Below the pieces are notes generated by a model. It saw nothing but the letters and a program-made list of their open reading frames with translations, was not told the DNA's origin and did no database searches. A stretch of 64,000 nucleotides of DNA from Candidatus Omnitrophota bacterium. GTDB lineage: Bacteria > Omnitrophota > Gorgyraeia > Gygaellales > Profunditerraquicolaceae. How positions within the stretch are numbered: the stretch's first letter is position 1; each line of letters opens with the position of its first letter. The DNA is taken from positions 6,405 to 70,404 of the forward strand of contig JBAZJY010000005.1 in the NCBI GenBank assembly GCA_041651115.1, read 5' to 3'. Positions 1 through 64,000 of the stretch are shown here, one piece after another. The translations under genes and the position numbers were made by a program.

Positions 1-178
1 CTCCGGCATCTACCGGGGTGGAATTTACCAAGTAAGAATACAGCTACATAATCAGGCGGATATAGAGAGAGCTACGGGGTATTGGTCAAAAATTACCGGT
101 GTAAAAAGCGATCAGTTTACAAAAGCATATGTAAAAACAAGTCCCAACAAAAATCAAAGGTTGGATACAAGGTTTTAT

Positions 179-253
179 GGCGCTATCGTCTAGCCTGGTC
201 TAGGACATCAGCTTCTCAAGCTGAGTACACGAGTTCAAATCTCGTTAGCGCTA
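179..253 (+). tRNA. tRNA-Glu, anticodon CUC read from the fold
   Basis: Cloverleaf by eye: acceptor GGCGCTA/TAGCGCT (one G:U), D-arm GTCT..GGAC, anticodon stem TCAGC/GCTGA with loop TTCTCAA, T-arm ACGAG-TTCAAAT-CTCGT, discriminator A, no encoded CCA. The D-arm TCGTCTAG..CAGGAC resembles E. coli tRNA-Glu. Confidence 0.7.
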
Positions 254-337
254 TTTACTATTTTTAATCAGAAAAGAATTCACTTGATTTTTGTAAAGGA
301 TTGTGGTAAAAAGAGAACAAATAATGGAGAATAATTA

Positions 338-580
338 ATGCGGGAACATTTGGGATTTCTTAGGGTGTCCAGTGCGGTCGTGAAGATGGCTGCCTGGATT
401 TTTTTGTTGTTGGGCCTGAGCGGCGGGATCGCGATCTTTCTCGGTAAGGTCCCCGGATATCCGAGCTGGACCGGTGCAGTGATAATTGCGGTGTACGCGT
501 TCGTCTTTTTCTTCCTTTCTTTGATCGCGAAGATCGCTGATCTGCTGGGTAAGATCATTAACGAAATAAAAAAAGAATAA
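338..580 (+). CDS. small hypothetical membrane protein with two predicted TM helices
   Basis: 80-aa ORF with two hydrophobic stretches (AAWIFLLLGLSGGIAIFLG and AVIIAVYAFVFFFLSLIA). GGAG lies about 9 nt upstream of the ATG. No recognised family. Confidence 0.35.
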   Translation: MREHLGFLRVSSAVVKMAAWIFLLLGLSGGIAIFLGKVPGYPSWTGAVIIAVYAFVFFFLSLIAKIADLLGKIINEIKKE

Positions 581-638
581 ACGCACCCAAACCTAAAGGA
601 TGGTTTGGTGTGCACTTACTGTGCGAGGAGGTTTAAAA

Positions 639-1553
639 ATGAAACGCCTGATCTTATTTGTTGCGGCAGCGGGTTTTGTGTTTTGCGGCCTGACCGGCTG
701 CGACAAAATGAATTTTCTTAAGCCTAAAAAAGCCGAAGTTGTCAAGGAAAGCCCGGCGGCAGCCCCGGCAGTCGCCGTAAAGGGCCCGGTAGTCGCGAAA
801 GTAAATAATATGCCCATCGGGCTGGAAGACCTGAATCAGGAAGTGGAAAGTTATAATTCAATGGTGCCCGAAGAAAATCCGGAAATGAAGATTGTTACGC
901 GCGAGAAAAAACTGTCCTATCTAAAAGACGAAATGGTGCGCCGGATGCTGCTTTATCAGGCAGCTTTAGACCGCGGCCTTGACCGCAACGAAGACGTGGT
1001 AGACGCGCTGGCAAAGACCAAGATGGACCTCCTGGTAGTCTCTCTGGTCAAGCAGGAAGCCGATAAGATAAACGTGACCTCCAAAGATATCGAAGATTAT
1101 TATAATACTTATAAAGATCAGCTTAAAGAGCCGGAAGAAGTGAGCATCAGGGAAATAGTATTGGCCGGCGAGCCGGAAGCAAAAGACGTCCTGGTGCAGT
1201 TGCTCCAGGGTGGTGATTTTGCCACGCTGGCAAGAGAGCGCTCAAAAGGCAAGACCGCCAATAACGGCGGCGACCTGGGGTTTGTCGCGCTCGACGGTAT
1301 TTTTAAGGAAATGGCCAATGTTGCCGCTACTTTGGATGCCGGCCAGATCTCCAGCGTGTTCAAGGGCCCCGAGGGTTATTATATTATCAAGGTTGAGGCA
1401 AAGCGCGGCGGTAAGCAGAAAACACTCAATGAAATGTGGGATGATATCAAGCGCGGCCTGACTTTCTTAAAACAGCAGCAGCAGGTAGAAGATCTGATCG
1501 GTAAACTTTCCCGCCAGGCAAAGATAGAAGTTTACGAAGGAGAGATAAAGTAA
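639..1553 (+). CDS. parvulin-type peptidyl-prolyl cis-trans isomerase lipoprotein (PrsA/SurA-like)
   Basis: GAGGAGG RBS before the ATG at 639. Lipoprotein signal MKRLILFVAAAGFVFCGLTGC with an LTGC lipobox. C-terminal parvulin domain with a GGDLGFV motif and FKGPEGYYIIKV. Confidence 0.7.
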   Translation: MKRLILFVAAAGFVFCGLTGCDKMNFLKPKKAEVVKESPAAAPAVAVKGPVVAKVNNMPIGLEDLNQEVESYNSMVPEENPEMKIVTREKKLSYLKDEMVRRMLLYQAALDRGLDRNEDVVDALAKTKMDLLVVSLVKQEADKINVTSKDIEDYYNTYKDQLKEPEEVSIREIVLAGEPEAKDVLVQLLQGGDFATLARERSKGKTANNGGDLGFVALDGIFKEMANVAATLDAGQISSVFKGPEGYYIIKVEAKRGGKQKTLNEMWDDIKRGLTFLKQQQQVEDLIGKLSRQAKIEVYEGEIK

Positions 1554-2477
1554 ATGCGGAAAAAACTGCCTTTAATAATAGGTATAGTTTTGGCTTTAGT
1601 AGCCGCGTATCTGATAAAGGTTTATACTGACCAGCAGCGCCAGCTTATTATTGAGGACGCAAGAAAAAAGATAGAGAAGATAAGGACAGAACAGGTGCCG
1701 ATACTTATAGCGGCAAAGGACATCCCTAAAGGCGCGGTCATTGATAAAGAAAGCGTGGGCGTTGCCATTGCGCCTATACAGCATGTACAGCCCCAGGCGG
1801 CTACGTCATTGGACAGGGTTGCCGGTATGATCGCGGTTGTCCCTCTGTCAAAAGGCGAGCAGATCACCTTGAATAAATTAATGTCGTCCAAAGAAGCTGT
1901 GGGCACCGGCTCTCTGGCAATGACCACTCCTATAGGTAAAAGGGCGGTCACTATATCCGTAGATAATATTTCCGCAGTCGGAGGCATGATCTTACCGGGT
2001 GATTATATTGATGTATCGGTGATGATCAGCGTGCCGGTTACAAACCCGGACGGCAAACAGGTTTCGCAGCAAGCAGTTGTGCCTTTGTTTCAGAACATCC
2101 TCGTGCTTGCCGTAGGCCAGGAATTGGCTGCAATGCCTGAAGTGGCGGCAGAAGGCCGTTATGCCAAGAAAGGCAGCAAGCGGGAATTTTCTCCGGCAAT
2201 CACTTTGGCGCTTAGCCCCCAGGAAGCAAATGTCCTCGCTTTTGTCCAGGAGCAGGGAAAGATCCGCCTGTCCCTGCGTTCGCCTTCCGATGCCAAGATC
2301 GAATCAGTGCAACCGGCAAGCTGGGATAGCTTATTCCAGTATCTTATGCCGAAAGAAGAGTTGGAAGCGCAGGCAAGGCAGCGGCAGAAAAAACCCGAGG
2401 AGCCTGCCCCGGAACCGGAGTCATACGTGGAAGTATATAGAGGCTTAAATAAAGAAAAAGTTCCCCTGTTCAAGTGA
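1554..2477 (+). CDS. cpaB: Flp pilus assembly protein CpaB/RcpC
   Basis: N-terminal TM anchor (LPLIIGIVLALVAAYLI), an SAF-like domain (IAAKDIPKGAVIDKESV) and an RcpC-like region (NILVLAVGQ). First gene of a co-oriented Tad cluster. Confidence 0.7.
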   Translation: MRKKLPLIIGIVLALVAAYLIKVYTDQQRQLIIEDARKKIEKIRTEQVPILIAAKDIPKGAVIDKESVGVAIAPIQHVQPQAATSLDRVAGMIAVVPLSKGEQITLNKLMSSKEAVGTGSLAMTTPIGKRAVTISVDNISAVGGMILPGDYIDVSVMISVPVTNPDGKQVSQQAVVPLFQNILVLAVGQELAAMPEVAAEGRYAKKGSKREFSPAITLALSPQEANVLAFVQEQGKIRLSLRSPSDAKIESVQPASWDSLFQYLMPKEELEAQARQRQKKPEEPAPEPESYVEVYRGLNKEKVPLFK

Positions 2478-2487
2478 GGCCGATAAA

Positions 2488-4101
2488 ATGAGAAAGTCTT
2501 TCCTGTCAGTTATTTTGGTGCTTGCGGCAATAACGATGTTCCCTCTTCAGCAGTATGCTTCCGACAGCATAGACGAAGAAATAAAATTATATATGGGTGA
2601 ATTAAAAGTCATCCCGGTCAACGGTATTGCCCGCATTGCCATCGGTAATCCCGCAGTAGCCGACGTAGTTAACGTCGCTAAAACCGAAATAACCATTAGC
2701 CCCAAAGCCCCGGGAACAACCACTTTAGTTTACTGGGACCTTTACGGCGAGCAGTCGTATAAATTAAAAGTTTTTGCGGAAGATATCACAGAGGCAAAAC
2801 GCCGGGTGGATAATCTTTTATCAAAACTTGACCTGCCCGGAGTTTACGCCCAGGCAGAAGAAGACGAGGGAAAAGTATTATTGCTTGGCACGGTAAAGGA
2901 GCCCCAGGACCGCGAAAAGATCGCATTGGCATTAGGAACCTTAAAGGACAAGACAGTTGATCTTATTACCGTAAAGGAAGAAGAAACCGCAGTTGAGATA
3001 GACGTGCAGGTGTTAGAGTTGGATAAAGACGCTACCAAGACATTAGGCTTTACTAATCCTCTGCAGGGCACGACCAGCATTACCGAAGTCGGTTCAGATA
3101 GCCTGACTTCAGTTTGGTGGACCAGGATTTTCCGGGTGGCAAACGTTAAAAGAGATACGGCATTTAACTGGACCATTACGATGCTGGAGCAGGAAGGCAA
3201 AGCGCGCATACTTTCCCGTCCGCGGCTTGCCTGCCAGAGCGGTAAGGAAGCGGAATTGTCCATCGGCGGTGAAAAGCCGGTATTTACTACCGACGTTGCT
3301 TCCGCAGGCGGAGAAGGCACCAGCGTTGACTATAAAGAATTCGGGATCAAGCTAAAGATTAAGCCTACGGTAACCACGGATAACCGTATCAAAGTAGCGT
3401 TAAACGTGGAGATCAGCGAAGTCGGGGTAGCGGATACGATCGGCGCTGCTAACGCGCCCACGGCCAAGGCGTATCCCCTGACCAAGCGCACAGTATCTAC
3501 CGAGCTTTTCCTTGATGACGGCCAGACATTGGCAGTCGGAGGGTTGATCAAGCAAAAACAGGAAGAGAGCCTTACAAAAACCCCCTGGTTGGCAGACCTG
3601 CCGGTTGTGGGAGGGCTTTTCCGTAAAAGAAGCACGACAACAGGCGGCGGGTTCGGAGAAAAGGGCAATACCGAATTATTCATTACCCTTACGCCTAAGA
3701 TTGTCGGCAGGCAAATTGACGCTGCTTCCGGCCAAACAGAAAAAAGTGCGGCAGGTAAAAGCAGTATAACTTCTCCGGCGGCAGAATCTCTCATGGGTGA
3801 GAATGTGCCCGCCGAAATGAAAAGCTATGTCCGCATTATTCAGAAGCGCATCCTTGATAATATAAGCTATCCGGTTTCGGCAAAAGAAGCAGGTTTCCAG
3901 GGGACGGTAAAATTAAGCTTGCATTTGTCTTACCTTGGCCAGCTCATTGATGCTACGGTCAAACAGTCTTCGGGATACAAGATCCTCGACGACAATGCCG
4001 TTACCACGAGCCGCCAGTTGATTTCTTATCCGCCGTTTCCTCCCTCAATAGATAAGAAAGACCTGTGGATAGATATCCCGATACTATACCGCTTGGATTA
4101 A
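2488..4101 (+). CDS. cpaC: Tad secretin CpaC/RcpA with an extra C-terminal TonB_C-like domain
   Basis: Signal peptide. CpaC N-terminal domain (IPVNGIARIAIGNPAVADVVNV...TTLVYWD). Secretin domain (RPRLACQSGKEAELSIGGEKPV...LAVGGLIKQKQEE...TPWLADLPVVGGLFR...ELFITLTPKIV). The last ~90 aa (YPVSAKEAGFQGTVKLSLHLSYLGQLIDATVKQSSGYKILDDNAVTTSRQLISYPPFPP) fit the TonB C-terminal fold. Confidence 0.8.
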   Translation: MRKSFLSVILVLAAITMFPLQQYASDSIDEEIKLYMGELKVIPVNGIARIAIGNPAVADVVNVAKTEITISPKAPGTTTLVYWDLYGEQSYKLKVFAEDITEAKRRVDNLLSKLDLPGVYAQAEEDEGKVLLLGTVKEPQDREKIALALGTLKDKTVDLITVKEEETAVEIDVQVLELDKDATKTLGFTNPLQGTTSITEVGSDSLTSVWWTRIFRVANVKRDTAFNWTITMLEQEGKARILSRPRLACQSGKEAELSIGGEKPVFTTDVASAGGEGTSVDYKEFGIKLKIKPTVTTDNRIKVALNVEISEVGVADTIGAANAPTAKAYPLTKRTVSTELFLDDGQTLAVGGLIKQKQEESLTKTPWLADLPVVGGLFRKRSTTTGGGFGEKGNTELFITLTPKIVGRQIDAASGQTEKSAAGKSSITSPAAESLMGENVPAEMKSYVRIIQKRILDNISYPVSAKEAGFQGTVKLSLHLSYLGQLIDATVKQSSGYKILDDNAVTTSRQLISYPPFPPSIDKKDLWIDIPILYRLD

Positions 4102-4110
4102 AAACCGTAA

Positions 4111-6264
4111 ATGGCTAAGACAATAGTAGTATTCAGCACAAAAGGCGGCGTGGGTAAAACCCTGGTCGCCTCCAACCTTGCCGTATCATTGGCCAAGGAC
4201 CAGAACCAGCGGGTCTGCCTCCTGGATTTTGACCTCCAGGCGATCGGCGACATGTCGCGGATGCTCGGGCTTAACCCCGAAAGGTCGCTGGTAGATATGC
4301 TGGAGCCTTTGAAACAGCAAGGCGCTGATTTTAAAAAAGACCAGTTTTTCAACCGCAATGCTTTTGGAGTTGACTTCTTACCCGCAGTTTTAAAACCCCA
4401 GCATATCCCCAGCCTTAACCCCGAAGGAATAAGAAATGCCTTCAGCCTGCTGGATAAAGAGTACGATTATATCATCGTCGACGGCGGTAAAAGTTTTAAC
4501 GACGCTTTTATGGCGGCATTAAATCAAGCCAATCTTATCCTGTTGGTAATTACTCCGGATATTCTTTCCATATATCAAACTAAACTGGCATTTGATACGC
4601 TGCAGTTCCTGCATTTCCCGCTTTCAATGCTGCGCATCGTTTTAAACCGCGCTGAATCGCTGGCAAGCATCAGCTGGCAGGAGATCAGGGCAAATCTGCC
4701 CGTAGATATCGTTTCGCTTATTCCGTCGGAAGGCAGGGTCGTCGGCCAGGCAGTGAACCGCGGTATACCGGTTGTCGTTGATAATCCCCGCTCAAAGATT
4801 GGCCTGGCAATAAAGAAACTCGCCTTTGATGTTACTAAAGACAGCGGCCTGTTTATTGAGCGCCGTAATTTAGACGAGCTGCAGCTTAAGGAAGAGCCGT
4901 TTGAGAAGTCGGGCGACTTTTGGAAAAAACAGGGCCTCTCGGAAACAATCGCCGAATCCGCATATTCCGAAGAAAGGGATGAAATACAACTTTTAAAACG
5001 CAGGATCCATAACCGCTTGATTGATGAGCTTGATTTGAAACGGCTGGATCTGAAGGTCTTTTCCGACGCTAAGAAAAACAGAGAGATAAATGATAAAGCC
5101 GAGATCCTGGTTGCTAATCTTTTGGCGGATGAAGCCGGCAGCCTGATCTCTTCCCAGGAAGAGCGTAAGAAGATCGTCAAGGAAATCTTAAACGAAGCCT
5201 TGAGGCTCGGGCCCCTGGAAGATTTACTTGCTGACCCGGATGTCACCGACATCATGGTCAACAATAAGGATGAAGTTTACGTAGAACGCAGGGGAAGGAT
5301 TGAGCGGACTGATAAAAAATTCGTTTCCAATATTCAGGTAAAGACGGTTATTGAGCGTATTATTGCGCCCATCGGCAGGCGTATTGATGAAAGCGTTCCA
5401 ATGGTAGATGCCCGCCTGCCTGACGGTTCGCGCGTAAACGCGATCATCCCGCCGCTTTCGCTGACCGGCCCGGCGCTGACAATCAGAAAATTCCGCAAGG
5501 AAAGGTTTAAGATAGACGAGTTGATCGGGATGAACAGTTTAAATTCGGCAATGTCTATATTCTTACAGGCATGCGTAGCCTCGCGCAAAAATATCATTGT
5601 TTCAGGCGGCACAGGTTCCGGTAAAACTACGGTATTGAATGTCTTGTCCGGTTTTATTCCCGACCGGGAGCGCATTATCACCATTGAAGACGCGGCAGAA
5701 TTAAGGCTGCACCAGACCCATTGGATAAGGCTGGAATCACGGCCTCCGAATATTGAAGGAAAGGGCGCGGTGACCATCCGCGATCTTTTCCGTAATACCC
5801 TGCGTATGCGGCCGGACCGCATCATCATCGGCGAATGCCGCGGCATTGAGACATTAGACATGCTCCAGGCAATGAACACCGGCCACGACGGGTCTATGAC
5901 CACTATCCATGCCAATTCCACGTTTGATGCATTAACCAGGCTTGATTCAATGATCCTGATGTCCGGCGTGGACCTGCCGGTCAGGTCAATACGCGAGATG
6001 ATCGCTTCAGCGATTGATATGATTGTCCACACTGCGCGGCTTGCCGACGGCACGCGTAAGATTACCCAAGTAAGCGAGATCTCCGGTATGAAGGAAGACG
6101 GGCACATTGGGCTGCAGGATGTTTTTATGTTCAAGCAGACCGGCATTGACAAGCAACAGATGGCAATAGGTAATTTCTATGCTACCGGATATGTGCCATC
6201 GTTTATTGAAGAAATGAAAGTAAGAGGCATTGCCCTTCCCGAAGATCTCTTCAAAACCCCGTGA
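4111..6264 (+). CDS. fused CpaE/TadZ-like ParA-family ATPase (N-terminal) and CpaF/TadA secretion ATPase (C-terminal)
   Basis: N-terminal deviant Walker A KGGVGKT (MinD/ParA family, as in CpaE/TadZ). C-terminal half has Walker A GGTGSGKTT, RIITIEDAAEL, GHDGSMTTIHANS and a T2SSE-family His box. One continuous 717-aa ORF. Confidence 0.8.
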   Translation: MAKTIVVFSTKGGVGKTLVASNLAVSLAKDQNQRVCLLDFDLQAIGDMSRMLGLNPERSLVDMLEPLKQQGADFKKDQFFNRNAFGVDFLPAVLKPQHIPSLNPEGIRNAFSLLDKEYDYIIVDGGKSFNDAFMAALNQANLILLVITPDILSIYQTKLAFDTLQFLHFPLSMLRIVLNRAESLASISWQEIRANLPVDIVSLIPSEGRVVGQAVNRGIPVVVDNPRSKIGLAIKKLAFDVTKDSGLFIERRNLDELQLKEEPFEKSGDFWKKQGLSETIAESAYSEERDEIQLLKRRIHNRLIDELDLKRLDLKVFSDAKKNREINDKAEILVANLLADEAGSLISSQEERKKIVKEILNEALRLGPLEDLLADPDVTDIMVNNKDEVYVERRGRIERTDKKFVSNIQVKTVIERIIAPIGRRIDESVPMVDARLPDGSRVNAIIPPLSLTGPALTIRKFRKERFKIDELIGMNSLNSAMSIFLQACVASRKNIIVSGGTGSGKTTVLNVLSGFIPDRERIITIEDAAELRLHQTHWIRLESRPPNIEGKGAVTIRDLFRNTLRMRPDRIIIGECRGIETLDMLQAMNTGHDGSMTTIHANSTFDALTRLDSMILMSGVDLPVRSIREMIASAIDMIVHTARLADGTRKITQVSEISGMKEDGHIGLQDVFMFKQTGIDKQQMAIGNFYATGYVPSFIEEMKVRGIALPEDLFKTP

Positions 6265-6608
6265 AAATAATAAACATCACAAAAGGCACTGTCGTAGCAG
6301 ATAATGCCGTTATCGCTTCTACTTTTTTTAAGCGTCTCAAAGGCCTGCTTGGTAGAAAAAGCATTGAGAAGGGCGAAGCGCTTATAATACAATCCTGCAA
6401 TTCTATCCACAGTTTTTTTATGCGTTTTCCCATTGATGTCCTATTTGTTAATAAGACCGATAAAGTAGTTGCTGTCACAAATTCCTTTGCTCCTTTTCGT
6501 ATCAGCAAGATCTATTTTACCGCTTCTTATGTTATTGAGCTTCCCGCCGGCTCTATAAAAGCTACTTCTACCTCTGTGGGAGATAAGATAGAAATAACTG
6601 CTGGTTAA
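6261..6608 (+). CDS. DUF192 (COG1430) family protein
   Basis: 115 aa. GTG start overlaps the upstream TGA (GTGA), suggesting translational coupling. LKGLLGRK...GEALII..CNSIHSFFMRFPIDVLFV...VIELPAG matches the DUF192 pattern. Confidence 0.55.
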   Translation: MKIINITKGTVVADNAVIASTFFKRLKGLLGRKSIEKGEALIIQSCNSIHSFFMRFPIDVLFVNKTDKVVAVTNSFAPFRISKIYFTASYVIELPAGSIKATSTSVGDKIEITAG

Positions 6609-6725
6609 GGTATTGGGTTAGGGTTAAGATGCCAGTATGGTAGGTGGGTTAAGGTTAAGGATTAATGGCCTAACCTCAACCTCTAAACCATACCGGCTTC
6701 TTGACCGTAACCTTAACCATAGCCT
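6603..6725. repeat. ~120-bp palindromic hairpin repeat (GGTTAAGG / CCGGTATGGTA family), copy 1
   Basis: Left arm ggttaaggtattgggttagggttaag..ccagtatggta..ggttaaggttaagg, and right arm cctaacc..aaaccataccggcttc..ccttaaccatagcc is its reverse complement. The same architecture recurs at 19377, 20634/21199, 21364 and 29199. Confidence 0.8.
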
Positions 6726-6730
6726 ATCTA

Positions 6731-6795
6731 ATGTCCATTGACAATCCCTATCTTTAATGATATTCTGGCTTTATAAATGTCCAATCTGAGGAGAG
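6731..6795 (+). promoter_or_regulatory. pair of AATGTCCA(A/T)T boxes overlapping a candidate sigma70-like promoter and RBS for the 6797 gene
   Basis: Boxes at 6731-6741 (aatgtccattg) and 6775-6787 (aaatgtccaatct). TTGACA (6738-6743), 17 nt, then TATTCT. GAGGAG RBS 6788-6793 before the ATG at 6797. The same box recurs at 21313, 21343, 29131 and 29161. Confidence 0.4.
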
Positions 6796-6796
6796 C

Positions 6797-8323
6797 ATGG
6801 GGGTTGTCCATAAATTAACACCGGAAGTCAGGCAATTTGTCCTTGAAAAAAAGCAGCTTAACCCGGAATTAAGCTGCCGGAAGATCAGTTCATTGGTTCT
6901 GGACAAATTCCAGTTCAAGCTCTCCAAGTCCAGCGCCAATGCCATATTTAAGGAAGCAGGTTTAAGCTTAGCCGTAGGCAGGCGGCGCAGCCGCGCTCCG
7001 CTGCCTAAATCTAAACCGTTTATTTATTCCGGCCTTGCGCTTTTTAAAGCCGCGGACAGTATGTTCGGCGGCTCCTTTCATATCAGCGAAGCAATAAAGC
7101 GCGTTGCCGGCGACCCGGATGCCGCGTTAAAAACTGAAAGCCTGCTTGAAGCGCATATCCTGAAGTCCGCGTTAGGCCTGCCGGTGAGTTGGCCTCAATC
7201 TTTTGCCGGAAGTCTTAACCGCAATTCCGGCCTGCTTTCAGAGATCAGCCAGGTATTAAAAAATATCAGCCAGGTCGCCGGCGGTGTTAAAGCCGTTACC
7301 ACCGACGGAAAAGAATTCTATCTTGACGGCCAACTGCACACGCTTTGGCAATCCTCTCAAATCCCGTCTGCGCTTTCCTGCCCTGCCCATAATTTAGAGC
7401 AGCGTATCCTGCAGCAGGCCAAAGGAAAACTGCCGTTCGTACTTTTTTTTGCCCCGGGATTTCGTGAGCCAACGCAGATGTTTTTTGATTTTATCCGCGG
7501 CTTCTCCGATACAGAAAAAAAATTTTCCCACTTCGTTGCGTATAATTATAACCTTGAAGAGCTCAAAAGTATAAAGCTTCCGGAGCCTGCAGGAATAATT
7601 TTCGGCATCTGGCCGTGGCAATTCAAGGAATATATAAAAATAAACGCTGTCTCCGGAATTAAAAAATTTGAATTTGCTCCGCTTAAAAAAGAATTTTTTA
7701 TCTCCGCGGTGGATGTTGAGCTTAAGCAGCCAAAACTGGATGCGACTTTGCATTTTAACGGCTGCCTGCTGAAAGCAAACGCGGAAGAAAAAACCGGTTT
7801 AATTGTTTTAGGCAGCCCGCAGCCCGCAGCTAGTGATCCTGCGGCCCTGGCTAAGGCTTACCTGGAGCATTGGCCTGACCCAACAGGCTCTTTTCAAAGC
7901 TTTAGCCGCAAGGTTGAGGCATCAACCAAGCAAAAAGATACGCAAGACAACGGGGAAGAGACCACATTGTCATTGCGAAGTGCCGCAGGCGCTGAAGCAA
8001 TCCCAATCCCCGGCCTCGATTCCTTACTTGATAACTATCTGAAAACATTAGAGTTATATGTTAGAGATAACCTGCTGCCGGGTAAATATTCAACTGAAAG
8101 CGCGACAATAATAAAAGAGCGTTTTTACCTGTTTGAGTGCGGCCTGACAAAAACAAAAGATAATCTATTTATAAATTTTAAACTTTCCCATGAAGCCGAT
8201 TCTATAAAAGACATTACCTATATCTGCAATCAGGTTAATGAAAAAATAATAATTATGCCTGACAGCCGCAGGCTTTGGCTGGCAGTTTGCTTAGAAAACG
8301 CTTTCCCGGAGGCAGGCAAATGA
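6797..8323 (+). CDS. hypothetical protein with N-terminal helix-turn-helix-like domain
   Basis: 508 aa. The first ~60 aa (LTPEVRQFVLEKKQLNPELSCRKISSLVLDKFQFKLSKSSANAIFKEAGL) look like a homeodomain / transposase-N-type HTH. The rest has no recognised domain. Sits directly downstream of the box pair and hairpin repeat. Confidence 0.5.
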   Translation: MGVVHKLTPEVRQFVLEKKQLNPELSCRKISSLVLDKFQFKLSKSSANAIFKEAGLSLAVGRRRSRAPLPKSKPFIYSGLALFKAADSMFGGSFHISEAIKRVAGDPDAALKTESLLEAHILKSALGLPVSWPQSFAGSLNRNSGLLSEISQVLKNISQVAGGVKAVTTDGKEFYLDGQLHTLWQSSQIPSALSCPAHNLEQRILQQAKGKLPFVLFFAPGFREPTQMFFDFIRGFSDTEKKFSHFVAYNYNLEELKSIKLPEPAGIIFGIWPWQFKEYIKINAVSGIKKFEFAPLKKEFFISAVDVELKQPKLDATLHFNGCLLKANAEEKTGLIVLGSPQPAASDPAALAKAYLEHWPDPTGSFQSFSRKVEASTKQKDTQDNGEETTLSLRSAAGAEAIPIPGLDSLLDNYLKTLELYVRDNLLPGKYSTESATIIKERFYLFECGLTKTKDNLFINFKLSHEADSIKDITYICNQVNEKIIIMPDSRRLWLAVCLENAFPEAGK

Positions 8324-8468
8324 GATTGACGCTTGTTTGTGCGGATGTTATAGTTAGATTGCGATTATAAATATATATATAAGGTAGGATGGTCGGGGGG
8401 GCCGGCCAAGCAAAGCCACGGATGATGTATACTAATTGTCTTTTTATGATTTTGTGGCGTGAAAGCTT

Positions 8469-8500
8469 GCAGCCGGCAGTATTCTGCCGGCTTTTTATTT
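8469..8500 (+). terminator. Rho-independent terminator-like hairpin just upstream of the first pilin gene
   Basis: Perfect 9-bp stem agccggcag / ctgccggct with loop tatt, followed by TTTTTATTT. It lies 10 nt before the pilin RBS (gggag), so it could also act as a 5'-UTR attenuator. Confidence 0.6.
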
Positions 8501-8510
8501 GGGAGTAAAA

Positions 8511-8834
8511 ATGATTTTTAAAAAAGCATTAAGCCAGAGTACCATTGAATATGTGTTGCTGGTGGCAATCACTATAATCGCGCTGGTGGTAGGAGCGAAT
8601 TTTGTTGATCAGATCAAGGGCGGTGCGTTTCAGGCGCATTTTGATGCGGCAAAACCCTTTGTAGCCGGGGAAACAGTTATCTATACCGCGCAGCCTGAGG
8701 CTCCAAGTAACACAGGCAGTACGGGAAATGTTCCGGCGGGCTGTGAATCCTGCCCCAATGATTGCCAATTGTGGCGGACCCAGGTGGGGCCGGATATGCA
8801 GACTTATTGGCGGTGCCCGCCGAACAGAGGATGA
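8511..8834 (+). CDS. Flp-type pilin paralog P1 with a 4-Cys C-terminal extension
   Basis: GGGAG RBS. Class-III leader MIFKKALSQSTIEY followed by the hydrophobic helix VLLVAITIIALVVGA. C-terminus GCESCPNDC...WRCPP. Confidence 0.6.
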   Translation: MIFKKALSQSTIEYVLLVAITIIALVVGANFVDQIKGGAFQAHFDAAKPFVAGETVIYTAQPEAPSNTGSTGNVPAGCESCPNDCQLWRTQVGPDMQTYWRCPPNRG

Positions 8835-8835
8835 G

Positions 8836-9306
8836 ATGATAGATCTGTTAAAGACGACAAGAAAACTAGCCCAGAGCCTTATTGAATACGTGATGATCTT
8901 TGCGATCGTCGCTGCGGCGCTGGGGGTAACTTATAAATATGTTTACCGTTCAATGAACGCGCGTTTGGATGATATACAGGATGTGGTAACTCCTGACCGG
9001 CCTGACGGCGGCAATTGGGATCTGCCCGACGTTGATCCGCCGGATGATCCTGAGCCGCCGAATACGGATTTAGAGAGTTGCCTTGCCGGTAATGACGCGG
9101 AATGTAACCAGCGTTTACAAGAAGGCATAGAATATTGTTGCGTGGAGTGTTGCGGCGCTGTTATGGCTGCTTGTAATGCTAATCCAAGCGACAGCGGTAT
9201 TTGTAACCCGGGTGCTCCCAGTAATGGTTGCCGCTATCCAGAGATTACCAATTGTCAGCAAAGCGGTGAGGCCCAGAGGGATATTTGCTGCGAGAATAAA
9301 TATTAA
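8836..9306 (+). CDS. Flp-type pilin paralog P2 with a 12-Cys C-terminal domain
   Basis: ATG 1 nt after the P1 stop. Leader MIDLLKTTRKLAQSLIEY plus VMIFAIVAAALGV. Pro/Asp-rich linker, then 12 Cys including CC pairs (YCCVECCG, DICCENKY). Confidence 0.6.
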   Translation: MIDLLKTTRKLAQSLIEYVMIFAIVAAALGVTYKYVYRSMNARLDDIQDVVTPDRPDGGNWDLPDVDPPDDPEPPNTDLESCLAGNDAECNQRLQEGIEYCCVECCGAVMAACNANPSDSGICNPGAPSNGCRYPEITNCQQSGEAQRDICCENKY

Positions 9307-9322
9307 CGCGGGTAAAGAAAAG

Positions 9323-9841
9323 ATGAAGAGACCTTACAGATTAGCCCAGAGTCTTATTGAATACGTGATGATCTTTGTGATCGTCGCTGCGGCAGTAGGG
9401 GTAACTTATAAATATATTTATCGCGCAATAAACGCGCGCTTAAAAAACACGCAGGATGAGCTGAACTATAGCCGTTCTGTTGAGGGAGTGGAAGCAGATG
9501 AGTATAATGACGGCAGCGGAGATAAAATTGAGACTTCTGTCGGGAATACTCGTCCGGGCTGTGAGTCTTGCCCGGATAATTGTCGGTCGCGGGTAGTAGC
9601 AACAGGCCGCGGCGGACCTAGTGCGGGTAATTGGGGGGTTGAGTGGTATTGCGCACCGGCTACAGGCGGAAACACAGGTGGAGATACAGGCGGAAACACA
9701 GGTGGAGATACAGGCGGAAACACAGGTGGAGATACCGGCGGTGACACAGGTGGGAATACCGGTGGTTGTCCTGCCGGCTCGCATCGGGTTTGTCATCCAT
9801 GCGGCCGCGGGGATACTTGTTGTAATTGCGTAGGCAATTAA
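9323..9841 (+). CDS. Flp-type pilin paralog P3 with Gly-rich repeats and a 10-Cys C-terminal domain
   Basis: Leader MKRPYRLAQSLIEY plus VMIFVIVAAAVGV. GCESCPDNC motif shared with P1. (GGNTGGDTGG)n repeat encoded by a 30-nt DNA tandem repeat. C-terminal CPAGSHRVCHPCGRGDTCCNC. Confidence 0.6.
   Translation: MKRPYRLAQSLIEYVMIFVIVAAAVGVTYKYIYRAINARLKNTQDELNYSRSVEGVEADEYNDGSGDKIETSVGNTRPGCESCPDNCRSRVVATGRGGPSAGNWGVEWYCAPATGGNTGGDTGGNTGGDTGGNTGGDTGGDTGGNTGGCPAGSHRVCHPCGRGDTCCNCVGN
9655..9765 (+). repeat. 30-nt tandem repeat (about 3.5 copies) inside pilin P3, encoding (GGNTGGDTGG)n
   Basis: acaggcggaaacacaggtggagat acaggcggaaacacaggtggagat acaggcggaaacacaggtggagataccggcggtgacacaggtgggaat. Confidence 0.8.
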
Positions 9842-9897
9842 TGTTGAGCGATCTTAATATGAACAAAAAACAGCAAAACGAAGGAGGTGAAAGAGAA

Positions 9898-10095
9898 ATG
9901 AGAAAGATGAGAAGGGAAGGACAGAGTATTCTTGAATACACCCTGCTTTTGGGTGCGATAATTGCAGTAATCGTAGCGGTTTTATTAGGTGGCCAAAGCA
10001 GCATGAAAGGTAAGGTAGAGGATACGTACGATGCGTTTGGTAATGCAATAAGCAATACGGCAAACGATGCGGATATCGGCGTGCTTACTCCGTAA
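9898..10095 (+). CDS. canonical short Flp pilin P4 (66 aa)
   Basis: GGAGGTG RBS. MRKMRREGQSILEY with the G-XXXX-EY Flp prepilin motif, then LLLGAIIAVIVAVLLGG. Typical Flp size. Confidence 0.75.
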   Translation: MRKMRREGQSILEYTLLLGAIIAVIVAVLLGGQSSMKGKVEDTYDAFGNAISNTANDADIGVLTP

Positions 10096-10114
10096 CGGAT
10101 AAGGAGGTAGTAAA

Positions 10115-10507
10115 ATGTTTCTAAGGAAGAAAGGACAATCTACTGCCGAATACGCGATTGTCATCGGCTTAGTGATTGCCGTGGCAGCAGGCATACTTCA
10201 GGTTGCCTTAAAAGGCGGCATCCGGCAGAAGAATAAACAGGCTACGGATTATTTGGTTGGTGAGAATGACGGCACAGACGGCGGTGCAGGCGGCTACGCG
10301 GCAATGAACGCCCAGATCGCATTAGGTGATCCTGCTGAACTCTACACCCAGGAAATGCGCGATACTACGGTTTTAGGCGGAGATGCCAACTACGTAGATG
10401 AAAGCGTAATGCTTAAAGGCGGAGCAGAGGAAAGACGGCAGAAGCAGGTTACCGAGACAACAGCTGTCAGCGTAGAGGCTATTGAAGGCGTAACAACGGG
10501 GAATTAA
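10115..10507 (+). CDS. Flp-type pilin paralog P5
   Basis: AAGGAGGT RBS. MFLRKKGQSTAEY plus AIVIGLVIAVAAGILQ. Confidence 0.7.
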   Translation: MFLRKKGQSTAEYAIVIGLVIAVAAGILQVALKGGIRQKNKQATDYLVGENDGTDGGAGGYAAMNAQIALGDPAELYTQEMRDTTVLGGDANYVDESVMLKGGAEERRQKQVTETTAVSVEAIEGVTTGN

Positions 10508-10548
10508 ACCGTACCGTAGATCAAAAAGTCATAGGGAGGTGAGCAATA

Positions 10549-11004
10549 ATGTTAAGGCGCAATAGTGGTCAATCAATAGTGGAGTACGCTATTCTTTTAG
10601 GCGTAATCATCGCGGCCTTATTGATCATGCAGGCATTCATCAAAAGAGGCTATCAGGGCGGCCTGAAAGATTCCGCGGACAAGATGGGCGAGCAGTTTTC
10701 CGCAGGAAATACCACAATCAAACAGGCAAGGACAATGGCAGAGGATCAAACTATCAGGGAAGCAGTGGCAACTGATGATGAAATAGCGCTGTTTACCGGC
10801 GACGTAGGCATAGCAGACGTACCGCGTACGCTTGACGCAGGCGCTTATTCTTATAGCGAGCGCAGCCCGGTGGAAATAGCTTCTACCACGCACGTAGTAA
10901 CTGACAGCGCTGATCAGGAAGCAACAAGAAAAGACGCATACGCTAATGTGCAAGTGACCAACTTTCAGTTTGTCAGTCCTGATAGTGATTTTGAAAGGCC
11001 GTAA
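10549..11004 (+). CDS. Flp-type pilin paralog P6
   Basis: GGGAGGTG RBS. MLRRNSGQSIVEY plus AILLGVIIAALLIMQ. Confidence 0.7.
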   Translation: MLRRNSGQSIVEYAILLGVIIAALLIMQAFIKRGYQGGLKDSADKMGEQFSAGNTTIKQARTMAEDQTIREAVATDDEIALFTGDVGIADVPRTLDAGAYSYSERSPVEIASTTHVVTDSADQEATRKDAYANVQVTNFQFVSPDSDFERP

Positions 11005-11017
11005 TAAGGTGGAAAAA

Positions 11018-11209
11018 ATGAAAAGACCCCTTAAGAGAGGACAGAGTATTCTTGAATACGCCCTGCTTTTGGGCGCGATAATCGCAGTGATCGTCGCAGC
11101 TTTACTGGGCAGAGGCGGTATCCAGAGTAAGGTGAGGAATAGTTATGATACTTTCGGAGATGCGATTGAGAGCACGACAACTGATCTAACAAGCAGTGTA
11201 TTTAGATAA
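11018..11209 (+). CDS. canonical short Flp pilin P7 (paralog of P4)
   Basis: AAGGTGG RBS. MKRPLKRGQSILEY plus ALLLGAIIAVIVAALLG. 64 aa. Confidence 0.75.
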   Translation: MKRPLKRGQSILEYALLLGAIIAVIVAALLGRGGIQSKVRNSYDTFGDAIESTTTDLTSSVFR

Positions 11210-11221
11210 GGAGGTAGTAAA

Positions 11222-11581
11222 ATGTTTCTAAGGAAGAAAGGACAATCTACTGCCGAATACGCGATTGTCATCGGCTTAGTGATTGCCGTGGCAGCAGGCA
11301 TACTTCAGGTTGCCTTAAAAGGCGGCATCCGGCAGAAGAATAAAAAAGCAGTGGATTTCTTAGTCGGCGCAGGCAATGACGTTGCTGCCTTTAGCAATGC
11401 CGCGTCCACAGACATCCAACTCTACACCCAGGAAATGCGCGATACTACGGTTTTAGGCGGAGATGCCAACTACGTAGATGAAAGCGTAATGCTTAAAGGC
11501 GGAGCAGAGGAAAGACGGCAGAAGCAGGTTACCGAGACAACAGCTGTCAGCGTAGAAACAATTGACGCTGCAGGACAATAA
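11222..11581 (+). CDS. Flp-type pilin paralog P8 (duplicate of P5)
   Basis: RBS and first ~40 aa identical to P5, and the C-terminal ~45 aa are near-identical. The middle segment has diverged. Confidence 0.7.
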   Translation: MFLRKKGQSTAEYAIVIGLVIAVAAGILQVALKGGIRQKNKKAVDFLVGAGNDVAAFSNAASTDIQLYTQEMRDTTVLGGDANYVDESVMLKGGAEERRQKQVTETTAVSVETIDAAGQ

Positions 11582-11603
11582 AAAATTAGGGAGGTGAGCA
11601 ATA

Positions 11604-12059
11604 ATGTTAAGGCGCAATAGTGGTCAATCAATAGTGGAGTACGCTATTCTTTTAGGCGTAATCATCGCGGCCTTATTGATCATGCAGGCATTCATCAAAA
11701 GAGGCTATCAGGGCGGCCTGAAAGATTCCGCGGACAAGATGGGCGAGCAATATTCTGCCGGCGGAACAACGATCCATAAAAGGAACGCGTTAGGCGCGGG
11801 AGGCCAGCAGATCGTAGAAGAAGTAGCGACAGTAGACGGGTCATCGCCGCTTGCTACTCTTAGCGGGCTTACGCCGGTAGGCACAATCGGCGGCGGAAAG
11901 AGCGCCTATTCTCTGAATACCAGGACAGGCGATACGATGACCTCAACCACAAAAGTGGATACTGACGATGCCCGGCACGAAGCGACAAGAGTGGCGGATT
12001 ACGGCGATGTGTCCAGTTCGGGAGGTAATTTCGCGCTGAGCGATAACGTTGATTTTTAA
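11604..12059 (+). CDS. Flp-type pilin paralog P9 (duplicate of P6)
   Basis: RBS and first ~55 aa identical to P6. The C-terminal half has diverged. Confidence 0.7.
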   Translation: MLRRNSGQSIVEYAILLGVIIAALLIMQAFIKRGYQGGLKDSADKMGEQYSAGGTTIHKRNALGAGGQQIVEEVATVDGSSPLATLSGLTPVGTIGGGKSAYSLNTRTGDTMTSTTKVDTDDARHEATRVADYGDVSSSGGNFALSDNVDF

Positions 12060-12082
12060 GCAGCTAAAAACGGGACAGTGCA

Positions 12083-12409
12083 ATGTTTATAAAAAAGAAT
12101 GGCCAGAGCCTGATGGAATACGCGATACTCTTCAGCGTAGTCGCGGCAGCGCTGTTGATCATGCAGTTTTACGTCAAGCGCGCATACCAGGGCAGGATAA
12201 AGCAGGACGCCGATGAGGTTGGCCAGCAGTATTCTCCGGGCCACACTGCATCTTCGATTTATACCAATACGATGGCAACAAGCACGACCTGCATCGGCGG
12301 CAACTGCTTTGGCCAGGATATTCCCATGGGTATGACCGTGACGAGCGGCAGTACAAGCACGACAATGAGAAAACGGGAAGGGGTTGATTCCTTTGCTTCC
12401 GAGAGGTAG
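12083..12409 (+). CDS. Flp-type pilin paralog P10
   Basis: MFIKKNGQSLMEY plus AILFSVVAAALLIMQ. VKRAYQGRIKQDADEVGQQYSPG is paralogous to the matching segment of P6/P9. Confidence 0.65.
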   Translation: MFIKKNGQSLMEYAILFSVVAAALLIMQFYVKRAYQGRIKQDADEVGQQYSPGHTASSIYTNTMATSTTCIGGNCFGQDIPMGMTVTSGSTSTTMRKREGVDSFASER

Positions 12410-12764
12410 GGCATGCCGCAACAGCGGCTATAGCGTAGTGATGTGGGCAGCAATGTTTGCCGTAATGGTGGGCATGGTGCTTTTTTTCCGCACGCCGATA
12501 AAACGGGCGATGCAGGGGAAAATAAACGATATGGCTGATTATATGTTTTGGACCAAATGGGGCCAGGCGCGTGAGCAATATAAGGGCGATGACACCGGTT
12601 ATACCAAGACAGATACTACCACCATTTCAAGAACAGAACTGGCAGACCGGAGAGGATTTGTTACTTCGGCAATGGATATTTCCGTAGGCGACAGCACCTC
12701 AACTACCGGCGTGAATGACGGGGATCAGGACGCATTGAAAAGCATTGACCTTAACGCTATTTAG
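12384..12764 (+). CDS. degenerate pilin-like paralog, possible pseudogene
   Basis: RNSGYSVVMWAAMFAVMVGMVLFF aligns to RNSGQSIVEYAILLGVIIAALLIM of P6/P9 but the EY is lost, there is no in-frame ATG with an RBS (TTG/GTG only), and it overlaps the P10 stop. IKRAMQGKINDMADYM is conserved with paralogs. Confidence 0.3.
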   Translation: MIPLLPRGRACRNSGYSVVMWAAMFAVMVGMVLFFRTPIKRAMQGKINDMADYMFWTKWGQAREQYKGDDTGYTKTDTTTISRTELADRRGFVTSAMDISVGDSTSTTGVNDGDQDALKSIDLNAI

Positions 12765-12771
12765 CCATAAA

Positions 12772-13584
12772 ATGAAAAAGAATAGGCATAACGATCATAA
12801 AATAATGGGTCAGGCAGCAGTTGAGCTGGCTATTTTCGGCAGTCTGGTGGTATTGGCTTTTTCTGTCCTTATAATGTACGGCCAGCGTTTTGACAACCAG
12901 CAGGAAATAAAAATGGAAGCGTTCCGTCGTGCCCTGCAAAAAGCTTATGAGCGTAATTCAAGCGTAAGTTATACCTATAAAAAAGAAGGCCGTAACTTGA
13001 ACCTTTTCGGCGCGTTTGGCCGCGGCCAGCCCTCTACCGTAGTTTCCACGGCCAGCGTAATGTGGCAAAAAGGCGTATCCGGCGAGCAGGACAGCAGCGG
13101 AAAAGAAAACTTCGCTTATTACCGGATCAACGACTATATGGTAGGCGATGAGATGGGCCTTCCGCGTTATCCTAAACACGTAGAAAGCCTTAGCGGCAAA
13201 AAGGAAAGGGTCCGGGTGCCTGCCAGCGTTTATTCCGAGGAAACGGAAAGAACAGAGATTTACGGTTCCAGCGTAGGCAAGCGCGAGAGCGCTGCGAGCA
13301 TAATTAATACCGCGACTTCCGACTTGACCGATACCGTTTATACAAAATTGCATGTGCGCGTTGACCATTCATACGACGACAATCCTCATGACAATTCAGT
13401 GCCCTTACCGGACTATGCGTATGAAGATCACAGCTATGATAACGAAGGTTCGCAAACAGTCCAATCCGTGCCGGGGGTTTCTCTTGGCGCTTACTCTAAG
13501 GATGCTACCAATCGCGTGAGCTACCGCCAAGATCAGGTTGGCACAACCATTCACCGCGAAAGGACATGGCAAACTGATAATTAA
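12772..13584 (+). CDS. TadE/TadF-like pseudopilin
   Basis: N-terminus GQAAVELAIFGSLVVLAF matches the TadE-like signature (G-x-x-x-VE-F/L-A plus a hydrophobic helix). ~270 aa is typical of TadE/TadF. Confidence 0.55.
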   Translation: MKKNRHNDHKIMGQAAVELAIFGSLVVLAFSVLIMYGQRFDNQQEIKMEAFRRALQKAYERNSSVSYTYKKEGRNLNLFGAFGRGQPSTVVSTASVMWQKGVSGEQDSSGKENFAYYRINDYMVGDEMGLPRYPKHVESLSGKKERVRVPASVYSEETERTEIYGSSVGKRESAASIINTATSDLTDTVYTKLHVRVDHSYDDNPHDNSVPLPDYAYEDHSYDNEGSQTVQSVPGVSLGAYSKDATNRVSYRQDQVGTTIHRERTWQTDN

Positions 13585-13585
13585 T

Positions 13586-15082
13586 ATGAGATCTAAAAAG
13601 TCCCAGTCAATTTTTGATTACACACTTGCCTTTATTGCCTTGGCAGCGCTGGTAGTGGGCATTGTCCGCACCTGGGTCTGGTTCAACGCCAACTATGCCA
13701 AGCGCCAGATGGCTTATCAGACCAGTCGTATTGTTGCCGGCGGCCGCACCTGGCTTGAAGATACCCCAACGGCTTTTGATACTCCTTACGAGGTTCCTTA
13801 TGATATCGGCGCTACCCAGGAAAGCCCCAGCCGTATTTATCAACCCCTTCCTTTGAATAATAACTGGGTATTCGGCGGTCTGGCTTCAGGCAGCACAGGC
13901 GTTGCTGTTGTCGGCGGAGAAGACTGGGTCGGCGGTTTAGGCGCCTGCGGGGACCAATGCACCCAAGAGTGCATTGGTGACACAGCGTGTTATTCAGGAG
14001 TCGGAGATTTTAACACCCTTTGCAGCTGTTACCAGGCTTGTTTTTCAGAATGTAATTGTTTAAGGCAGATATCGCCCATGACCACTCTCTATGCGTCGCA
14101 AATAAGGGATATTTGCGGCCCGGATAACGATTGTAATGTTTCTACTTGCGTTTATTCCGATTGTGAAACTACTGCCGGCTGCGGTCTTGCCTGTAATATG
14201 CGCTGGAGCGCGCAGAGGATGCGGGATGCCGCAGAGCGCTGCGATGACTTTTGGGACGGGCCGTGCAACTGGTTTGGCGGCGGAAGGTCAGCCAGGCAGC
14301 TTAGAGCAGCGGCAAAAGAACTTATCAGGATGGCCTGGCAGCAGGAAATGGGAGCAAGGTTGTCAGGGCGTTCTTCCGTGCGTTTACAGCGTTGCTGTGA
14401 GATGCAGACTGATCTTTTAGCAGCGCAGTGCATGGAAACCGCGCAGAGTACAAATGAATGCGATGCCAATTGCCTGGAGGCCGCTATTGATGTTTTTTAT
14501 GCATGCGTAGAGCGGGGAGTTGATATGGGAATGGTTACCGTTCATCTTGACGGCCCTTGTTTTGTAGAAGCGGAAATCCATAATACTTTTTGCGCTGTTG
14601 CATGCATGACCGGGGAAAACGTACCTTGCGAGGACAAAGTAACGACGCACATTAACGGCTTAAATAGTCAGATAGATGCTTATGAACAGATTATTGAAGA
14701 TAATGAAGATCTTGTAGAAGAAATAGGGGATGTGCTTGCGCAGGCCGCAGCTGCTGCAAGCACAGCTTGTGCTTATAGCAATGATACTTCCTGTTATGCC
14801 GCGGCAAGAAACGATTACTGCATGAACAACTGTTGCCGGGGAGGGGCTTGGGGCAGGGCTTGCGATGAGCCTGCGGAAAACTGCGATAATTGCGCGGGAG
14901 ATGAGTCTTGTCCTGCGTGCGGGCTTTCCCAGCTTAGCGCCAATGTCCAGGCTCAAAATGAAAACTTTGAAGAGGCGATATTAGCGATGCAGGAGGCGAT
15001 CGCGGCTTTGCCGGCCTGCTGCGATGAAGCCGTTGCGATCGTGCAGGACAGGTGCATCAGTAATATAATCAATAACCTATAA
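13586..15082 (+). CDS. Flp/TadE-like prepilin N-terminus fused to a ~400-aa domain with about 40 cysteines
   Basis: MRSKKSQSIFDY plus TLAFIALAALVVGIV, then a domain dense in C-x-x-x-C and CC motifs (GACGDQCTQECIGDTACY, CSCYQACFSECNC, CMNNCCRGG, ENCDNCAGDESCPACG). Confidence 0.6.
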   Translation: MRSKKSQSIFDYTLAFIALAALVVGIVRTWVWFNANYAKRQMAYQTSRIVAGGRTWLEDTPTAFDTPYEVPYDIGATQESPSRIYQPLPLNNNWVFGGLASGSTGVAVVGGEDWVGGLGACGDQCTQECIGDTACYSGVGDFNTLCSCYQACFSECNCLRQISPMTTLYASQIRDICGPDNDCNVSTCVYSDCETTAGCGLACNMRWSAQRMRDAAERCDDFWDGPCNWFGGGRSARQLRAAAKELIRMAWQQEMGARLSGRSSVRLQRCCEMQTDLLAAQCMETAQSTNECDANCLEAAIDVFYACVERGVDMGMVTVHLDGPCFVEAEIHNTFCAVACMTGENVPCEDKVTTHINGLNSQIDAYEQIIEDNEDLVEEIGDVLAQAAAAASTACAYSNDTSCYAAARNDYCMNNCCRGGAWGRACDEPAENCDNCAGDESCPACGLSQLSANVQAQNENFEEAILAMQEAIAALPACCDEAVAIVQDRCISNIINNL

Positions 15083-15099
15083 TTAAAAGAGATGCTGCG

Positions 15100-16428
15100 A
15101 TGATCAAGATATCCCGGAATAAAGCGCGTTATGAAAAAGGCCAGATATTCCCGTTTCTTATTGCCGTATTGGTAGTCATTTTGATCGCAATAATGATTAC
15201 GGTCAACCTTGGCCAAGTCGGGATGCTTAAGGTTGATACATCCAATGCGGCAGATGCCGGAGCGCTTGCCGCGGCCAGCACTTTAAGCGGTTATTTGTTG
15301 GGTTTTGGCCTAAAAAGCGATTTTATGGAAGCGCATATGATCACTACCGAAATCTGGGCGGTGATTAACTTTCTGGTGCATTGCGGGGATGGGCCTTATG
15401 GCTGGATAGTCGGACTGGTCCTGGCGCTTATCACCCATATCGCCGGCATGATCAAGAACTTCATAGAATATTTTATCGCGCTCACCGAAGGTAAAATGGC
15501 TTGGGGCCAGGCGAAAAAAACTGCTTTTCAGTATGCTTTTCAAAACGCCGGGGTAGATGAGGTGCGGCCGACTTTCCGGCAGTTCCTGGAGGGCGTATAT
15601 GGGATTTCCGGCGATGAAATAAACGATGTTTCGCCGGCAGACATGGCGCATTACTACAATGTTTATTCCATTGGCGATGATCCCAATAACGCCGGCTTAA
15701 GAAGCCTGATAAAGCAATATACGCAAACCGGATTTAACAAATATATGGAAGAAGCCAGGTATTGGAGATGGGGAAAGATCGCGCCGTGGGAAGGGACTTT
15801 TCCGCCGCGCGTGACTTCCGGTTACGGGTGGAATGATGATGGCACAAACGTCTGTACGGGCAGTAATGATTGCAGGGTTAATGAAGGCGAAGCGTATAAA
15901 AATTACGAAAACTGGGTAGAAGTTGAAATAATGGGTAACATAATGTATCCCCTTGATATATACAGCCCGCTTGCCGAACTTTTTGAAGCGGCCAGGGACC
16001 GGATCCTTGATGCGATTGAAGATGCAGATATGTGGGGCTGGGTAGAAGATATAGCCGATTTCGTCGTCAATCTGATATTCGGAATTACTGCCGGATCTAC
16101 GCAATTTACTTTTCCCGCCGGCTTGGAAATGAGCCCCATAGTGCCCAATACAAGACAAAATCCCATGCATGTCTGGGTCAGGCGCTACAAGAAGAATAAA
16201 GATATTGGACTATGGAATTTTGATTATGGAACCAGCGAATCGTATGCCCAGGGACGCGCTTTTGGCGAAAGAGGAACTGAAGATATTACGCCTGCATTAA
16301 GCGGCCAGATATCGGGATTTATAACCCAATGGATTGACAGCGGAGATAAGCCGGAAGTAGATGACATGTATGACATGTTTGATACCAGTCAGCATTTGTT
16401 TGAAACCGAAATTTCATACGCGAGGTAG
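15100..16428 (+). CDS. TadG-like pilus assembly protein
   Basis: KGQIFPFLIAVLVVILIAIMITVNLGQVGMLKVDTSNAADAGALAAASTL matches the TadE/G-like N-terminal signature (hydrophobic helix, then VD...A.DAAALAAA). Confidence 0.6.
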   Translation: MIKISRNKARYEKGQIFPFLIAVLVVILIAIMITVNLGQVGMLKVDTSNAADAGALAAASTLSGYLLGFGLKSDFMEAHMITTEIWAVINFLVHCGDGPYGWIVGLVLALITHIAGMIKNFIEYFIALTEGKMAWGQAKKTAFQYAFQNAGVDEVRPTFRQFLEGVYGISGDEINDVSPADMAHYYNVYSIGDDPNNAGLRSLIKQYTQTGFNKYMEEARYWRWGKIAPWEGTFPPRVTSGYGWNDDGTNVCTGSNDCRVNEGEAYKNYENWVEVEIMGNIMYPLDIYSPLAELFEAARDRILDAIEDADMWGWVEDIADFVVNLIFGITAGSTQFTFPAGLEMSPIVPNTRQNPMHVWVRRYKKNKDIGLWNFDYGTSESYAQGRAFGERGTEDITPALSGQISGFITQWIDSGDKPEVDDMYDMFDTSQHLFETEISYAR

Positions 16429-16432
16429 AACT

Positions 16433-17284
16433 ATGCTTAGACAAAAGAATATCTTGATTGCGGCAGTTGTTTTAGCATTGATCACGGTATTTTGCCTGCC
16501 CGGTTTTGCGCAAGCCAATGTTGATTTTGAAGTGCCGGTGCCCGAAGGCAGTAGTTTAGTAGAAGATAGGGATATTGCTATGGGGGGCAGGCAGATAAAG
16601 ATAAAGGTTTATACTGCTCCCGTGAGCAGCGCAGCCATCCTGGGCTATTACCGGAGTTTTTTCAGCCAACAGGGGTTCCAGAAAATCCTGGATAAACCCG
16701 AACCGGAGTTAAACAAGCACCTCTTGCGTTTTAAGCAAGGTGATGCGGTAGTTGCCATCGGTGTCTTGAATAAGCCCGGGATAAACAAGATAGTGATTGC
16801 CCGTTATTTGCAGAAAGCCGGCCAGCTTCCTCCGGAAAAATCCGGCGTTTCTTTGACGGAGCTTTTTTCTATGGTGCCGAAAAAAGAGGCTGCAGGCAAG
16901 GATTTGGCAGCTGTGCCCCGCCCGGATAATAGTATCAGGGCGGCTTTTACGGAGCGCGGCGATCATACGCAGCTTTTGTATATCGCGCCGATGAACGCAG
17001 TATCCGTAGTTGATTTTTACAAGAAAGAAATGGAAGCCCAGGGATGGGAGTTAAAAAGGGAGGTTCTCGGCTCTGAAGGCCTGGGTGCTTACGGGATAGC
17101 TAAAGAAGACGCCTTTACCCCGGAAAATCCTATTCTTGAAAGGCCGGGCCATAAGCAGGTCATCCAGGAGATGTCTATACTTGAGTTCAGCGCTGATTTT
17201 GGCGACGCGGAAATAACTATTTTACCGGATCCCAGCCAGGCCCCTGCTGGTTCCGTAATTAAAATTGAGTACGATGAAAAATGA
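16433..17284 (+). CDS. secreted hypothetical protein with an internally duplicated ~110-aa domain
   Basis: GAGG RBS. Signal peptide MLRQKNILIAAVVLALITVFCLPGFAQA. Two similar halves (ILGYYRSFFSQQGFQKI and VVDFYKKEMEAQGWEL). No recognised family. Confidence 0.5.
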   Translation: MLRQKNILIAAVVLALITVFCLPGFAQANVDFEVPVPEGSSLVEDRDIAMGGRQIKIKVYTAPVSSAAILGYYRSFFSQQGFQKILDKPEPELNKHLLRFKQGDAVVAIGVLNKPGINKIVIARYLQKAGQLPPEKSGVSLTELFSMVPKKEAAGKDLAAVPRPDNSIRAAFTERGDHTQLLYIAPMNAVSVVDFYKKEMEAQGWELKREVLGSEGLGAYGIAKEDAFTPENPILERPGHKQVIQEMSILEFSADFGDAEITILPDPSQAPAGSVIKIEYDEK

Positions 17285-17601
17285 AAAAAAATAGCCAAAC
17301 AATATTGGATTATGTTATACTACTGCTGGTTGTGATTACTGCCTTGATGATCATGGGGCATTATGTGAGGAACAGCCTCTCCGGAAAAATGCGCGAAGGC
17401 GCAGATGTATTTTCGCAGGGAGAAGTTTACAGCAACGCGAATACGCACATAACGGAGAACACCATAACGAACGAGGGCGGGTCTATAGATATTGACCTTA
17501 GCGGCCTTGAAGGTCTTAATCTTACCGGCCTTGATTTCACTTGGCTCAACAACTGGACTTTATTTGATGTTGATTTTGGCGGCTGCCCGTTTTGTTGGTA
17601 A
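17281..17601 (+). CDS. Flp-type pilin paralog P13
   Basis: ATGA overlap with the upstream stop. MKKNSQTILDY plus VILLLVVITALMIMG. C-terminal GGCPFCW. Confidence 0.55.
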   Translation: MKKNSQTILDYVILLLVVITALMIMGHYVRNSLSGKMREGADVFSQGEVYSNANTHITENTITNEGGSIDIDLSGLEGLNLTGLDFTWLNNWTLFDVDFGGCPFCW

Positions 17602-17637
17602 GTAAGTCATAAGCCGGAAAATTAAAAAAACGGAATA

Positions 17638-18495
17638 ATGGTATTTGTCGGCATACTCATAGCTGTTTTTCTTGCCCTCTATATGCTTTCCGATTATTTT
17701 ATGGAAAGCGTCATCCCTTCCCTGACCGGTTATTACGGTGAAATTCAATTAAGGCGCACCGGTAAACTCAGGGGCCAACTTGAAGAATCATTTATTTTCT
17801 GGGAAAAAAAGCGGCTGATGTTGATTTCGCTTGCCCCGCTTATCTTCGGCGGTATATCTTTTCTTTTACTCCGCCACGTCCTTGCCGCGGCTGCCGGGTT
17901 TTTACTGGGGTTTGCTTTCCCGGGATTTATGGTCAAAATGGCGTATCAGGCAAGGATGAAAAAGTTCCAGGGCCAGCTGGTTGATTCGTTGATCATGCTT
18001 TCTTCGTCGCTGAAAGCGGGTTTGAGCTTTATCCAGGCAATAGAGGTTATGTGCGAAGAAATGCCCGCTCCCATATCACAGGAATTCAAGCTGGTTTTGA
18101 AAGAAAACCGCTGGGGCTTAAACCTTGAAGAATCCCTAAAAAGACTACGTAAGCGCGTGCCGCTTGAAGAGGTCAATCTCCTGGTCAGTTCTATCCTCAT
18201 TGCCCGTGAATCAGGCGGCGAGCTGCCCAAGGTCCTTATGCGGTTGACAACTACTATACGCGATAACATTAAATTAAAAGAAAAGATCGCCACTCTCACA
18301 TTGCAGGGAAGGCTGCAGGGCTTAATCATGATGTTTTTGCCTATCGGCTTTAGCTATTTTGTTTCCAAGCAGAACCCCGAGCATTTTGTGGTAATGTGGC
18401 AGAATGCCACGGGCAGGATGTTCATTATGATTGCCGTAGGGCTGCAGATCGTCGGCATGGTCTTGATAAAGAAGATAAGCACAATACGCATATGA
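17638..18495 (+). CDS. tadB: Tad pilus inner-membrane platform protein TadB (T2SS F-type domain)
   Basis: Polytopic. T2SSF-type domain (SLKAGLSFIQAIEVMCEE...VNLLVSSILIARESGGELPKVLMRL). Confidence 0.75.
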   Translation: MVFVGILIAVFLALYMLSDYFMESVIPSLTGYYGEIQLRRTGKLRGQLEESFIFWEKKRLMLISLAPLIFGGISFLLLRHVLAAAAGFLLGFAFPGFMVKMAYQARMKKFQGQLVDSLIMLSSSLKAGLSFIQAIEVMCEEMPAPISQEFKLVLKENRWGLNLEESLKRLRKRVPLEEVNLLVSSILIARESGGELPKVLMRLTTTIRDNIKLKEKIATLTLQGRLQGLIMMFLPIGFSYFVSKQNPEHFVVMWQNATGRMFIMIAVGLQIVGMVLIKKISTIRI

Positions 18496-19373
18496 TGCTC
18501 TATATAATTCTCGCCCTAATCGCAAGTTCAGTATTCCTAATTGTTTACGGAATTTTTGAAGCAAGGCAGGTGCCCCGGCTGCAGTTATTTAATAATATGC
18601 CGCGCCAGAAAAAAGGCGGCTTTGAAAGTATTAAAAAGTCAGCGGCTTACGGCCTGTTGTTGAGGCAAACCGGATTTATTACCCGGCCGTTATTAAAGCT
18701 GCCGTATTTTGTGAACTTGCAGGCGCAGGCAGACGTATTAAAGATAAACATTGACCTCCCCGCGTTTATTCTATTAAAGTTGATCGTGGGCGTCATTGTT
18801 TCTTTCTTAGTCTTTAGATTGCTGTCTCCGACCTATGCCATAATCGGCCTTTTGGTGGGGTTTTTCGTGCCGGATTTTTTTATGTGGAACAAAGTCAAAG
18901 AAAAGAAAGACGCCATTGTCAGGATCTTTCCGGAAACAGTTGACCTTTTGGACATGTGTATTAATGCCGGAGCGGATTTCCTTTCCGCTATTAAATGGGT
19001 GGTGGAAAAAAGCGACCCCAATCCATTTATTGAGCAGCTTTCTATTGTCTTAAGCGAGATCCAGGTTGGTAAAACCCGTTCGCAGGCGCTCAAGGACTTG
19101 GGCAACAGGCTCAAACTTCCCGATATCAGTAGTTTTGTGCGCACGATAATCCAATCGGAAAGAATGGGTACTTCCATTGAAGAGGCGTTCGGCAACATGT
19201 CCCAAGATACGCGCGAAAAGCGCTTCCAGTCCGGCGAGAGATATGCCATTAAGGCTTCGCTGAAGATCCTTTTCCCCTTGCTTTTTTGTATCCTGCCTGC
19301 TATATTAATCGTAGTTGCCGGCCCGGTTATTATTAAATTTACCTCGGGCGAGCTGATCCCCAAGAATTTCTAA
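18492..19373 (+). CDS. tadC: Tad pilus inner-membrane platform protein TadC (T2SS F-type domain)
   Basis: ATGA overlap with the tadB stop. T2SSF domain (TVDLLDMCINAGADFLSAIKWVV...SFVRTIIQSERMGTSIEEAF). TM helices at both ends. Confidence 0.75.
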   Translation: MMLYIILALIASSVFLIVYGIFEARQVPRLQLFNNMPRQKKGGFESIKKSAAYGLLLRQTGFITRPLLKLPYFVNLQAQADVLKINIDLPAFILLKLIVGVIVSFLVFRLLSPTYAIIGLLVGFFVPDFFMWNKVKEKKDAIVRIFPETVDLLDMCINAGADFLSAIKWVVEKSDPNPFIEQLSIVLSEIQVGKTRSQALKDLGNRLKLPDISSFVRTIIQSERMGTSIEEAFGNMSQDTREKRFQSGERYAIKASLKILFPLLFCILPAILIVVAGPVIIKFTSGELIPKNF

Positions 19374-19376
19374 TAT

Positions 19377-19473
19377 AGGTTAAGGTTAGGGTTATGAAGC
19401 CGGTATGGTAGTTAGGTTAGGGTTAAGTGTCAATAACCTAACCTTAACCACTAAACCATACCGGTATCCTTAC
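19377..19473. repeat. palindromic hairpin repeat, copy 2
   Basis: ggttaaggttagggttatgaagccggtatggtagttaggttagggttaag, loop, then aacctaaccttaaccactaaaccataccggtatccttaccctaacc. Sits between tadC and the lipoprotein gene. Confidence 0.8.
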
Positions 19474-19487
19474 CCTAACCATACACT

Positions 19488-20024
19488 ATGAGATACAAAC
19501 TATTTTTTCAAAAGTCATATAGTCTACTAGTACTGCTGCTTTGCCTTGCCGGGTGTACTTCAGAATGGACCCGCTACGTTAATAAAGAACATAAGCTATC
19601 CATACTCCTGCCTGCTTCGTGGGAAAAAGAAGAAGGGGCTTTTAAGACCGTGATTATTGCCTTAGCGCCCCTTGATACAACCAAGCCCAAGCTTTCCCGT
19701 GTCCGGACAAATATAAACGTTATTGCTTCCGAATTGCCTACACCCGTTGATGTAAGCACGCTTTTTGAATTGAATAAGACCGAGCTAGGCACTAAGCTGG
19801 CGAGGATGGATGAATTCCTTGAAGGTGATATATATGCGGGAACTCTGCGCGGTAAATGGCTGTCTTTTGAGGGGTTACTGCGCGAGGCGAGAGTGAAAAT
19901 AATCAGCGGCATCTGGGTAAAGGACAGGCGCGTTTATAGCGTTACTTGCACTGCCCGTACAGATGAGTTCGCGAAATACGATCCGTTATTCCAGAAGGTA
20001 CTGCGCAGCCTGCGCGTCAAATAA
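19488..20024 (+). CDS. lipoprotein, possibly PsbP/DUF1795-like (family assignment tentative)
   Basis: Lipobox LLCLAGC. ILLPASWEKEEG...NVIASELP...AGTLRGKWLSFEG...RVYSVTCT. Confidence 0.55.
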   Translation: MRYKLFFQKSYSLLVLLLCLAGCTSEWTRYVNKEHKLSILLPASWEKEEGAFKTVIIALAPLDTTKPKLSRVRTNINVIASELPTPVDVSTLFELNKTELGTKLARMDEFLEGDIYAGTLRGKWLSFEGLLREARVKIISGIWVKDRRVYSVTCTARTDEFAKYDPLFQKVLRSLRVK

Positions 20025-20070
20025 GTAGGGACAGAGACTACTTTTCTTCGGTTTTATCAAGTATCCTGCT

Positions 20071-20601
20071 ATGAAGCCTCGATTCTTTCCAAAATTATGT
20101 GTTTTACTGCTGTTGGTGCCTTTTCTATGCAGCTGTGAATTCGGCTGGAAACAGTATATTAACGAAGATAATGATTTTTCTATATTATTGCCTGCTTCAT
20201 GGGAAAAACAAGAAGATGTGTTTGATGCGGCATTGATTGTCTTGGCTCCCGTAAAAGGCAAAAATAAAAACCCGCCGGTCAGGGCGAATATGAATATCAT
20301 CGTCGCTGACTTGCCGGCAAGGGCGGACCTGGATATAGTTTTTGATTTTAACAGAACCGAGCTTTCCAGCAAACTGGCAAGAATAGACGATATCATTGCA
20401 GGCGATATCTATGCCGGTCCATTACTCGGCAGGCAGGTTTCATTTGCGGGCCTGCTTAGCGGATTCCAAGTGAAGATAATCAGCGCCAACTGGGTAAAAG
20501 GCAGGCGCGTTTATACCGTTACCTGCACCTCCGCCCTAAATGAATTCCCCAAATACGAGAAAACATTCAAAAAAATGTTCCGCACCCTGCGTATTAAGTA
20601 G
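20071..20601 (+). CDS. lipoprotein, tandem paralog of 19488-20024
   Basis: Lipobox FLCSC. ILLPASWEKQED...NIIVADLP...AGPLLGRQVSFAG...RVYTVTCT, collinear with the upstream paralog. Confidence 0.55.
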   Translation: MKPRFFPKLCVLLLLVPFLCSCEFGWKQYINEDNDFSILLPASWEKQEDVFDAALIVLAPVKGKNKNPPVRANMNIIVADLPARADLDIVFDFNRTELSSKLARIDDIIAGDIYAGPLLGRQVSFAGLLSGFQVKIISANWVKGRRVYTVTCTSALNEFPKYEKTFKKMFRTLRIK

Positions 20602-20633
20602 TTCTTCCAAGAGTAGTTAAATCTAAGTTGTAA

Positions 20634-21260
20634 TCGTTAGGTTTAGTAATTAGGTTATGGTAAGGAAGCCGGTATGGTAGTTAGGTTATGGTTAAGTATA
20701 AAACCCGGATCGTTTTTTGAATTTAGTCCAAGACATTGACAGCTTATATAATTGCCTGCCCGAGATATCATATGAAGTAATAAGCTCATCGCATAGTTGC
20801 ATATTTATGGCATAGGAATATATATCTTTACACTGATTTAGACTCACTACCGTTTCATTACATTCTCCCATAGCATCATCAAGGTATTTTTGAAACCCCA
20901 TTTTTTGGTGTCTCTTGGCATAGCCTTCAGCTATCAATCTTGGGATAGCCTTACATGATCTCGCCAGTTGGTCTTTTAAATCATATTTTTCGTTATCAGG
21001 TAATCTCGGGATAATTTTTGTCATTACCTCTATGGCAGCTTTATAAGTGTTTTGGTACACATTCAAATCACAAAAACTTCTAATTGGTTTTTTAATTTCC
21101 ATAATTTGGTCCTATTTCTTCAGCTAGACTTAGAATACGATCGCCTTCTGTAATAATAGACGAATAAACAGAATAAATCTAACTCAAAAACATGTCATTT
21201 TAACCTAACCTTAACCCTTTAAACTATACTGGTTTCTTTACCATAACCTTAAACATAACC
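20634..21260. mobile_element. IR-flanked cassette: arms of the hairpin-repeat family enclosing a four-helix-bundle gene
   Basis: Left arm 20634-20696 (..ggttatggtaaggaagccggtatggtagttaggttatggttaag). Right arm 21199-21260 (aacctaaccttaacc..aaactatactgg..ccataaccttaaacataacc) is its reverse complement. In copies 1, 2 and 5 the arms abut across a short loop. Here they are ~500 bp apart with a gene between. Confidence 0.5.
20692..21102 (-). CDS. four-helix-bundle protein (23S rRNA intervening-sequence / Avd-like family)
   Basis: SFCDLNVYQNTYKAAIEVMTKIIPRLPDNEKYDLKDQLARSCKAIPRLIAEGYAKRHQKMGFQKYLDDAMGECNETVVSL matches the conserved F-x-DL-x-VWQ / IAEG signature of this family. Only convincing minus-strand gene in the window. 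Confidence 0.7.
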   Translation of the reverse strand: MEIKKPIRSFCDLNVYQNTYKAAIEVMTKIIPRLPDNEKYDLKDQLARSCKAIPRLIAEGYAKRHQKMGFQKYLDDAMGECNETVVSLNQCKDIYSYAINMQLCDELITSYDISGRQLYKLSMSWTKFKKRSGFYT

Positions 21261-21281
21261 TGGGGAGTGTTATCAAGTACT

Positions 21282-21355
21282 TCAGTTTGGACATTAAAAA
21301 TAAACGTTTTTTAAATGTCCAATCTATTTTTAATCGTTAAATAATGTCCAAACTG
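21282..21355 (+). promoter_or_regulatory. three AATGTCCAA(T/A)CT boxes (one inverted, two direct) upstream of giant gene 1
   Basis: cagtttggacatt at 21283-21295 is the reverse complement of aatgtccaaactg at 21343-21355. A direct aaatgtccaatct sits at 21313-21325. The direct copies are 30 bp apart, as at 29131/29161. Confidence 0.45.
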
Positions 21356-21363
21356 GAATAAAT

Positions 21364-21437
21364 TGGTTAAGTCAGCTTATAACCTAACCTTAACCGCTAA
21401 ACTATACCGGTATCCTTGCCCTAACCTTAACCATAAC
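21364..21437. repeat. hairpin-repeat family, partial copy (short left arm ttggttaagtca plus full right arm)
   Basis: ttggttaagtcagcttataacctaaccttaaccgctaaactataccggtatccttgccctaaccttaaccataacc. Confidence 0.6.
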
Positions 21438-21561
21438 CAGGCTTATATACATAACTGAAGAAAGCGTTATCAATATCCGTATCTTTATACCTTGATAGAT
21501 ATATGCTTTGTGCTATACTTTTTGTGCTAATTATTTAAATATAAAAGTAATATAAATATAT

Positions 21562-24500
21562 ATGATGAATCCAACCTCATTACTTGAAAGAAGAAAAATG
21601 ACAAAGGCCGGATTTTTTACTTTCGGGTTTCTTAGAAAACAAAAATGGCTTAGCGTGATCCTGGCGCTGGCCTTTTTGCTTAATACTATTTCACCTGCTT
21701 TTGCGCGCGAGGGAAATTCCGGCAGACGGACTTCTCTTGAAATGTACGGCCTCGGCGCATTAGCCGGCTCCGCTTTAGGCGCCTCTATCCTTATCGGTTA
21801 TGAAACCGGCCAATGGTGGGGCGTTGCCGCTGCCGCAGCCGCAAATATGGCAAGCGACCTTACCGGCCTTGTGATGTATTACTATTTTTATGAGAGCTAC
21901 GGGGAAACCGCAACAGTATTCGGAAAAGAACTTAAATTCGGCAATGTAGAAATTAGCAAAGGAATGCTTTATTCAATGTATGCCGGAACGATCACCGGCG
22001 CGCTTGTTGGTATTGTGGGAGGCCTGGCCTCTGGTGCTTCCAGCGGCGCAAGTTCAAGCCTTGAAAGCGGCGCAAGTTCAGGCATTGAGAGTGCTGCTGC
22101 TAGCGCCGGGGAAGGTGCTGTGTCAGGCGCGGCTACCGGTGCTGCGTCAGGCGCGACATCTGGTGCTGTAGCAGGCGCAGCCAATAGCGTGATTACAGCT
22201 ATTGTGAATGCCGCAAAAGCCCTCTGGCAAGCTATCGTGAATGCAGCCAAAGCCATTTGGACAGCGCTTAAAAACGCTTGGCAAGCTATCGTGAAATTTT
22301 TTGATCGTCCTCTTAAGGAAATATTAAAGTCAGTCGGAAAAGCCCTTTGGGAGAACGTATTAAAGCCGATTTTAGAGCCTATCTGGAAGAATCTCATTAA
22401 GCCTATCTGGAACTTCATTACGCACCCCATTAGGACAATAAAGGATTTTTTTGCTAGAATCGCGAAAACTGCGGCAGACAACAATATTAATTGGTTAAGA
22501 GCAGCAATAAGAGTTGTGTATAAGCTTGATAAGCTTAAACCCGGCAGCGTTGCCAATCCTTATATCCGTTACGGAGCAGAACGCTCTTTTGGAGCTGCGT
22601 TTGCGCATTTAGTAGGCGACCTGGTTATTAATACGGCAAAGCTGTTTTTCAGAGAAACAATAAAGCAGAACCTTGAGAAAGGATTTGAGATCACGATTGG
22701 TAAAGGTAAGAATAAGAAAACGCTCATTGCAATTGACGAGCAAGATGAAACTATCGCCGAGATCGCTGCCGATATCGCAACCATATATTTTTCAGCATGT
22801 ATCACTCCGACAGTAAGGATACTTTTGGGCAACTTAATGCACGTGTATGGAGGCAAGGGCAAGTTTGTTCTTGATAACCAGGGCGGATACTTAAGTAAGG
22901 AAGGGGAAGGCTTTATTGATGAGGGCGTAACCTATGAAATTGACGCAGTAGAGATGAATTCTCAGGAAATCAACAGGCGCCTGGAAGCCAAGCAAATTAA
23001 GGGTGACGCAATGGTGAAAGTTACCCGTGACGGAAAAACCGAAGAGATAAAGGCTGAAGCGGTAGCCAATATGTTAAACGGCAAGAATTACACCGTTACC
23101 CTGCAAGCCGACGTAACTTTAAACGGCGAAACCGTGAAAGCCGGCACAAAGATAGCCGTTAATGCGACAGAGTTTACTAACCTTTGGCAGCAGGAAGGCG
23201 TGATCAACAAATCCGGTTCCGTAGATGTCACTAATACAGATGGAGTAACGCAGCAGATCAGCGCGGAGGCGGCATACGCAGGCGCAGTTAATATTTTGAG
23301 CGCCAGTTATACTGCCGGGATTACCATAGCCGCCCACGACTATTTCCAGATGCGGGAAAGTGAAACGATCAAAGAAGGCAGCACGCCTGTGCGCGTTACT
23401 TCTGCCGACAAAAAAAATCAGGTTGATACTACTGCCAAAGAATTAGACGGCGTTTTTAACGATACCTATGTGCAGCTGGAAATGGCCCGGCGGCTGGAAA
23501 ATAAAATCATTACTTTTCAAGACGCTGCCACCGGCGAACTGCATGAAATGAAAATGAGCGAGGTTGCCCGGGAAATAGCCCCGAATAAAGACGGCACAGT
23601 AGGCGTACAAAACGATAACGGCACTTATAGCGTAGTAATAAACGGCAAGGAAGTTATAGTTGACGCTGCCACATCTGCTCAACTGCACAGCAATCTTGTT
23701 GCCTACGCTACTATCATGGCAAGCAGTGCCCATCAGACCGCGCTCGCCTTAACCGGTGGACTCTTAAACGACATTCACGGCAATCCCGTAAGCAGTAAAC
23801 CGCTTAAGGCAGGCTTGCAGACCATGCGCAGCATCGGCCTGCATCCTCTTGTCGGCGCGGGAGTAAAAATACTTGCTTTGAAATTGATGAAGTACCGCAC
23901 GCATTACGGCGATGAAAGCGGCCGCGTTGCGGAAAACGCGAAAAAAATGGCAATTGCTGATTTCTTCGGCAATCTTGCTTCGTCAGCAGTGGCCAATTCC
24001 TCGCGTTTCAATACTTGGTATGCCGGCACAGATGAAAATCCATATGTGCAAAGGGGCGACTCCGGTGAATATTTAGGCAGGGAATATGCCCAGCGAATGG
24101 GCAAAGAATTTGTTACACAAACCGCCCTATTGGCCAATGAATTAGCTTGGGCAAATTATTGCAAGAAAAAAGACATTACTCCCGATGCGTTAGATGAAGT
24201 AAGGCATCTGGCAGCAGGTTCGCTTGTTAGCGGCTTGGTAGATGCAATTTACCGCCGCGATCCCGGCACCGTAGAGAAAAAAGACCAGGTGCTGGTAGAA
24301 ACCAGCGGTATGGCATCTGGCAACGGAGAGCTTATGTTTGTAGACCGCGACAGCCTTACCGAGAGCACATATGACAAAGATACCTTTTTATTCAAGGTTA
24401 ACGGCGAGGACCTAAGAGGTAAAATCAGAACACTTGATAATAAAGAAAAAGTATTCCTTAATGAAGATGACGTTCTCTTTGTCGGCGCCAAGGCGCCCGA

Positions 24501-27500
24501 CGACAACAAGAAGTGGTCTGCGGTAACATGGCAGACGAATAACGCTTCTGTAAAAACAGGCGGGCAGGTATCTTATAATGTTACATACGACGTGTCTTCC
24601 CGGCTTAATGATCCTCAATTCCAGAGCAGGCAGAATCTGACCGCTGGCAAGTTTGTAAAGAGCGTGGCGCAGGATTTCAATAACCATTTTATACAGGCGG
24701 CCGCGCGCAGCAGCCTGTATTTATCTCCGATGTTTACGCCCGGCACAGGCCCGGCAGGATTTTTGGCGCAGCAGCAGATGCAGGACCAGTGGATCCAGCA
24801 CATCCAAGGCATGGCGCAAGGCACTGGCCCGGGAATGCTGATGGCCAACCGCCTTGGCGGCAACATGCGCTATTATGCCAATATGAACGTTGCCGATTCG
24901 CTCGGCGCGGCAATCACCAATCGCTTTATGCGCCAGGAGCTGCGTTCTTATGCTACCTTCATGACTACGCAAGAAAAACTCCAGTATTTGCAGGTTACAG
25001 AAGAGAAAAATCTGAAACGGAAAGTAGAATTATTGGGTAGCCTGCGGGCTTTTAATAAAGAATATGGCGGTGACATTAATAAATTGAATGCAGACATAGA
25101 GCAGGCGAATATAGATCTGGCAACAGCGGAACAGGCCGGGCGCGTTGATGAGGTCAATACCATGCGCAAAGCGCTGGAGACGATGTACGGCATGGTAATA
25201 GCTGCAGATGAAGTTTTAAAGAAAGCTTACAGCCTGCAAATCGTCCGCGCTAACGAAGTTTATAGCCTTCCCGCAGAGGCGCAGTCAAGAATCTTTAATG
25301 ATTTAATGCCGGAAGTAATAGACGGCCTGCAAGCGGACGTAGATGCCTCTGCTTATAAGATTGGGGCCATGGAAAGGGCTAAGGGTTCGCTGGGCATACT
25401 CTCCAGCGTGCCTATCCTCGGCGCAATGATCCAGTCAGCCGTGCTTTCTAACCTGGCGACATCAACCGGCCAGGCGCAAGGCATAAATGATTTTATTATC
25501 GGCGGTATAGTTGATTATAATGTTGACCGCACTTTTGATATCTATGCGCCGATGAGCGGCTATACGGCAGGGGCGCTGGAAAGCACGGTAGATAACAGCG
25601 CGAAAACAACGCAGATGAGTGAAAAAGATAAACAGGCTTTCCGTTCGCTTTTAAAAGATCCCGAGCTCAGGAAGCGCAGCGAGCTTAGAAGCAATTATTC
25701 AATGTCGGTTGCCGGGGTTTATCAGGGCAGTGAAAGCTACGCCAATACTCCGCTTTTGAATGCAAGCGGCATCTCGCAGGAGGTAAGGTCAACAAGAATG
25801 GAGCTTAGGGAAGCCGAGACCGGCGGTAAGGCGCTGGTAGTAACAGATTCTACAAAAATAGATGCCATTAACGTGATTAAAGAAATGAGAAAAAATAACC
25901 CGAATGTTGAGGCATTTACTTATATACCGGAAGATAAGGATAAAACACCGGAGCAGGTTGAAACTGCGCTATATGAATTAAAGACCGGCAGGGTGTTGTT
26001 CTCCGATTATGGCCTGACCAGTCGCACCACAGTTGATCAGTTCGGCCGCGCCGTAGAAACCAGGCATTATGCCCCCGACTTTGTTTTTAGCGATATCGGG
26101 AGTGAATGGCAAACCGGCATAGAGCAGGATGTGATCACCCGGCATTATTACGGGCCGTTTGGCCACGCGGTTTCCATTACTACCGACTATACGCAGATAG
26201 GGGTTCCTGATGCGGATAACTGGCCGGGAGCAAAAGATTGGACTATCGGCATGGGCAAGGTATGGAATGATCTGGCCGCGGAATTCAAGGTTGTCGGCGT
26301 AACGCCCGAGCAGCTTGCCGGAAAATTAGGCATTGAACTCACTGGCCAGGAAAGCGCAGAAGAGCTGCAGGTTAAATTCACCAGCTTTCTGCAGGAAAAG
26401 CTCAAAGAAGGGCCTGATGCGATTGAGAAAATTGATGCAGATATTAAAACTTTTGCCGGTAGCTTAAATGTTGAGCCGAAGAATATCGGCGGCGATTTCA
26501 GCAATTATATTCCTAAGATCAAAAAATATGTTTATGCTACAGATCCCAAGACAGGAGAATACCGTACTGATAAATCCGGCCGCTTAATCCCTATCGGCAG
26601 CGTGCTTAACGCAAAGGCGGCGCAAACTCAGCGTTTCCTTGCTGCAGCGCAAAATTTAAGGGAGGGCAAACCTATAGAATATTCATACGCAGGTAAGGAG
26701 GATTATCAGGTAACCGCCCTCAAGGTTCCTCAAGAAGAAATTGATAAGAGCAGGGCTCTTGTGACCCAGGACATGCTTGAAGAATTTGCCGGCTTTGCAA
26801 CAGACGTATACGGTAAAAAGGTCAGGGCAAAGGATATCAACATGAATACGCCCTGGGGCGGCATCCTTGCGTATATGGCGGTTAACCCGCAGCCGGATGG
26901 CCGTAAATGGTCAGAGCTGACAACTGATGAAAAGCAGGACATCTTTGCGGGTGTAACTGCATGGAGGCTTCTAACCTACGGATTATACGCAGAGGATCCG
27001 AACGTAAAGCAAACCATTCCTAATAATCAAAGCACTTTGACCCTTTTCTTAGGCAGCGGCGCTGATCAGATCCGCGGCGCCAACTATTTATACGTGCCTG
27101 CGATCGCCGGGCAGAAAATGGAACCTTTGAAAACTACCCTAACCGGGCCCGAAGGCTATTATCAGCCGGTTTCTGTCGGCCCGAATTACAGCTACGATAT
27201 CAGTATTTATTCTACCGGAGAGGGCAAGACCCCGTATTCCGGGCCAAGCCACAGGGCCAGCGTCAGCGATATTAATTCCGGCCCCGCGCTCAATGCCGCT
27301 GCGCAGTACACGCTTCCGACAGATGCCGTTGAGCGGCAATTGCAGCAATTGGTTTATAACTTTGCAGCTACCGATTTTAAAGGCGCTGACCAGCGCGCAG
27401 AATTGATCGGCTTTATGAAAAATGAACTGGGTATAGACGAAGAAGATGCTATTGCAAAAGTAGATAGGTTAAATTCAAGAGAATATGGTAGAGAATTTTT

Positions 27501-29109
27501 GGAAGGCATACAGGAAAAAGTAGATGAATCCAGGATCAACCTTGATAAGATCACGCAGGCGCCGCTTACGCTTACTGCTACTACTGCGCAAACAGAAACT
27601 CCAAAACTAAAAACTCAGGCTCTTCCCAATATGTCTTTTCCGGATTTAGATAGAACTAAATGGGCAATGCAAAGGCTTGAGGGCCAGGATTTAGAAGTAT
27701 ATACCGCGGTGCAGAATAAACAACAGGAATTAAATAGCAATTTAAACCGCGACCTGTCTAATGTCAAACAAATGCAGTTCTTTGAATATAAGGATATTGG
27801 CGGCAGGACACTGATGCTTCCGACATGGGGCATGAGTATGGGTTCTGTTTTGCAGACGCGGGATGATGCTATGGCAGCTGCCATAAATCAGGAAGAATTA
27901 AGGTTCAGCAAGCTCATGGCCTATAATTATGACAGGCAAGGCATAGAAACTTCCATTGACAAAGGCTACAAGGAAGCGTTGGTTAGCGGCAATGATTTCC
28001 TTACTAACATGTTCAAAGAAACCAAGACCCTTCCCATAAACGGCCATAGCTTAGTAATGGAGCCTAATAATAATGGCATGTTGGGAGCTTTTTACGATCG
28101 TTCAACTACGGTTTATGTGCCGGGAGAATATGGCAGCTATGACGCCGCACTTCCCGAGGGTACCTACAAGTATGACGGAAGGGGTTCTGCGGATGTTATT
28201 CAGAGAAGCCAATTAAGGCTAAAAAATTCAGAAGAAGCAAAATTGGTCCCGTTAGACGGCAGGTCTACTTCTACGAACACGGCCGCGGCGCCGGTAATTA
28301 ATAATCCGCCGGTACAAACAGCGCCTGCGCCGGTTACAGGCCCTGACCTGCAGTCGCAGGAAGCAGAGCTTAAACCGCTTAAGCCTATCGTAAAACCTAT
28401 ACCAAACAATATTGATCAATCAATCCCGCTGTCCCGGGCATATCCGCAGCAGCAACCTGTAAGTGTTAATACAACCGTGCCTGAATTGACCGACGAGCCG
28501 GCAGTTGAAACAATAAAACAGGAAACTGTAACCGTACCCCAATATGACCTAAAAGATTACATCCAGCTTGAAACAGCTGTTTTGAATATGGCCCCTACCC
28601 TAGGCGTAGGCGACATCGGCTTCTTATCCCAATGCGCTCAATATGGAACAATCGATAGCGATAATATCAATAAGATCGTGCCTTTGTTTGCAGAAGCAAG
28701 AAAAAATGGCGCGATTGATGATATGGGGTTAGTATACCTAGAGCAGTTTATGTCTATTAAAAAGATACCAATAGTACCAGAGGGCTCTGTTCGAGAAGGT
28801 GACGTTACAGCACTTGCTTTGGCAGAAGAAGAAGCTCTCAAGCAAGGAAATGTAGTAGAGATCCCTCCTATCATAACTTCGGAAAATTCCGAGGCATTTT
28901 TTACCACAATAGGCAATCAAGATTTTGTCAATAGATTAGGGAGGAATAACGAAGCTATATATGGATTCTACTCGGCTTTGAATAAACTATCGGATAGCGG
29001 TAAGGTATCTCCAGACAATCTGTTGAAAGTCACGGATTATTTACGCGATCATCCAGACGAGATTGAGTATTCCCGCAGAACCGGTGAGCTAAGAGGTTTT
29101 GAGAAATAA
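21562..29109 (+). CDS. giant secreted/surface protein (2,515 aa), function unknown
   Basis: Uninterrupted ORF. N-terminal signal-like segment WLSVILALAFLLNTISPAFA. Gly/Ala/Ser-rich low-complexity block. Trp-containing amphipathic 11-mer repeats (AIVNAAKALWQAIVNAAKAIWTALKNAWQAIV...KPIWKNLIKPIWNF). Pro-rich segment near 28280-28400. No recognised catalytic motif. Confidence 0.7.
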   Translation: MMNPTSLLERRKMTKAGFFTFGFLRKQKWLSVILALAFLLNTISPAFAREGNSGRRTSLEMYGLGALAGSALGASILIGYETGQWWGVAAAAAANMASDLTGLVMYYYFYESYGETATVFGKELKFGNVEISKGMLYSMYAGTITGALVGIVGGLASGASSGASSSLESGASSGIESAAASAGEGAVSGAATGAASGATSGAVAGAANSVITAIVNAAKALWQAIVNAAKAIWTALKNAWQAIVKFFDRPLKEILKSVGKALWENVLKPILEPIWKNLIKPIWNFITHPIRTIKDFFARIAKTAADNNINWLRAAIRVVYKLDKLKPGSVANPYIRYGAERSFGAAFAHLVGDLVINTAKLFFRETIKQNLEKGFEITIGKGKNKKTLIAIDEQDETIAEIAADIATIYFSACITPTVRILLGNLMHVYGGKGKFVLDNQGGYLSKEGEGFIDEGVTYEIDAVEMNSQEINRRLEAKQIKGDAMVKVTRDGKTEEIKAEAVANMLNGKNYTVTLQADVTLNGETVKAGTKIAVNATEFTNLWQQEGVINKSGSVDVTNTDGVTQQISAEAAYAGAVNILSASYTAGITIAAHDYFQMRESETIKEGSTPVRVTSADKKNQVDTTAKELDGVFNDTYVQLEMARRLENKIITFQDAATGELHEMKMSEVAREIAPNKDGTVGVQNDNGTYSVVINGKEVIVDAATSAQLHSNLVAYATIMASSAHQTALALTGGLLNDIHGNPVSSKPLKAGLQTMRSIGLHPLVGAGVKILALKLMKYRTHYGDESGRVAENAKKMAIADFFGNLASSAVANSSRFNTWYAGTDENPYVQRGDSGEYLGREYAQRMGKEFVTQTALLANELAWANYCKKKDITPDALDEVRHLAAGSLVSGLVDAIYRRDPGTVEKKDQVLVETSGMASGNGELMFVDRDSLTESTYDKDTFLFKVNGEDLRGKIRTLDNKEKVFLNEDDVLFVGAKAPDDNKKWSAVTWQTNNASVKTGGQVSYNVTYDVSSRLNDPQFQSRQNLTAGKFVKSVAQDFNNHFIQAAARSSLYLSPMFTPGTGPAGFLAQQQMQDQWIQHIQGMAQGTGPGMLMANRLGGNMRYYANMNVADSLGAAITNRFMRQELRSYATFMTTQEKLQYLQVTEEKNLKRKVELLGSLRAFNKEYGGDINKLNADIEQANIDLATAEQAGRVDEVNTMRKALETMYGMVIAADEVLKKAYSLQIVRANEVYSLPAEAQSRIFNDLMPEVIDGLQADVDASAYKIGAMERAKGSLGILSSVPILGAMIQSAVLSNLATSTGQAQGINDFIIGGIVDYNVDRTFDIYAPMSGYTAGALESTVDNSAKTTQMSEKDKQAFRSLLKDPELRKRSELRSNYSMSVAGVYQGSESYANTPLLNASGISQEVRSTRMELREAETGGKALVVTDSTKIDAINVIKEMRKNNPNVEAFTYIPEDKDKTPEQVETALYELKTGRVLFSDYGLTSRTTVDQFGRAVETRHYAPDFVFSDIGSEWQTGIEQDVITRHYYGPFGHAVSITTDYTQIGVPDADNWPGAKDWTIGMGKVWNDLAAEFKVVGVTPEQLAGKLGIELTGQESAEELQVKFTSFLQEKLKEGPDAIEKIDADIKTFAGSLNVEPKNIGGDFSNYIPKIKKYVYATDPKTGEYRTDKSGRLIPIGSVLNAKAAQTQRFLAAAQNLREGKPIEYSYAGKEDYQVTALKVPQEEIDKSRALVTQDMLEEFAGFATDVYGKKVRAKDINMNTPWGGILAYMAVNPQPDGRKWSELTTDEKQDIFAGVTAWRLLTYGLYAEDPNVKQTIPNNQSTLTLFLGSGADQIRGANYLYVPAIAGQKMEPLKTTLTGPEGYYQPVSVGPNYSYDISIYSTGEGKTPYSGPSHRASVSDINSGPALNAAAQYTLPTDAVERQLQQLVYNFAATDFKGADQRAELIGFMKNELGIDEEDAIAKVDRLNSREYGREFLEGIQEKVDESRINLDKITQAPLTLTATTAQTETPKLKTQALPNMSFPDLDRTKWAMQRLEGQDLEVYTAVQNKQQELNSNLNRDLSNVKQMQFFEYKDIGGRTLMLPTWGMSMGSVLQTRDDAMAAAINQEELRFSKLMAYNYDRQGIETSIDKGYKEALVSGNDFLTNMFKETKTLPINGHSLVMEPNNNGMLGAFYDRSTTVYVPGEYGSYDAALPEGTYKYDGRGSADVIQRSQLRLKNSEEAKLVPLDGRSTSTNTAAAPVINNPPVQTAPAPVTGPDLQSQEAELKPLKPIVKPIPNNIDQSIPLSRAYPQQQPVSVNTTVPELTDEPAVETIKQETVTVPQYDLKDYIQLETAVLNMAPTLGVGDIGFLSQCAQYGTIDSDNINKIVPLFAEARKNGAIDDMGLVYLEQFMSIKKIPIVPEGSVREGDVTALALAEEEALKQGNVVEIPPIITSENSEAFFTTIGNQDFVNRLGRNNEAIYGFYSALNKLSDSGKVSPDNLLKVTDYLRDHPDEIEYSRRTGELRGFEK

Positions 29110-29130
29110 AACTAATAAAAATATTAAATT

Positions 29131-29172
29131 AATGTCCAATCTGAAATAAAATCGCTTATAAATGTCCAATCT
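29131..29172 (+). promoter_or_regulatory. two direct AATGTCCAATCT boxes, 30 bp apart, between the giant genes
   Basis: aatgtccaatctg at 29131 and aatgtccaatcta at 29161, followed by ttggttaagtca and hairpin repeat copy 5. Confidence 0.45.
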
Positions 29173-29198
29173 AAAATAAGAGTCTTAATTCCAATATT

Positions 29199-29321
29199 GG
29201 TTAAGTCATTAGGTTAAGGTTAAGAGGCCAGTATGGTAAATAGGTTATGGTTAAGTGCCAAATAACCTAACCTTAACCCCTAAACCATACCGGCTTCCTG
29301 ACCCTAACCTTAACCTAATTA
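29199..29321. repeat. palindromic hairpin repeat, copy 5
   Basis: ggttaagtcattaggttaaggttaagaggccagtatggtaaataggttatggttaag, loop, then aacctaaccttaacccctaaaccataccggcttcctgaccctaaccttaacc. Confidence 0.8.
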
Positions 29322-29527
29322 CCCTTTTATTACCAATAAGTTTTAGCTCTCCTTAAGAAGAAAACGCTACCAAAAATCACCGACAAAATTCTTGACAACT
29401 ACTATATATATGTTATATTTAGAGTGTCATTCCTGAACAATATTACCGAATAGAAAAATGAAGTTCGGTTTTTATATTGCTACTTAATAATGAGTTTTAA
29501 AAAGTACCGCTAAAACTCACAAAAAAA

Positions 29528-32500
29528 ATGGAAAACCCGGCTAACAAAGCTGAAAGAAAAATGGGGGAAAGGGGGAATTTGTCGGTTCCCCTTTTCTATT
29601 TAGGTACTAATAAGAAACAAGAAAATCTTTCAGCGGTCGTTGATGAGCCACAATTTAAATCCAAGTTCAAAACCTGGATCAGAGTTGTGGCTTTTATTGT
29701 GGTCGCGGTATTCCTGCCGGAGCAGGTAGCGCAGGCAGTAGAATATGATTGGCGCGTGCTCTGGCAGAAGCCGGCGGCAATGGGCAATGCGTTTGCGCCT
29801 GCGTATTTGGCGGACACAAAGAACCTTGATATCCCTATTGCCGTAAGAAACATCCTCAAAGACGTTGCCGGCAAACCGATCACATCAATAAAAATTTCTC
29901 CTACGCTTACAGTTGACCTGCCCAAGCCACTGAATATTTCCAAACAAAGAATTGAAGAGATCTTTAATTGGCTACAGGGCAGGCCTTGCGGTTCCAAGGC
30001 GCTGTATGATCTATTAAGTTATGGCGGCGCCAAGGCAACAGAGCAGGATATTGCCGTATTCGCCCTGACCGTGGATATCTTAAGCGGTACAGTCAAGCCA
30101 GAGGGTAACCCGGAAATAATCAAAAATTCCCTCTACGCCTTAGCTAAAGCTTCCGAATTTTTCGGCGTTAAACTTTATCCGGCCAAGGTTAATAACCAAA
30201 CACCTAACACCCAGCACCTAACACCTTTTATTGTCCACTTGAGCAATGATCACTATGTTCTCGTTACCAACATCACTCCGGAAAAAGTTTATTATATTTC
30301 AAACCACAAAGAAGAATTCATCCCCACGGAGAAATTTAATGCCAGATTCACCGGCTATTGTTTGGTATCTGAGATAAAAGGCAGCCTTGAAGCAATAAGC
30401 GAAGAAGAGGCCAAGAAAATAAAAGGCGCCAGCGATTGGGGCGATAATTATAGCTATGACGCCGGCACTTATGGCTCCAACAGCTATTACACCAACAATT
30501 ATAGCAACAACTACAATTACAATAATTATAATTCCGGCTATACCGGATTTGATTACCGCCGCAATAATGCTAATCTTAATCTTAACCCGTTCGGCGTTAA
30601 CTTGACGTTAAACAACGGCTCAAGGCAGCAAGCCATACAGCAGGTCTGGGGTTTTGAAACCCGCTATAACCAGCCCAACACAAAAAATTATGCCAGTTTT
30701 TATACTAGCCTTAATAAGCCGATAACCGGCTATTATAAAGATAGCGGCAAGGGCCTTGTCTTAGACAAAGGCAAATTTGGCAATACCTGGCTTACTCCGG
30801 GAGGCAGCTCCATTTCTACCCCGATCACCGGTATTAACAATTGGCAGATCGGCAGCAATAGCGGGGCGGTAGCGTATAAGACAGCGAGCAAGGATTTTGC
30901 TAAATTTGACGACCGGATGACGGTTTGGGTAGGCTCAACGCCAAGCGCAGTATTTGCCCAGAGTTTGAATTTAAATAAAGAATCGTTCTACAAGAGTAAT
31001 TTTGAGACCGGCACAAATCTGCCCGTATGGCATTTTACGCCGATGATGAATACTTTCTTTAACCCGGAAGAGATCGGCAAGGCAGGCGCAGGTTATACTC
31101 CGCCGATCGGCGCTCCTTCGCCCGTAGCTTCACAGTTTTCCATTAATCCCGTAAAAGCAAGTAACGGCAGCGCCATAGGCGTAAAAGACGGATTTTTTGC
31201 CATGGGCGGCCTGAAAGATAAGCCATTCCAGATCAACCTTACCAATGCCGGTGTAACTATCAGGCCGGGCAGCACCATCGGGGTGAGTACAGATTATAAA
31301 AGTGTAGCCGGAAGCACAGCCGCATTTAATAAATATTTTATTCCCGGTCAGCAATTCAATCTTGAGTCCGGCGTTGAATCCCAATTCCATTTCCAACCGC
31401 AAGTGCAGTCAGGCAGATCCTTGGTGTTACAGCCGGGTAAAGGCGTTTTAAGCATGGCCAATACCGGCCGCGATGACGTGCGCTTTGTCGGCACCGGATA
31501 TCTGCAGGGTTTTGATAAGACGTACAGCGCTGCCATATTTACCCGCGAATTAAAAAAGGATAATTGGAAAATTGATTTTAAAGATGAGATGCCGACTTTA
31601 AGCAGCTTGAATAAAGCGGCGAAATCAGCCGGAGAATTACGCAGCCGCACCAGTGAAGGCTTTGAAAGAATAGCCAAGATCCAGAATTGGCATGGTCAGG
31701 ATGATGTCATTACGGGTTTTAGGGCGCAGGGCGACTGGGTCAGGCCGATCACAACTTTGCCCGGAGCTGCTGGTGAAGATAATAAGCGCTATGACAGCTG
31801 GGTAGGCGGCACAGGCACGATCGGCAACCTTGGTAAGGAAACCTTAGAGTTGCATAAGGCCCAGTTCAATATGGGCGTTACCAAAGACGGCCTTGATTTT
31901 ACGCCTACACTCTGGGGTAAATGGAATATCCGCGATAACGCGGTAAAGATCCAGGGTTTGAATTTCCGCGGAGAAAAACTCTTCAATGCCAAAGACGGAT
32001 TTTATTCCGACAGAAAATTAGATGTAGATATTTACGAGATCCTTGACCGCGACAGCCATGGCATTATTACCCGTGCCCCGCTTGTATCCGCAGCGAAATT
32101 AGCCACCTTTACTCCGAAGAGCGGATGGAAAGAGCTGCCGCGTTCGTCTGATACGCAATTCAAGTCAATAACTCAATATACACAGTCTCCTGATACCGGC
32201 GAACTGCAAACAATTAACCGTGCCCTTGGAACCTTGACTAAAGATAATAAGATCCTTATTGATAAAATTGTTTATAGCGCAGTGGAAGTTCCGGAAGCGC
32301 AACTGGGCGCGGACAAGGCAAGCCAGGCTGGCCTGAACGAAAAGCACCGCATTGCAGCTTGGAACACGAGCCTGTTCGCAGACAAGAAATATACATATTT
32401 TTCAGAAAGCGGAGATACTAAACTTCAGCACGCGGCGAACTTAACCTTAAAAATGACTGCGGATAAAAAATATCTCCAGGGCACAGGCCTGGATTATTCG

Positions 32501-35500
32501 CCGATGTTCCATAATGTCAAGCATACCTTCACCGGCGAGATCAAGGAATTCGTCGGCCAGATAGATACAAAGGGCAACAAGTTCATTTCCGCGATCAGAG
32601 AAGACGGCAGGAAGCTCGCCAATAGCAAACAGGTCTATATTAATGCCAGCGGCATTGCTGATACAAAAGGCGTGATGTCAAGATATGAAGCGGCAGCGCC
32701 GGATAAGAAATTAAACATCCTGTTAACAGGGCTTACTAACAGGCCGGATGACCCCAAAAATCACGATGAAATTAATTTCTTGGTTCGCCTGCATTCAGTC
32801 AATATCAAGGATGGCGGCAAGACCCTTTCAGGCCTCAAGGGCCTGGACGCGCTTTCCTTTAAAAAGGATAAATGGACAAATGTAAGCGCAAGTATTGACA
32901 AGGATAATCCGGGCCTCCTGTCTGTTAAGGACATTAAGGGTCAGAAGTATATATTAGGCAATCAGGCATTGCCACATAACGACGCTGAATTTGAAAATAG
33001 TTTACGGGATCAGGCAAAGAAGGCTGGCATGGCTGACGCGGATAAAGCCGCAATGGCAGCGGTTGTGGAGCATATTAATAAGATTAACGAAGATTCTCCT
33101 GCTGCAAAAATAACCCAGGAACCGGTTCTTGTGCCGACCACCACAATCAGCAATAAGGGTATTGCCGATTCACAGAAGCTCCTCGTAAGCTTAAGTGGCG
33201 ATTTCCGCGGCGCGGCAGAACAGGATTTAAGAAATGCCGTGATCAAGAATGAATACGGCAAGGATTTTAACCTTGCAGCTGTCAAGGATCCTACCAAAGG
33301 CGAAATTCACGCTTATCTGGGCCTGAAATCCGGAACACAAAATAATCCCGCGATCATGCGTTTTAACGAGAGCGGCATCCAGGATTTTGTCAAGGGCACA
33401 GGCTACTATCAGGCAAGACAGGGCGATTATCATTATGTAGGCTTTACGAGCAATAATGCAGACCTGCCGGCTGTCGGTTTGCAGTTGAGCCGTATCGAAT
33501 TTACCACTCAGAAAAACAACGCAGGCGAATATGTCAGCAAGACTGTTGATATTACCCGTTTTACTCCAGATAAAAATGTACTCACCTCTACTTCCGGCGA
33601 TGTTGGTTTCAGTAAATTACTGCGTTCCCCGGATTCCGGCGCGTTAGCATTTAAGGACGTAAAAGGCATTGATTATTCTGCCACGGTAAACTATGGCTTG
33701 AACGGCTCAATGGCTATTCCGCAGCTCCAGGAAACCAGCAAAGAAAAAGAAAAGCAACCTTCCATGATGAAGCGGGAGGATTTATTCCTGCGTTTCGCTA
33801 ATTGGCTGAATAGATATGCCGCGAATAATAAAGAAGATAAAGCCTTAACTGAATTTGCCGAATCACTGAGGAGCCAGCACGCGGATTATGTGGATAAATC
33901 CAATAAGTTAAAATGGATAGAAGTAGGAGATCAATTAATCCTTCAGGTTAAGTTTGATGGGATTGAGGGTAAAATAAAAGCTATTTTTACTGTCGGTAAA
34001 AACGATGAGGATCTTTTGGTCGAGTTGGGGCGCGGTAATACCGAGGCTGTTAACAAGGCGTTAGGAGATGGCTATGAAGTAGAGCTGCGCCGGAACGGTG
34101 AGTTTAAAAATGTCTATAAATATGACAAAGATAAAAATAAGTATGAAGTATTGGGAAAATTCAAGGATCGTTTCGGAGAAAAACATAAATGGGCCAGGCA
34201 ACCCAATGTTGAGGACTATCTTGTAGTTAAACAGGTTGAGAATAAAGAGGGAAAGCAGGTCAAACGCAGCGCCTGGGGATTTTTAAGTAACGAGGGTGAG
34301 TTTTCTAATTCGCTCAGCCAAAAAATAGCAGATAACGCCGAGATATTCTCCACGGTTGATAAAAAAGGCAGCGTAACAAACACCGCTATTATTCATGCGG
34401 CCGCGGGCGACATATCGACTGAATATTTTGAATACAGTGATGGCGGTTACTTTGGGCTTCCCCTGCTTACCTTTACCGCCAACATATCGCCAACGATTAC
34501 CCATGGCACCAGTGTTTCCGAAACCTCCACGGAAGTCGAAGTTTCCAATAACCTAAAAATAGAAATTAATGAATTCGCTCCTGCCGATAACATTAATAGA
34601 GTCGTGACTACTATGTCCCCGGGTGAATTTGAGGCAGCTACTGCGCTTGAGAGCACAGCCTATGCCATCATCGGCGGCCAGGCGGTTCTCATTGATTCCG
34701 AAGCGGCTAAGAATGCCGGCAAGGCCCAGATCTTGAATCATCTCCGCAGTGAGGGCATAACAGCAGAAAATATCAACGAAAACAGTGTATCTATAACGTC
34801 CTACGGCTCACTCTCAAGGGCATCGTTTAAATTTGATGGCGAAGATCAACAGGGTATGGAATATGAGTTCTATGGGATCAAAAGAAATGAATCCGGAGAT
34901 GTCTTTATCAAGGTCAATAGATTCAACGCAGCTAATATTAATGACGGTGGATTCTGCATGATCACCAGAGAAGGCCAGGTCCTCAATAGCTACACAACTC
35001 CGGACGGGAGAGATTCCATCAGCATAGATCCTTCAACCGGAAATTTCCATTCGACATGGACCGGCCCCGACGGCAATAAATATAACTATGTTACTACTAT
35101 ATTAGGCCAGAATATCTACACTCTGGACAGGCCCGCGCAGGAGGCGCCGGACGCATTCTGGTTTAATCTAAGCAATTTCAGCCTGGCGGAGTATTTCAAT
35201 AAACAATATACGGAACAAGCAAGGTTTGACCGGCTGTATTTCACCGACGGAAAAGGAAATATGGTTGAACACGCCGAAGGTATGAAATCTTTAAGCAGGT
35301 ATTTATCTCAGGTGCAGTTAAGCGCTTTGAATTCCGGCAATAAAATGGATTTTGATAATACTATAGCTCTTTATCGCGTTCCCGGCCGTGGATTTTTCCA
35401 TAGTACCTGGGCATTTGCCAGTCCCTTAAAGAGGAGGCGCGGGATCATGGTAGAGGAAGAGGGCCAGGTAAAGGATATGAGCTTTAAGGACCTGGGCCTC

Positions 35501-38500
35501 AATAAAGAAGACCTCCGCAATATCAACAGCCTTTTTGTAGGACTAAAAGGTCGCATCAAAAACGGAACCTATATACATCAAGCGGAGTATTTAAATGCGT
35601 TGGCGTGTTCTCAAGCCAGGGCTTTTGAATACCTGCTTATTAATACTGACTTAGGCGCAAAAGGCATTATTCCTCTGGGTATCAGAGATAAGGCAGTTAC
35701 CGGAGGTAAAATAAATACTATCGCCACAGCCACGGTCTTGATTGCCGGCGGCACCGTTGCCAGCTTCTACAGCGCGGGCGCTGCCAGCCCCATAGCTGCT
35801 GCGGGCTTGACCATGCTTGCCGGAGCCCTCGGCGCTACCTCCTCGGAAGTTTTCAAATACGGCTTCAGAGGCGAACATCTTACGTTTAAAGAGGGAGCTA
35901 CTTCTTTTGTTTTTTCCGCGGCTCCCGGAGCATTAGGAAGATTAGGGGCCGGAGTTAAAGGCGCCGGAACGATAAAGACCATCGCCGATATCGCCGTTAA
36001 GGGAACCAGAAGCGGCTATGTTATTTATAATGCTTCTAACGCGCTGAATATCTACACTACAGGTAAACCGCTTAATTTTGCCCAAAGTGCAGGAGTTTTA
36101 GCGGCAAATTATCTTTTTACCGCGCCGTCTGCAATGGGAGGGATTTTCGGCAGCACCGGCAAAATAGCTACTAAGTATACCCAATTGATAACTAAGGTAG
36201 GTTTTGGTAGTCCCCGGCTTGGTAGGGTGATCGTTAACACGGCAACCAACCAGATTTTATTGCAAGGTACTTCGTTAGTAACCACGGGTAAATGGGCTGA
36301 CAGGAAGGTTACCTTGGGAGTTATTGGAGCCAGCATATTACCTTCAGTTTATATGCGCAGCAGCGGTATTGGCATTCTTCCGGGCATGGCGATTACCACT
36401 GCCGATACGGTTAAATATAAGATTACCCAAAAGAAAGACAAAGACGGTATTGGCCAGCACTTGACTTGGGGACAGATTAGTTTGATCGGCGGCGCGGCAA
36501 TGGTTCCGGGAATTTTAAAGAGAGGATTTACCGCATTAGAATCCAGACTTGGCACTATGACAGGAAAATTTGCCATACCCAAGATACCTGCCTTAGTAAC
36601 CGGGAAAACCGCGTCTTATGTTGCAAAGGCCGGGTTACATTCTCTTGCCGGCGCAGCGCTTTATCCTGCTTTTACTAAGGATAGATATACCGTAAAGAAT
36701 ATCGGTATTGGAGCGCTCGTAGGCTTAGGCGTTTGGGGCCTGCGTTTAGTCAATAACTGGGCAGGCAAAAAGCTTGAATCTTTGATCAGCCGCGCTACAA
36801 AAGCAAATGCCGAGCGCATAGATGTGGCAAATAGGCTGCTGAATAAGGTTGGCGTTCAGACAGCTGAAGAGGTAATTAAAGTACCGACAAACGCAAAAAG
36901 CTTTTTTGTAAATCAGGCTACATTCCTTACTACTTCTACTGTTTTTGCTTATTTAGAACAGAAAGACCCGCTCTACAATTCTTTTGGCACTGCCAGCGCA
37001 ATCAGCTCCGTACTTCTTAATCCGGGGAGAAATATACTTTCTACCATTTCCAACCTCGGCAGATATCTTGACAATAGAAAAGGCCTTGCCGATAAGGAAG
37101 AGGTAGAGGCGATCCTGGGCGATCGGTGGCAGGAATTCTTTAAAGAGGACAAAGATCTAGGAGGCAAATACGTCAGATTTAAAGAGAGCAGGTTTAAAGA
37201 CGCATTAAAAGATTATAATCTTGATTCCGACACTAAGCGTAAACTACGCACTCTTTGGACAAAGTCGGAAAGCGCATTATCTGCCCGGCTTGCATACATA
37301 CAAGGAAAAGAAAGAAACACTTTTAATGAACTTCTACGCAATGAAGTCGGCGGCATACCGTCGGCAATCCTTGCTTTTGGTTATTACGGTTTAGATACTT
37401 ATCTGCAGGCTTTTAGCGGCAGCTATACCATAAAGGCAGCAGCTAATTTCAAACAGACCGCGCAGGATTTCTTCTCTTTTGCCGATAAGACCAGAGAGGT
37501 GATTACCGAGATCCGGCAGACCTATGAGCTTCCCGACGATAAATGGGTGGAGGTTGGCATGCTTTTAGGAAGCGTGATGGGCGCAAAAAGAGGATATAGC
37601 GCCCTTGGCAATAAATTTAAAGGCATGGCAGCTGCTGATAAGAGCAAGTTCCTGCAGTTTGTTTCCAAGACCCATATTAATGCCGCTAATCTTACTTTTT
37701 TAAATACCGGTTTTGCCGTAGTTGCTCCTCTGTTGAATAAAGGCGCTGATTCAGAAGACTACTTAAGACAGATTTTTTACACTGCTTATGCTAAGGATTC
37801 GGTAATGGAGGGCGCAATGGGAGCAAGCTTGGTCTGGAATAGTTTTGCCGGCGCAGCGAATTTATTAACCAAGACCGGCGCAGGCAAGTCCATTAAAACT
37901 TATATGGATGGCCAGTATAAATTCAGGGTCATTGATACGCCTGTTACCGTCGGAAAGTCCACTACTCTCCTTAAGCCGGTGATCAAGGTTGGCGTCAAAT
38001 TTGGCACACCCGCGGCGCTAGTCGGCGTTGGCACAGGCACGTATCTTTTAGCCACAGAAAATAAATTTGTTGAAGAACGTCTTGATCCTACGGTACGCGC
38101 AGTGGTTGCTAATTTAGGCTTGATCACTGCTGCGGCAGGCTTAAGGCTTTTGACAAAAAGCATCAGCAATGTTAAGCAATTTAAGCAGTTAATGCGCGAA
38201 GGAAAGATTATGAGGCCTGAGAGGGTTGTATATAAACATAACGTTAAGGACTTATCGGCAATTAAATATAAACCCGGATCAGCTAACTGGTTTTTCGGCA
38301 CAGGCAATGAACATCTGCAAGGATGGAAAGCCTTCGGCCACCAGATGAAATATAACGCCATCTGGACCGGCGTAGGCACTGGCGCTGGTTTGGCGCTGCA
38401 TAGGATAAATGTTGCCCGCGGCAAAGCAGATAAGGATGACCGGCTGCTTTATATGGTATTGGGCGGATTATCAGGTATGGGTGCCAAGAATCTACCGGGC

Positions 38501-41500
38501 ATTACCCGTTTTGGCGCGCACGCCGCAGTTAATCTCGTGGATATAGCTGCTACCGGTGCTCTTGTTTACAGCGCTAAGAAACTTATCATTGACCCTGCCC
38601 TATCTAAGATAGAATCAAGATTTGATTATAATAATAAAGATTTTAGCTATGCAGAGATCGCCATGCCGCACGTTTTTGATAAACATTCCACCAATGAAAT
38701 TGAAACCGAGTTGGATAAGGATGCTTTAACAAGTGGCAACCTGCAGTCTAAGAAGAAAGAAGACCCCGCCGGCAAAGGCTATATTTACAAGAACGAACAG
38801 ACCAGCGATTGGGATTATATTTTACTTACCGGTTTGCTGGTTTCCTCTATATTTAAGGTAGGTAAAGTAGCTGCCAAGTCTTATAAAGGCCCTGACTTAA
38901 AAGATCCCAGAGGATGGAAGGGCATTTGGCAGGAAGGCTGGAACCAGGGCATCTTGCGCGCAGGTTTGGAAAAAGAAACCTTTAAAGCCAGCTTCTCCAA
39001 GTTCCAATTGTCCAATACTCTGGCTACCCCGGCGATTATGGCTGCCGGCGGCGGCGCTTTACTGATGGCAGGCAAGTCAAAAGAGATAGAAAAGACCCCC
39101 TGGGGTAAGTTGTTCAGGTACGCTGGTACAGGTTTATTAGCTTACGGCTCTTTAAAATTAGTGGACAGTTTAGGTGGTAACTTAAGCCCGCTTCAGATAC
39201 ACCGCTATGCTATGGAGAATTTAAGATTCGGCAAGCTTGGCGCAGTAGGCAAAGGCGCAGCTTCGGTGCTGGCCGCAGGCAAATGGGGAGTTTGGAACTT
39301 TGCCACCCGTGGCACTTTAGCAAACATGTTCACGGTAATCGCTCCTTTATACGGCGTGGTTGAGCTGGCTTCTTTGTTGACCAAACGGACAATAACTCCT
39401 TCCGCCTTTACCCAGACAGAAAAATCTTTCTGGAACGCCACCCTTGGCGCATTCTGGCGCGATGCCGAGTTCTATAGCACGGTTACCGGCGAGCGCGTGG
39501 GTTATGATCAAAGCGATAAGAGCTCGGTGATCCTCTTACCCGGCACCGGCAATGATTTAAAATACCGCAAGGTATTACTTGATGAAAAAGGCGAAAGTAA
39601 ATGGAAATCGCTTAACCTCTTCCAAAAGGCCGTGCTTTCCGGCAGGCTGGCAGAGATCTCTTATTGCACCGGTTTATTCGGCGTTGATCCGGAAACAGGC
39701 TTGCCCAAGATTGATTCTTTCCAGGATAGCCGCTTAAAGACTTTTAAGGGATTCTTTAAGGCAATTGATAAACAGAACCTGCAATTCTCCGCGATCTTAG
39801 CCGTGTTCCAGCCGATTGCCAATGCGATTTTCTCTAACATCAAGAACATTAACGCCATTGGCGTGAAGAACTTCGGCAGGAAATTCCAGGCTATTGGTAC
39901 GGGTATGGAAAATGTCTTTAGCGCCGATGTTGTCTTAGGTAAGTCTCCGCGTTTTGCCAAGTCAAACCCGCTTTCCGGAGGCCAGTTATTAAATATGGTA
40001 GTTACCGGCACAGTTGAAGAAACCATCACTGAACAGGGCATCCAGATGGGCTTAAGCCTGATTCCCTTTAATTTCTTAGGCCCGCGCACCGGCCCGTTAG
40101 TCAGCGAAGTATTGCAGGAAATCCTTTCACCTTTTGGCGCAGGTTCGCCCAATTATATGTATACTCGCAAAGAAGCGATCAATTTCAACAATCAGAAACT
40201 CGTGCAGTTTGCCGAGCAGATGCTTGGTAGCCAGATCTCTGACCAACAGCGCAAGCAGTTAAGCGATAGCATGGCTACCCTGCAGAATAAAAAATCAGAC
40301 AAGAAAGCGCAAAAAGCTGCAGCAGAAGCTATTGTTAAGGTAGGCGAGCAGACCGCCAGCCTGGGAGACGCCAGAAAGATCAAGGCTCATGCCAAGTCAT
40401 TGGGGCTCCTTCAGAATTTAAAATCAAACACCGCGGAGGCCGTGGGCGATTGCCTGCTGCCGGTTGCGGAGCAATACGGCAAAGAACTAAACCGCGAATT
40501 TGAAGGTAGGCTAAAGCTGGCTTTTGGCGATAAGATAAAGATAGCGCCGCTTAAGGCCATGGGTGTTAATAAACTAATTAATAAGCTAACCGGGTCTCCT
40601 ACTCCGGCGCAGTATAACCCGAACCCTAACGGTAAAGATTATATTACTTTTGATATCGGCCAGAATTTCCTCTTTACCACCGATGAAAAAGGCAACCACG
40701 AAATAAAGCCGAGCATCATTGCCGTTTATAACATCATCCACGAAAATATCCACGGTATAATTAATCATAACAAGGAGGACCTTGATACATTCAAGAATAG
40801 CGTAGAATTCAAGGAACGCATGGGCCAGATTGCTGACTTCTTAGGTTATAAAGGCGCGGATAAATTAAAGATGGTAGATCTGGATATCAGCGAATGGAAC
40901 CCCAATGAAATGCTTACCCAGTATTACAGCATGCTTATGCTCGCCAGTTATGTTATTGAAGGCAAGCAGAAATACGGCGAAGATTACGGTACCGAGAATA
41001 TGAAAGACCTGATTGAGCGTACCTTGAACAAACATTTTGACAGCTTTACCGACTCTATGCAGGCTTTATTTGATATGGGCGAGGCAGGTTACGTAAGAGA
41101 GGCCGATCCTTATATAGTTAACCCCGAGTTTATGTCTAATGTCATTGATTTTGTGCAGTGGACCAACGGTAACATTGCCGTGCCAAGGCCTTTGGTAGGC
41201 ATTCCTGATGATGACGAGGTGGATAAACAGATAATGGACCTGCTTAAGCTTTCAGCAGATAAGCAGGAAGAGTTGCGCAAGCTGGGCATTGAGCCCGGAG
41301 AGCGTATTACCAATGCCACATATAAGAAACTCCTTTCGCTGCCCGTTGAGTTCGCGGGTAGGGTTGATGCTATTTTTGAGAAAGGCACCGATCAATTAAA
41401 GGACTATTACCACAAACTGATCAAGAAGGACAACGCAGATACCCGTTTAAAGATCGTTTCCAGGCTTGCCCCGTTCTTTTTAATGCCGGCAGTGTACGGA

Positions 41501-44500
41501 GGTATAGAATTGTTTGCGGGCAATAAGAGCCCTGTGCATAAGGATGTGCTTTTAGGCAGGATGATCTTTGAGCTTGATGCCGAAAGCAACGCAGAAGTGA
41601 AAAAAGAATTGGAAAGCCTTTATGCTCAAGAAACCGGCTGGAATATTGAAAAATTACGCGTTGAACCTAATTACGAAGTAATGGCAGGGAAAGTTTCCGA
41701 AGAAATGAATAAGGTGTTTGAGGAAAAGGGCATCAATATAAAAATTCATCCTAAAGAGCAGATGGACGAAGTTACGCGGGCAAAGGGCGTATTTACTCCG
41801 GCTGCGGCAAACGTCAGCGAAGATTCAACCGAAGACGTAAGCATAGACTTTGCTGCTGAAAGTTTATTTGACGCGAAGATGTTCCTTAAGGCCTATCTGC
41901 ATGACGGCCACCATGCCCTGCTTACAAGGATGGGGTACAAATATGTGGTGGATAAAATACAGGCCTTTGATGCGCTTCTGCATAAGGTAGCTTCTGAAGC
42001 AAAAGACAAGGAATTAGAGAGTCTGCGTAAAGATATAATGAAGTACTTCAGCGGAGAAAAGGTCAAGAATGAGTTTACTGAAGAAAAAGAAAGCTATGAT
42101 CATACCGTTGACGCTTTCTATAAGAACAAGATTGCAGGAATTGAAAACGACGAGGCACAAAAGAAGGCTTATACGAATGAGGAATTCGCGAAAGACCTGA
42201 AGATATTGAAGAATCGCATTACTACCAGCCTGCACCTTACGAACAATGGGGTAGTCTTGCCTCAGAATAAGAAAATAATTAAGCAGCTAGAAAAAGCGAT
42301 CAACACCGCAGAGCAAACCCCGAGCCTTTCTTTTGAACAGATGGAGAAGATAACCAGAGATTTAAGGGCTATGCCTTTGCGTAAGTCAGATTTTGGTATT
42401 TCTATTGAGCAGCTTGGTCATTTGAGCGAAGAATTATATATGCGTTCAGCCGCCAGGTCTTCCTATAAATATACGCCGGCAGTGGTTAATTTGATGAAGA
42501 AAGTCAGGCAATACGGGCAGCTGGAAGAATTTTTAGTCAACTTGAACGCCGAGATCGGCATGCCCAAGATAGAAAATGTCATTTCCTCACCGCTTAAGCA
42601 GGCCGAACCCAAAGATATTGTCCTGGCAGGCGCAATTGCCGCAATGACCGGAGGTAAAGTTGTTGGTAGAGGCGCTAATATAGGTAAGGGTAACGGCTTT
42701 GGCGGCGATATTAAGGTAAGTGAGCCAATAAAGCCTGCAAATAAGAAGCAAGATAAGGAATCTTCGCCTCTTGAAAGGCAGCAGCCGGCCAATGTTCCTG
42801 TGGTACCGTTCAACCTGCCTATAGTCAACGTGGTCTTTGGCCAAAACAGCACTGGCTGGGGCGCTTTAGTCAGCTTCCTGGGCCGCAGCCAAACAAAGGC
42901 ATTTTCATCCAGCCCCATGGCATTATATGAGGCTGCACAAGTCAATATAGAAGACATATTACCCCTTAAGTCCCCAGTTTTACACCTTTCAACCGGCGTT
43001 GCCCCGCCTGTTGGCGCCTTCTTGGCTAAACTTTTTGCGCAAGCCTTAGCCAAGGTTGCAAATATAGGCGCAAATATAGTAGAATTTATAGCAGAAAGCA
43101 GCACAGTAGTAGAAGCAAATGGCAACATTTGGGGTTCTTGGAGTCTGTTCGCCGAGAATACCAGAGAAGCAGAAGGTGTAAGCGAAAAAACCAAATATGC
43201 CAGCAGTGCAGTTAATGATTCAACCATAGAAGACGCACTCCGCGCCACAAGCAACGGAGTTTTGCCTGTTTCCAGCCCGATTTTAGCTGATAAAACCTTA
43301 GAAACCAAAGCACGTATGGCCAGGCTTTTGATGATCCTGATGAAAGCTCAGCTTAAATACCGTAAATTAGGCACAAGCCTCTTTTCCAAAGACGAAACCC
43401 GCGATATCTTCTTGGAATCTGCCGGTATTATCAGCGATACCTTAATGTCCACTGCCAAGAATATCAATGGTAAGACCGTCAAAGAAGAAGCGGTTGAATC
43501 CCTGGATCAGTGGTTAGAAGAAACAATACAGACCCTTGGCCTGGACGCTAAAGATTTAGCTGAATTAGAACATGACATTGTGGATGAAAATCCTGATAAT
43601 AACAAGAGAGTTGGTTCCAGGATTTCTGATATGCGCAATGGCCTTGGTGATATGATTGAAACCGGTATTGATGTCCTTGGTACAGTAATAGGAGCTGATG
43701 AGGGGTTAAGAAGGGCCCTTGCCCTGGAAGGAACTGATCCGGGAACTAAGTATATATTGAGACAGATATTAGATGAGCAGAAGAAGATGTCTAAGAAGCT
43801 CACTGAAGTAGAAGAAAAAGCAGTGGAAGCTAATATCCAGGCAAAAGTAGCAGTTAAGGGCGTTGTAAAATATTTGAATACCGATAACCCCGTTGACTGC
43901 TTAATCTTTTCTATCTATGCCTTAGTAGACAGAAAAGCCGGTGAAAAACTGGAAAATCAGATCCGTATGTTAAGGGCAGAAGGTAAAGAGGTTTCCTTAG
44001 AGACTGCGATAGAGATAGCCCAGGGTATATTAGGTGCGTTTGCTTTCTCCGAGGAAGCTTTACGTCAGATGCCGGAAGAATTACTGAGCAGGCTTATATT
44101 AATGAAGAAAGTCGGAAATGGTAAATATCACGCCTTTAATGTCATGGGTAGAGAGTCTAATGGCGATTTGATTATTTCTGAAGATAATGCAGCTGCGCGT
44201 ACTGCAATAGGAAGAACCGTTTCTTTAAAAGATTTAGCTACATATAATGGAGATATCGTTGTGTTAGGCCTCAATACAGAAACGGAAGCATTAGAAAATG
44301 AAGGCGCAAGAAAATTAAGTGATAAAGAAGTAAAAGAAATTTCTAAAGAGATAAGAGATATACAGGGTGAAGGTAATGGCGCAGGCGCTGGCAACGGCAC
44401 AAGCGGCACCGGCACCACCGGTACAGATGCAGGCGGCGCTGGTTCTTCCCCTGCTGGCAATGGCGATGATGATAACGCAAGAGGCGCATTCGTCGGTGTA

Positions 44501-47500
44501 AATGGCTATACCAAGAGCACTGCCAAAAAGCAGGATCGTATATCAATCGCTCCTTTGAAGATTACCGGTCATATTGGCGTTAATTACGTCGGAAATAATA
44601 ATTATTTTGCATACGCCATTTATCACAATAGAGGGGCAAATGTTGTTTACACTATGGTTGATCCTAAAGATGCAAGCAGAGATCGCCAGTTAATTAATAA
44701 CTTTGGCAAAGTATTTAATGTGGCGTTAGTAATGTTGACGAATAGCAACAAAGATGCTGATACTCGCAGCAACGAAACAACGACTACAACTACAACAGCA
44801 ACCACCGTCAATAACAATAACCGCAATACTACCGGCAACGGATCAAACAACAACGAGATTGCTTCGCTCGCTATGCTCGCTGGCAATGACAAGATCAATA
44901 TCAATAGCACCGGCTTAATCAATCACAGCATTTATCCTTATACTAATATTACCTTAATTAACCTGTATGAAACCGCTCCTCCGGCAGGCAATGCTATATC
45001 CTCTCCTGCCGCAGAAAATACCACCGTTGAAAAGACCTCATCTTCTATTAGAAAATTCGATCTTGCTAAAACCTCAATTAATTTTGTTGTTTCCCTGATG
45101 TTCGGTAAGGAAGAAGGCCGCGACATATCAAATGAATGGGCAGCGGAAAGAGATGCGCGCAAAGCCACAGCTAAAGCAAAGAAAGAAGAAGTTTCCCATT
45201 CCCAGAGCCGCAGGAATTTCATTAAATTAGCAGTAGGGGTAAGCGCAGCTGCCGCTACGGTTGGCTTGATTGGTTTGTCTGGACAGGATAAAGAAGAGGC
45301 TGAAACTGCAGCCGAAACGCTGCGTTACGGATTGTTGACTGACATAGCTAAATTTGAATCCGGCAACACCATTACCGAAGGCGTAGTGGGGATCACCTCC
45401 GGCTACCTGGGCACAAACGAGATCCAGGCTAATCAGTGCGTTGTCGTCCTTACTTACGATAGCCGCAGTAATAAAGTGGTCCTGGCGCATATATTCTCCG
45501 GCGCCACGGATGAGATGGAATATAACTCCTATGTTTATAGCCCGGATGCGGCAAAAACCCAGGTCAGTAACCTCGCCGAAGTATTAAGACAGAACAATAT
45601 TGATCCTAAGGCGCTCGTAGCCAACGCGATTTATGCTTATCCGGTGCTTTATACCGAAGCCTATAATGAAATTGAGGCTGCTGTCCGCATGGCTGCTTTT
45701 AAAGATGCGGTTATTGAAGCCTTGAATAGAGAATTCGCTTCCGCAGCGGAATTCAATTATAACCAGAATACTATAAAGGTAGATGTGACCGCTGGAGAAT
45801 TAAGCGGCAGCGTGTACACCGGCACTTTAAACGACCTCGCCGAATTTGATATCGCCAAAGACAGCAGCCTGACAATGAAGCAGCCCGGCAACAGCCTTGC
45901 TATCCTGCTGGCCTTATTTGCCGGTTCAACATTCTTGATGGGCGGGTTAGTTTCATATGCATACAACAAGTTCTCCAAGAAGGCTGCCAATTCCAGCTCG
46001 CCGATCGTGCCGAACGCCGAAGAAATAATCATCAAAAAGATGATGGAGCGTTTTACGGATGGAAAGATTAACGGGATCAAGATTGATACTCTCATCTGGA
46101 ATGTCAGGACCTATAACGCAAGCCAGCAAGCCCCGGCGAAATTCGTGAGCCTGGCCAAGCCTGCCAGCTCGCCTATAGATAACCTGCCGGTTAATGGCAA
46201 GAATATGCCGGTTGGCTTACCTATTAATACGGCTGTCGCGGTTTCCGTAATTGCGGCTAACGGCACTGACGCAAATAATGATTTTGTTCAGCAGGCATTA
46301 GTTGCCGATGCAAAGAATTTAAAGACCAGCTCTTCTGCTGATGCGCTTACTGATAACTTAGCGGAATTATTCAAACTGAAAGCAATTATAACCAGCATCA
46401 AGGCGCAGGGTCCTCCTGCCTTTGTTGGTATTGTTTCTGCTGTTAGTGGGTCAGTAACAGAAACGCAAACCAACAAAGGAGGAAGCAATGGACGCAAGAT
46501 TGAGAAGAGTAAGATTAGACAGGTTTCAGGAGGAAATGAGGAGCTTAGAAACACAGTACGCCATACGGGAACTGGAACTACGCCGGGAAGAGAGAGAAAT
46601 ACCCGGAGAGTTTATTATTCCGGAAATGCCGGAAACCAGAAGGATTTTGAATTAATATCAGGCGTTAAATTCGTCTTCATCAAAGCGTTATTCAGCCGCT
46701 TAGGCGCTTTAGTTGCGTTGTTGTCGCGCAACGAAGCAGCATTTCATATTGATTCTACAGGCCCACCTTTAACTACCAAGAGAGAAAATCGGAGAAACCT
46801 TTTAACCAGGCTGCAAGCTATACCTTCCGTGGCAGGAAATATGGCTGCAGCCATTGTTGTATTCGGGAGCGCAGTGGCCCTCCTCCGGGGACTGACCCCC
46901 ACTGTTGCTCCCGTTACAACTATTCAAGGAGGTGTAACATGTGTAACATACGGTTTGAAGAACTTGAACTCGATCATATTGTCGAGTTCACAAAAGATTC
47001 AACGCTCTTTGTGGCAGCGCGCGAAAGCGTCAGCGGTTACCTTAGGCTCTTTCTTGTTCACAGCGTTACCGGAAACGTTTATACAAGAAATGGCCGTGTT
47101 GATTCGTGGGAACAACTCTTCGGATCAAATCGCGATGCAGTTCTCGCTCGCCTCGTCTCCGCTCGCAACGGAAAGCACATCCCTACCTATAAGATTAACG
47201 GCTCCCATAACAATTAATTCGGGGGCCGTTAGTTCCTCTCCTGTTAACTTAAAGGTTGCCGGGTTTATGGTTGGCGTGTTAATGGTATTAAGTGTCTTGG
47301 CAGCCAATGCGCAGAAGTTTCATATCGTACAGAAAGGTGAGACCATTTGGGGCATTACCGGCAATAATTGGCCGGTTATTTACGAAAAGAATCCCCAGAT
47401 ACAAAATAGGCCTGGTGAAAGAGTCTACCGTAGCCAGAGTGGGGATATTTATATTAAAGGCAGCAAGCGGGAAGCGCCCAATGATTACGACTTGGTTATT

Positions 47501-50500
47501 ATCTACCCGGGCGATACGATTGTCTTTGAGCCTAATGCGGCAGTAGCCACCACAGTTGCCCCCGAAAACAAGCCTGTTGCTCCGGCGGTTGATTCAGCTA
47601 AGATAGAGGCCCAGAATAAAGCCAAACTTGAAGCCCAGAAAAAAGCTGAAGCGGAGAAGGCTAAAATCGAGGCTGAGAAAAGGGCTGAAGAACTCAAGAA
47701 GCAGCAGGCTTTGAAAGAGCAGGCCAGGCAGGACAGCATAGCCAGAGCAGATAGTATAGCCAATGCAAAAGCCGCACAGCAAGAACTGCTTCAGGAAGAG
47801 AAGCCGGCCGCTGATTCAGTAAATATCGCAGATTCCCTTGCCAATGATACCGTTTTAACCACGGTTGCCCAGGAGCCGGTTGATACTGTTTTACCTGCCC
47901 CTGCCCAGCTTCAGGCCAAGGTTGACGCCGGCTTATCCGCCAAGATTGACCTGTATTTATCCTATATTTTATGGCTGGTGCCGGTACTTCTTTTATTGGC
48001 CATTGCAAAGAGGATATTCGGCAGACGTAATATAACCAAAGTTGATCCAACAGAAAAGAAGATAGGACCCGTAGAAGAATCAAAGGATGAGGAAGAAGCC
48101 GAATTAAAAGCCCAGCAAATAGATGATGCTTGGAAGAAATTTGAAAAAGACAATAAGAAAAAGCTCAATAAAACCGCCAAAGAAACCAAGACCTCAAAAG
48201 CAGGCGATATGGATAAGGCTTGGGAAGATAAGGCAAGGGCTGAAGCAGATGAAAAGAGTAAGCTTGAACAGGAAATAGATGATTATGAGAGCGCCTCCGG
48301 CGTTAAAGAAATATGGGAAATGTTTAATGAAGCCGCGCCTGAGGAAAAGCAGGTAATTAATACCGCCAAGGCAGAAGCCTTGAAACAAGTTGGAGCGGCA
48401 TTAGAGAGCGCGGCGCAGAAGCTTAATGATAAAAAGGTTGATGAGTGTATAGCAGAATTAGAAGAACTTAGGGACAATCTCAAGGATATGCCTTTTGAAG
48501 AAGAGAGAAAGGCGGAGTTTATAAATGGTATAAATAACTCTTTGGCTTTGATAAAAAGAGATTTCAAGAAAACAGAAACTATTTCTAATAAAGATAATGC
48601 TACCAGTAAGGACAACACCGTTAAGCAGAATAAAGAAACCGGTAAAAAGATATTAAAGATCTTTAAGAAATTATTCACTCTTGTTGCGGTCATTGGTCTT
48701 ATTCTCGGTGCTTTCTACGCTGCCTATAGCTTTTTCCAGAATAATCGTTCTGCATTAGCAGGAGTTCCTGCTAATTCCGGCGATGTAACCAATAAGGTCA
48801 TAACCGTAGATAGCATCCCCAGCGTAAGCCTTACCTCATTTGAAGGCCTTGGAACGTTCACGTTTTTACCTGAAGAAGAGCTCAAAACCGGATTTGCATC
48901 AGAAGGCGATCAGGAAGAATTCTGGGCATTAGTCAACGGCGAAGTCGGCAGATACAAAGCTTCTATGGAGCGCCATAAGCAGACCAACGTGATCAACCGC
49001 ACTTATGCCGGCCGCCTGCAAGACCATGAGGTACTCTTTAATAACGCATTCAATAACCTCATTCGCGATAATAGGGCAATCTTCATTGATATAGGCCCGG
49101 GCGTAGGTAATGCAGAGGGCCCGACCACTTCCCTGGAAATTGCCAAGGCATTCTCCGGTTATGACTTTACGGTTGTGGCGCTTGACCTGCTCGAATCTGT
49201 AACGATGTTTAACGATGAAGTCAGCCCGGCAGTGCAGGAAAAATATCTAAGCCAATCAAACCTCTTTATTATCAGCGGAGACGGCCTTGAGCCGCTTAAA
49301 CAGCAGATAAATAGTCGGATTCCGGCAGTAGGTACCGATGATGTTGTGATCATCCGCGCTGCCAACTCCATAGACGTATACTTTGAGCGGCCGGTAATTG
49401 AAAAATGGCTTAGCAGCGTTGCCGAAGATTTCAGGGAACAGAAAGTAGTGCTCTTATTCAACCGGGCGATCCTCGTCAAAGACAATAACAGCCTGCAGTG
49501 GAATTTTACCGGAAAGGTTTCTTCAAGAGGCTTCAATCATAACAGCCGGGCAATAACGCCTTATGGCGCAGGGTATCCGGCTGCTTATGTTATCTTAAAT
49601 ACTACAAGCTCAAGCCCCTTAAAGGCCAGGAGCAAATTTAACGAATATCTTAAATACGGCCTGCTCATTCTGGCTTATATGAGTTATACGGGCTTGGCCC
49701 TTACCCTTTACAATAGCCTGCTTGTGGAATATATCGCCAGCCATATCTTGAACCTCTTGATTGTAAATTCAATCGTCGCCCTGCCGGTCGGCCCCTTAAG
49801 CAGCTATATCAACCAGAGCTATAAAGTGAATATTAAAAAGGAAACGCCGCGCATTGACCGCAGTAAGGTATTAAGCGTGCTTAAGGTATTTCCTTACTTT
49901 GTATTGATCTGGGGCACTCTCTGGTACGGCATTCTTCTGCCCATAATCCCCGCGGCAGCCATGCTTATCATTCCTGCGGTTTTCCTGGGGATTTACATAA
50001 AGCATTCCCGTGTTGGCATCTTCTCTGTAAAGGCGCTTAAGGCGACGCTTATCGCTGCTGCCGTCGGAACTTCAATATATCTGCTTATGCCTTTCATCCC
50101 GCATTATATTGCTACGGCAATGATCAACGAGCTGATCTGGTCTCCTTTATTATCTTACAGGCTGGCTTCCCTGCTTTTTAACTACCATGTGGAGAAGCGC
50201 ACGCTTAAACAGAGCCTCAAGAACGCTAGTAGCATAGGATATAAGATATACATTGTCACTCTTATCCCCTGGATATCCGTAATGTCCTTCGGCGCGATGT
50301 TTGAGCCTGTGACGACCTTTGTCATTGTTGAAGTAGCCACCCTTATTGAGAGTGTCTTCATACTTAGATGGATAGACGCGAATGAGATTAAAATATTTGA
50401 TTCGGTGGCCGGAAAGCTAAAAGGCATTACCAGCCGCCGCGGCGCGGTCATGACGACCGTTACTACCAGCTCGCCGGTTGAAGCGGAGCAGTTATTTAAG

Positions 50501-53500
50501 ATAGCTGAAGCTGCTGTAGGCAAGGAGAATATGGCGATCATTGAAAAGGCCCAGGCGGTTGCCGCGGCAGTGCATGCTTCCAAAAAAGATAAAGCAGCTG
50601 TTCAGGAAAGCCTTGAACTGGCTGCTATATTGATTGAGATTTCAGGCAGTATTTTTGCCGCGGATGGAGATAAAAAGGCCTATGCTCAGCTTATTGCCGC
50701 ATCTCTGATGTTCGGCCTTCCTTCCCAGAGTATAGAGGCGTCATTCGGCAAACAGGGCAAGGATATCGCCAAATTAGTAAATAAAATAAAGTTTGCCGTC
50801 TCTACCACCGCCTACGAACATAACAGTAAAGATAATTACCATCTGAATAAGTTTAAAAATATGATCAAGGATATCCTTGATACCACCGAAGAAGTAATGC
50901 TTTACTTTGCAGTCAGGATGCTTGAGCTGAAAATTTCAGAAGATATCACCAGCCTCAAGAATGAGGAATTCATTTATGTGGTTGCCGCCATTGCCTACGA
51001 TTACCATCTCAAGGAATTGGGAAATGAAATCCGCAAGCAGTCGCTGATGAAATTCAGCCCGCAATCATGCACGGATATTTCCACGAAGATAGAAGAAGCA
51101 ACCGGGATGGATGAAGAGACCTCAAAGGTTTACATCGGTTATCTTATTGAGCAGCTCAAAAAGGAACTGGCAGCGCAGGGAGTAAACGTTGCCAAATTTG
51201 AGTTCTCCGGCAGGCGTAAGGATTTTGTGAGCACCCTTGAGAAGATAAATGATCGGGATTATGAGTTTGAAGCAATATCTGACCTTTTCGCCCTCAGAAT
51301 AGTTACGAGGGATGAAGACAGGTGTTGGGAGGCCTTCAGCAAATTAAGGGCTGCCCTGCAGGAAGAAGATTCGCTATTAGGGCAGGAAAATTCCGAGGAT
51401 TTTGATGATTATATCTCCAAGCCCAGAGGCGGCTATCAGGCCTTGCACGGCTCAATATGGCACCCTATCAATAAAACCCTTATCCCCGATACGTTAAAAG
51501 ATGCGATTTACGGAGAAGGCAATATTGTCGGAGTAGAAGTGCAGATCCGTACTGAAAAAATGGATAAAATTGCTAAAACCGTCCTTGCCGACCATGAACG
51601 CAAGGCAGAAAATAGCGGGCATAAGCATTATGATTATGCCTTTATGCGCGAGGCAGGAGAGAGTTTAGCCCAGAACATCGCTGCGGTCAAGGAGCAGATC
51701 TGGTTTGGCGACGAAGAGCATAAGTGGGGCAAATCGGTATTCGTGAATGTTTCCCGTAAGGGTAAAGAGGAGAGGATTTTTGTCATACCGGTGAGCGAAA
51801 ACGGGCCTACAGTTGTGGACGCGCTTAGCCACCGCCGTTCAGCGTTTGAGGCTATTCCGAATAACCTGCGTTTGAGCCTGGTATTACGCGACCGCGATAC
51901 GGAAACCGAAAAAACAGTAAAGATTATTGTAGACTCAAGCGGAAAAAACCTTGGCATTTCCTATTTGGGATATGTCTTGCGCAGCGGAGACCGCGTTAAT
52001 ATAGAATTTAGCGAACCTTATAAGAAGGGCCAGGGAGTTTCCAATCTACCTGCCAAATTCCTGCAGTATGCGACTACCTACCGGGCAAAGGTGCTTGCGG
52101 TTGCGGTAGATGAAAATAAGAGAAAAGACCTGATCAATAGCGGCCGGCAGATCCTGAATTCAAAGAAAAACGGGATATTCCTGTCTGATCCGAATATACG
52201 CAGCTACCTGGAGTTAATTACCCGCAATCTCTATCCCTTAAGAGCAGAGTCATGGTCTGATGAATTAAGCATTGCCATTGCCGCCGGTATTATTGATGTG
52301 GCAGAGGTAAAATCCATTATTGACCAGATGCAGGCAAAGATCAACGTTGTTTTTGACAGCGCGCGCAAAACTTCCAGCTCGCCGGTTTCCACTATTATTG
52401 ATATAGCTGTGGAATTATTAAGATTTGGTTCCGTGGATTTAATGGTGGGCCAGAGAAAATTATCAGTTAATCTGGCTTCAGAATCAAGTTTGGGCAACAT
52501 AGAGAAAATACTCTTGCAGTTGTATTCAGGCGCCGGACGCATCGGCTTCAGATATTTTACCGTTAACCCGAATACCAGAGAAGCCATTGCAGATGATACG
52601 CTGTATTGCGGAGAAGAAAAGGTCGGCATACAAATAATTCATAATGAACAGCATAGCGGATTGGCCTTATTCCTTACCAATCTTTCAAGGGCCATTGCTG
52701 CTTTAAAGAATTCCACAGTTTTTATCGTTAAGCGCGTTGACTACGAATACCACATCCATAACGCTTTTCAGTCAGTTAATACAAGAGAGGCCGGGCCGTT
52801 AGAGATGGTCCTTAGGAAAGCCGGCTTCGTTGCCTTAGAAGAAAAGGCAGAGACAGTATCCATACCGCGCCATCATTCTAGGGATACAAAGGCATTATCG
52901 CTTTCGATGGTGTGTAACCTTAAACAGCCCATTGTTGGCTCAACGATCAAGGTAGCTGAAACCTGGGGCGAAGGCAATATAGTCGCGAGGGAGTATTTGC
53001 CGGAAATTATCGGCCGTAACACCAGCTCGCCGCTTGAGGCAGTCAAATTCGGCGCGGTGGTGGCTGGTGGATTGATCGTATCTAGTCCGATAGAGATAAT
53101 TTTAATAAGCAAAGATGGTAAGCGAGAGGCGTTGGAGGTTAATTTCCCGGCCATCCCTTCTGATATGCCAACCCAAAAGCAGCTTATTAAGCGGGCATTA
53201 TTAGAAAACCATGGAACAATGCCGCGTTATTCCCGCCACTCATATATTCAGCCTGAGCCTATAAGGCGCCCTTTTGGGACCTACCGGAAAGTTTGTGGAA
53301 ATAGCAAGATAAATTCAGATGGTTCAATACTGGACGATATTCTTAGCGATAAGATGAAATCATTTTTCTCTTGGCTGGCGGGTATGGATACGCTTACCGC
53401 AGCCGCAATGTTGGTCCTTGTGCCTGCCATAAAGCTTGTGGATGGACTTTGCAGCCTGGGAGAAAAGATATTCTTTGCCATAGCCAATGCGCTTTACAAG

Positions 53501-56500
53501 CCTAGTGCCATGAAATACAGGGTTCAGCGCTTCTTTTCGGGATTGTCACACTTAGACGAACTGACCGCAGCCGCAATGCTGGTTCTTGTGCCTGCCATAA
53601 AGCTTGTGGATGGACTTTGCAGCCTGGGAGAAAAGATATTCTTTGCCATAGCCAACGCCTTTTACAAACCCAGCGCCCTGAAATACAAAATCCAGAATTT
53701 CTTCTCTAGCTTTAGCGGTATGGATGAGCTTACCGCAGCCGCAATGTTGGTCCTTGTGCCGTTTATATCATTATTAGATAAAATCGCAAATGCGGGCGAA
53801 AGGATATTAGATGTAATTGATATCCGCGGTAAAGTTAATGCATTTAAACTTAACACAGAACGTTTTCTTTTAGGCTTAGCAAATACAGATGTATTAACTG
53901 CGGTTGGAATGATTATCTTAGCGGTTCCTATGTATTTGATGAATAAACTATGGCTAAAGAGAGTTAGGTTGGCTGTTTTTGGTCTGACTTTTATGACTCT
54001 TGCTTCTTCATTCACGATCCCTTCAGAGGCAGCAATACTTGATAATAAAGTTGCGAAATTGAATACAATAAAGGCAAAAGCTTTTGAAGACGGTAAACTT
54101 GATTATAAAGAAGTTATTAAAATAGATGAAGCTTACGAAAATGTATTAGAAAAAGAAATAGCCGCGTTAGGATGGGAAGCAGGAGCCAGCGCGCGTAAAG
54201 AAAAGATAAAAGAGATTACCGGACAAATTAAGAATGAAAAAGACGCAAATAAGCTTACGGAACTTAAGAAAGAATTGCTCCAGCTTTATAAATTGCAGCT
54301 AATATATTATCAGGATAAGGTGGAATTGGAATCACGGAAGATGGCCGAGCTTAGCGAAAAGAACAAAAAGAAGCATAGCGACCGGATTGAAGAGAAAATC
54401 AATGAGAAGATAGACAATATTGCTGATGCGACAAAAGAGCTTAAGGATACCTATAATGAACAGTGGCCGATGTTAAAAGAAGTCATCGCTGAAGTAGAGC
54501 CTAATGTTAAAACAGCCGAAGATATAGCATTTTTACAGGATTTATATAGGATGGCCGTAGATAACCGCAGCTTTGTCTTAAAAAGCCTGGATGAATCGAG
54601 CAAAGAACAAGCCATAGTAAAACAAGAATTAGATTATTATTCCAGCAAGATCCCGGAATATAAAGAGAGCAGAGAAATTGCGGATAGCCAGGAAAAGTCC
54701 GAAGCTACAAATACACCTAATATGGCCGATACCCAAATAGCGGGAACAGAGAATAAGGCTTATAAGCCGGAAGGTAAAATTGAAGAAATTAATAAGGTTA
54801 TTGAAGCAATAAATGATAAAACATTAGAAATCGTAGCGGATATGGCCAAGAAAGAAACGGCTTTTGAAGGGTTGGAATATTATTGGCAGATTATTAAGGC
54901 GGCTGAAGAAAATAATGAAAATGGCAGATTTGATACCCAGATAGCCGAAATCAGGAAACTGTATGATCTTGCCCGCATTTTAGAAGGATATAACCGTAAG
55001 GATGCTGATATAAGCTATTCTACCCGTATCAATCTTATTGATTTTATGTTCCTTAACCGCGCAGCCGGCACTGAAGACACCTATTTGGATATGTTAAAGG
55101 GTACAGATACACTCTTGGCAGATGATATTAATGAAGCGGTTTTGGCAGTAGAGCTTAATGCAGTGCCCTTACTTAAAGATATACGGCTGTATGAAAACGC
55201 AACTGTTACGATTAACAAACAGATAAAAACTTCCAATGATGCACTAGCTAAGGCAGATGCTGATGCGAAAGATATTTATCAGAGCCTTATTGAAGAAAAT
55301 ACCAAGCTCGTAAATATATTTACCGATTTGACTAAAGTTTTAAGAGAAAGATTAAATCTTAGCGACAAGTATAAAACGATTCAAACCGGCAGCAAGGGAG
55401 AAAGGATTGTTGTTATTGCATTGCCCCCGGAAGAAGAGGATAAGCTTAATGATGCGGAAAATAAGTTTAAGCAAGAAATCAATGCCATAAGCGCAAAAGG
55501 TAAAGTTTTAGGAGAAGCTGCCAAATTATATCAGGAGCGTAAAGGTGAGAGAGACACGGATAAGATCAAGCTGATAGATTTGAAGATCAGTTTAGTTAGA
55601 AAACAATTGGCAGGCGCAGTTTTACTTGATAAAAACATCCAGGCTGCTTTACAGGAAGTCAACAATACGCCCAACAGAGAAAGGCCGGCGTTAATTGAAA
55701 AGAAGATTTCAGGGCTTAAGGGGCTGGATTTGGGGTATAAGAATGATTTTAGCGAGATGCTGAATATCAGCCGCCAGATCAGTGAGCAGGAGAAGAAAAT
55801 AGCTGATAAGCAGGGCTTAGAGGAAAAATTAGCTCAAGCCGGCGCAAATAATAAGGAGTCCGAAATTAACGCGGAAGCTGCCGATGAATCGACCAAGAAA
55901 TCAGCCAAGGCAGTAGTAAAACTTTTCTTGGAAAAATTAGGCGTTCCGGAATTAAACGATACAATTGATGCTAATGCTTGGGATAATCTTAACACGCTTG
56001 AACAGTGGCTCGCGGAAAACGTCTTTATCGGCACATTAAAGGATGCGGATGCTAACGAGCTCTTGGGAATTGCCCTTTCGGCAATATACCGGACAACAAT
56101 ATCTCTTAAAGAGATCAGGGGCCAGCCAATGGGCGCTATAGAGATAAAGTATGAGTATCGTCGGGAAGAGATAGCCGGCAAAAGCAGCACCGATAACAAT
56201 ATGTCTATTTTCTACTTTGTCGGCGGCATACGCGTGAGCGAAAAATCACTTTCTTTTGTCGGTGGCGTGAATTTGGGCGGGGAGCTGGATAATATTGGCC
56301 GTTCCATTGCGGAAATGTTCAAAAAGACAATTACTCGCAAAGACCTGATTTCTTTACAGGAAGAGATCGGCAATAAGATCACCAGCAAGATTGAAGAAAT
56401 AGAAAAAGCAAGAATTGATATCATTGCTGCGGCGCGGAAGGTGCAGTTGATTGACGCAAGAGAAAAGAACGGAGAGATTCTTCCTTACAGCCGCCAGGAA

Positions 56501-59500
56501 GCAGAGTTGGATTTACTTGCGGCGCAGGAAAATTACTATAAGGTTACTGAAAATTATTTTGGCAAAGACAAAGGCCAGTATGTAGCTATTGACCGTGGTA
56601 ATTGGACCATAAAGATTAAAGATATTAACATAGAAATTGACGATGATAAGGCTGTGAAAAAAGCATTAACAGACTTAATGAGAGAAGATTTGAATAATGT
56701 GCAGAAAGGCCTTGAGGATTATCTTAATAATAATTTAGCGCGCTACCGCGTGCCTAAGGCTCATGTAGGTTTCATCAGCCGCACCCTTTCCCATATTTTT
56801 GTTAATCTCGGCGCTACCTTTACCGGCGTAAGGATCCAGCAGGGTTTGGTTGTAAGCTGGACCTTATGGGATGGGGGACGCAAGTTTGAAGAAGCCCTGA
56901 AGCTATTGGAAGACGGAGGAAAAGTATTACAGATTGAGCAGGAAATCGCGGAGTTAGATGCTTTGATTATTGAGTTCAACGGTTTTTATGAGGCCGCAGG
57001 TGACAATGATATAGAAAAGAAATACTACAGCCTTTACGCCGCTATTACGTTGGAGGCTCATCGGGATATGCTTCGTGATGAACTGAAGCAGGACACTAAG
57101 GGCATGCTTAAAGCTCCCAGAGCTAAAAATCACACCAAGACCGATAAAAATATCCCAGCCACCACTAATTTTAGCACTGTTTCGGAGCCGGCAGATGATG
57201 ATATTCTCGTTGACTACGCGGAAGGGGTTATTGATGGATTTGTCGCTAAGAAGACCTTGTCCGTAGATTGCACCATTGTCGCTAATGATGCTCCGGCAGG
57301 CAGGATCAGCGAAGCTAATAGCACTAACTGGAGGCTTTATGAAAGAGGGAATATCGCAGATGAAGCTGGAAAGACTGCGGAAGAGAAGATCAAAGAAGCC
57401 GGAAATGAACTTTGGAAGAATGCCACGCAGAGTAGCAGGGTGATATCGGATAAGCAGGAATTATTTATTCTTGCTGAAAGTTTCAGCCGCTATACGATGG
57501 TTAATTTTGACGTAATCAAGGCCTGGTTTGAGGCTAAGGCCGATCAGTTATCAGCAGAAGAAAGCTGGATAAAGGCCAAAATAGAAGCTTTAGCTGAAAT
57601 GAGGCTGGAGCAGTTAGACTCAAGAAGGCAGAAATTATTAAAAGAGAAATTTGATCTTGCGGCAGAAGGAAAAGATATTACAGCGGTTGAAACCAAACTA
57701 GGGCTAATAGAAACAGAAGCAATGGCCATAAACGCTGGTTGGAAAACTAATGCGGATCAGGAAAAGGCAATAAAAGACGCCCTGACGGAGCAATTCAAGC
57801 AGAAGTGGGATGCCTGGTTTAGCCCGGCAAGCAAGAATGGCAAATTAGATAAGTTCAGTGATGAGTTAAAAAGAATAATCCAGCCGGAGCTGGATAAGTA
57901 TAGTAATATTTTTGATTTATTATCTGAAATAGTAACAACCGGTAAGCTCGCCGGAAAAGACGTCCGTCCAGAACTCATAAAGGAAGTTTACCGGTTGTTA
58001 AGCGCAGTATTGGTAGATCTTTCCGGAACAATAAGGTTGGTAGGTGCGGTTGAGGTGGAGATTAATGGCGTAAAGACAACCATTGACAACAGCATATTAA
58101 GCCAGAAGCAAGCGGACCTGCAGAAATCCTATTCTACAAGAGAAACTGATAGAATTAATGCGCTAAAGAAATATAACGATGAGAAAGACAAGCTCATAAC
58201 CGACATCCTCGTAAATACCAAAGACAGCAAGTCCAAGAAAAATACAAACCAGAAGTCTGCGGATATCTTAATTTCTGAATGGAATGATTTATTTAAAAAG
58301 AATGCTCAATACTTTAACTCAACAGATGGCGATTACGAGCTTCAGTTGATCAGTACCTATGAAGATATTTTTAGCAAGCAATTAAACGCCTCAAACCTGA
58401 AGAATAAATCTCCTCCGTCCGTAGATGATTTCAACGCCGCCGTTAATACATTCTATTCCGCGTATGACAAATTAAACGATGATAATAAATCCAAGATCAA
58501 TAGTATTTTAAGAGTATTTACCCACCCCAAGAATAACGCTCAGCTCGATCTCTCTGACGGTTTAAATGACGATGATCGTTATATACTTGGCTATAGAAGC
58601 GGCCTCATTTATGGTGACAATGGTAAAATCATAAACGATTTTGATATCCTCATGCAGTCATTTATTGCCGTCTACGATCATCTTAATAAAGGTGCCTTTA
58701 ACCATCCTTACGAAAGAATAGATTATCTGGAAGAGTTCATAGCTTCCGCATATCCTGCCTACAGTAGAAAAGTAACAGTTTCCTTAGTAAATGTCCTCGG
58801 CGTGCTGCAATACAGCGAAGGCAAAGAAGTATCACCCGAATATAGAGAATTTCTCCAAAATTCCGTTAAAGCGCTGGTAGTTTTAAGCGGAGATATTTTT
58901 GAAATAGATCTCACTAAAGATACCAAATTTGACCGCCAGCTTAGCCGCAGGCTTGAAGACATCAAGAAACGTTTTCAAACTTCTATAGATGAAGCCGCAC
59001 TTCCTTACAGCCTGATCCAGATAGAAAAAGCCATAAAAGTGGCAGCTGCTGATCCCAGCCTTGACCAGAGTTTTGTCCAAGAATTGGAAAGCCTGCGCCA
59101 GCAATATGTCAGCCAGTATATGAATTATGCCCTTGCTGCGCAGCGTTCTTATCTGAAATTCTTAGCCAATAATCCCCGCGCAATTAATGTAAGCATAGCT
59201 TCAGATTACACTATGTGCGCCATACTCTTGGCTTATTCCGGATTATCCATGGCCCTGCCGCAAAAGGATAATAAGCAGGAAATAAATGCCTATCTTAACG
59301 TCGTAAAGCAGACCGTTGAGAAGCTGATGCCGCCGAAAGCCACTCCTACTTCAGATGACCATCTTTATTACGATCATGAGGGATTATATATCAGGACCAT
59401 CGTAATAAGGAATGGCCAGCCCTTAGAGAAATATTTGACTCCTGATGAATACCTTGAACTGTTAATGAGGAACATAATTTATCAGGATAACAACTTTATC

Positions 59501-62500
59501 CTCGGGACCAATCAGGAAGGTTTTGACACCATCAATCACGATACATTTGCCAGCACAAACAATAATTATTCCTATTACGGCCGTGCCTTTAATCAGTTCA
59601 GCCTTGGAGAATTAAATGACGGCCAGATCAACCTGAACGCGGTTTATAGTTTCTGGTTGAACGCGGAAGATTCTAATTGGAAAGGCTTAAAAGATGCGTC
59701 AGAGGAAGGGATATTAAGAAAGCCTAACCAGCAGAGGATGAGCATTGATCTTGGCCATAATGGCAATAACAACCAGAGCATGCGCATAGATTACATTATC
59801 AGCGAAAGTTCTAATAAGAGGGAGTTGGATTCCCTGAACGGAGAGATCGCTTCTCTAGAAAATGAATTAAGCGTATTGGAAAATAAAGACCCGGCCCAAT
59901 TGACCCAGGAAGAATTAACTCGCATTAATCAATTGAACAATCAAATTACAGAAAAGAACGCCAACAAAGAAGAATTAAAGGGCAAGGATATGTATGATGA
60001 GAAAATGGTCCTGACTTTTAATCAGAACGGAGAACATGTCTCCTTTACCGTGGGCGCGGAAATAAAAGAAAATCAGGGCTATGGCGTTGAGGGTGCTGAA
60101 GATAAAGATAAGAAATATGATGCGCGAGTGCTTGCCGGAGTAAACGCATCTTATAACACAGATAAGAATTCCGATTACCGGGGTAATCTTGGGATATACT
60201 TGACTGAAGGAATGGTTTCTGTGAACTGGAATCAGGATCTTGGCGGATTCCAGCTTAGGTTTAATGCCAATAAAGATTACAACAGCAATAGCCAGGATGA
60301 ATATTCTTCCGATTATAAGAGCAGCCGCATTGGCCTTGAAGTAACCCGTGAATCATCTGTAAATAAACAGTTCATGACCGGTATAGGGTTTATGTCTTCT
60401 GAATATTCCGGCGATAACCTGCAGAAAAAAGAGGATATTGTTTATGTAGTGATGAAAGGCCCCGGGCTGCTTGGAGCGGATAATCTTGACTTGAGGATAG
60501 GCTATGATATGGAGAATGACAGGCCGGTATTGGATTTCAACATACAGGGCACTGCCGGCAAGTGGAATCCGCATTTTGGCATCAGCTCTTTTAGCGAAGA
60601 ATATTTTGAATTAACCGCAGGGGTAAAATATACCAATGATAGAGGAAGCTATATTGAAACCACCGCGAATGCCTCTGAAGATTACTTTGGCTGGGGCGTC
60701 AGGATGGGCAATCGTTGGGGCAATATCTTAGCCGGAGCCAACACCCGTTTTGCTACGGTCCAGGCCAGGGTTAATCCTTTTGCCTCTATCTTTAAGAGCA
60801 AGGCTGTGAATGCGGGAGATAAGAAAGATAATTTTGCCGCTCAAGGCGACATCATCTATGAGGAAGATCTTGAACAGCTAGCCAAAAACCTGCAGCAGGC
60901 ATTTAATGAAGTTCCCGGATCAAAAAAGAAGGTTTTCTCTTTTGTTGACCAATTAAAAGGCTTAGTTAAAGGCAAAAAGACGGTTTACAAATCATGGATA
61001 GATTTAGCGGAGAACTTAGGCGAAAATGTAACAGATATGAAGGATAACGAACTGGATAAGTTTAACAAGTTCTATCTGGTTGAGAAGTTCTTTAATAAGG
61101 AAAATAGAAAACACCCGACATTATTTAAGGATTTTGACGAATTATTTGAATATATACAAATAGCAGCAGAGCTGGAAACTGCCGAAGGTAAGAGCCTTAA
61201 GGATTATCTTTATCTGAATAATCCTTCCCAGCAGATAGACATCGCTGAAAATGAACTGGTTTTCTGGGAGGCAGTAACAACGGCAGGAATGATTAAGAAA
61301 TATGTAGATGAAGGATCAACCCTGGATGAGGCCAAGAGAAAAGTAACAGAAACATTATCCCGCTCAATTGAAATTGAAGAAGAGGTGGGAGGGCTTTTCG
61401 CCGGAAGATTCTTGCCCGGAGACGAAGAAAACCTGGCAGTCTTAAGGTTCTTCCGTTCTCTGGATACGAAAGATATCAAAAATACTGAAGATTTTCTGGT
61501 CGCCTTAAAAAATTACCTGCCGGCAATAAGCAAGATCTATAAGCAGGAGAATAATAAGGGATTGGACCTCTCCAGCAAGGAAGGAATGCAATACGTGCTG
61601 GATTGGATGGCGGTATTGAGCAACAACAAGGAAGATGATCAGCAGATGCTCAATAATGTCCTCTGGCTCTTAGAAGGTGGCGTCAAAATCGCCGATGCCA
61701 AGGCGCAAGCAAAGGATATTCACGGCGCAATGATTACCGCCGGTAACTACAAATACTCCAAGGAAACCGTGGATAACCTGATAATTATTAACCGGTTAAC
61801 CGGAGATTGGCAGTTGGCCGCGGAGATGATTAATCTCTTCCGCTATAGCGTGGTTGAGGATGTGCTGAAAAATGCGCTGGCTGAAGTAAATAAATATGGG
61901 GTCAAGAAGGACGATAATATCAAGTTCTACGGCAATCTGGTTTATAGAGAATATGTCACCCTGCAGAACAATGGCAAGCCCAGCGGTAATATTCCTTATA
62001 TCTTAGATGTTAGAAATGTTGCTCTGCGGGCTGGAGTAGAATTGAATGATTCTGCCAGCCACTATGACAGCTTAGTTTACTGGGCAGGAATTTTAAGGAT
62101 CCTTGAAGGCAAGCAAGATAAGGCGCAGGCATTGGAACGCTTAGAAACAGTTTTTGTGATTAATAGAGGCAGCTTTTCTTCCCGCTTAACCCATAATTCT
62201 AATTTGATAAAGTTTATTTTAGGCGAGCAGGCAATAGACAATGTCTCTATCAAGAACAAGGAAGAGTTAGGCGGTTCAGTTAGCGAGGCAAAGAAGTTCA
62301 TTGGCTTAGTCCTGAAAGAATCCGGGGCAGCTTCTCAAGACAAAAAATTGAACAGCCTGCAATTTAAGAGCTCCAACTTGATCAGGGAACCGGCTAATGA
62401 CGGAAACACAACCATATATCTGCCCGCAGGGTTATTCTCTAATAACAATGAGTTGACCAAGGCGATTATCCATGAGACTGGCGCCTTATTAGGCTTTGAG

Positions 62501-64000
62501 CACAGCAAAAACATTGCATTGGAAAATGCTTATGAAGATTGGAAGGGCGGAAAGCTTGCCCTTTCAGAAGATTTGAAATCATATATTAGAGGAAACGTTA
62601 ATAAAATCAGTATTGACCGTCATGCTGAACCGTTCCCGGATGGAAGCGACGATCCGTATGTTCAGATCGCCCATGAACTGTTACATAATGCTTCTTTCCT
62701 TGAGCTGTTTGGGGTAAATACCTACGATGATTGGAATCTTATCTATGGCGAGAATCAGGATGCGATAACCTTTGTGGCTGTACGCGCCTGGGATGCGGAT
62801 GTTAATTTCGGCGGCATGTATGCGTATATAAGCGCATTAGAGGAAAATCAGAATTTATCATACGAGTTAAACAATCTTGACAGCGATACGCAGCAGCTTT
62901 TCTATCAGGCTTACGGAACGATGCCGCAGCAATTGACCTGGCAGAGCGAAAATTATATGGCATTGTTATTCTCCATCACCATGAGCCCGGATTATCTGGG
63001 TGCTGACGCGGTGATCAGCAATTTGGCAGAAATGAATGGATTCTTCAGCAGCTGGCAGCACGAAGATTTATATTACCGTAATGAGATCAATAGCCGCATC
63101 TTAAGCAACTTTGGGATAAATCTAAACGACGGCGTACAGGCTTCGGATATTGCCGCGGTCAATAACCGCCAGTTTGGCATTCTTTATAATGAAGCTGGCC
63201 AGCCGCGCGATGTCTTCAGGGTAATTGAGTTTTATGAGTTGGCAATTAGATACGATGACGCTTTTCATAACGCTGATTATTCCAGCGAGATCAGCCAGCA
63301 GATACTTTCCTTATTCAATATGAACTTAGCTGATAATAATATTTCTATCAGCGACCTGCGGGGTTTTGGCGATCCTGATTTCGGCGTATTGTATAAAGAA
63401 AACGGCGTGGCGCGCGATGCCGATGAAGTGATGAGAGTCTTTGATTCCGTGATATACCTGACCAGGCTCTCTGGTTCCAGGATAGCGTTGCTTGGTGACA
63501 TATTCTCTGGCGAAGGTATAAATTTAAGCAACGGCATTAATTCCACCAATGAATTACAGGCAACCATTGATCGTATATCCTATGCCGCGGAATATGATAT
63601 CAACGGTAATCCTATAGATATTAACGGCAACGGCATTAGCGGGGAATATTTATATTACGACAGCGCAAGCCGCACCTTTGATTTCAGCTTATTGGAAGAA
63701 AATCTTGACGGTGTCAATGACCTTAGGGGAGTAGTTATCGGTAACGGACAGACGGATAATCTTAGAAGAATATTCGGGGTTGATTTTAATGATCTTGATG
63801 TAGAAGGGTTTATAGCCGCCATAGACATAATCCACGGCCATAAAGTCTATGACAACGGATATGTTTATGATTACACTGATGCCGAGACTTTCGTGGCGAA
63901 CTTAGAGAAGGTAGTTGCTTTATACAATGAGCTGGCTTCCAGGGGCCAGGTTGATAATTTTAACGCTATATTTAAAGCCGTGATCGGAGGCGATTTAAGC
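29528..64000 (+). CDS. giant multi-domain protein, more than 11,491 aa, 3' end beyond the window. Contains C39-like peptidase, methyltransferase-like fold, polytopic membrane block, RelA/SpoT-like (toxSAS-like) nucleotidyltransferase domain, LysM-like module, coiled coils, beta-barrel-like segment
   Basis: ATG at 29528 (alternative 29561) after an in-frame TAA at 29498. The frame (positions congruent 2 mod 3) was hand-checked at the start, around 46.9-47.3 kb and at the last codon 63998-64000. The ORF track lists no complete plus-strand ORF in this frame, consistent with one ORF open to the window edge. N-terminal TM anchor TWIRVVAFIVVAVFL. Confidence 0.75.
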   Translation, partial: MENPANKAERKMGERGNLSVPLFYLGTNKKQENLSAVVDEPQFKSKFKTWIRVVAFIVVAVFLPEQVAQAVEYDWRVLWQKPAAMGNAFAPAYLADTKNLDIPIAVRNILKDVAGKPITSIKISPTLTVDLPKPLNISKQRIEEIFNWLQGRPCGSKALYDLLSYGGAKATEQDIAVFALTVDILSGTVKPEGNPEIIKNSLYALAKASEFFGVKLYPAKVNNQTPNTQHLTPFIVHLSNDHYVLVTNITPEKVYYISNHKEEFIPTEKFNARFTGYCLVSEIKGSLEAISEEEAKKIKGASDWGDNYSYDAGTYGSNSYYTNNYSNNYNYNNYNSGYTGFDYRRNNANLNLNPFGVNLTLNNGSRQQAIQQVWGFETRYNQPNTKNYASFYTSLNKPITGYYKDSGKGLVLDKGKFGNTWLTPGGSSISTPITGINNWQIGSNSGAVAYKTASKDFAKFDDRMTVWVGSTPSAVFAQSLNLNKESFYKSNFETGTNLPVWHFTPMMNTFFNPEEIGKAGAGYTPPIGAPSPVASQFSINPVKASNGSAIGVKDGFFAMGGLKDKPFQINLTNAGVTIRPGSTIGVSTDYKSVAGSTAAFNKYFIPGQQFNLESGVESQFHFQPQVQSGRSLVLQPGKGVLSMANTGRDDVRFVGTGYLQGFDKTYSAAIFTRELKKDNWKIDFKDEMPTLSSLNKAAKSAGELRSRTSEGFERIAKIQNWHGQDDVITGFRAQGDWVRPITTLPGAAGEDNKRYDSWVGGTGTIGNLGKETLELHKAQFNMGVTKDGLDFTPTLWGKWNIRDNAVKIQGLNFRGEKLFNAKDGFYSDRKLDVDIYEILDRDSHGIITRAPLVSAAKLATFTPKSGWKELPRSSDTQFKSITQYTQSPDTGELQTINRALGTLTKDNKILIDKIVYSAVEVPEAQLGADKASQAGLNEKHRIAAWNTSLFADKKYTYFSESGDTKLQHAANLTLKMTADKKYLQGTGLDYSPMFHNVKHTFTGEIKEFVGQIDTKGNKFISAIREDGRKLANSKQVYINASGIADTKGVMSRYEAAAPDKKLNILLTGLTNRPDDPKNHDEINFLVRLHSVNIKDGGKTLSGLKGLDALSFKKDKWTNVSASIDKDNPGLLSVKDIKGQKYILGNQALPHNDAEFENSLRDQAKKAGMADADKAAMAAVVEHINKINEDSPAAKITQEPVLVPTTTISNKGIADSQKLLVSLSGDFRGAAEQDLRNAVIKNEYGKDFNLAAVKDPTKGEIHAYLGLKSGTQNNPAIMRFNESGIQDFVKGTGYYQARQGDYHYVGFTSNNADLPAVGLQLSRIEFTTQKNNAGEYVSKTVDITRFTPDKNVLTSTSGDVGFSKLLRSPDSGALAFKDVKGIDYSATVNYGLNGSMAIPQLQETSKEKEKQPSMMKREDLFLRFANWLNRYAANNKEDKALTEFAESLRSQHADYVDKSNKLKWIEVGDQLILQVKFDGIEGKIKAIFTVGKNDEDLLVELGRGNTEAVNKALGDGYEVELRRNGEFKNVYKYDKDKNKYEVLGKFKDRFGEKHKWARQPNVEDYLVVKQVENKEGKQVKRSAWGFLSNEGEFSNSLSQKIADNAEIFSTVDKKGSVTNTAIIHAAAGDISTEYFEYSDGGYFGLPLLTFTANISPTITHGTSVSETSTEVEVSNNLKIEINEFAPADNINRVVTTMSPGEFEAATALESTAYAIIGGQAVLIDSEAAKNAGKAQILNHLRSEGITAENINENSVSITSYGSLSRASFKFDGEDQQGMEYEFYGIKRNESGDVFIKVNRFNAANINDGGFCMITREGQVLNSYTTPDGRDSISIDPSTGNFHSTWTGPDGNKYNYVTTILGQNIYTLDRPAQEAPDAFWFNLSNFSLAEYFNKQYTEQARFDRLYFTDGKGNMVEHAEGMKSLSRYLSQVQLSALNSGNKMDFDNTIALYRVPGRGFFHSTWAFASPLKRRRGIMVEEEGQVKDMSFKDLGLNKEDLRNINSLFVGLKGRIKNGTYIHQAEYLNALACSQARAFEYLLINTDLGAKGIIPLGIRDKAVTGGKINTIATATVLIAGGTVASFYSAGAASPIAAAGLTMLAGALGATSSEVFKYGFRGEHLTFKEGATSFVFSAAPGALGRLGAGVKGAGTIKTIADIAVKGTRSGYVIYNASNALNIYTTGKPLNFAQSAGVLAANYLFTAPSAMGGIFGSTGKIATKYTQLITKVGFGSPRLGRVIVNTATNQILLQGTSLVTTGKWADRKVTLGVIGASILPSVYMRSSGIGILPGMAITTADTVKYKITQKKDKDGIGQHLTWGQISLIGGAAMVPGILKRGFTALESRLGTMTGKFAIPKIPALVTGKTASYVAKAGLHSLAGAALYPAFTKDRYTVKNIGIGALVGLGVWGLRLVNNWAGKKLESLISRATKANAERIDVANRLLNKVGVQTAEEVIKVPTNAKSFFVNQATFLTTSTVFAYLEQKDPLYNSFGTASAISSVLLNPGRNILSTISNLGRYLDNRKGLADKEEVEAILGDRWQEFFKEDKDLGGKYVRFKESRFKDALKDYNLDSDTKRKLRTLWTKSESALSARLAYIQGKERNTFNELLRNEVGGIPSAILAFGYYGLDTYLQAFSGSYTIKAAANFKQTAQDFFSFADKTREVITEIRQTYELPDDKWVEVGMLLGSVMGAKRGYSALGNKFKGMAAADKSKFLQFVSKTHINAANLTFLNTGFAVVAPLLNKGADSEDYLRQIFYTAYAKDSVMEGAMGASLVWNSFAGAANLLTKTGAGKSIKTYMDGQYKFRVIDTPVTVGKSTTLLKPVIKVGVKFGTPAALVGVGTGTYLLATENKFVEERLDPTVRAVVANLGLITAAAGLRLLTKSISNVKQFKQLMREGKIMRPERVVYKHNVKDLSAIKYKPGSANWFFGTGNEHLQGWKAFGHQMKYNAIWTGVGTGAGLALHRINVARGKADKDDRLLYMVLGGLSGMGAKNLPGITRFGAHAAVNLVDIAATGALVYSAKKLIIDPALSKIESRFDYNNKDFSYAEIAMPHVFDKHSTNEIETELDKDALTSGNLQSKKKEDPAGKGYIYKNEQTSDWDYILLTGLLVSSIFKVGKVAAKSYKGPDLKDPRGWKGIWQEGWNQGILRAGLEKETFKASFSKFQLSNTLATPAIMAAGGGALLMAGKSKEIEKTPWGKLFRYAGTGLLAYGSLKLVDSLGGNLSPLQIHRYAMENLRFGKLGAVGKGAASVLAAGKWGVWNFATRGTLANMFTVIAPLYGVVELASLLTKRTITPSAFTQTEKSFWNATLGAFWRDAEFYSTVTGERVGYDQSDKSSVILLPGTGNDLKYRKVLLDEKGESKWKSLNLFQKAVLSGRLAEISYCTGLFGVDPETGLPKIDSFQDSRLKTFKGFFKAIDKQNLQFSAILAVFQPIANAIFSNIKNINAIGVKNFGRKFQAIGTGMENVFSADVVLGKSPRFAKSNPLSGGQLLNMVVTGTVEETITEQGIQMGLSLIPFNFLGPRTGPLVSEVLQEILSPFGAGSPNYMYTRKEAINFNNQKLVQFAEQMLGSQISDQQRKQLSDSMATLQNKKSDKKAQKAAAEAIVKVGEQTASLGDARKIKAHAKSLGLLQNLKSNTAEAVGDCLLPVAEQYGKELNREFEGRLKLAFGDKIKIAPLKAMGVNKLINKLTGSPTPAQYNPNPNGKDYITFDIGQNFLFTTDEKGNHEIKPSIIAVYNIIHENIHGIINHNKEDLDTFKNSVEFKERMGQIADFLGYKGADKLKMVDLDISEWNPNEMLTQYYSMLMLASYVIEGKQKYGEDYGTENMKDLIERTLNKHFDSFTDSMQALFDMGEAGYVREADPYIVNPEFMSNVIDFVQWTNGNIAVPRPLVGIPDDDEVDKQIMDLLKLSADKQEELRKLGIEPGERITNATYKKLLSLPVEFAGRVDAIFEKGTDQLKDYYHKLIKKDNADTRLKIVSRLAPFFLMPAVYGGIELFAGNKSPVHKDVLLGRMIFELDAESNAEVKKELESLYAQETGWNIEKLRVEPNYEVMAGKVSEEMNKVFEEKGINIKIHPKEQMDEVTRAKGVFTPAAANVSEDSTEDVSIDFAAESLFDAKMFLKAYLHDGHHALLTRMGYKYVVDKIQAFDALLHKVASEAKDKELESLRKDIMKYFSGEKVKNEFTEEKESYDHTVDAFYKNKIAGIENDEAQKKAYTNEEFAKDLKILKNRITTSLHLTNNGVVLPQNKKIIKQLEKAINTAEQTPSLSFEQMEKITRDLRAMPLRKSDFGISIEQLGHLSEELYMRSAARSSYKYTPAVVNLMKKVRQYGQLEEFLVNLNAEIGMPKIENVISSPLKQAEPKDIVLAGAIAAMTGGKVVGRGANIGKGNGFGGDIKVSEPIKPANKKQDKESSPLERQQPANVPVVPFNLPIVNVVFGQNSTGWGALVSFLGRSQTKAFSSSPMALYEAAQVNIEDILPLKSPVLHLSTGVAPPVGAFLAKLFAQALAKVANIGANIVEFIAESSTVVEANGNIWGSWSLFAENTREAEGVSEKTKYASSAVNDSTIEDALRATSNGVLPVSSPILADKTLETKARMARLLMILMKAQLKYRKLGTSLFSKDETRDIFLESAGIISDTLMSTAKNINGKTVKEEAVESLDQWLEETIQTLGLDAKDLAELEHDIVDENPDNNKRVGSRISDMRNGLGDMIETGIDVLGTVIGADEGLRRALALEGTDPGTKYILRQILDEQKKMSKKLTEVEEKAVEANIQAKVAVKGVVKYLNTDNPVDCLIFSIYALVDRKAGEKLENQIRMLRAEGKEVSLETAIEIAQGILGAFAFSEEALRQMPEELLSRLILMKKVGNGKYHAFNVMGRESNGDLIISEDNAAARTAIGRTVSLKDLATYNGDIVVLGLNTETEALENEGARKLSDKEVKEISKEIRDIQGEGNGAGAGNGTSGTGTTGTDAGGAGSSPAGNGDDDNARGAFVGVNGYTKSTAKKQDRISIAPLKITGHIGVNYVGNNNYFAYAIYHNRGANVVYTMVDPKDASRDRQLINNFGKVFNVALVMLTNSNKDADTRSNETTTTTTTATTVNNNNRNTTGNGSNNNEIASLAMLAGNDKININSTGLINHSIYPYTNITLINLYETAPPAGNAISSPAAENTTVEKTSSSIRKFDLAKTSINFVVSLMFGKEEGRDISNEWAAERDARKATAKAKKEEVSHSQSRRNFIKLAVGVSAAAATVGLIGLSGQDKEEAETAAETLRYGLLTDIAKFESGNTITEGVVGITSGYLGTNEIQANQCVVVLTYDSRSNKVVLAHIFSGATDEMEYNSYVYSPDAAKTQVSNLAEVLRQNNIDPKALVANAIYAYPVLYTEAYNEIEAAVRMAAFKDAVIEALNREFASAAEFNYNQNTIKVDVTAGELSGSVYTGTLNDLAEFDIAKDSSLTMKQPGNSLAILLALFAGSTFLMGGLVSYAYNKFSKKAANSSSPIVPNAEEIIIKKMMERFTDGKINGIKIDTLIWNVRTYNASQQAPAKFVSLAKPASSPIDNLPVNGKNMPVGLPINTAVAVSVIAANGTDANNDFVQQALVADAKNLKTSSSADALTDNLAELFKLKAIITSIKAQGPPAFVGIVSAVSGSVTETQTNKGGSNGRKIEKSKIRQVSGGNEELRNTVRHTGTGTTPGRERNTRRVYYSGNAGNQKDFELISGVKFVFIKALFSRLGALVALLSRNEAAFHIDSTGPPLTTKRENRRNLLTRLQAIPSVAGNMAAAIVVFGSAVALLRGLTPTVAPVTTIQGGVTCVTYGLKNLNSIILSSSQKIQRSLWQRAKASAVTLGSFLFTALPETFIQEMAVLIRGNNSSDQIAMQFSLASSPLATESTSLPIRLTAPITINSGAVSSSPVNLKVAGFMVGVLMVLSVLAANAQKFHIVQKGETIWGITGNNWPVIYEKNPQIQNRPGERVYRSQSGDIYIKGSKREAPNDYDLVIIYPGDTIVFEPNAAVATTVAPENKPVAPAVDSAKIEAQNKAKLEAQKKAEAEKAKIEAEKRAEELKKQQALKEQARQDSIARADSIANAKAAQQELLQEEKPAADSVNIADSLANDTVLTTVAQEPVDTVLPAPAQLQAKVDAGLSAKIDLYLSYILWLVPVLLLLAIAKRIFGRRNITKVDPTEKKIGPVEESKDEEEAELKAQQIDDAWKKFEKDNKKKLNKTAKETKTSKAGDMDKAWEDKARAEADEKSKLEQEIDDYESASGVKEIWEMFNEAAPEEKQVINTAKAEALKQVGAALESAAQKLNDKKVDECIAELEELRDNLKDMPFEEERKAEFINGINNSLALIKRDFKKTETISNKDNATSKDNTVKQNKETGKKILKIFKKLFTLVAVIGLILGAFYAAYSFFQNNRSALAGVPANSGDVTNKVITVDSIPSVSLTSFEGLGTFTFLPEEELKTGFASEGDQEEFWALVNGEVGRYKASMERHKQTNVINRTYAGRLQDHEVLFNNAFNNLIRDNRAIFIDIGPGVGNAEGPTTSLEIAKAFSGYDFTVVALDLLESVTMFNDEVSPAVQEKYLSQSNLFIISGDGLEPLKQQINSRIPAVGTDDVVIIRAANSIDVYFERPVIEKWLSSVAEDFREQKVVLLFNRAILVKDNNSLQWNFTGKVSSRGFNHNSRAITPYGAGYPAAYVILNTTSSSPLKARSKFNEYLKYGLLILAYMSYTGLALTLYNSLLVEYIASHILNLLIVNSIVALPVGPLSSYINQSYKVNIKKETPRIDRSKVLSVLKVFPYFVLIWGTLWYGILLPIIPAAAMLIIPAVFLGIYIKHSRVGIFSVKALKATLIAAAVGTSIYLLMPFIPHYIATAMINELIWSPLLSYRLASLLFNYHVEKRTLKQSLKNASSIGYKIYIVTLIPWISVMSFGAMFEPVTTFVIVEVATLIESVFILRWIDANEIKIFDSVAGKLKGITSRRGAVMTTVTTSSPVEAEQLFKIAEAAVGKENMAIIEKAQAVAAAVHASKKDKAAVQESLELAAILIEISGSIFAADGDKKAYAQLIAASLMFGLPSQSIEASFGKQGKDIAKLVNKIKFAVSTTAYEHNSKDNYHLNKFKNMIKDILDTTEEVMLYFAVRMLELKISEDITSLKNEEFIYVVAAIAYDYHLKELGNEIRKQSLMKFSPQSCTDISTKIEEATGMDEETSKVYIGYLIEQLKKELAAQGVNVAKFEFSGRRKDFVSTLEKINDRDYEFEAISDLFALRIVTRDEDRCWEAFSKLRAALQEEDSLLGQENSEDFDDYISKPRGGYQALHGSIWHPINKTLIPDTLKDAIYGEGNIVGVEVQIRTEKMDKIAKTVLADHERKAENSGHKHYDYAFMREAGESLAQNIAAVKEQIWFGDEEHKWGKSVFVNVSRKGKEERIFVIPVSENGPTVVDALSHRRSAFEAIPNNLRLSLVLRDRDTETEKTVKIIVDSSGKNLGISYLGYVLRSGDRVNIEFSEPYKKGQGVSNLPAKFLQYATTYRAKVLAVAVDENKRKDLINSGRQILNSKKNGIFLSDPNIRSYLELITRNLYPLRAESWSDELSIAIAAGIIDVAEVKSIIDQMQAKINVVFDSARKTSSSPVSTIIDIAVELLRFGSVDLMVGQRKLSVNLASESSLGNIEKILLQLYSGAGRIGFRYFTVNPNTREAIADDTLYCGEEKVGIQIIHNEQHSGLALFLTNLSRAIAALKNSTVFIVKRVDYEYHIHNAFQSVNTREAGPLEMVLRKAGFVALEEKAETVSIPRHHSRDTKALSLSMVCNLKQPIVGSTIKVAETWGEGNIVAREYLPEIIGRNTSSPLEAVKFGAVVAGGLIVSSPIEIILISKDGKREALEVNFPAIPSDMPTQKQLIKRALLENHGTMPRYSRHSYIQPEPIRRPFGTYRKVCGNSKINSDGSILDDILSDKMKSFFSWLAGMDTLTAAAMLVLVPAIKLVDGLCSLGEKIFFAIANALYKPSAMKYRVQRFFSGLSHLDELTAAAMLVLVPAIKLVDGLCSLGEKIFFAIANAFYKPSALKYKIQNFFSSFSGMDELTAAAMLVLVPFISLLDKIANAGERILDVIDIRGKVNAFKLNTERFLLGLANTDVLTAVGMIILAVPMYLMNKLWLKRVRLAVFGLTFMTLASSFTIPSEAAILDNKVAKLNTIKAKAFEDGKLDYKEVIKIDEAYENVLEKEIAALGWEAGASARKEKIKEITGQIKNEKDANKLTELKKELLQLYKLQLIYYQDKVELESRKMAELSEKNKKKHSDRIEEKINEKIDNIADATKELKDTYNEQWPMLKEVIAEVEPNVKTAEDIAFLQDLYRMAVDNRSFVLKSLDESSKEQAIVKQELDYYSSKIPEYKESREIADSQEKSEATNTPNMADTQIAGTENKAYKPEGKIEEINKVIEAINDKTLEIVADMAKKETAFEGLEYYWQIIKAAEENNENGRFDTQIAEIRKLYDLARILEGYNRKDADISYSTRINLIDFMFLNRAAGTEDTYLDMLKGTDTLLADDINEAVLAVELNAVPLLKDIRLYENATVTINKQIKTSNDALAKADADAKDIYQSLIEENTKLVNIFTDLTKVLRERLNLSDKYKTIQTGSKGERIVVIALPPEEEDKLNDAENKFKQEINAISAKGKVLGEAAKLYQERKGERDTDKIKLIDLKISLVRKQLAGAVLLDKNIQAALQEVNNTPNRERPALIEKKISGLKGLDLGYKNDFSEMLNISRQISEQEKKIADKQGLEEKLAQAGANNKESEINAEAADESTKKSAKAVVKLFLEKLGVPELNDTIDANAWDNLNTLEQWLAENVFIGTLKDADANELLGIALSAIYRTTISLKEIRGQPMGAIEIKYEYRREEIAGKSSTDNNMSIFYFVGGIRVSEKSLSFVGGVNLGGELDNIGRSIAEMFKKTITRKDLISLQEEIGNKITSKIEEIEKARIDIIAAARKVQLIDAREKNGEILPYSRQEAELDLLAAQENYYKVTENYFGKDKGQYVAIDRGNWTIKIKDINIEIDDDKAVKKALTDLMREDLNNVQKGLEDYLNNNLARYRVPKAHVGFISRTLSHIFVNLGATFTGVRIQQGLVVSWTLWDGGRKFEEALKLLEDGGKVLQIEQEIAELDALIIEFNGFYEAAGDNDIEKKYYSLYAAITLEAHRDMLRDELKQDTKGMLKAPRAKNHTKTDKNIPATTNFSTVSEPADDDILVDYAEGVIDGFVAKKTLSVDCTIVANDAPAGRISEANSTNWRLYERGNIADEAGKTAEEKIKEAGNELWKNATQSSRVISDKQELFILAESFSRYTMVNFDVIKAWFEAKADQLSAEESWIKAKIEALAEMRLEQLDSRRQKLLKEKFDLAAEGKDITAVETKLGLIETEAMAINAGWKTNADQEKAIKDALTEQFKQKWDAWFSPASKNGKLDKFSDELKRIIQPELDKYSNIFDLLSEIVTTGKLAGKDVRPELIKEVYRLLSAVLVDLSGTIRLVGAVEVEINGVKTTIDNSILSQKQADLQKSYSTRETDRINALKKYNDEKDKLITDILVNTKDSKSKKNTNQKSADILISEWNDLFKKNAQYFNSTDGDYELQLISTYEDIFSKQLNASNLKNKSPPSVDDFNAAVNTFYSAYDKLNDDNKSKINSILRVFTHPKNNAQLDLSDGLNDDDRYILGYRSGLIYGDNGKIINDFDILMQSFIAVYDHLNKGAFNHPYERIDYLEEFIASAYPAYSRKVTVSLVNVLGVLQYSEGKEVSPEYREFLQNSVKALVVLSGDIFEIDLTKDTKFDRQLSRRLEDIKKRFQTSIDEAALPYSLIQIEKAIKVAAADPSLDQSFVQELESLRQQYVSQYMNYALAAQRSYLKFLANNPRAINVSIASDYTMCAILLAYSGLSMALPQKDNKQEINAYLNVVKQTVEKLMPPKATPTSDDHLYYDHEGLYIRTIVIRNGQPLEKYLTPDEYLELLMRNIIYQDNNFILGTNQEGFDTINHDTFASTNNNYSYYGRAFNQFSLGELNDGQINLNAVYSFWLNAEDSNWKGLKDASEEGILRKPNQQRMSIDLGHNGNNNQSMRIDYIISESSNKRELDSLNGEIASLENELSVLENKDPAQLTQEELTRINQLNNQITEKNANKEELKGKDMYDEKMVLTFNQNGEHVSFTVGAEIKENQGYGVEGAEDKDKKYDARVLAGVNASYNTDKNSDYRGNLGIYLTEGMVSVNWNQDLGGFQLRFNANKDYNSNSQDEYSSDYKSSRIGLEVTRESSVNKQFMTGIGFMSSEYSGDNLQKKEDIVYVVMKGPGLLGADNLDLRIGYDMENDRPVLDFNIQGTAGKWNPHFGISSFSEEYFELTAGVKYTNDRGSYIETTANASEDYFGWGVRMGNRWGNILAGANTRFATVQARVNPFASIFKSKAVNAGDKKDNFAAQGDIIYEEDLEQLAKNLQQAFNEVPGSKKKVFSFVDQLKGLVKGKKTVYKSWIDLAENLGENVTDMKDNELDKFNKFYLVEKFFNKENRKHPTLFKDFDELFEYIQIAAELETAEGKSLKDYLYLNNPSQQIDIAENELVFWEAVTTAGMIKKYVDEGSTLDEAKRKVTETLSRSIEIEEEVGGLFAGRFLPGDEENLAVLRFFRSLDTKDIKNTEDFLVALKNYLPAISKIYKQENNKGLDLSSKEGMQYVLDWMAVLSNNKEDDQQMLNNVLWLLEGGVKIADAKAQAKDIHGAMITAGNYKYSKETVDNLIIINRLTGDWQLAAEMINLFRYSVVEDVLKNALAEVNKYGVKKDDNIKFYGNLVYREYVTLQNNGKPSGNIPYILDVRNVALRAGVELNDSASHYDSLVYWAGILRILEGKQDKAQALERLETVFVINRGSFSSRLTHNSNLIKFILGEQAIDNVSIKNKEELGGSVSEAKKFIGLVLKESGAASQDKKLNSLQFKSSNLIREPANDGNTTIYLPAGLFSNNNELTKAIIHETGALLGFEHSKNIALENAYEDWKGGKLALSEDLKSYIRGNVNKISIDRHAEPFPDGSDDPYVQIAHELLHNASFLELFGVNTYDDWNLIYGENQDAITFVAVRAWDADVNFGGMYAYISALEENQNLSYELNNLDSDTQQLFYQAYGTMPQQLTWQSENYMALLFSITMSPDYLGADAVISNLAEMNGFFSSWQHEDLYYRNEINSRILSNFGINLNDGVQASDIAAVNNRQFGILYNEAGQPRDVFRVIEFYELAIRYDDAFHNADYSSEISQQILSLFNMNLADNNISISDLRGFGDPDFGVLYKENGVARDADEVMRVFDSVIYLTRLSGSRIALLGDIFSGEGINLSNGINSTNELQATIDRISYAAEYDINGNPIDINGNGISGEYLYYDSASRTFDFSLLEENLDGVNDLRGVVIGNGQTDNLRRIFGVDFNDLDVEGFIAAIDIIHGHKVYDNGYVYDYTDAETFVANLEKVVALYNELASRGQVDNFNAIFKAVIGGDLS
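53385..53790 (+). repeat. 168-bp intragenic tandem repeat, about 2.4 copies, inside giant gene 2
   Basis: accgcagccgcaatg recurs at 53396, 53564 and 53732 (period 168 nt). It encodes repeated LTAAAMLVLVPAIKLVDGLCSLGEKIFFAIANA(L/F)YKPSA(M/L)KY units. The third copy has diverged. Confidence 0.8.

Follow-up and report, generated by a model that had tools for sequence, protein, structure and literature searches.

In Neisseria, the silent pilS copies have neither a promoter nor a ribosome-binding site (RBS) and are missing the coding sequence for the conserved N-terminus, and RecA-dependent, G4-dependent recombination moves their variable segments at high frequency to one expression locus, pilE. 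The opa genes of Neisseria, like comparable multigene families for outer-surface proteins with hypervariable loops on a conserved framework, are full-length mosaic paralogs with a near-identical framework and divergent exposed loops, maintained by recombination between loci; the Opa proteins are β-barrel outer-membrane proteins, encoded at scattered loci and phase-variable via a repeat in the coding sequence. In the R64 shufflon, Rci switches the C-terminal part of PilV, the product of a single gene, by means of inverted 19-bp sfx repeats, and the alternative C-terminal segments of this type IVb minor pilin alter recipient specificity. Tandem flp paralogs are known from tad loci, as exemplified by flp-1/flp-2 of Aggregatibacter and flp1-3 of Haemophilus ducreyi.

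The locus described here shares with pilE/pilS the presence of several pilin-related copies built of conserved and variable segments, and RecA-dependent conversion is proposed for it as well; it differs in that all copies are complete, the conserved parts are homogenised and the variable ones remain stable among orthologs, so that exchange would run in the opposite direction. Like the opa genes, its members are full-length paralogs forming a mosaic of framework and divergent segments, but they are pilins, belong to one operon and comprise six genes without a phase-variable repeat. The tandem flp sets likewise consist of neighbouring Flp-type genes at a tad locus, with a common G/XXXXEY motif (the slash marking the cleavage site) and hydrophobic helix and with differing C-termini; the repeated unit here, however, brings together three pilin families, of which two have a predicted β-sheet, and shows 100% nucleotide identity in a block-wise manner.

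The Omnitrophota, uncultured and for the most part ultra-small, are thought to be predators or parasites, and among the few organelles considered as candidates for host contact is their Tad pilus, often encoded beside giant ORFs (PMC10066038). Bdellovibrio is reported to possess multiple type IVb pilin genes in the available text of PMC5430801. For the Kil Tad pilus of Myxococcus xanthus, the available text of Herrou et al. 2025 (PMC12075869) describes four paralogous kilL-kilM-kilN ‘Tip’ clusters dispersed in the genome and encoding homologs of TadE, TadF and TadG, of which KilN is large; the Tips combine a conserved α-1N helix bundle with variable exposed domains and were proposed to be interchangeable modules that widen the target range. 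The present locus resembles Kil as a Tad-family system of (proposed) predatory bacteria with paralogous three-gene pilin units, but its pilins measure 63-151 aa, lie in tandem within an operon and contain no above-threshold TadE or Tad domain, the TadE/TadG-like genes being located separately downstream. Letter-identical blocks are seen here and gene conversion is proposed, whereas neither is reported for Kil in the available text of PMC12075869.

Results

Genomic setting of the pilin array

The window (the whole stretch of 64,000 nucleotides analysed) originates from an uncultured Omnitrophota MAG. Its positions 9898-12059 contain six complete Tad/Flp-type pilin genes, P4 to P9, in one orientation, which according to their ORFs and translations form two tandem three-gene units (Table 1); five consecutive genes of the array are annotated by NCBI as WC532_08750-08770. 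The genes are separated by gaps of only 12-41 nt and each possesses its own Shine-Dalgarno sequence and ATG. A scan for internal terminators detected none between the units, and internal promoters and terminators in the array were considered and rejected. Of the neighbouring pilins, P2 and P3 are 85% identical over 117 nt at their 5′ ends, while the N-terminus of P10 is 55% identical to P6/P9 at the amino acid level, with saturated dS.

The gene set of a tad locus (CpaF/TadA ATPase, TadB/TadC, RcpA/CpaC secretin and RcpC/CpaB) is present around the array. Pfam matches above threshold were obtained for RcpC (E-value 4.9e-25), Secretin (2.2e-39) and T2SSE (2.5e-64), and also for two T2SSF proteins and one Tad (PF13400) protein, all of these being encoded on the same strand as the pilins. 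TadE-like and TadG-like genes occur separately and in single copy at 12745-16428. No prepilin peptidase (peptidase A24) match was found among the window ORFs scanned; such a gene may be located in another part of the genome. In the whole window Rfam recognised only a tRNA at 179-253, the array being without a known RNA element. The region probably belongs to the pilin genes of a type IVc (Tad) pilus operon of an uncultured Omnitrophota bacterium, a judgement that applies to the best explanation as a whole.

Table 1. Features of the pilin array and its surroundings. Positions are those of the window; F1-F6 denote pilin families.
Feature	Position	Strand	Counterpart	Description
Upstream Tad machinery	1554-6264	+		RcpC/CpaB, secretin-TonB_C fusion, TadZ-TadA (CpaE-CpaF) fusion ATPase; Pfam above gathering threshold
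P1-P3	8499-9841	+		Upstream pilins, same operon; F1 and F2, F2 duplicated
P4	9898-10095	+		Short Flp-type pilin, 65 aa (mature ~58), F3, unit 1; ORF, own RBS, motif
Exact repeat block 1	10098-10237	+	11205-11344	140 nt; RBS and codons 1-41 of P5/P8 (leader, α-1 helix)
P5	10115-10507	+		130-aa pilin, F4, unit 1; WC532_08750
Divergent P5 loop	10238-10337	+	11345-11417 (P8)	Counterpart 27 nt shorter; identity 23-50%, indels
Exact repeat block 2	10338-10476	+	11418-11556	139 nt; codons 75-121 of P5, predicted β-sheet
Exact repeat block 3	10532-10694	+	11587-11749	163 nt; RBS and codons 1-49 of P6/P9 (leader, α-1 helix)
P6	10549-11004	+		151-aa pilin, F5, unit 1; WC532_08755
Divergent P6 post-helix part	10695-11004	+	11750-12059 (P9)	30-60% nucleotide identity
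P7	11018-11209	+		Short Flp-type pilin, 63 aa, F3, unit 2; WC532_08760
P8	11222-11581	+		119-aa pilin, F4, unit 2; WC532_08765
P9	11604-12059	+		151-aa pilin, F5, unit 2; WC532_08770
P10	12083-12409	+		F6 pilin, after the duplicated units
Downstream Tad genes	12745-19373	+		TadE-like pseudopilin, 514-aa Cys-rich pilin-like protein, TadG-like (PF13400), TadB, TadC (T2SSF)

The six pilins

All six proteins carry the features of Flp/Tad pilins, i.e. a short basic leader ending in Gly, the G/XXXXEY motif (here G/QSxxEY) and a hydrophobic helix following it. The cleavage motifs are REG/QSILEY in P4, KRG/QSILEY in P7, KKG/QSTAEY in both P5 and P8, and NSG/QSIVEY in both P6 and P9. The canonical Flp size (~40-60 aa, a single helix) fits P4 and P7, the mature forms of which have 56-58 aa, while P5/P8 (113-124 aa) and P6/P9 (145 aa) add a predicted four-stranded sheet; as modelled, these two pairs bear a closer resemblance to small minor pilins than to canonical Flp. 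The amino acid identity is 79% between P5 and P8, whereas P6 and P9 have the N-terminal 49 aa in common and are 39% identical over the C-terminal 102 aa. No Pfam family was matched above threshold by any of the six proteins and Flp_Fap (PF04964) gave no match to them at E ≤ 1; the matches obtained, all below threshold, were to TadE (PF07811, E 0.005), DUF4244 and Class_IIIsignal (PF04021, E 0.07), those of P5 being weak ones to TadE and DUF4244. Some JGI records label members of these families as ‘Flp pilus assembly pilin Flp’ or ‘UPF0333’. P5 has 286 homologs, and all those with a named source belong to Omnitrophota/Omnitrophica or to an unclassified ‘bacterium’.

The AlphaFold2 model of P5 (pLDDT 74.5) consists of a helix (residues 10-50), a low-confidence loop (51-75) and four strands (77-122), and that of P9 (pLDDT 67) of a helix (6-51) followed by four strands. 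In a Foldseek search of the PDB, nothing matched the P5 model significantly (the best E, 0.31, was to ribosomal proteins), probably due to unreliable packing of helix and sheet in the monomer model (pTM 0.36). The pilin fold is therefore assigned solely from the motif, the order of secondary structures and the genomic context.

Mosaic of identical blocks and divergent segments

A sequence-only reading of the window had described the region as a tandem duplication of a three-pilin unit with diverged parts, and this description agrees with the six ORFs, the two units and the three exact repeat blocks. The sliding identity plot proposed there as a check proved sharply mosaic and not uniform across the genes, since identity is 100% in the blocks and about 10-50% between them, with indels. 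The value of 100%, as well as the phasing across the 163-nt repeat, is read from assemblies possibly built on the same reads. When the alignment columns were shuffled, a run of at least 139 identical columns appeared in 0 of 20,000 permutations, the longest shuffled run being 41.

The identity of RBSs, leaders and N-terminal helices claimed for the two units holds for P5/P8 and P6/P9, but not for P4/P7, which differ in RBS and leader sequences; their 5′ ends are 83-88% identical, the helix shows 88% nucleotide identity over 72 nt and the longest exact match is 22 nt. In a similar way, the ~45 last amino acids that P5 and P8 were said to share correspond to residues 75-121, which are indeed common to both, while the final 7-9 residues differ. 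It is clear that a conserved assembly part, i.e. the leader, the cleavage site and the α-1 helix, and in P5/P8 also the predicted sheet, is combined with a differing remainder, as had been anticipated for exposed central or C-terminal parts: in P5/P8 it is the low-confidence loop that differs, and in P6/P9 everything past the helix. The block borders fall on the helix and the sheet as predicted by the models, and the low-confidence loop is the place where P5 diverges. Across the whole F4 family the loop segment is hypervariable and rich in indels.

Ages of the segments

Between the paralogs, dS equals 0 in block 1 (41 codons) and 0.03 in each of blocks 2 and 3, whereas the divergent parts are saturated (pS 0.87 for the P5/P8 loop; pS 0.80 and dN 0.64 for the P6/P9 post-helix part). 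For P4/P7, the helix has a dS of 0.5, and the C-terminal half has reached saturation. The nucleotide-level clock is provided by a single ortholog, at locus L162, and covers F4 only: its comparison with P8 yields dS values of 0.24 for the helix, 0.47 for the loop and 0.64 for the sheet, with 6 synonymous changes within the stretch of block 1. From this contrast it follows that the blocks are younger than the split from the L162 species and the divergent parts much older. Recombination between the near-identical flanks, which the earlier reading considered feasible, has evidently left its mark, and recent exchange between copies, presumably gene conversion, can account for the identity of the blocks.

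The P8 loop agrees with the family consensus and differs little from that of the orthologs P0002 and P0003, with a dN/dS of ~0.16. Since the divergent segments are stable between orthologs, the part exchanged would be the conserved scaffold and not the exposed part.

Related loci

Most related loci contain an F1-F6 series with a single F4 and a single F5 gene, and at locus L163 the F2 pilin is followed directly by P7-like, P8-like and P9-like genes. The same mosaic was observed in independent paralog sets at other Omnitrophota loci (L123, L137, L100 and L140). A scan of metagenomes for a near-identical strain yielded none, the best match being 63% identical. The closest relative is found in JGI 3300075153, on a contig encoding P0195, P0003 and P0122, of which P0195 is an ortholog of P7 (81% identity; a further one, P0196, 73%) and P0122 of P9 (80% overall and 73% in the C-terminal part). 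On this contig an apparent F5-type gene ends ~20 nt into the P7-like frame, as at the P6-P7 junction here; judged from amino acid similarity in the overlapping frame and from gene coordinates, the duplication would predate the split from this relative. A neighbour-joining tree of the F3 pilins (P4/P7), covering ~56 residues, was too short to tell which unit is ancestral. An initial view of unit 2 as ‘resident’ and of unit 1 as ‘foreign’ was dropped, P6 and P8 being the consensus-like and P5 and P9 the divergent members.

Discussion

History of the duplicated units

The explanation considered probable is an old tandem duplication of F3-F4-F5, the blocks of which were homogenised by gene conversion while the exposed parts were left distinct. 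Its old age is indicated by synonymous saturation in the divergent parts and by the dS of 0.5 even in the P4/P7 helix. Out of the syntenic six-family pilin series F1-F6 carried by relatives, the F3-F4-F5 trio would have been tandem-duplicated in this lineage, and conversion of the RecA type would keep wiping out differences wherever uninterrupted identity suffices, i.e. in the RBS, leader and α-1 helix of F4 and F5 and in the β-sheet core of F4. The tracts would end at strongly diverged, indel-bearing segments (the post-helix loop of F4 and the entire post-helix part of F5), and these would persist as two versions, each conserved between orthologs. P4/P7, between which the longest uninterrupted match is 22 bases, would have escaped homogenisation.

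Conservation of the protein alone, following an old duplication and without any recombination, may be considered refuted by the synonymous-site data. The protein sequence of the N-terminal helix is indeed extremely conserved throughout the family; however, 442 nt are free of differences, RBS regions included, and selection on protein spares neither synonymous nor intergenic bases. The signature to be expected from purifying selection is that of P4/P7, where near-identical helix residues go with a dS of 0.5, and the dS of 0-0.03 within the blocks stands against 0.24-0.64 for the P8 ortholog over the same stretch. Two strain alleles joined in tandem by the assembler, or near-identical repeats collapsed to identity, would be a very unlikely source of the mosaic, even though two of the blocks, with 139 and 140 nt, are only slightly shorter than k = 141 and the same reads are possibly behind both assemblies. 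The 71.9-kb NCBI contig holds both units in tandem order. In the MEGAHIT k141 assembly ERZ27247363, contig L001 corresponds to window positions 91-10672 and stops 141 nt into the 163-nt repeat, and contig L082 (1,174 bp) comprises the repeat, the P6 C-terminus, P7, P8 and the repeat again; both k141 contigs thus break within the repeat, as an artefact would have it, but the unique P6-to-P7 junction is found in the NCBI contig as well as in L082, and the tandem order is the sole path that uses each contig once. Moreover, P4 and P7 are unlike throughout, so that a bubble could not have given rise to a spurious cycle, the contig of the JGI relative appears to carry the same F5-to-F3 junction, and the mosaic recurs in independent metagenomes. 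The tandem order is not an invention of the assembly, with the two assemblies possibly sharing reads; the exact P8 protein is also encoded on ENA contig k141_2733124.

The age contrast, with dS close to 0 in the blocks and saturation elsewhere, would equally result if old, diverged F3-F4-F5 alleles present in the population and sharing identical blocks had been captured, either by out-of-register integration of another strain's DNA through homologous recombination at the blocks or by partial conversion of a transferred unit, and the tandem mosaic would then reflect one or a few recent steps and not long-term concerted evolution. In line with this, nothing close to the divergent parts of unit 1 exists among 5.8 billion proteins (the loop of P5 is unique, the C-terminal part of P6 at most 51% identical to any database protein), while unit 2 does have orthologs at 73-81%; P4 is nearer to its closest relative, the F3 gene L085_3393 (74%), than to P7 (58% amino acid identity), and the near relatives L162 and L163 vary in the organisation of the array. 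We nevertheless regard such a capture as unlikely. The F5-F3 junction apparently shared with the JGI relative suggests that the duplication is older than that split, three identical blocks among four divergent segments require several events regardless, and, given the distribution of consensus-like and divergent members, neither unit looks foreign as a whole. Programmed diversification, be it conversion of the pilE/pilS type, a shufflon-type invertase or a diversity-generating retroelement (DGR), is highly improbable. Conserved, repeated flanks about divergent exposed segments give the locus a superficial likeness to such systems, and the sequence-only reading had accordingly spoken of cassette-style diversification; this comparison could not be upheld, since every copy is full-length, with its own RBS, ATG and leader, all belong to one operon, and the P8 loop and P9 are stable between orthologs. 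No 5′-truncated silent pilin copies that could act as donors occur elsewhere in the 64 kb, no G4 motif in 8300-12500, and the only inverted repeats are three weak pairs of 16-20 nt, unrelated to gene ends. Unlike R64, neither inverted sites nor, among the scanned neighbours, a recombinase domain (Pfam) were found; a reverse transcriptase domain was likewise absent from the scanned ORFs, two giant ORFs being outside the scan. The divergent segments are also unequal in length and unalignable, unlike the template/variable pairs of a DGR. On the basis of these feature scans a shufflon, a DGR, pilS-like cassettes and G4-dependent conversion were each rejected.

Possible role of the two pilin sets

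With old duplication followed by homogenisation as the preferred explanation, all six genes would be co-transcribed and translated. Since the leader, the cleavage site and the helix are shared, one prepilin peptidase and one platform could serve both sets, which would enter the same filament core. The two exposed surfaces might then provide a pilus with two binding specificities, or two alternative sets of minor pilins; two pilin sets with a common assembly module and different surfaces are the likely role. The residues most likely to face a partner cell are those of the P5/P8 loop and the P6/P9 post-helix domain, and these can serve as concrete targets in structure modelling, in population genomics and in work with enrichment cultures.

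The array is a conserved six-family series with some members repeatedly duplicated, whose assembly modules appear homogenised and whose exposed parts are anciently diverged. As such it represents a clean, small case of concerted evolution bounded by sequence divergence; the mechanism is not new, and the mode of surface-protein evolution is a familiar one, encountered here in a little-studied phylum. A broader proposal, which we hold to be rather unlikely, is that F4 and F5 have been amplified repeatedly and independently, with recombination keeping the scaffolds identical while loop and post-helix modules are swapped or maintained, and that this sets the host or prey range. If such modular tuning were true, the locus could be a functional analogue of the Myxococcus Kil Tips, built from different pilins in ultra-small host-dependent bacteria.

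Other features of the locus

Giant ORFs encoding giant secreted proteins adjoin the Tad genes in the same locus. The 508-aa protein encoded upstream was considered as a transposase owing to faint HTH matches, and this assignment was rejected because in 31 related loci the gene is likewise conserved ahead of the pilin array.

Six pilin genes in a Tad locus

All six small genes of 9898-12059 (P4 to P9) lie on one strand, each with its own Shine-Dalgarno sequence and ATG, and are separated by gaps of 12-41 nt. Each of the six products starts with a short basic leader, a glycine and QSxxEY, followed by a hydrophobic stretch; judged from sequence, the glycine and QSxxEY are the G/XXXXEY signature of Flp/Tad prepilins. 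The flanking genes form a Tad pilus locus and share a common strand. The Tad machinery contains two unusual fusions, that of a secretin with a TonB C-terminal domain and that of TadZ (a ParA/MinD-like ATPase) with the TadA/CpaF ATPase. In a search of 185,579 species genomes the top ATPase matches were Candidatus Omnitrophota MAGs (53-56% identity), and the exact proteins are on record as WC532_08750 to WC532_08770, on a 71,867-bp contig of an Omnitrophota MAG.

Features of the pilin array and its surroundings (window positions; blocks are given for both units)
Feature	Position	Strand	Size or remark
RcpC/CpaB	1554-2477	+	Tad locus
Secretin fused to TonB C-terminal domain	2488-4101	+	Tad locus
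TadZ-TadA fusion ATPase	4111-6264	+	Tad locus
Upstream protein	6797-8323		508 aa
Promoter-like site	8326-8354		TTGACG, 17 nt, TATAGT, upstream TG
Hairpin and T-run	8471-8492		9-bp, GC-rich
Further pilin-like genes (P1, P2, P3 in the first range)	8499-9841 and 12083-15082	+	
P3 repeat	9637-9780		12/24-nt repeat
P4	9898-10095	+	65 aa
P5	10115-10507	+	130 aa
P6	10549-11004	+	151 aa
P7	11018-11209	+	63 aa
P8	11222-11581	+	119 aa
P9	11604-12059	+	151 aa
Identical block 1	10098-10237 = 11205-11344	+	140 nt
Identical block 2	10338-10476 = 11418-11556	+	139 nt
Identical block 3	10532-10694 = 11587-11749	+	163 nt
TadG-like protein	15100-16428	+	
TadB and TadC	17638-19373	+	
Weak-PsbP paralogs	19488-20024 and 20071-20601		~177 aa each
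ORF directly 3' of Tad locus	21562-29109	+	2,515 aa
Open frame to window end	29501-64000	+	at least 11,500 aa

Mosaic of identical and divergent segments

Three pilin families are duplicated here in tandem, at full length and within the operon, as unit 1 (P4-P5-P6) and unit 2 (P7-P8-P9), with block-wise homogenisation. The pairwise identity plot is mosaic rather than uniform: the three exact blocks comprise 442 identical bases, untranslated RBS regions included, against a longest identical run by chance of 41 (20,000 shuffles of the alignment columns). Blocks 1 and 3 begin 17 nt 5' of the start codons; block 1 extends to codon 41 in P5/P8 and block 3 to codon 49 in P6/P9, while block 2 corresponds to P5 codons 75-121. 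Outside the blocks identity falls to 10-50% in 30-nt windows and lengths are unequal, in agreement with the sequence-only reading that the central or C-terminal parts differ. Its identical RBSs, leaders and N-terminal helices hold for P5/P8 and P6/P9 (blocks 1 and 3) but not for P4/P7, where RBS and leader differ and the helix is 88% identical over 72 nt; likewise, the ~45 shared residues said to be the last of P5 and P8 correspond to codons 75-121 of P5, and beyond them the final 7-9 residues differ.

The block boundaries match the predicted helix and sheet. In the AlphaFold2 prediction for P5 (pLDDT 74.5, from an alignment of 100 sequences) residues 10-50 are helical, 51-75 are of low confidence and 77-122 contain four strands. 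For P9 (pLDDT 67) a helix spans 6-51, and four strands come after it, together with a long insert predicted at low confidence. The divergent P5/P8 segment corresponds to the predicted helix-sheet connecting loop, which presumably sits where type IV pilins have their alpha-beta loop. Because a Foldseek search against the PDB returned no significant match for the P5 model, the fold assignment is based on motif, secondary-structure order and genomic context.

Origin of the mosaic

An assembly artefact is made very unlikely by contigs of a separate MEGAHIT (k141) assembly, ERZ27247363, though both assemblies may share reads. Its 17-kb contig equals window 91-10672 except for one 24-nt repeat unit and stops exactly 141 nt inside the 163-nt repeat, and its 1,174-bp contig starts at that repeat, spans the P6 C-terminus, P7 and P8, and enters the following repeat copy; the tandem order of the window is the sole path using every piece once. 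Selection alone was likewise considered as the cause of the mosaic, using Nei-Gojobori estimates of dS and pS segment by segment. The three blocks gave a paralog dS of 0, 0.03 and 0.03, whereas pS was saturated in the P5/P8 loop (0.87), the P6/P9 post-helix part (0.80) and the P4/P7 C-terminal half (0.82). The P4/P7 helix, with near-identical residues and a dS of 0.5, is the internal control for purifying selection acting alone, and block dS near zero together with the identical untranslated RBS bases rules that explanation out. Between P8 and its ortholog in L162, a contig from a sibling sample (87% nucleotide identity), dS was 0.24 in the helix, 0.47 in the loop and 0.64 in the sheet; the blocks thus postdate that species split, and the saturated parts are far older. 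We infer repeated gene conversion between the units, and the recombination that near-identical flanks had been said to allow is thus supported by block values of 0-0.03 against saturation elsewhere. Conversion tracts would be confined to segments that still have long uninterrupted identity; the longest identical P4/P7 run is 22 bases, and this pair has escaped conversion.

The cassette-style diversification proposed from sequence alone is not supported: the pilE/pilS cassette, shufflon and DGR models each lack their defining features here. A pilE/pilS cassette would bring truncated silent pilin copies and a G4 motif, and neither was found, in the whole 64 kb and in 8300-12500, respectively. 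No inverted repeats were found flanking any segment, and the scanned neighbour genes contain no recombinase or reverse transcriptase domain, which speaks against a shufflon and a DGR. Scans revealed no terminator between the units and no convincing internal promoter in the pilin array.

The finding is real and is most likely a case of concerted evolution among duplicated pilin genes within an Omnitrophota Tad operon, for which no unusual mechanism is needed. RecA-type gene conversion would keep leaders, cleavage sites and helices identical, so that one peptidase and one platform could still accept both members of the pairs P5/P8 and P6/P9. The paralogs could then pack into one filament core, with the loop of the P5/P8 family (F4) and the post-helix domain of the P6/P9 family (F5) giving two alternative surfaces, and the identical blocks would permit unequal crossing-over with deletion, addition or reshuffling of units. 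The Myxococcus Kil Tad pilus is reported to have paralogous three-gene KilLMN 'Tip' clusters, in which the helix bundles are conserved and the distal domains vary (PMC12075869). These clusters would be the closest functional analogy, although KilLMN are TadE/F/G homologs and the window trio lies outside that family.

Stability of the divergent segments

The putatively exposed parts diverged anciently and are conserved between orthologs, and sequence comparison shows stability rather than hypervariability over time. The P8 loop is almost unaltered in the orthologs P0002 and P0003 (dN/dS ~0.16), the P9 ortholog P0122 is 80% identical overall and 73% in its C-terminal part, and the P7 ortholog P0195 is 81% identical; the P7 and P9 orthologs share one JGI contig, on which a P10-like gene comes next. 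P6 past residue 49 has 39% identity to P9 and at most 51% to any other database protein, and a Gly-rich insertion in the P5 loop is unique to P5. P8 and P6 are near the family consensus, P5 and P9 being the divergent members, and neither unit appears foreign as a whole.

Recurrence in related loci

The P5/P8 family has 286 database matches (about 115-125 aa) and the P6/P9 family 73 (about 140-150 aa), those with a named source all being Omnitrophota/Omnitrophica or unclassified 'bacterium'. The usual array in 79 related metagenomic loci is F1 (about 50 aa), F2 (about 45 aa), F3 (like P4/P7, about 56 aa, sometimes two copies), F4, F5 and F6 (like P10), then TadE-like, large Cys-rich and TadG-like proteins; the F3-F4-F5 trio is thus single-copy in most relatives. 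Locus L163 has a short F2 pilin directly followed by P7-, P8- and P9-like genes. In the closest relative (the JGI contig) the upstream gene ends 20 nt inside the reading frame of P7', its P7-like gene, and the N-terminal extension MIFKDRKGEKM of P0195 resembles the window P6-P7 junction read in the P7 frame (VILKGRNKVEKM); this relative therefore probably has an F5 gene just upstream of P7' and would share the duplication. In L162 (related organism, ERZ27247823) positions 1-175, 5' of the P8 ortholog, are hairpin-bearing non-coding sequence and not an F3 pilin gene, so array order differs among near relatives.

The same mosaic occurs in independent F4 and F5 paralog sets of other Omnitrophota metagenome contigs. 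L123 (6001-8307 and 8483-10580 for its F4 and F5 sets together) has three F4 paralogs with helix and sheet blocks at 93-100% nucleotide identity and an intervening loop that is unalignable and differs in length; two F4 genes of L137 (2209-3040) show this pattern too. F5 paralogs of L100 (770-1729), L123 and L140 (3118-4112)/L146 show 90-100% identity over ~170 nt at the 5' end, then 20-50%. The mosaic is a general property of such pilin arrays and is not confined to this contig.

Other features of the locus

P1, P2 and P3 carry Cys-rich C-terminal extensions, with mature lengths of 100-165 aa versus 45-55 aa for F1/F2 in relatives; P1 and P3 have the motif GCESCP(N/D)(D/N)C in common, and P3 runs on past the point where the L163 F2 pilin ends (...DELTYRRN). 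P2 and P3 are an older pair of duplicates built in a similar way to P4-P9: over the 5' 117 nt (8867-8983 and 9342-9458) they have 85% identity, while the C-terminal parts are unrelated. The P3 repeat, nine overlapping copies coding (TGGNTGGD)n, has exactly one 24-nt unit fewer in the separate k141 contig L001, a difference that resembles copy-number polymorphism within a pilin gene.

The 508-aa protein belongs to no Pfam family and has faint HTH matches alone. In 31 related loci it is conserved directly 5' of the pilins, with a DUF192 gene ahead of it, and it seems to be a conserved but uncharacterised part of Omnitrophota Tad loci rather than a mobile element. The strong hairpin with its T-run lies only ~10-20 nt ahead of the first pilin gene and might serve as a 5' leader or attenuator; Rfam gave no match there. 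Two adjacent paralogs with weak PsbP-domain matches are placed between TadC and the 2,515-aa ORF. This ORF precedes the longer open frame, and both match published giant ORFs adjoining pilus/secretion genes in Omnitrophota.

Follow-up and report, generated by a model that had tools for sequence, protein, structure and literature searches.

The segment 20634-21263 of the DNA analysed here, a 64,000-nucleotide stretch from an Omnitrophota bacterium that we call the window, is well supported as a single cassette in which a gene for a four-helix-bundle (FHB) protein is bracketed by the two arms of a hairpin. It is built like the intervening sequences (IVSs) of 23S rRNA and lies between protein-coding genes. 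Comparison of sequences indicates that gene and arms have been conserved together, as a single unit, in more than ten bacterial phyla; units of this kind were previously known only as inserts in 23S rRNA genes. An earlier note on this DNA had taken the structure for a foldback element that captured an FHB gene as cargo; this does not hold, because the arm-gene unit recurs across those phyla, protein similarity follows the type of arm, and remnants of the open reading frame (ORF) are found in the loops of copies that carry no gene. Our preferred reading of the whole, an IVS-type cassette outside rRNA that works through an RNA stem, has in our estimate a probability of about 0.55.

The cassette and its foldback relatives in the window

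The features of the locus are collected in Table 1. The protein matches PF05635 (E 1.8e-17, 63.9 bits, cut-off 33.8) and TIGR02436 (E 2.3e-15, 56.8 bits, cut-off 24), and an NCBI entry with 100% identity carries the name 'four helix bundle protein [Candidatus Omnitrophota bacterium]'. AF2 predicts four helices (pLDDT 90.5), and the best PDB matches of this model in Foldseek are 2GSC, which is XCC0516 (TMt 0.88), and 2RLD, which is BT_0352 and is labelled 'S23 ribosomal protein family' (0.84), so that the family named in the earlier note is the right one. The substitution pattern (pN 0.07-0.2, with synonymous sites saturated even at 85% amino-acid identity) indicates that the protein is functional and under strong purifying selection, and the cores of the arms are conserved in sequence despite the saturated synonymous sites of the gene. 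Across the 19.5 kb around the cassette, all called genes except this one lie on the opposite strand; the other minus-strand candidate, ORF 280-615, has no Pfam match, and the remaining minus-strand ORFs of the window overlap plus-strand genes, which bears out its description as the only minus-strand gene. A phage route was rejected, since the gene has no match in PADLOC or PHROG and no relative was found in viral contigs.

Table 1. Positions of the cassette, its parts and the related foldbacks in the window
Feature	Position	Strand	Description
ORF-less foldback copy 1	6610-6722	+	intact
ORF-less foldback copy 2	19376-19484	+	occupies the entire gap from the T2SSF stop (19373) to the next ATG (19488)
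Left arm	20634-20697	+	G-rich on +; C-rich downstream arm in gene sense; family D6
FHB protein gene	20692-21102	-	136 aa; 23S rRNA-IVS protein / 'S23p' type; PF05635, TIGR02436
Leader, about 95-97 nt	21103-21197	-	between upstream arm and ATG; absent in close relatives
Right arm	21198-21263	+	C-rich on +; G-rich upstream arm in gene sense; family D2
Spacer	21264-21364		three AATGTCCAA(A/T)CT motifs: 21284 (minus strand), 21314, 21343
Second ORF-less foldback, remnant	21365-21441	+	GGTTAAG (21365-21371), loop TCAGCTTA, right-type arm 21377-21441
ORF-less foldback copy 5	29205-29318	+	intact

The three intact ORF-less foldbacks (copies 1, 2 and 5) are imperfect palindromes of about 100 nt, in which a G-rich left arm and a C-rich right arm of about 50 nt each abut, as had been claimed, here across loops of 7-9 nt at all three copies. 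Their predicted folds are stable on either strand (-50 to -62 kcal/mol, z -5.7 to -9.2) and contain a conserved predicted internal loop. At copy 1, repeat sequence continues upstream past the outer end of the left arm, and the TAA of the host ORF 6261-6608 falls within this extension. The family motif CCTAACCTTAACC occurs 23 times in the window with at most 2 mismatches, against 1.1 expected occurrences. Each arm is an array of repeats of about 6 nt (GGTTAR) around a conserved core, GAAGCCGGTATGG / CCATACCGGCTTC, and this periodicity is reflected in a lag-6 self-match of 0.389, compared with 0.267 in shuffles.

The flanks of the FHB gene align as inverted copies of this family. Left arms are 73-78% identical to one another (MAFFT), the left arm of the cassette reaching 73-77% against the others in this alignment and 76-84% in ungapped comparison; right arms are 72-78% identical among themselves, with 72-74% for the right arm of the cassette against the others, whereas left and right arms share only about 60% (MAFFT). 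The arm profile described below also matches at both ends of the cassette, at 20653-20688 (E 4e-5) and at 21212-21248 (E 1e-3). As the earlier note had it, the arms that abut elsewhere are here 500 nt apart, and the MFE fold of 20625-21270 (646 nt) joins them in a stem on both strands, so that complementary ends enclose the insert of the window cassette. The TAA stop of the gene lies within the inner end of the left arm, as CTTAACC in gene sense. The spacer beyond the right arm probably lies outside the cassette. It is followed by the remnant of the second foldback, in which the right-type arm is complete (78% identity to the right arms of copies 2 and 5) and the left arm is down to its inner 7 nt.

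A check for target-site duplications, proposed in the earlier note for the ends of the element, revealed none at 20634/21263, nor is one visible around copies 1, 2 and 5. An 8-nt direct repeat, GGTTAAGT, is present at 20690-20697 and 21365-21372, but it is weak evidence for anything because it is a repeat unit of the family. The window copies are about 25% divergent from one another and thus give no sign of recent activity. Rfam holds no family for the arms or the foldbacks, which gave chance matches to miRNA precursors only, and the Rfam scan of the window returned a tRNA-Glu only and no rRNA; the genes that flank the cassette are protein-coding.

Conservation of arms and gene across bacterial phyla

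A scan of species-representative genomes, among which the genome of the window itself is not included, yielded 80 loci with 62-83%-identical proteins in more than ten phyla. They belong to Omnitrophota, Planctomycetota (Scalindua), Nitrospirota, Desulfobacterota, Gammaproteobacteria and CPR/Patescibacteria, and further to WOR-3, Bacteroidota, Elusimicrobiota, Cloacimonadota and Spirochaetia. An inverted repeat scoring at least 20 flanks the gene in 51% of the 76 testable loci, against 2.3% of shifted pseudo-genes in the same loci, and an nhmmer arm profile, seeded solely with the nine arms of the window and then iterated, matches 60 of the 80 foreign loci. The layout is stereotyped: the G-form arm typically ends 8-25 nt upstream of the ATG (2-25 nt in the relatives set against the window copy with its leader), the C-form arm begins at -3 to +4 relative to the stop, and the inner arm-arm distance is 405-420 nt. 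The arms come in two dialects, one with GGTTAGG repeats and the core GCCGGTATGG, the other with GGTAACG repeats and the core GCCCGTATCG, and both are found inside Omnitrophota, Desulfobacterota, CPR, Planctomycetota and Nitrospirota. The nearest protein neighbour has the same dialect in 42 of 45 cases and comes from the same phylum in 25 of 45; it is well supported by these comparisons that protein similarity tracks arm dialect and that arms and gene have been inherited together across many phyla.

All widely spaced arm pairs with a checked interior enclose an FHB gene, no other type of gene having been found inside, and a few short arm pairs (61-112 nt) hold no ORF. Homologs are present on very many contigs of about 1 kb, in the manner of a repeat, and tandem and nested copies were found in loci L002, L097, L037, L065 and L140. 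The same insertions are common to different species in L009/L025/L078 and in L053/L068/L069.

ORF-less foldbacks accompany the gene in many FHB loci and account for most of the 49 metagenomic matches to the arm pattern. They align with gene-bearing copies up to a few nucleotides before the ATG, and the alignment resumes about 10-25 nt before the stop; in locus L097, the loop of the ORF-less copy reads AAAAACAGACCAACTACTTAA and the end of the neighbouring gene is AAAAACAGACTAACTACTTAG. The conserved core is retained in them as well. Since the last codons of the ORF are kept in the loops, these foldbacks are best read, from the alignments, as internal-deletion derivatives of the gene-bearing element, and the shared arms, the dialects and the loop remnants together suggest that the gene-bearing form is the full-length one, from which the short foldbacks were derived, and not the reverse.

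At one site, which is filled in one genome and empty in another, ORF-less foldbacks also appear to behave like insertions. In L139, a syntenic locus from the same sample (T2SSF proteins 68-69% identical), the copy-2 junction consists of a stop codon, 2 nt and an ATG, and the foldback of about 108 nt that fills this junction in the window is missing there, as is any arm in the 6.4 kb of the locus. The synteny of L139 stops right after the PsbP-like gene, so that it is informative for copy 2 only; for the site of the cassette itself no orthologous locus was found, the best neighbour homolog being only 46% identical. Because the foldback is asymmetric, its orientation can be called: 15 of the 17 callable ORF-less copies of the window dialect have the same orientation (type I) in host sense (p 0.002), and gene-bearing copies occur in both arm configurations (type I and type II).

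More distant members of the protein family have the same layout with other repeats. Seven distant PF05635 paralogs in the fetched loci have inverted arrays of short repeats on both sides (GCGTACA, ATGGACR, TAGTGAA, TGGAATA and others), and in a second subfamily with 2580 database matches, all eight genes examined lie between inverted heptamer arrays whose unit varies from gene to gene, for instance (GTCACAA)n/(TTGTGAC)n and (GCGTATT)n/(AATACGC)n. Inverted-repeat scores in this subfamily are 15-40, whereas 17 other genes of these loci score 7-16. Complete plasmid sequences of cultured cyanobacteria (Nostoc and Leptolyngbya isolates) include three 'four helix bundle protein' genes with the same bracketed build, which rules out an artefact of MAG assembly. 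Repeat units across the FHB subfamilies are 6-8 nt long, and the two subfamily searches found thousands of members each. A flanking inverted repeat scoring at least 17 is present at 67% of 97 distinct FHB genes, compared with 4.3% of the 608 ORFs of other kinds (Mann-Whitney p 5e-36); by the score used, one third of the 97 genes have no significant flanking repeat.

One homolog, on plasmid AZO_p2 of Azospirillum lipoferum 4B (L149), is a bona fide IVS: the 23S rRNA gene that surrounds it matches Rfam LSU with 2448 bits. Here the ATG forms the end of the arm, whose pairing partner lies about 25 nt beyond the stop codon and is followed by heptamer-like repeats, and this IVS contributes complementary arms of its own beyond the rRNA helix. 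For the IVS of Coxiella, a terminal stem of 28 bp is described, together with GACAGAT heptamers ahead of the S23p ATG and excision by RNase III at the stem, and Xcc0516 is reported to be a homopentamer (PMC4990558). Earlier papers placed FHB genes between cas genes and in rRNA insertions of CPR bacteria, without the anatomy of the arms; in the literature on IVSs, Avd and cas neighbourhoods, which was covered incompletely so that an earlier description is possible, we found no account of conserved repeat arms flanking FHB genes that lie outside rRNA.

Genomic context, proposed mechanism and rival explanations

FHB genes are co-oriented with their upstream neighbour in 75 of 78 loci, against a baseline of 81% for other adjacent ORFs (p 1e-4), with a median gap of 73 nt to that neighbour, and the arm is so close to the ATG that a promoter would not fit between them. 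Close relatives are found within operons for fatty acids, sugar nucleotides and signalling. The window copy is atypical in that it is antisense and, alone among the copies, has the extra leader. It belongs to the rare class in which both neighbours are on the opposite strand (2 of 70), and it sits at an operon boundary, between the end of a Tad-pilus operon at 20601 and a strong promoter-like site for the gene of the 2515-aa protein at 21492-21519. Because the gene is antisense to its neighbours, transcriptional read-through cannot drive it. The leader may supply it with a promoter and a Shine-Dalgarno sequence of its own: an AGGA precedes the ATG by about 8 nt, and a sigma-70-like candidate, ATGACA-17-TATTCT at 21198-21170, scores 9/12, which is not above chance (3 sites vs 5.1 expected); a transcript from this candidate promoter would be without the upstream arm. 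Neither the leader nor the spacer has a homolog in any fetched locus. A simple inversion as the origin of the antisense orientation was rejected, because the configuration of the arms relative to the gene equals that of the nearest relatives, L082 and L087.

Building on the observed anatomy, conservation and orientation bias, the deletion relationship and the one filled and empty site, we propose that a typical copy, which has no promoter of its own and is co-oriented within a host operon, would be transcribed through read-through. The arms would pair as an imperfect stem of about 45 bp around the ribosome-binding site, start and stop, and by analogy with rRNA IVSs this stem could be a substrate of RNase III, by which the insert would be cut from the host transcript and its cost to the host lowered. 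The encoded protein would bind the repeats of its own arms, as we infer from arm conservation beyond the needs of pairing, from the subfamily-specific units, from the oligomeric barrels that the solved relatives form, and from the binding of RNA stem-loops by the barrel of Avd, the sole relative to have been characterised. New copies would arise through DNA-level insertion at gene junctions, by putative machinery.

The stems themselves bear on the choice between RNA and DNA. Mismatches in 40 stems comprise 52 GU and UG against 37 AC and CA, a weak strand asymmetry, and the bases at about 15% of the stem positions do not pair. The two variable core positions vary independently of each other within one dialect and covary between dialects only, a pattern as compatible with terminal repeats at the DNA level as with an RNA stem. 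In view of the weak asymmetry and the lack of covariation within dialects, we keep as possible, though doubtful, a mobile element that depends on its protein at the DNA level. The FHB protein would then recognise the arm repeats, as DNA or as RNA hairpins, and drive the copying of gene-bearing and ORF-less copies in the manner of RAYT and REPINs, or it would recruit a host reverse transcriptase (RT), as Avd does, to copy the stem-bracketed RNA into DNA, and RNA processing would be secondary. Such an element would suit repeat units that are specific to subfamilies and co-vary with the protein, a core that is conserved across phyla beyond saturated synonymous sites and is retained in ORF-less derivatives, the filled and empty copy-2 site, the tandem and nested copies, the very many 1-kb contigs, the presence of both dialects inside single phyla, and the role of Avd as an RNA-binding RT cofactor. 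However, no catalytic activity is known for a four-helix bundle, neither an RT nor a transposase or integrase was found in the window (ORFs 600-11004 and genes at 11-29 kb), no target-site duplication and no viral carriers were found, and the 25% divergence in the window together with the insertions shared by species implies slow turnover.

The remaining explanations separate the gene from its arms or assign it to another system. A host-specific, MITE-like foldback that picked up an unrelated gene once, in this genome, would account for one gene-bearing copy among five in the window, with arms that match those of the ORF-less copies; it is already contradicted by the same arms around homologous genes in the other phyla, by the FHB genes that alone fill the checked wide arm pairs and by the ORF remnants in ORF-less loops, and we regard it as highly improbable. 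It is also unlikely, if less so, that the bare FHB gene is mobile and homes into the loops of existing hairpins, such as rRNA helices and foldbacks, the arms being its target. rRNA IVSs do sit in helix loops, the window insert takes the place of the loop of a family-typical foldback, and the leader and antisense orientation indicate an interior that varies independently of the arms, but the arms co-vary with the protein subfamily, the inner ends of the arms incorporate the Shine-Dalgarno region and the start and stop codons, the Azospirillum IVS has arms of its own, and the 3' ends of the ORF in ORF-less loops fit a deletion, not a virgin target. That the gene is a remnant or accessory (Avd) gene of a diversity-generating retroelement (DGR) is barely conceivable. 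The earlier note had pointed to Avd, and a distant relationship of PF05635 to Avd stands; beyond this the link does not carry, as PF22296 (bAvd-like) is not matched at E <= 0.01 and the Avd structures of the DGR ribonucleoprotein are weak matches (TM 0.64-0.77, 10% identity), well behind 2GSC and 2RLD. The absence of a visible RT or template repeat, noted before, agrees with our scan: no RVT domain was found in ORFs 600-11004 and genes at 11-29 kb, which already contradicts a DGR at the locus; one giant ORF makes up the rest of the window. Only one long direct repeat is near-identical, a gene duplication of 1.1 kb whose mismatches are of mixed type and not adenine-specific, and apart from it the long direct repeats are the foldback family itself; none of about 110 related genes was seen beside an RT in gene tables, and the lack of PADLOC and PHROG matches points the same way. 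As a separate observation, PF22296 gives weak matches in some distant PF05635 paralogs.

Relation to known systems and significance

The IVS-type cassette that we favour is built like an ORF-bearing 23S rRNA IVS but lies outside the location that defines that family. The rRNA IVSs of Leptospira, Coxiella, Brucella, Xanthomonas and Azospirillum likewise have a PF05635 ORF of about 120-135 aa between complementary termini and short tandem repeats just before the ATG (GACAGAT in Coxiella, heptamer-like in L149), and they share the orientation of the ORF in the sense of the host transcript, the existence of ORF-less versions and a sporadic distribution. In contrast, the window copy is not in rRNA and is antisense to protein-coding neighbours, the arms of the cassette are about 60 nt long with a conserved core that is not part of the repeats, compared with 14-28 nt in IVSs, and its ORF-less copies are dispersed in intercistronic junctions. 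Excision by RNase III has been shown for rRNA IVSs only.

With REPINs and RAYTs, the cassette has in common a single-copy gene flanked by inverted repeats, gene-less hairpin doublets and the co-variation of repeat and protein, but its protein is a four-helix bundle (PF05635) and not a Y1/HUH transposase, its ORF-less copies look like internal deletions, and the divergence between copies is high. It resembles a MITE with its autonomous parent in that short non-coding derivatives keep both termini and that a filled and an empty site exist, but unlike MITEs and elements with terminal inverted repeats it has no transposase and no target-site duplication, and its arms are arrays of tandem repeats. 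The Avd of DGRs belongs to the same fold superfamily; its barrel contacts RNA stem-loops, and a duplex of the 3' end of avd with the spacer (avd:Sp) brackets the template repeat, TR (bioRxiv 10.1101/2023.10.23.563531). The cassette differs from it in having no RT, no TR/VR pair and no bAvd-like match, and its nearest structures are the stand-alone XCC0516 and BT_0352. An integron attC cassette was rejected, because the foldbacks have the G-form first (GGTTAGG...CCTAACC) on either strand, opposite to RYYYAAC...GTTRRRY, and because no integrase was found in ORFs 600-11004 and the genes at 11-29 kb. The RNase III hairpins of phage T7 early mRNA and the mRNA-stabilising REP/BIME hairpins are also long and imperfect, have internal loops and lie between cistrons; we know of no dedicated protein gene and no repeat arrays across phyla that go with them.

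To our knowledge, PF05635/TIGR02436 is a very large family that has no known function outside the Avd of DGRs, and we are aware that the origin and mobility of ORF-bearing rRNA IVSs have been a standing question since the early 1990s. We tentatively suggest, as an idea that goes well beyond the present locus, that PF05635 FHB proteins may be the specificity factors of a widespread and undescribed class of hairpin-bracketed cassettes, each subfamily recognising its own inverted tandem-repeat arms. Such cassettes would insert at gene junctions and in rRNA helices, the ORF-less foldbacks left behind would rely on the protein in trans, the classical 23S IVSs would be the subset that landed in rRNA, and heptamer arrays, for example the short tandemly repeated repetitive sequences (STRRs) of cyanobacteria, could be footprints of this activity. 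If every member were a cassette with subfamily-specific arms, the protein would gain a testable ligand in its own arms, the IVSs would gain a source population outside rRNA, and a candidate origin would be at hand for many of the intergenic palindromes and heptamer arrays that lack an explanation in uncultured phyla and in cyanobacteria. For annotation, such foldbacks and small genes in operons would be insertions and not members of the operon.

The STRRs are a lead only. They are tandem heptamers in the intergenic DNA of Nostoc-type cyanobacteria, and no link between STRRs and FHB genes was found in the literature searched. The FHB genes on the Nostoc plasmids lie between heptamer arrays in a similar way, and their array units, AGCAGGG and GAGCAGR, presumably differ from the three classical STRR units.

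Clustered and tandem cassette copies

Three four-helix-bundle (FHB) cassettes, in which inverted repeat arms flank the FHB gene, lie within 5 kb in L140 (1058-5145), a locus of the second FHB subfamily, where they alternate with sugar-nucleotide biosynthesis genes and all have the same orientation, with an arm repeat unit that differs in each. Two copies are contained in a few kb in each of the fetched loci L141, L037, L065, L080, and L020, and a complete foldback, the imperfect palindrome of about 100 nt, immediately follows the cassette in L002. In L097 (2045-2800, minus strand), an ORF-less foldback, a gene-bearing cassette, and a second ORF-less foldback follow each other in tandem, joined by two similar 19-nt linkers (gactattcactggtttata and aactattcacaggtatata), and this arrangement suggests that the units arose through unequal recombination that duplicated the unit. 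According to the protein match lists, close homologs of both FHB subfamilies are mostly located on contigs of about 0.5-3 kb, which is the pattern expected of a repeated element that breaks short-read assemblies.

An FHB gene was also found in Azospirillum lipoferum 4B, where plasmid AZO_p2 (L149) carries a 133-aa FHB ORF within the helix-45 region of a 23S rRNA gene (record 14347-14748). This insert is a textbook intervening sequence (IVS), and its ORF is unannotated and missing from the gene table of the plasmid.

Direct repeat and recurrent motif near the foldbacks

In the window, copies of the 8-nt direct repeat GGTTAAGT at 20690-20697 and 21365-21372 enclose 667 nt that contain the FHB gene together with the leader, right arm, and spacer. 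The pair could indicate that DNA was inserted at the edge of the loop in an older foldback, composed of the left arm and the arm at 21380-21441. GGTTAAGT is also simply a repeat unit of the foldback family.

The motif (TATA)AATGTCCAATCT recurs in three intergenic regions of the window, each preceding a large gene (starts at 6797, 21562, and ~29458), with every site at most ~100 nt from a foldback and with identical 17-mers at 6771 and 29156. It was absent from all fetched loci, and it may be an operator or a 5'-UTR motif of the window's gene cluster.

Neighbouring genes and repeats

Selected features of the window
Feature	Position	Remark
tRNA-Glu (CTC)	178-254	start of window
Giant gene	21562-29109	2515 aa
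Giant gene	~29458 to window end	at least 11,798 aa; cut by window end
(TATA)AATGTCCAATCT sites	6771-6787, 21284-21295 (minus strand), 21312-21326, 21343-21354, 29131-29142, 29156-29172

Adjoining the tRNA gene, a minus-strand ORF of 111 aa (280-615) is without a Pfam match and is probably not a gene. Both giant genes sit after a Tad/Flp pilus operon (RcpC, secretin, CpaF-like ATPase, two T2SSF), and no Pfam match is on record for the protein encoded by the smaller one.

A 12-nt tandem repeat (ACAGGCGGAAAC/ACAGGTGGAGAT, ~9 copies, 9637-9780) lies inside the ORF at 9176-9841. Two small genes form a tandem duplication of ~1.1 kb within 9918-12059, whose copies (10115-11004 and 11222-12059) share 94-98% identity with a mixed mismatch spectrum. 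The PsbP-like lipoprotein genes at 19488-20024 and 20071-20601 are also tandem paralogs, 73% identical over their final 132 nt, whereas the syntenic relative L139 carries a single copy.

Follow-up and report, generated by a model that had tools for sequence, protein, structure and literature searches.

A large protein encoded next to a giant gene in Omnitrophota, probably a partner of the giant protein and of a Tad pilus

The window analysed here is a stretch of 64,000 nucleotides from a Candidatus Omnitrophota bacterium (assembly GCA_041651115.1, contig JBAZJY010000005.1); its features lie on the forward (+) strand unless marked otherwise. A Tad-type locus (600-20601) encodes a PPIase, RcpC/CpaB, a secretin-TonB_C fusion, a TadZ-TadA fusion, a TadG-like protein, TadB, TadC and two PsbP-like proteins, one of which has an apparent lipoprotein-type signal. 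At the other side lies a giant gene (29528-64000), still open at the window end and encoding more than 11,490 amino acids (aa), with an N-terminal membrane anchor, a Peptidase_C39 domain (aa 201-281) and a RelA_SpoT domain. The focal gene lies between these, 419 nt upstream of the giant open reading frame (ORF) and in the same orientation. It occupies an ORF that runs without a break for 2,515 codons plus stop (21562-29109) and is a real gene. Its start is probably the ATG at 21598 (M13), which would give a product of 2,503 aa, since M13 (MTKAGFFTFGFLRKQKW) aligns with the N-termini of homologues (MKKGDFLAFSFFKK.RW) and NCBI annotates the same gene, in a Candidatus Omnitrophota MAG, as 2,503 aa. 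The initial annotation had described a 2,515-aa gene directly upstream of the giant gene and co-oriented with it; both points hold, with the actual start probably 12 codons later.

The two genes are each preceded by a palindromic AACCTAACCTTAACC-type repeat, AAATGTCCAATCT boxes, an AAGAAARCG box and a sigma-70-like promoter. These repeat, box and promoter modules are near-identical in the window, as the initial annotation had noticed for the repeat and boxes, and the pattern was counted 20 times where 1.6 would be expected. Ahead of the focal gene, the module (21201-21432) contains two right-arm copies of the repeat (21201-21254 and 21379-21432) with AAATGTCCAATCT-type boxes between them at 21284 (- strand), 21313 and 21342; the left arm that matches them is at 20640-20697, on the far side of an inserted IVP gene. 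The promoter-like site of the focal gene (21492-21519; TTGATA-16-TATACT with a TG extension), a consensus match only, aligns with its equivalent at 29392-29419 ahead of the giant gene. The latter site belongs to an intergenic module (29110-29527) that also has two AATGTCCAATCT boxes and a complete palindromic repeat (29199-29315), with a hairpin of -52 kcal/mol (z = -7). A tRNA is the sole Rfam match in the window.

From N- to C-terminus, the focal protein consists of a signal-like leader with an A-R-x-G-N-x-G motif, three Gly/Ala-rich helices, a low-complexity linker, Trp-repeat amphipathic helices, a conserved core, helical for the most part, that includes a coiled coil and blocks of beta hairpins, then a Pro-rich linker and a non-conserved C-terminal domain. 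The leader (21598-21705, aa 13-48) is predicted to be a Sec-type signal peptide, with a basic n-region, an h-region (WLSVILALAFLLNTI) and A-F-A ahead of R49. This assignment combines rule-of-thumb inspection with a family-wide pattern (..KW.SA..ALIFLFN.C.PAWA), and it agrees with the signal-like N-terminus described initially. The predicted mature N-terminus is the motif R-E-G-N-S-G (21706-21723, aa 49-54); conservation of A48, R49, G51, N52 and G54 reaches 90% or more in the family alignments and is complete in some of them. Export via the predicted signal peptide is plausible. The region is unusually well conserved across the family for a cleaved signal, which could mean that it is an uncleaved anchor. 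Two other kinds of leader were considered and rejected. A double-glycine leader cut by the C39 domain of the giant protein would, by inspection, have its GG/GA/GS rule broken by the conserved G-N-x-G, and a lipoprotein would have a lipobox, which is lacking, as is its Cys in the focal protein.

The leader is followed by three Gly/Ala-rich, weakly hydrophobic helices (21733-22047; aa 58-79, 85-108 and 133-162) around the conserved motifs ASDxTGxxMYYxxYxxYG and KGQFWSMVAG. They are candidate membrane-inserting segments. Together with the leader they fall in the most conserved part of the protein (aa 1-200, identity 0.30). Next comes a G/A/S-rich low-complexity linker (22030-22185, aa 157-208), which at 81% G+A+S bears out the tract reported initially, and which at the DNA level is built in part from 24-nt tandem repeats.

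The amphipathic Trp/Lys/Pro helical repeats (22186-22521, aa 209-320) are of the phage tape-measure type, LWxxVxKPxW.... Seven of the 25 Trp residues of the protein fall in aa 222-311, where about 1 per 100 aa is expected (binomial P ~7e-5). This stretch is also the most amphipathic of the protein (mean hydrophobic moment 0.55 vs 0.23), with a hydrophobicity period of 3.6-3.8 residues and a self-identity maximum at lag 11 (25.5%). The initial annotation had counted seven or more 11-residue amphipathic Trp repeats here. The amphipathicity, the Trp enrichment and the lag-11 peak stand, but only two or three units are clean 11-mers, and a strict 11-residue ruler of aromatics ([FW]-x10-[FW]) was rejected, as such spacing in the protein is at chance level (P = 0.22). 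Across relatives the Trp count varies from 0 to 11, and amphipathicity alone is conserved.

The remainder of the protein is made up of conserved blocks and variable segments. A conserved helical hairpin domain (22540-22896, aa 327-445; ANPYxRYG, xExxKQNLE, DETIA) is modelled by AF2 with a pLDDT of ~80. Two conserved helical core blocks (23704-25056; aa 715-915 and 1014-1165; TGGL, IYENxWKMALA, DAxFRRDPG, RSPGTG) are separated by a variable insert (aa 907-1008). They run into long helices (24967-25392, aa 1136-1277) whose length differs among relatives and which probably form a coiled-coil stalk. A beta-rich conserved block (25504-26196, aa 1315-1545) has hairpins of the form TTVDxFGR...TxHYYGPFG..S.T.DY and about five beta strands in the AF2 model; it is YD-like by eye, without a match to the RHS_repeat profile. 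Another conserved block, GPNxxY..LYxTGxGxSPYxGPS...DIxSGP, lies at 27085-27291 (aa 1842-1910). The AF2 models of aa 715-1914 and aa 1-470 are mediocre (pLDDT 63.8 and 53.5); Foldseek searches with them against PDB and BFVD gave no match with E < 0.2, and the core model had no significant match among the BFVD tape-measure models.

A proline-rich, probably disordered linker (28069-28431, aa 2170-2290) leads to the C-terminal region (28432-29106, aa 2291-2515), the site of the family's variable C-terminal modules. In the focal protein these ~225 aa match none of 38 relatives and no Pfam family. The tails of family members range from 0 to 1,600 aa, with a recognisable C-terminal enzyme in few relatives only. 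The tail of relative P0020 is a Peptidase_M23, P0002 has a HopBA1/Tiki-like domain (aa 2431-2527 of 3,801), and one family member has a LysM somewhere along its length. SLT, caspase-like and HExxH domains, guessed from motifs in the tails of relatives, were not confirmed by Pfam.

The whole focal protein had no significant match in Pfam, NCBIfam or PDB sequences; the absence of a recognisable enzymatic motif, claimed initially, is thus borne out for Pfam and NCBIfam. In profile searches against PDB, the core gave coiled-coil noise only, and the N-terminus matched de novo designed helical proteins, a compositional match. An exhaustive HMMER search recovered 38 distant relatives (cluster representatives), 31 of them at E <= 1e-10. 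They are 1.4-3.8 kaa long, at 24-37% identity, with conserved blocks that are collinear in BLAST alignments, and all named ones are Candidatus Omnitrophota/Omnitrophica hypothetical proteins. On sequence grounds, the focal protein is a member of a real, undescribed family, apparently restricted to Omnitrophota; it has the PAWA/R-x-G-N-x-G module, the collinear core motifs and the position immediately 5' of a C39-type giant gene that define this family. Paralogy with the giant gene, or a split from it, was rejected: the two have no mutual similarity, and the longest relative measures 3,801 aa.

The position of the gene is conserved in a modest sample of 17 loci, taken from fragmented MAGs. In all 12 loci with downstream DNA, a co-oriented giant ORF lies 3' of the family member, and of the 14 loci with upstream DNA, 12 have Tad or PsbP-like genes on that side. 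Except where a 343-aa gene (locus L002) or a 108-aa gene (L012) intervenes, the giant gene comes next. Often the two genes overlap or are a few nt apart; in L001, L005, L006 and L014 their spacing is -19 to +9 nt. The giant ORFs reach up to 13,523 aa as recorded, many of them ending at a contig edge. Their first ~1,000 aa, containing the membrane anchor and C39 peptidase, are homologous across loci (28-40% identity). Within the Tad-pilus/giant-gene cassette known for this phylum, the family has a fixed place as the partner upstream of the giant gene. These counts give strong support to the initial proposal that the protein is a partner within the same system, and homologues are linked to the giant gene and to Tad or PsbP-like genes rather than scattered, the outcome that would have spoken against it. 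A Tad/T2SS-like locus upstream of Omnitrophota giant genes has been described together with a predation hypothesis, and the available text of these descriptions makes no mention of a gene of the focal type (10.1101/2023.11.21.568195; 10.64898/2026.06.07.730766; PMC10066038).

In the focal protein, aa 95-298 are matched by the profiles of nine PHROG families of phage tape-measure proteins (best E = 1.4e-9). None of nine composition-preserving shuffles matches any tape-measure family. A tblastn search of 50,697 phage genomes gave matches in 21 records, and the 15 listed are all annotated tape-measure genes; the reversed query gave no match in the same kind of search. In BLASTP, the tape-measure protein of Gordonia phage Fribs8 matches with E = 5e-9 through a common LWxNVxKP...W..IKPxW repeat. 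The Trp repeats of the focal protein resemble those of tape-measure proteins, for which Trp-marked 11-aa units are a described hallmark (PMC3271669). The signal is partly driven by periodicity or composition, because reversed sequences still match the tape-measure profiles (focal protein, 1.1e-3; relative P0009, 1.4e-8 vs 4.5e-17 native), and relative P0004 has no match to these profiles.

Like phage tape-measure proteins (phrog_58; Fribs8 gp17; 80alpha gp57), the focal protein is long and largely helical, with Gly-rich hydrophobic segments followed by tandem Trp-marked amphipathic units (LWxNVxKPxW). Some tape-measure proteins embed a peptidoglycan hydrolase, as does P0020 with its M23 domain. 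Matches are confined to about aa 130-330 of 2,515, so that more than 85% of the protein, conserved core included, has no tape-measure similarity. Tape-measure proteins are assembled in the cytoplasm and have no Sec signal peptide, whereas one is predicted here, if heuristically. Tape-measure genes follow frameshifted tail assembly chaperones and precede distal or minor tail proteins; a true tape-measure gene in L019 sits in this expected phage context. The focal family, in contrast, is linked to Tad genes and the giant gene without a phage tail module, the neighbours in the window being Tad genes, PsbP-like proteins, the IVP gene and the giant gene.

Taken together, the focal protein probably works as a partner to both the giant protein and the Tad pilus. 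Our leading reading of its function, held tentatively and at somewhat under even odds, is that of a tape-measure-like scaffold which is exported, associates with a membrane, has a variable head and acts jointly with the Tad machine and the giant protein. The protein would be produced together with the giant protein, exported by Sec and kept at the membrane by its N-terminal module. It may then serve, at the cell envelope or where predator and prey meet, as a long helical scaffold that inserts into or spans envelope layers, and that presents a lineage-specific C-terminal head, either an adhesin or an envelope-degrading effector. The Tad secretin or pilus would be the probable route or platform.

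The rival that survives best, possible if rather unlikely, is an assembly or scaffold factor anchored in the inner membrane. Here, the N-terminal anchor would remain uncleaved, and the protein would stay in the inner membrane or periplasm of the predator, helping to insert, fold, process or hold the multi-pass giant protein and having no contact with prey. Conservation within the protein is highest over the signal region and the three hydrophobic helices, as would suit an interface with a protein or a membrane more than a leader that is discarded. The overlap of the two genes also suggests translational coupling, and Omnitrophota giant proteins are predicted, in the available text, to be membrane-anchored with many transmembrane (TM) helices (10.1101/2023.11.21.568195). 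However, neither the tape-measure-type repeats nor a hypervariable C-terminus that swaps M23 peptidase, LysM or HopBA1-like modules would be expected of an assembly factor.

The scaffold reading can also be extended to a single device, which we regard as unlikely. The Tad machine, the partner and the giant protein would form one contact-dependent injection or attachment device that borrows the logic of a phage tail. The partner would serve as a Sec-exported 'harpoon' moving through the Tad secretin or along the pilus; its C-terminal head (M23, LysM or others) would breach the prey wall, and its Gly-rich helices would enter the prey membrane, anchoring the assembly or opening a conduit for the enzymes of the giant protein. 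Among known systems, a close one is the Kil Tad pilus of Myxococcus, a predator Tad machine functionalised by 'Tip' proteins that, in the available text, expose variable domains to prey (Herrou et al. 2025, PMC12075869). The likeness to the scaffold proposed here lies in variable domains on the Tad machine of a predator. The Kil Tips are described there as minor pilins, whereas the focal protein is far larger and its N-terminus is of the Sec type, not of the prepilin type; it has no match to PF13400 (the TadE/G-type N-terminal domain), which is found in the neighbouring ORF 15100-16428.

The initial annotation had read the Trp repeats as lipid-binding-like. A lipid-binding or membrane-coating surface protein, with 11-residue amphipathic Trp repeats that bind lipid as in apolipoprotein or perilipin, is now doubtful at best. 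The Trp stretch has the highest amphipathic moment of the protein, with helical periodicity and the lag-11 peak; amphipathicity is kept in relatives, and the focal N-terminus has a weak match to the apolipophorin-III profile (E = 0.23). Yet the motif and the significant matches point to tape-measure proteins rather than to lipid-binding families, Trp is not conserved in the family, strict 11-residue spacing of aromatics is at chance level, and the repeats span just ~110 of 2,500 aa.

A polymorphic toxin of the Rhs/CDI kind, with a conserved delivery region and a swappable C-terminal toxin used against competitors independently of the giant protein, is also improbable. The family shares with Rhs/YD and CDI toxins a conserved N-terminal and central part followed by swappable C-terminal modules; its tails vary widely, some members have effector-like domains, and the hairpins (VDxFGR...YYGPFG) look YD-like by eye. 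Unlike those toxins, the focal protein has no match to RHS_repeat or another toxin-delivery Pfam profile at E <= 1, which led to YD/Rhs membership being rejected. No small immunity-like gene follows it, the giant gene being next apart from the L002 and L012 genes; dedicated T5/T6/T7 secretion genes are lacking, with PAAR, VgrG and TpsB genes not found nearby, and the linkage to the giant gene is invariant.

A remnant or domesticated prophage tape-measure gene unrelated to the Tad and giant-gene system is disfavoured as highly improbable: despite the tape-measure profile and BLAST matches, the resemblance is limited to ~100-200 aa, a signal peptide is predicted, tail, chaperone, baseplate and capsid genes are absent from the window, and the position is conserved over 17 loci in divergent Omnitrophota.

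Also close among known systems are the Omnitrophota giant proteins ('Archaeovorins', Dockerin-type; West-Roberts et al. 2023; Nielsen & Lui 2026). The focal protein shares their locus, strand and phylum and, like them, is exported or membrane-associated by prediction, has few known domains, evolves fast and has a proposed role in prey contact, but it is five to fifty times shorter. The available text describes the giant class by a length of at least 10 kaa (typically > 30 kaa), many TM helices and an N-terminal C39 and/or SecA_DEAD domain. With 2,503-2,515 aa and no C39 or SecA match in Pfam, the focal protein lies outside this class. It has no multi-enzyme content and no sequence similarity to the adjacent giant gene; its family is a separate one, marked by a fixed N-terminal module.

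Among the longest predicted proteins on record are the products of Omnitrophota giant genes, and a partner gene found next to the giant gene in every locus examined offers a tractable handle on their system. Measuring 2-4 kaa and combining a conserved N-terminal module with a swappable head, the partner is small enough to be expressed, localised, modelled in complexes and followed in proteomes. Its repeats of the tape-measure type, and heads that in some relatives would degrade the cell wall, offer a concrete and testable idea of how these ultra-small predators may engage the prey envelope. The family also exposes a gap in search methods. A metagenome scan with the single focal protein found none, and a word-index search of 5.8 billion proteins, whether with the full length, with aa 321-2515 or with a 36-sequence profile, returned the focal protein alone and thus 0 relatives, against 38 from exhaustive HMMER.

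The ORF at 21562..29109 on the + strand runs through 2,515 codons without interruption. It is real and largely as the initial annotation described it, except for its start codon. The corresponding NCBI entry, a hypothetical protein of 2,503 aa from a Candidatus Omnitrophota MAG, begins at M13; because every relative's N-terminus aligns with this residue, the gene start is likely to be ATG 21598. The giant ORF begins at 29528 on the same strand, 419 nt after the focal ORF, and is open to the window end (>11,490 aa), which bears out the annotated position directly upstream of the giant gene.

Searches of Pfam, NCBIfam and PDB sequences gave no matches to the focal protein, and BLAST revealed neither similarity to the adjacent giant gene nor internal repeats. 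Word-index searching of 5.8 billion proteins, done three times, recovered nothing but the focal protein, and all 38 relatives (cluster representatives, 31 at E <= 1e-10) were detected by exhaustive HMMER with aa 200-1399 as query; word-indexed search missed every one of them, even with a profile including their own sequences. The clusters are tiny, for the most part singletons, with lengths almost all of 1.4-3.8 kaa. Named members are all Omnitrophota hypothetical proteins, bar one "peptidoglycan DD-metalloendopeptidase family protein", and no relative of the focal protein's core was detected outside the family. The gene is real and belongs to a genuine, apparently phylum-restricted family.

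The family is best conserved at aa 1-200 and 700-900 and least so beyond aa 2200, with collinear BLAST blocks at aa 13-450, 680-915, 1027-1150, 1430-1560 and 1750-2190. The N-terminal motif is ..ALIFLFN.C.PAWA, immediately followed by R-x-G-N-x-G; others are ASDxTGxxMYYxxYxxYG, KGQFWSMVAG, ANPYYRYG and DETIA, then IYENxWKMALA, DAxFRRDPG and RSPGTG in the core, and later TTVDxFGR...HYYGPFG and GPNxxY..SPYxGPS...DIxSGP. The annotated signal-like N-terminus is present: its n-region is basic, its hydrophobic core spans 15 residues and an A-F-A site precedes R49. Three weakly hydrophobic helices rich in Gly and Ala come after it, and together these features define a conserved, predicted membrane or export module. 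The G/A/S-rich tract could likewise be located, at aa 157-208 (81% G/A/S, partly made of 24-nt tandem repeats).

The adjoining aa 209-320 form the protein's most amphipathic part and account for 7 of its 25 Trp residues, with a hydrophobicity period of 3.6-3.8 residues and an identity peak at lag 11. The proposal of seven or more 11-residue repeats needs correcting: no more than two or three units make clean 11-mers, and strict [FW]-x10-[FW] spacing does not exceed chance. Units of 11 aa marked by Trp have been described as a hallmark of phage tape-measure proteins (PMC3271669). Nine tape-measure families among the PHROG phage protein profiles match aa 95-298 (best E = 1.4e-9), while none was matched by any of nine shuffles preserving local composition. 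Tblastn against 50,697 phage genomes matched 21 records; all 15 among the matches listed fall in genes annotated as tape-measure (E 2e-3 to 9e-3), and the reversed query gave none. Pairwise, the tape-measure protein of Gordonia phage Fribs8 matches at E = 5e-9 for the single comparison, and both carry an LWxNVxKP-type repeat (Fribs8 LWNNVAKPAF...VWNGVIKPVW; focal LWENVLKPILEPIWKNLIKPIW). Reversed sequences still match the profiles weakly (focal 1.1e-3; the relative P0009 1.4e-8 vs native 4.5e-17), and part of the signal is therefore amphipathic periodicity. Across the family Trp count varies from 0 to 11 with amphipathicity retained, and one relative lacks any tape-measure profile match. The Trp region is best described as a tape-measure-like module rather than as a sign of family membership, because the focal protein, unlike phage tape-measure proteins, has a predicted signal peptide, is not surrounded by phage tail genes and lacks such similarity over >85% of its length. 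It is unusual for such a module to occur in a Tad-linked protein with predicted Sec export.

An AF2 model of aa 715-1914 from a 16-sequence alignment (pLDDT 63.8, pTM 0.57) contains confident helical bundles at aa ~744-904 and 1014-1164, a long helical stalk, and beta-hairpin blocks at aa ~1315-1400, 1477-1542 and 1842-1903. Past the last conserved block, tails of 0 to 1,610 aa in relatives cannot be aligned with the focal protein. Its own tail, a Pro-rich linker (aa 2170-2290) plus a domain of 225 aa, has no relative and matches no known domain family. Few domains are recognisable among the relatives, though they are suggestive: Peptidase_M23 in P0020, LysM in one member and a HopBA1/ChaN-Tiki-like domain in P0002.

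Upstream of the focal gene lies a Tad-type locus encoding a PPIase, RcpC/CpaB, a secretin with a fused C-terminal TonB_C domain (2488-4101), a 717-aa fusion of a ParA/MinD-type TadZ-like ATPase with the TadA (T2SSE) ATPase (4111-6264), TadG-like, TadB and TadC proteins, and, at its end, two tandem PsbP-like proteins (19488-20024 and 20071-20601, the second with an apparent lipoprotein-type signal). The PsbP/Mog1 fold is common to chaperones of membrane-inserting effectors. Near the start of the window, ahead of the PPIase gene with which the locus begins, is a tRNA gene (179-253; Rfam RF00005, 60 bits). The giant gene (29528-64000, +) encodes an N-terminal membrane anchor, a Peptidase_C39 domain (about 30128-30370, E = 5e-8) whose C-G Cys and H-Y His motifs appear intact by eye, and, ~7,200 aa in, a RelA_SpoT nucleotidyltransferase domain (about 51209-51595); Pfam finds nothing else in its first 10,000 aa. 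The arrangement matches published Omnitrophota loci, for which the reports describe giant genes with N-terminal C39, a conserved upstream T2SS/Tad-like locus including a Rotamase_2 PPIase, and a proposed role in predation (10.1101/2023.11.21.568195; 10.64898/2026.06.07.730766; PMC10066038). The passages searched in those papers make no mention of any 2-4-kaa gene separating Tad locus and giant gene. The locus type is known; the focal component and its family appear to be undescribed in the papers searched.

Local tblastn with the window's proteins was used to compare 17 distinct loci, the window included. In 12/12 loci with DNA downstream, the first large gene to follow on that strand is a giant ORF, its N-terminal ~1,000 aa being 28-40% identical to the window's giant gene; recorded lengths reach 13,523 aa, and many end at a contig edge. 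The two genes overlap or lie <=9 nt apart in four loci, and a small extra gene separates them in two. Of the 14 loci with DNA on the upstream side, 12 carry Tad or PsbP-like genes there within 10 kb; a PsbP-like gene at the end of the Tad locus is conserved in nearly all related loci. In several relatives a cassette resembling those for sphingolipid or unusual-lipid synthesis lies between the Tad/PsbP-like genes and the family gene (L001 2285-8350, L009 5441-9134, L010 1936-9250, L012 482-8474, L013 86-1594); none is found in the window. It comprises two UbiA prenyltransferases, DAGK_cat/YegS_C, an aminotransferase (fused to PP-binding in L001 and L010), a ketoacyl synthase and an epimerase. 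Linkage to a homologous giant gene at every checkable locus, and usually to Tad genes, is clearly not the scattered distribution that would speak against a partner in the same system, as initially proposed. In L007 (9995-16899) the family gene is broken into 521-aa and 1,880-aa ORFs, which points to a frameshift, a misassembly or a pseudogene.

With its tape-measure-type repeat region and variable C-terminal end, the focal protein is tentatively viewed as a Tad-linked, extended scaffold at the envelope or prey interface. It would be exported by Sec, associate with the membrane via its Gly-rich helices and be co-produced with the giant protein; the Tad secretin or pilus may serve as route or platform, and a lineage-specific head would be presented. 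The main rival, less likely than the extended scaffold, is a factor that assembles or scaffolds the giant protein in the inner membrane; the unusually conserved "signal" region favours it. A lipid coat, an Rhs-like toxin and a prophage remnant are less likely readings still.

Both large genes are preceded by one regulatory-looking module, as had been noted: a palindromic AACCTAACCTTAACC repeat, AAATGTCCAATCT boxes, an AAGAAARCG box and a sigma-70-like promoter. The repeat (arms ~54 nt, AACCTAACCTTAACC cores) occurs at 6616-6718, 19378-19480, 20640-20697, 21201-21254, 21379-21432 and 29199-29315; the window holds 20 AACCTAACCTTAACC matches vs 1.6 expected, and the complete copy (29199-29315) forms a hairpin on folding, at -52 kcal/mol (z = -7). 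The core was not found in 14 related loci, nor any Rfam family at the window copies; the element may be REP-like, stabilising or terminating transcripts, or regulatory. The AAATGTCCAATCT boxes (9 matches vs 2.15 expected) lie at 6775, 21284(-), 21313, 21342, 29130 and 29160, shortly before ORF 6797, the focal gene and the giant gene, and may be sites at which a common regulator binds. The left and right arms of a split repeat copy are separated by a gene for a 136-aa four-helix-bundle 23S_rRNA_IVP protein (20692-21102, -; Pfam E = 1.8e-17); such genes also precede the family gene elsewhere, closely in L002 and by a few kb in L012.
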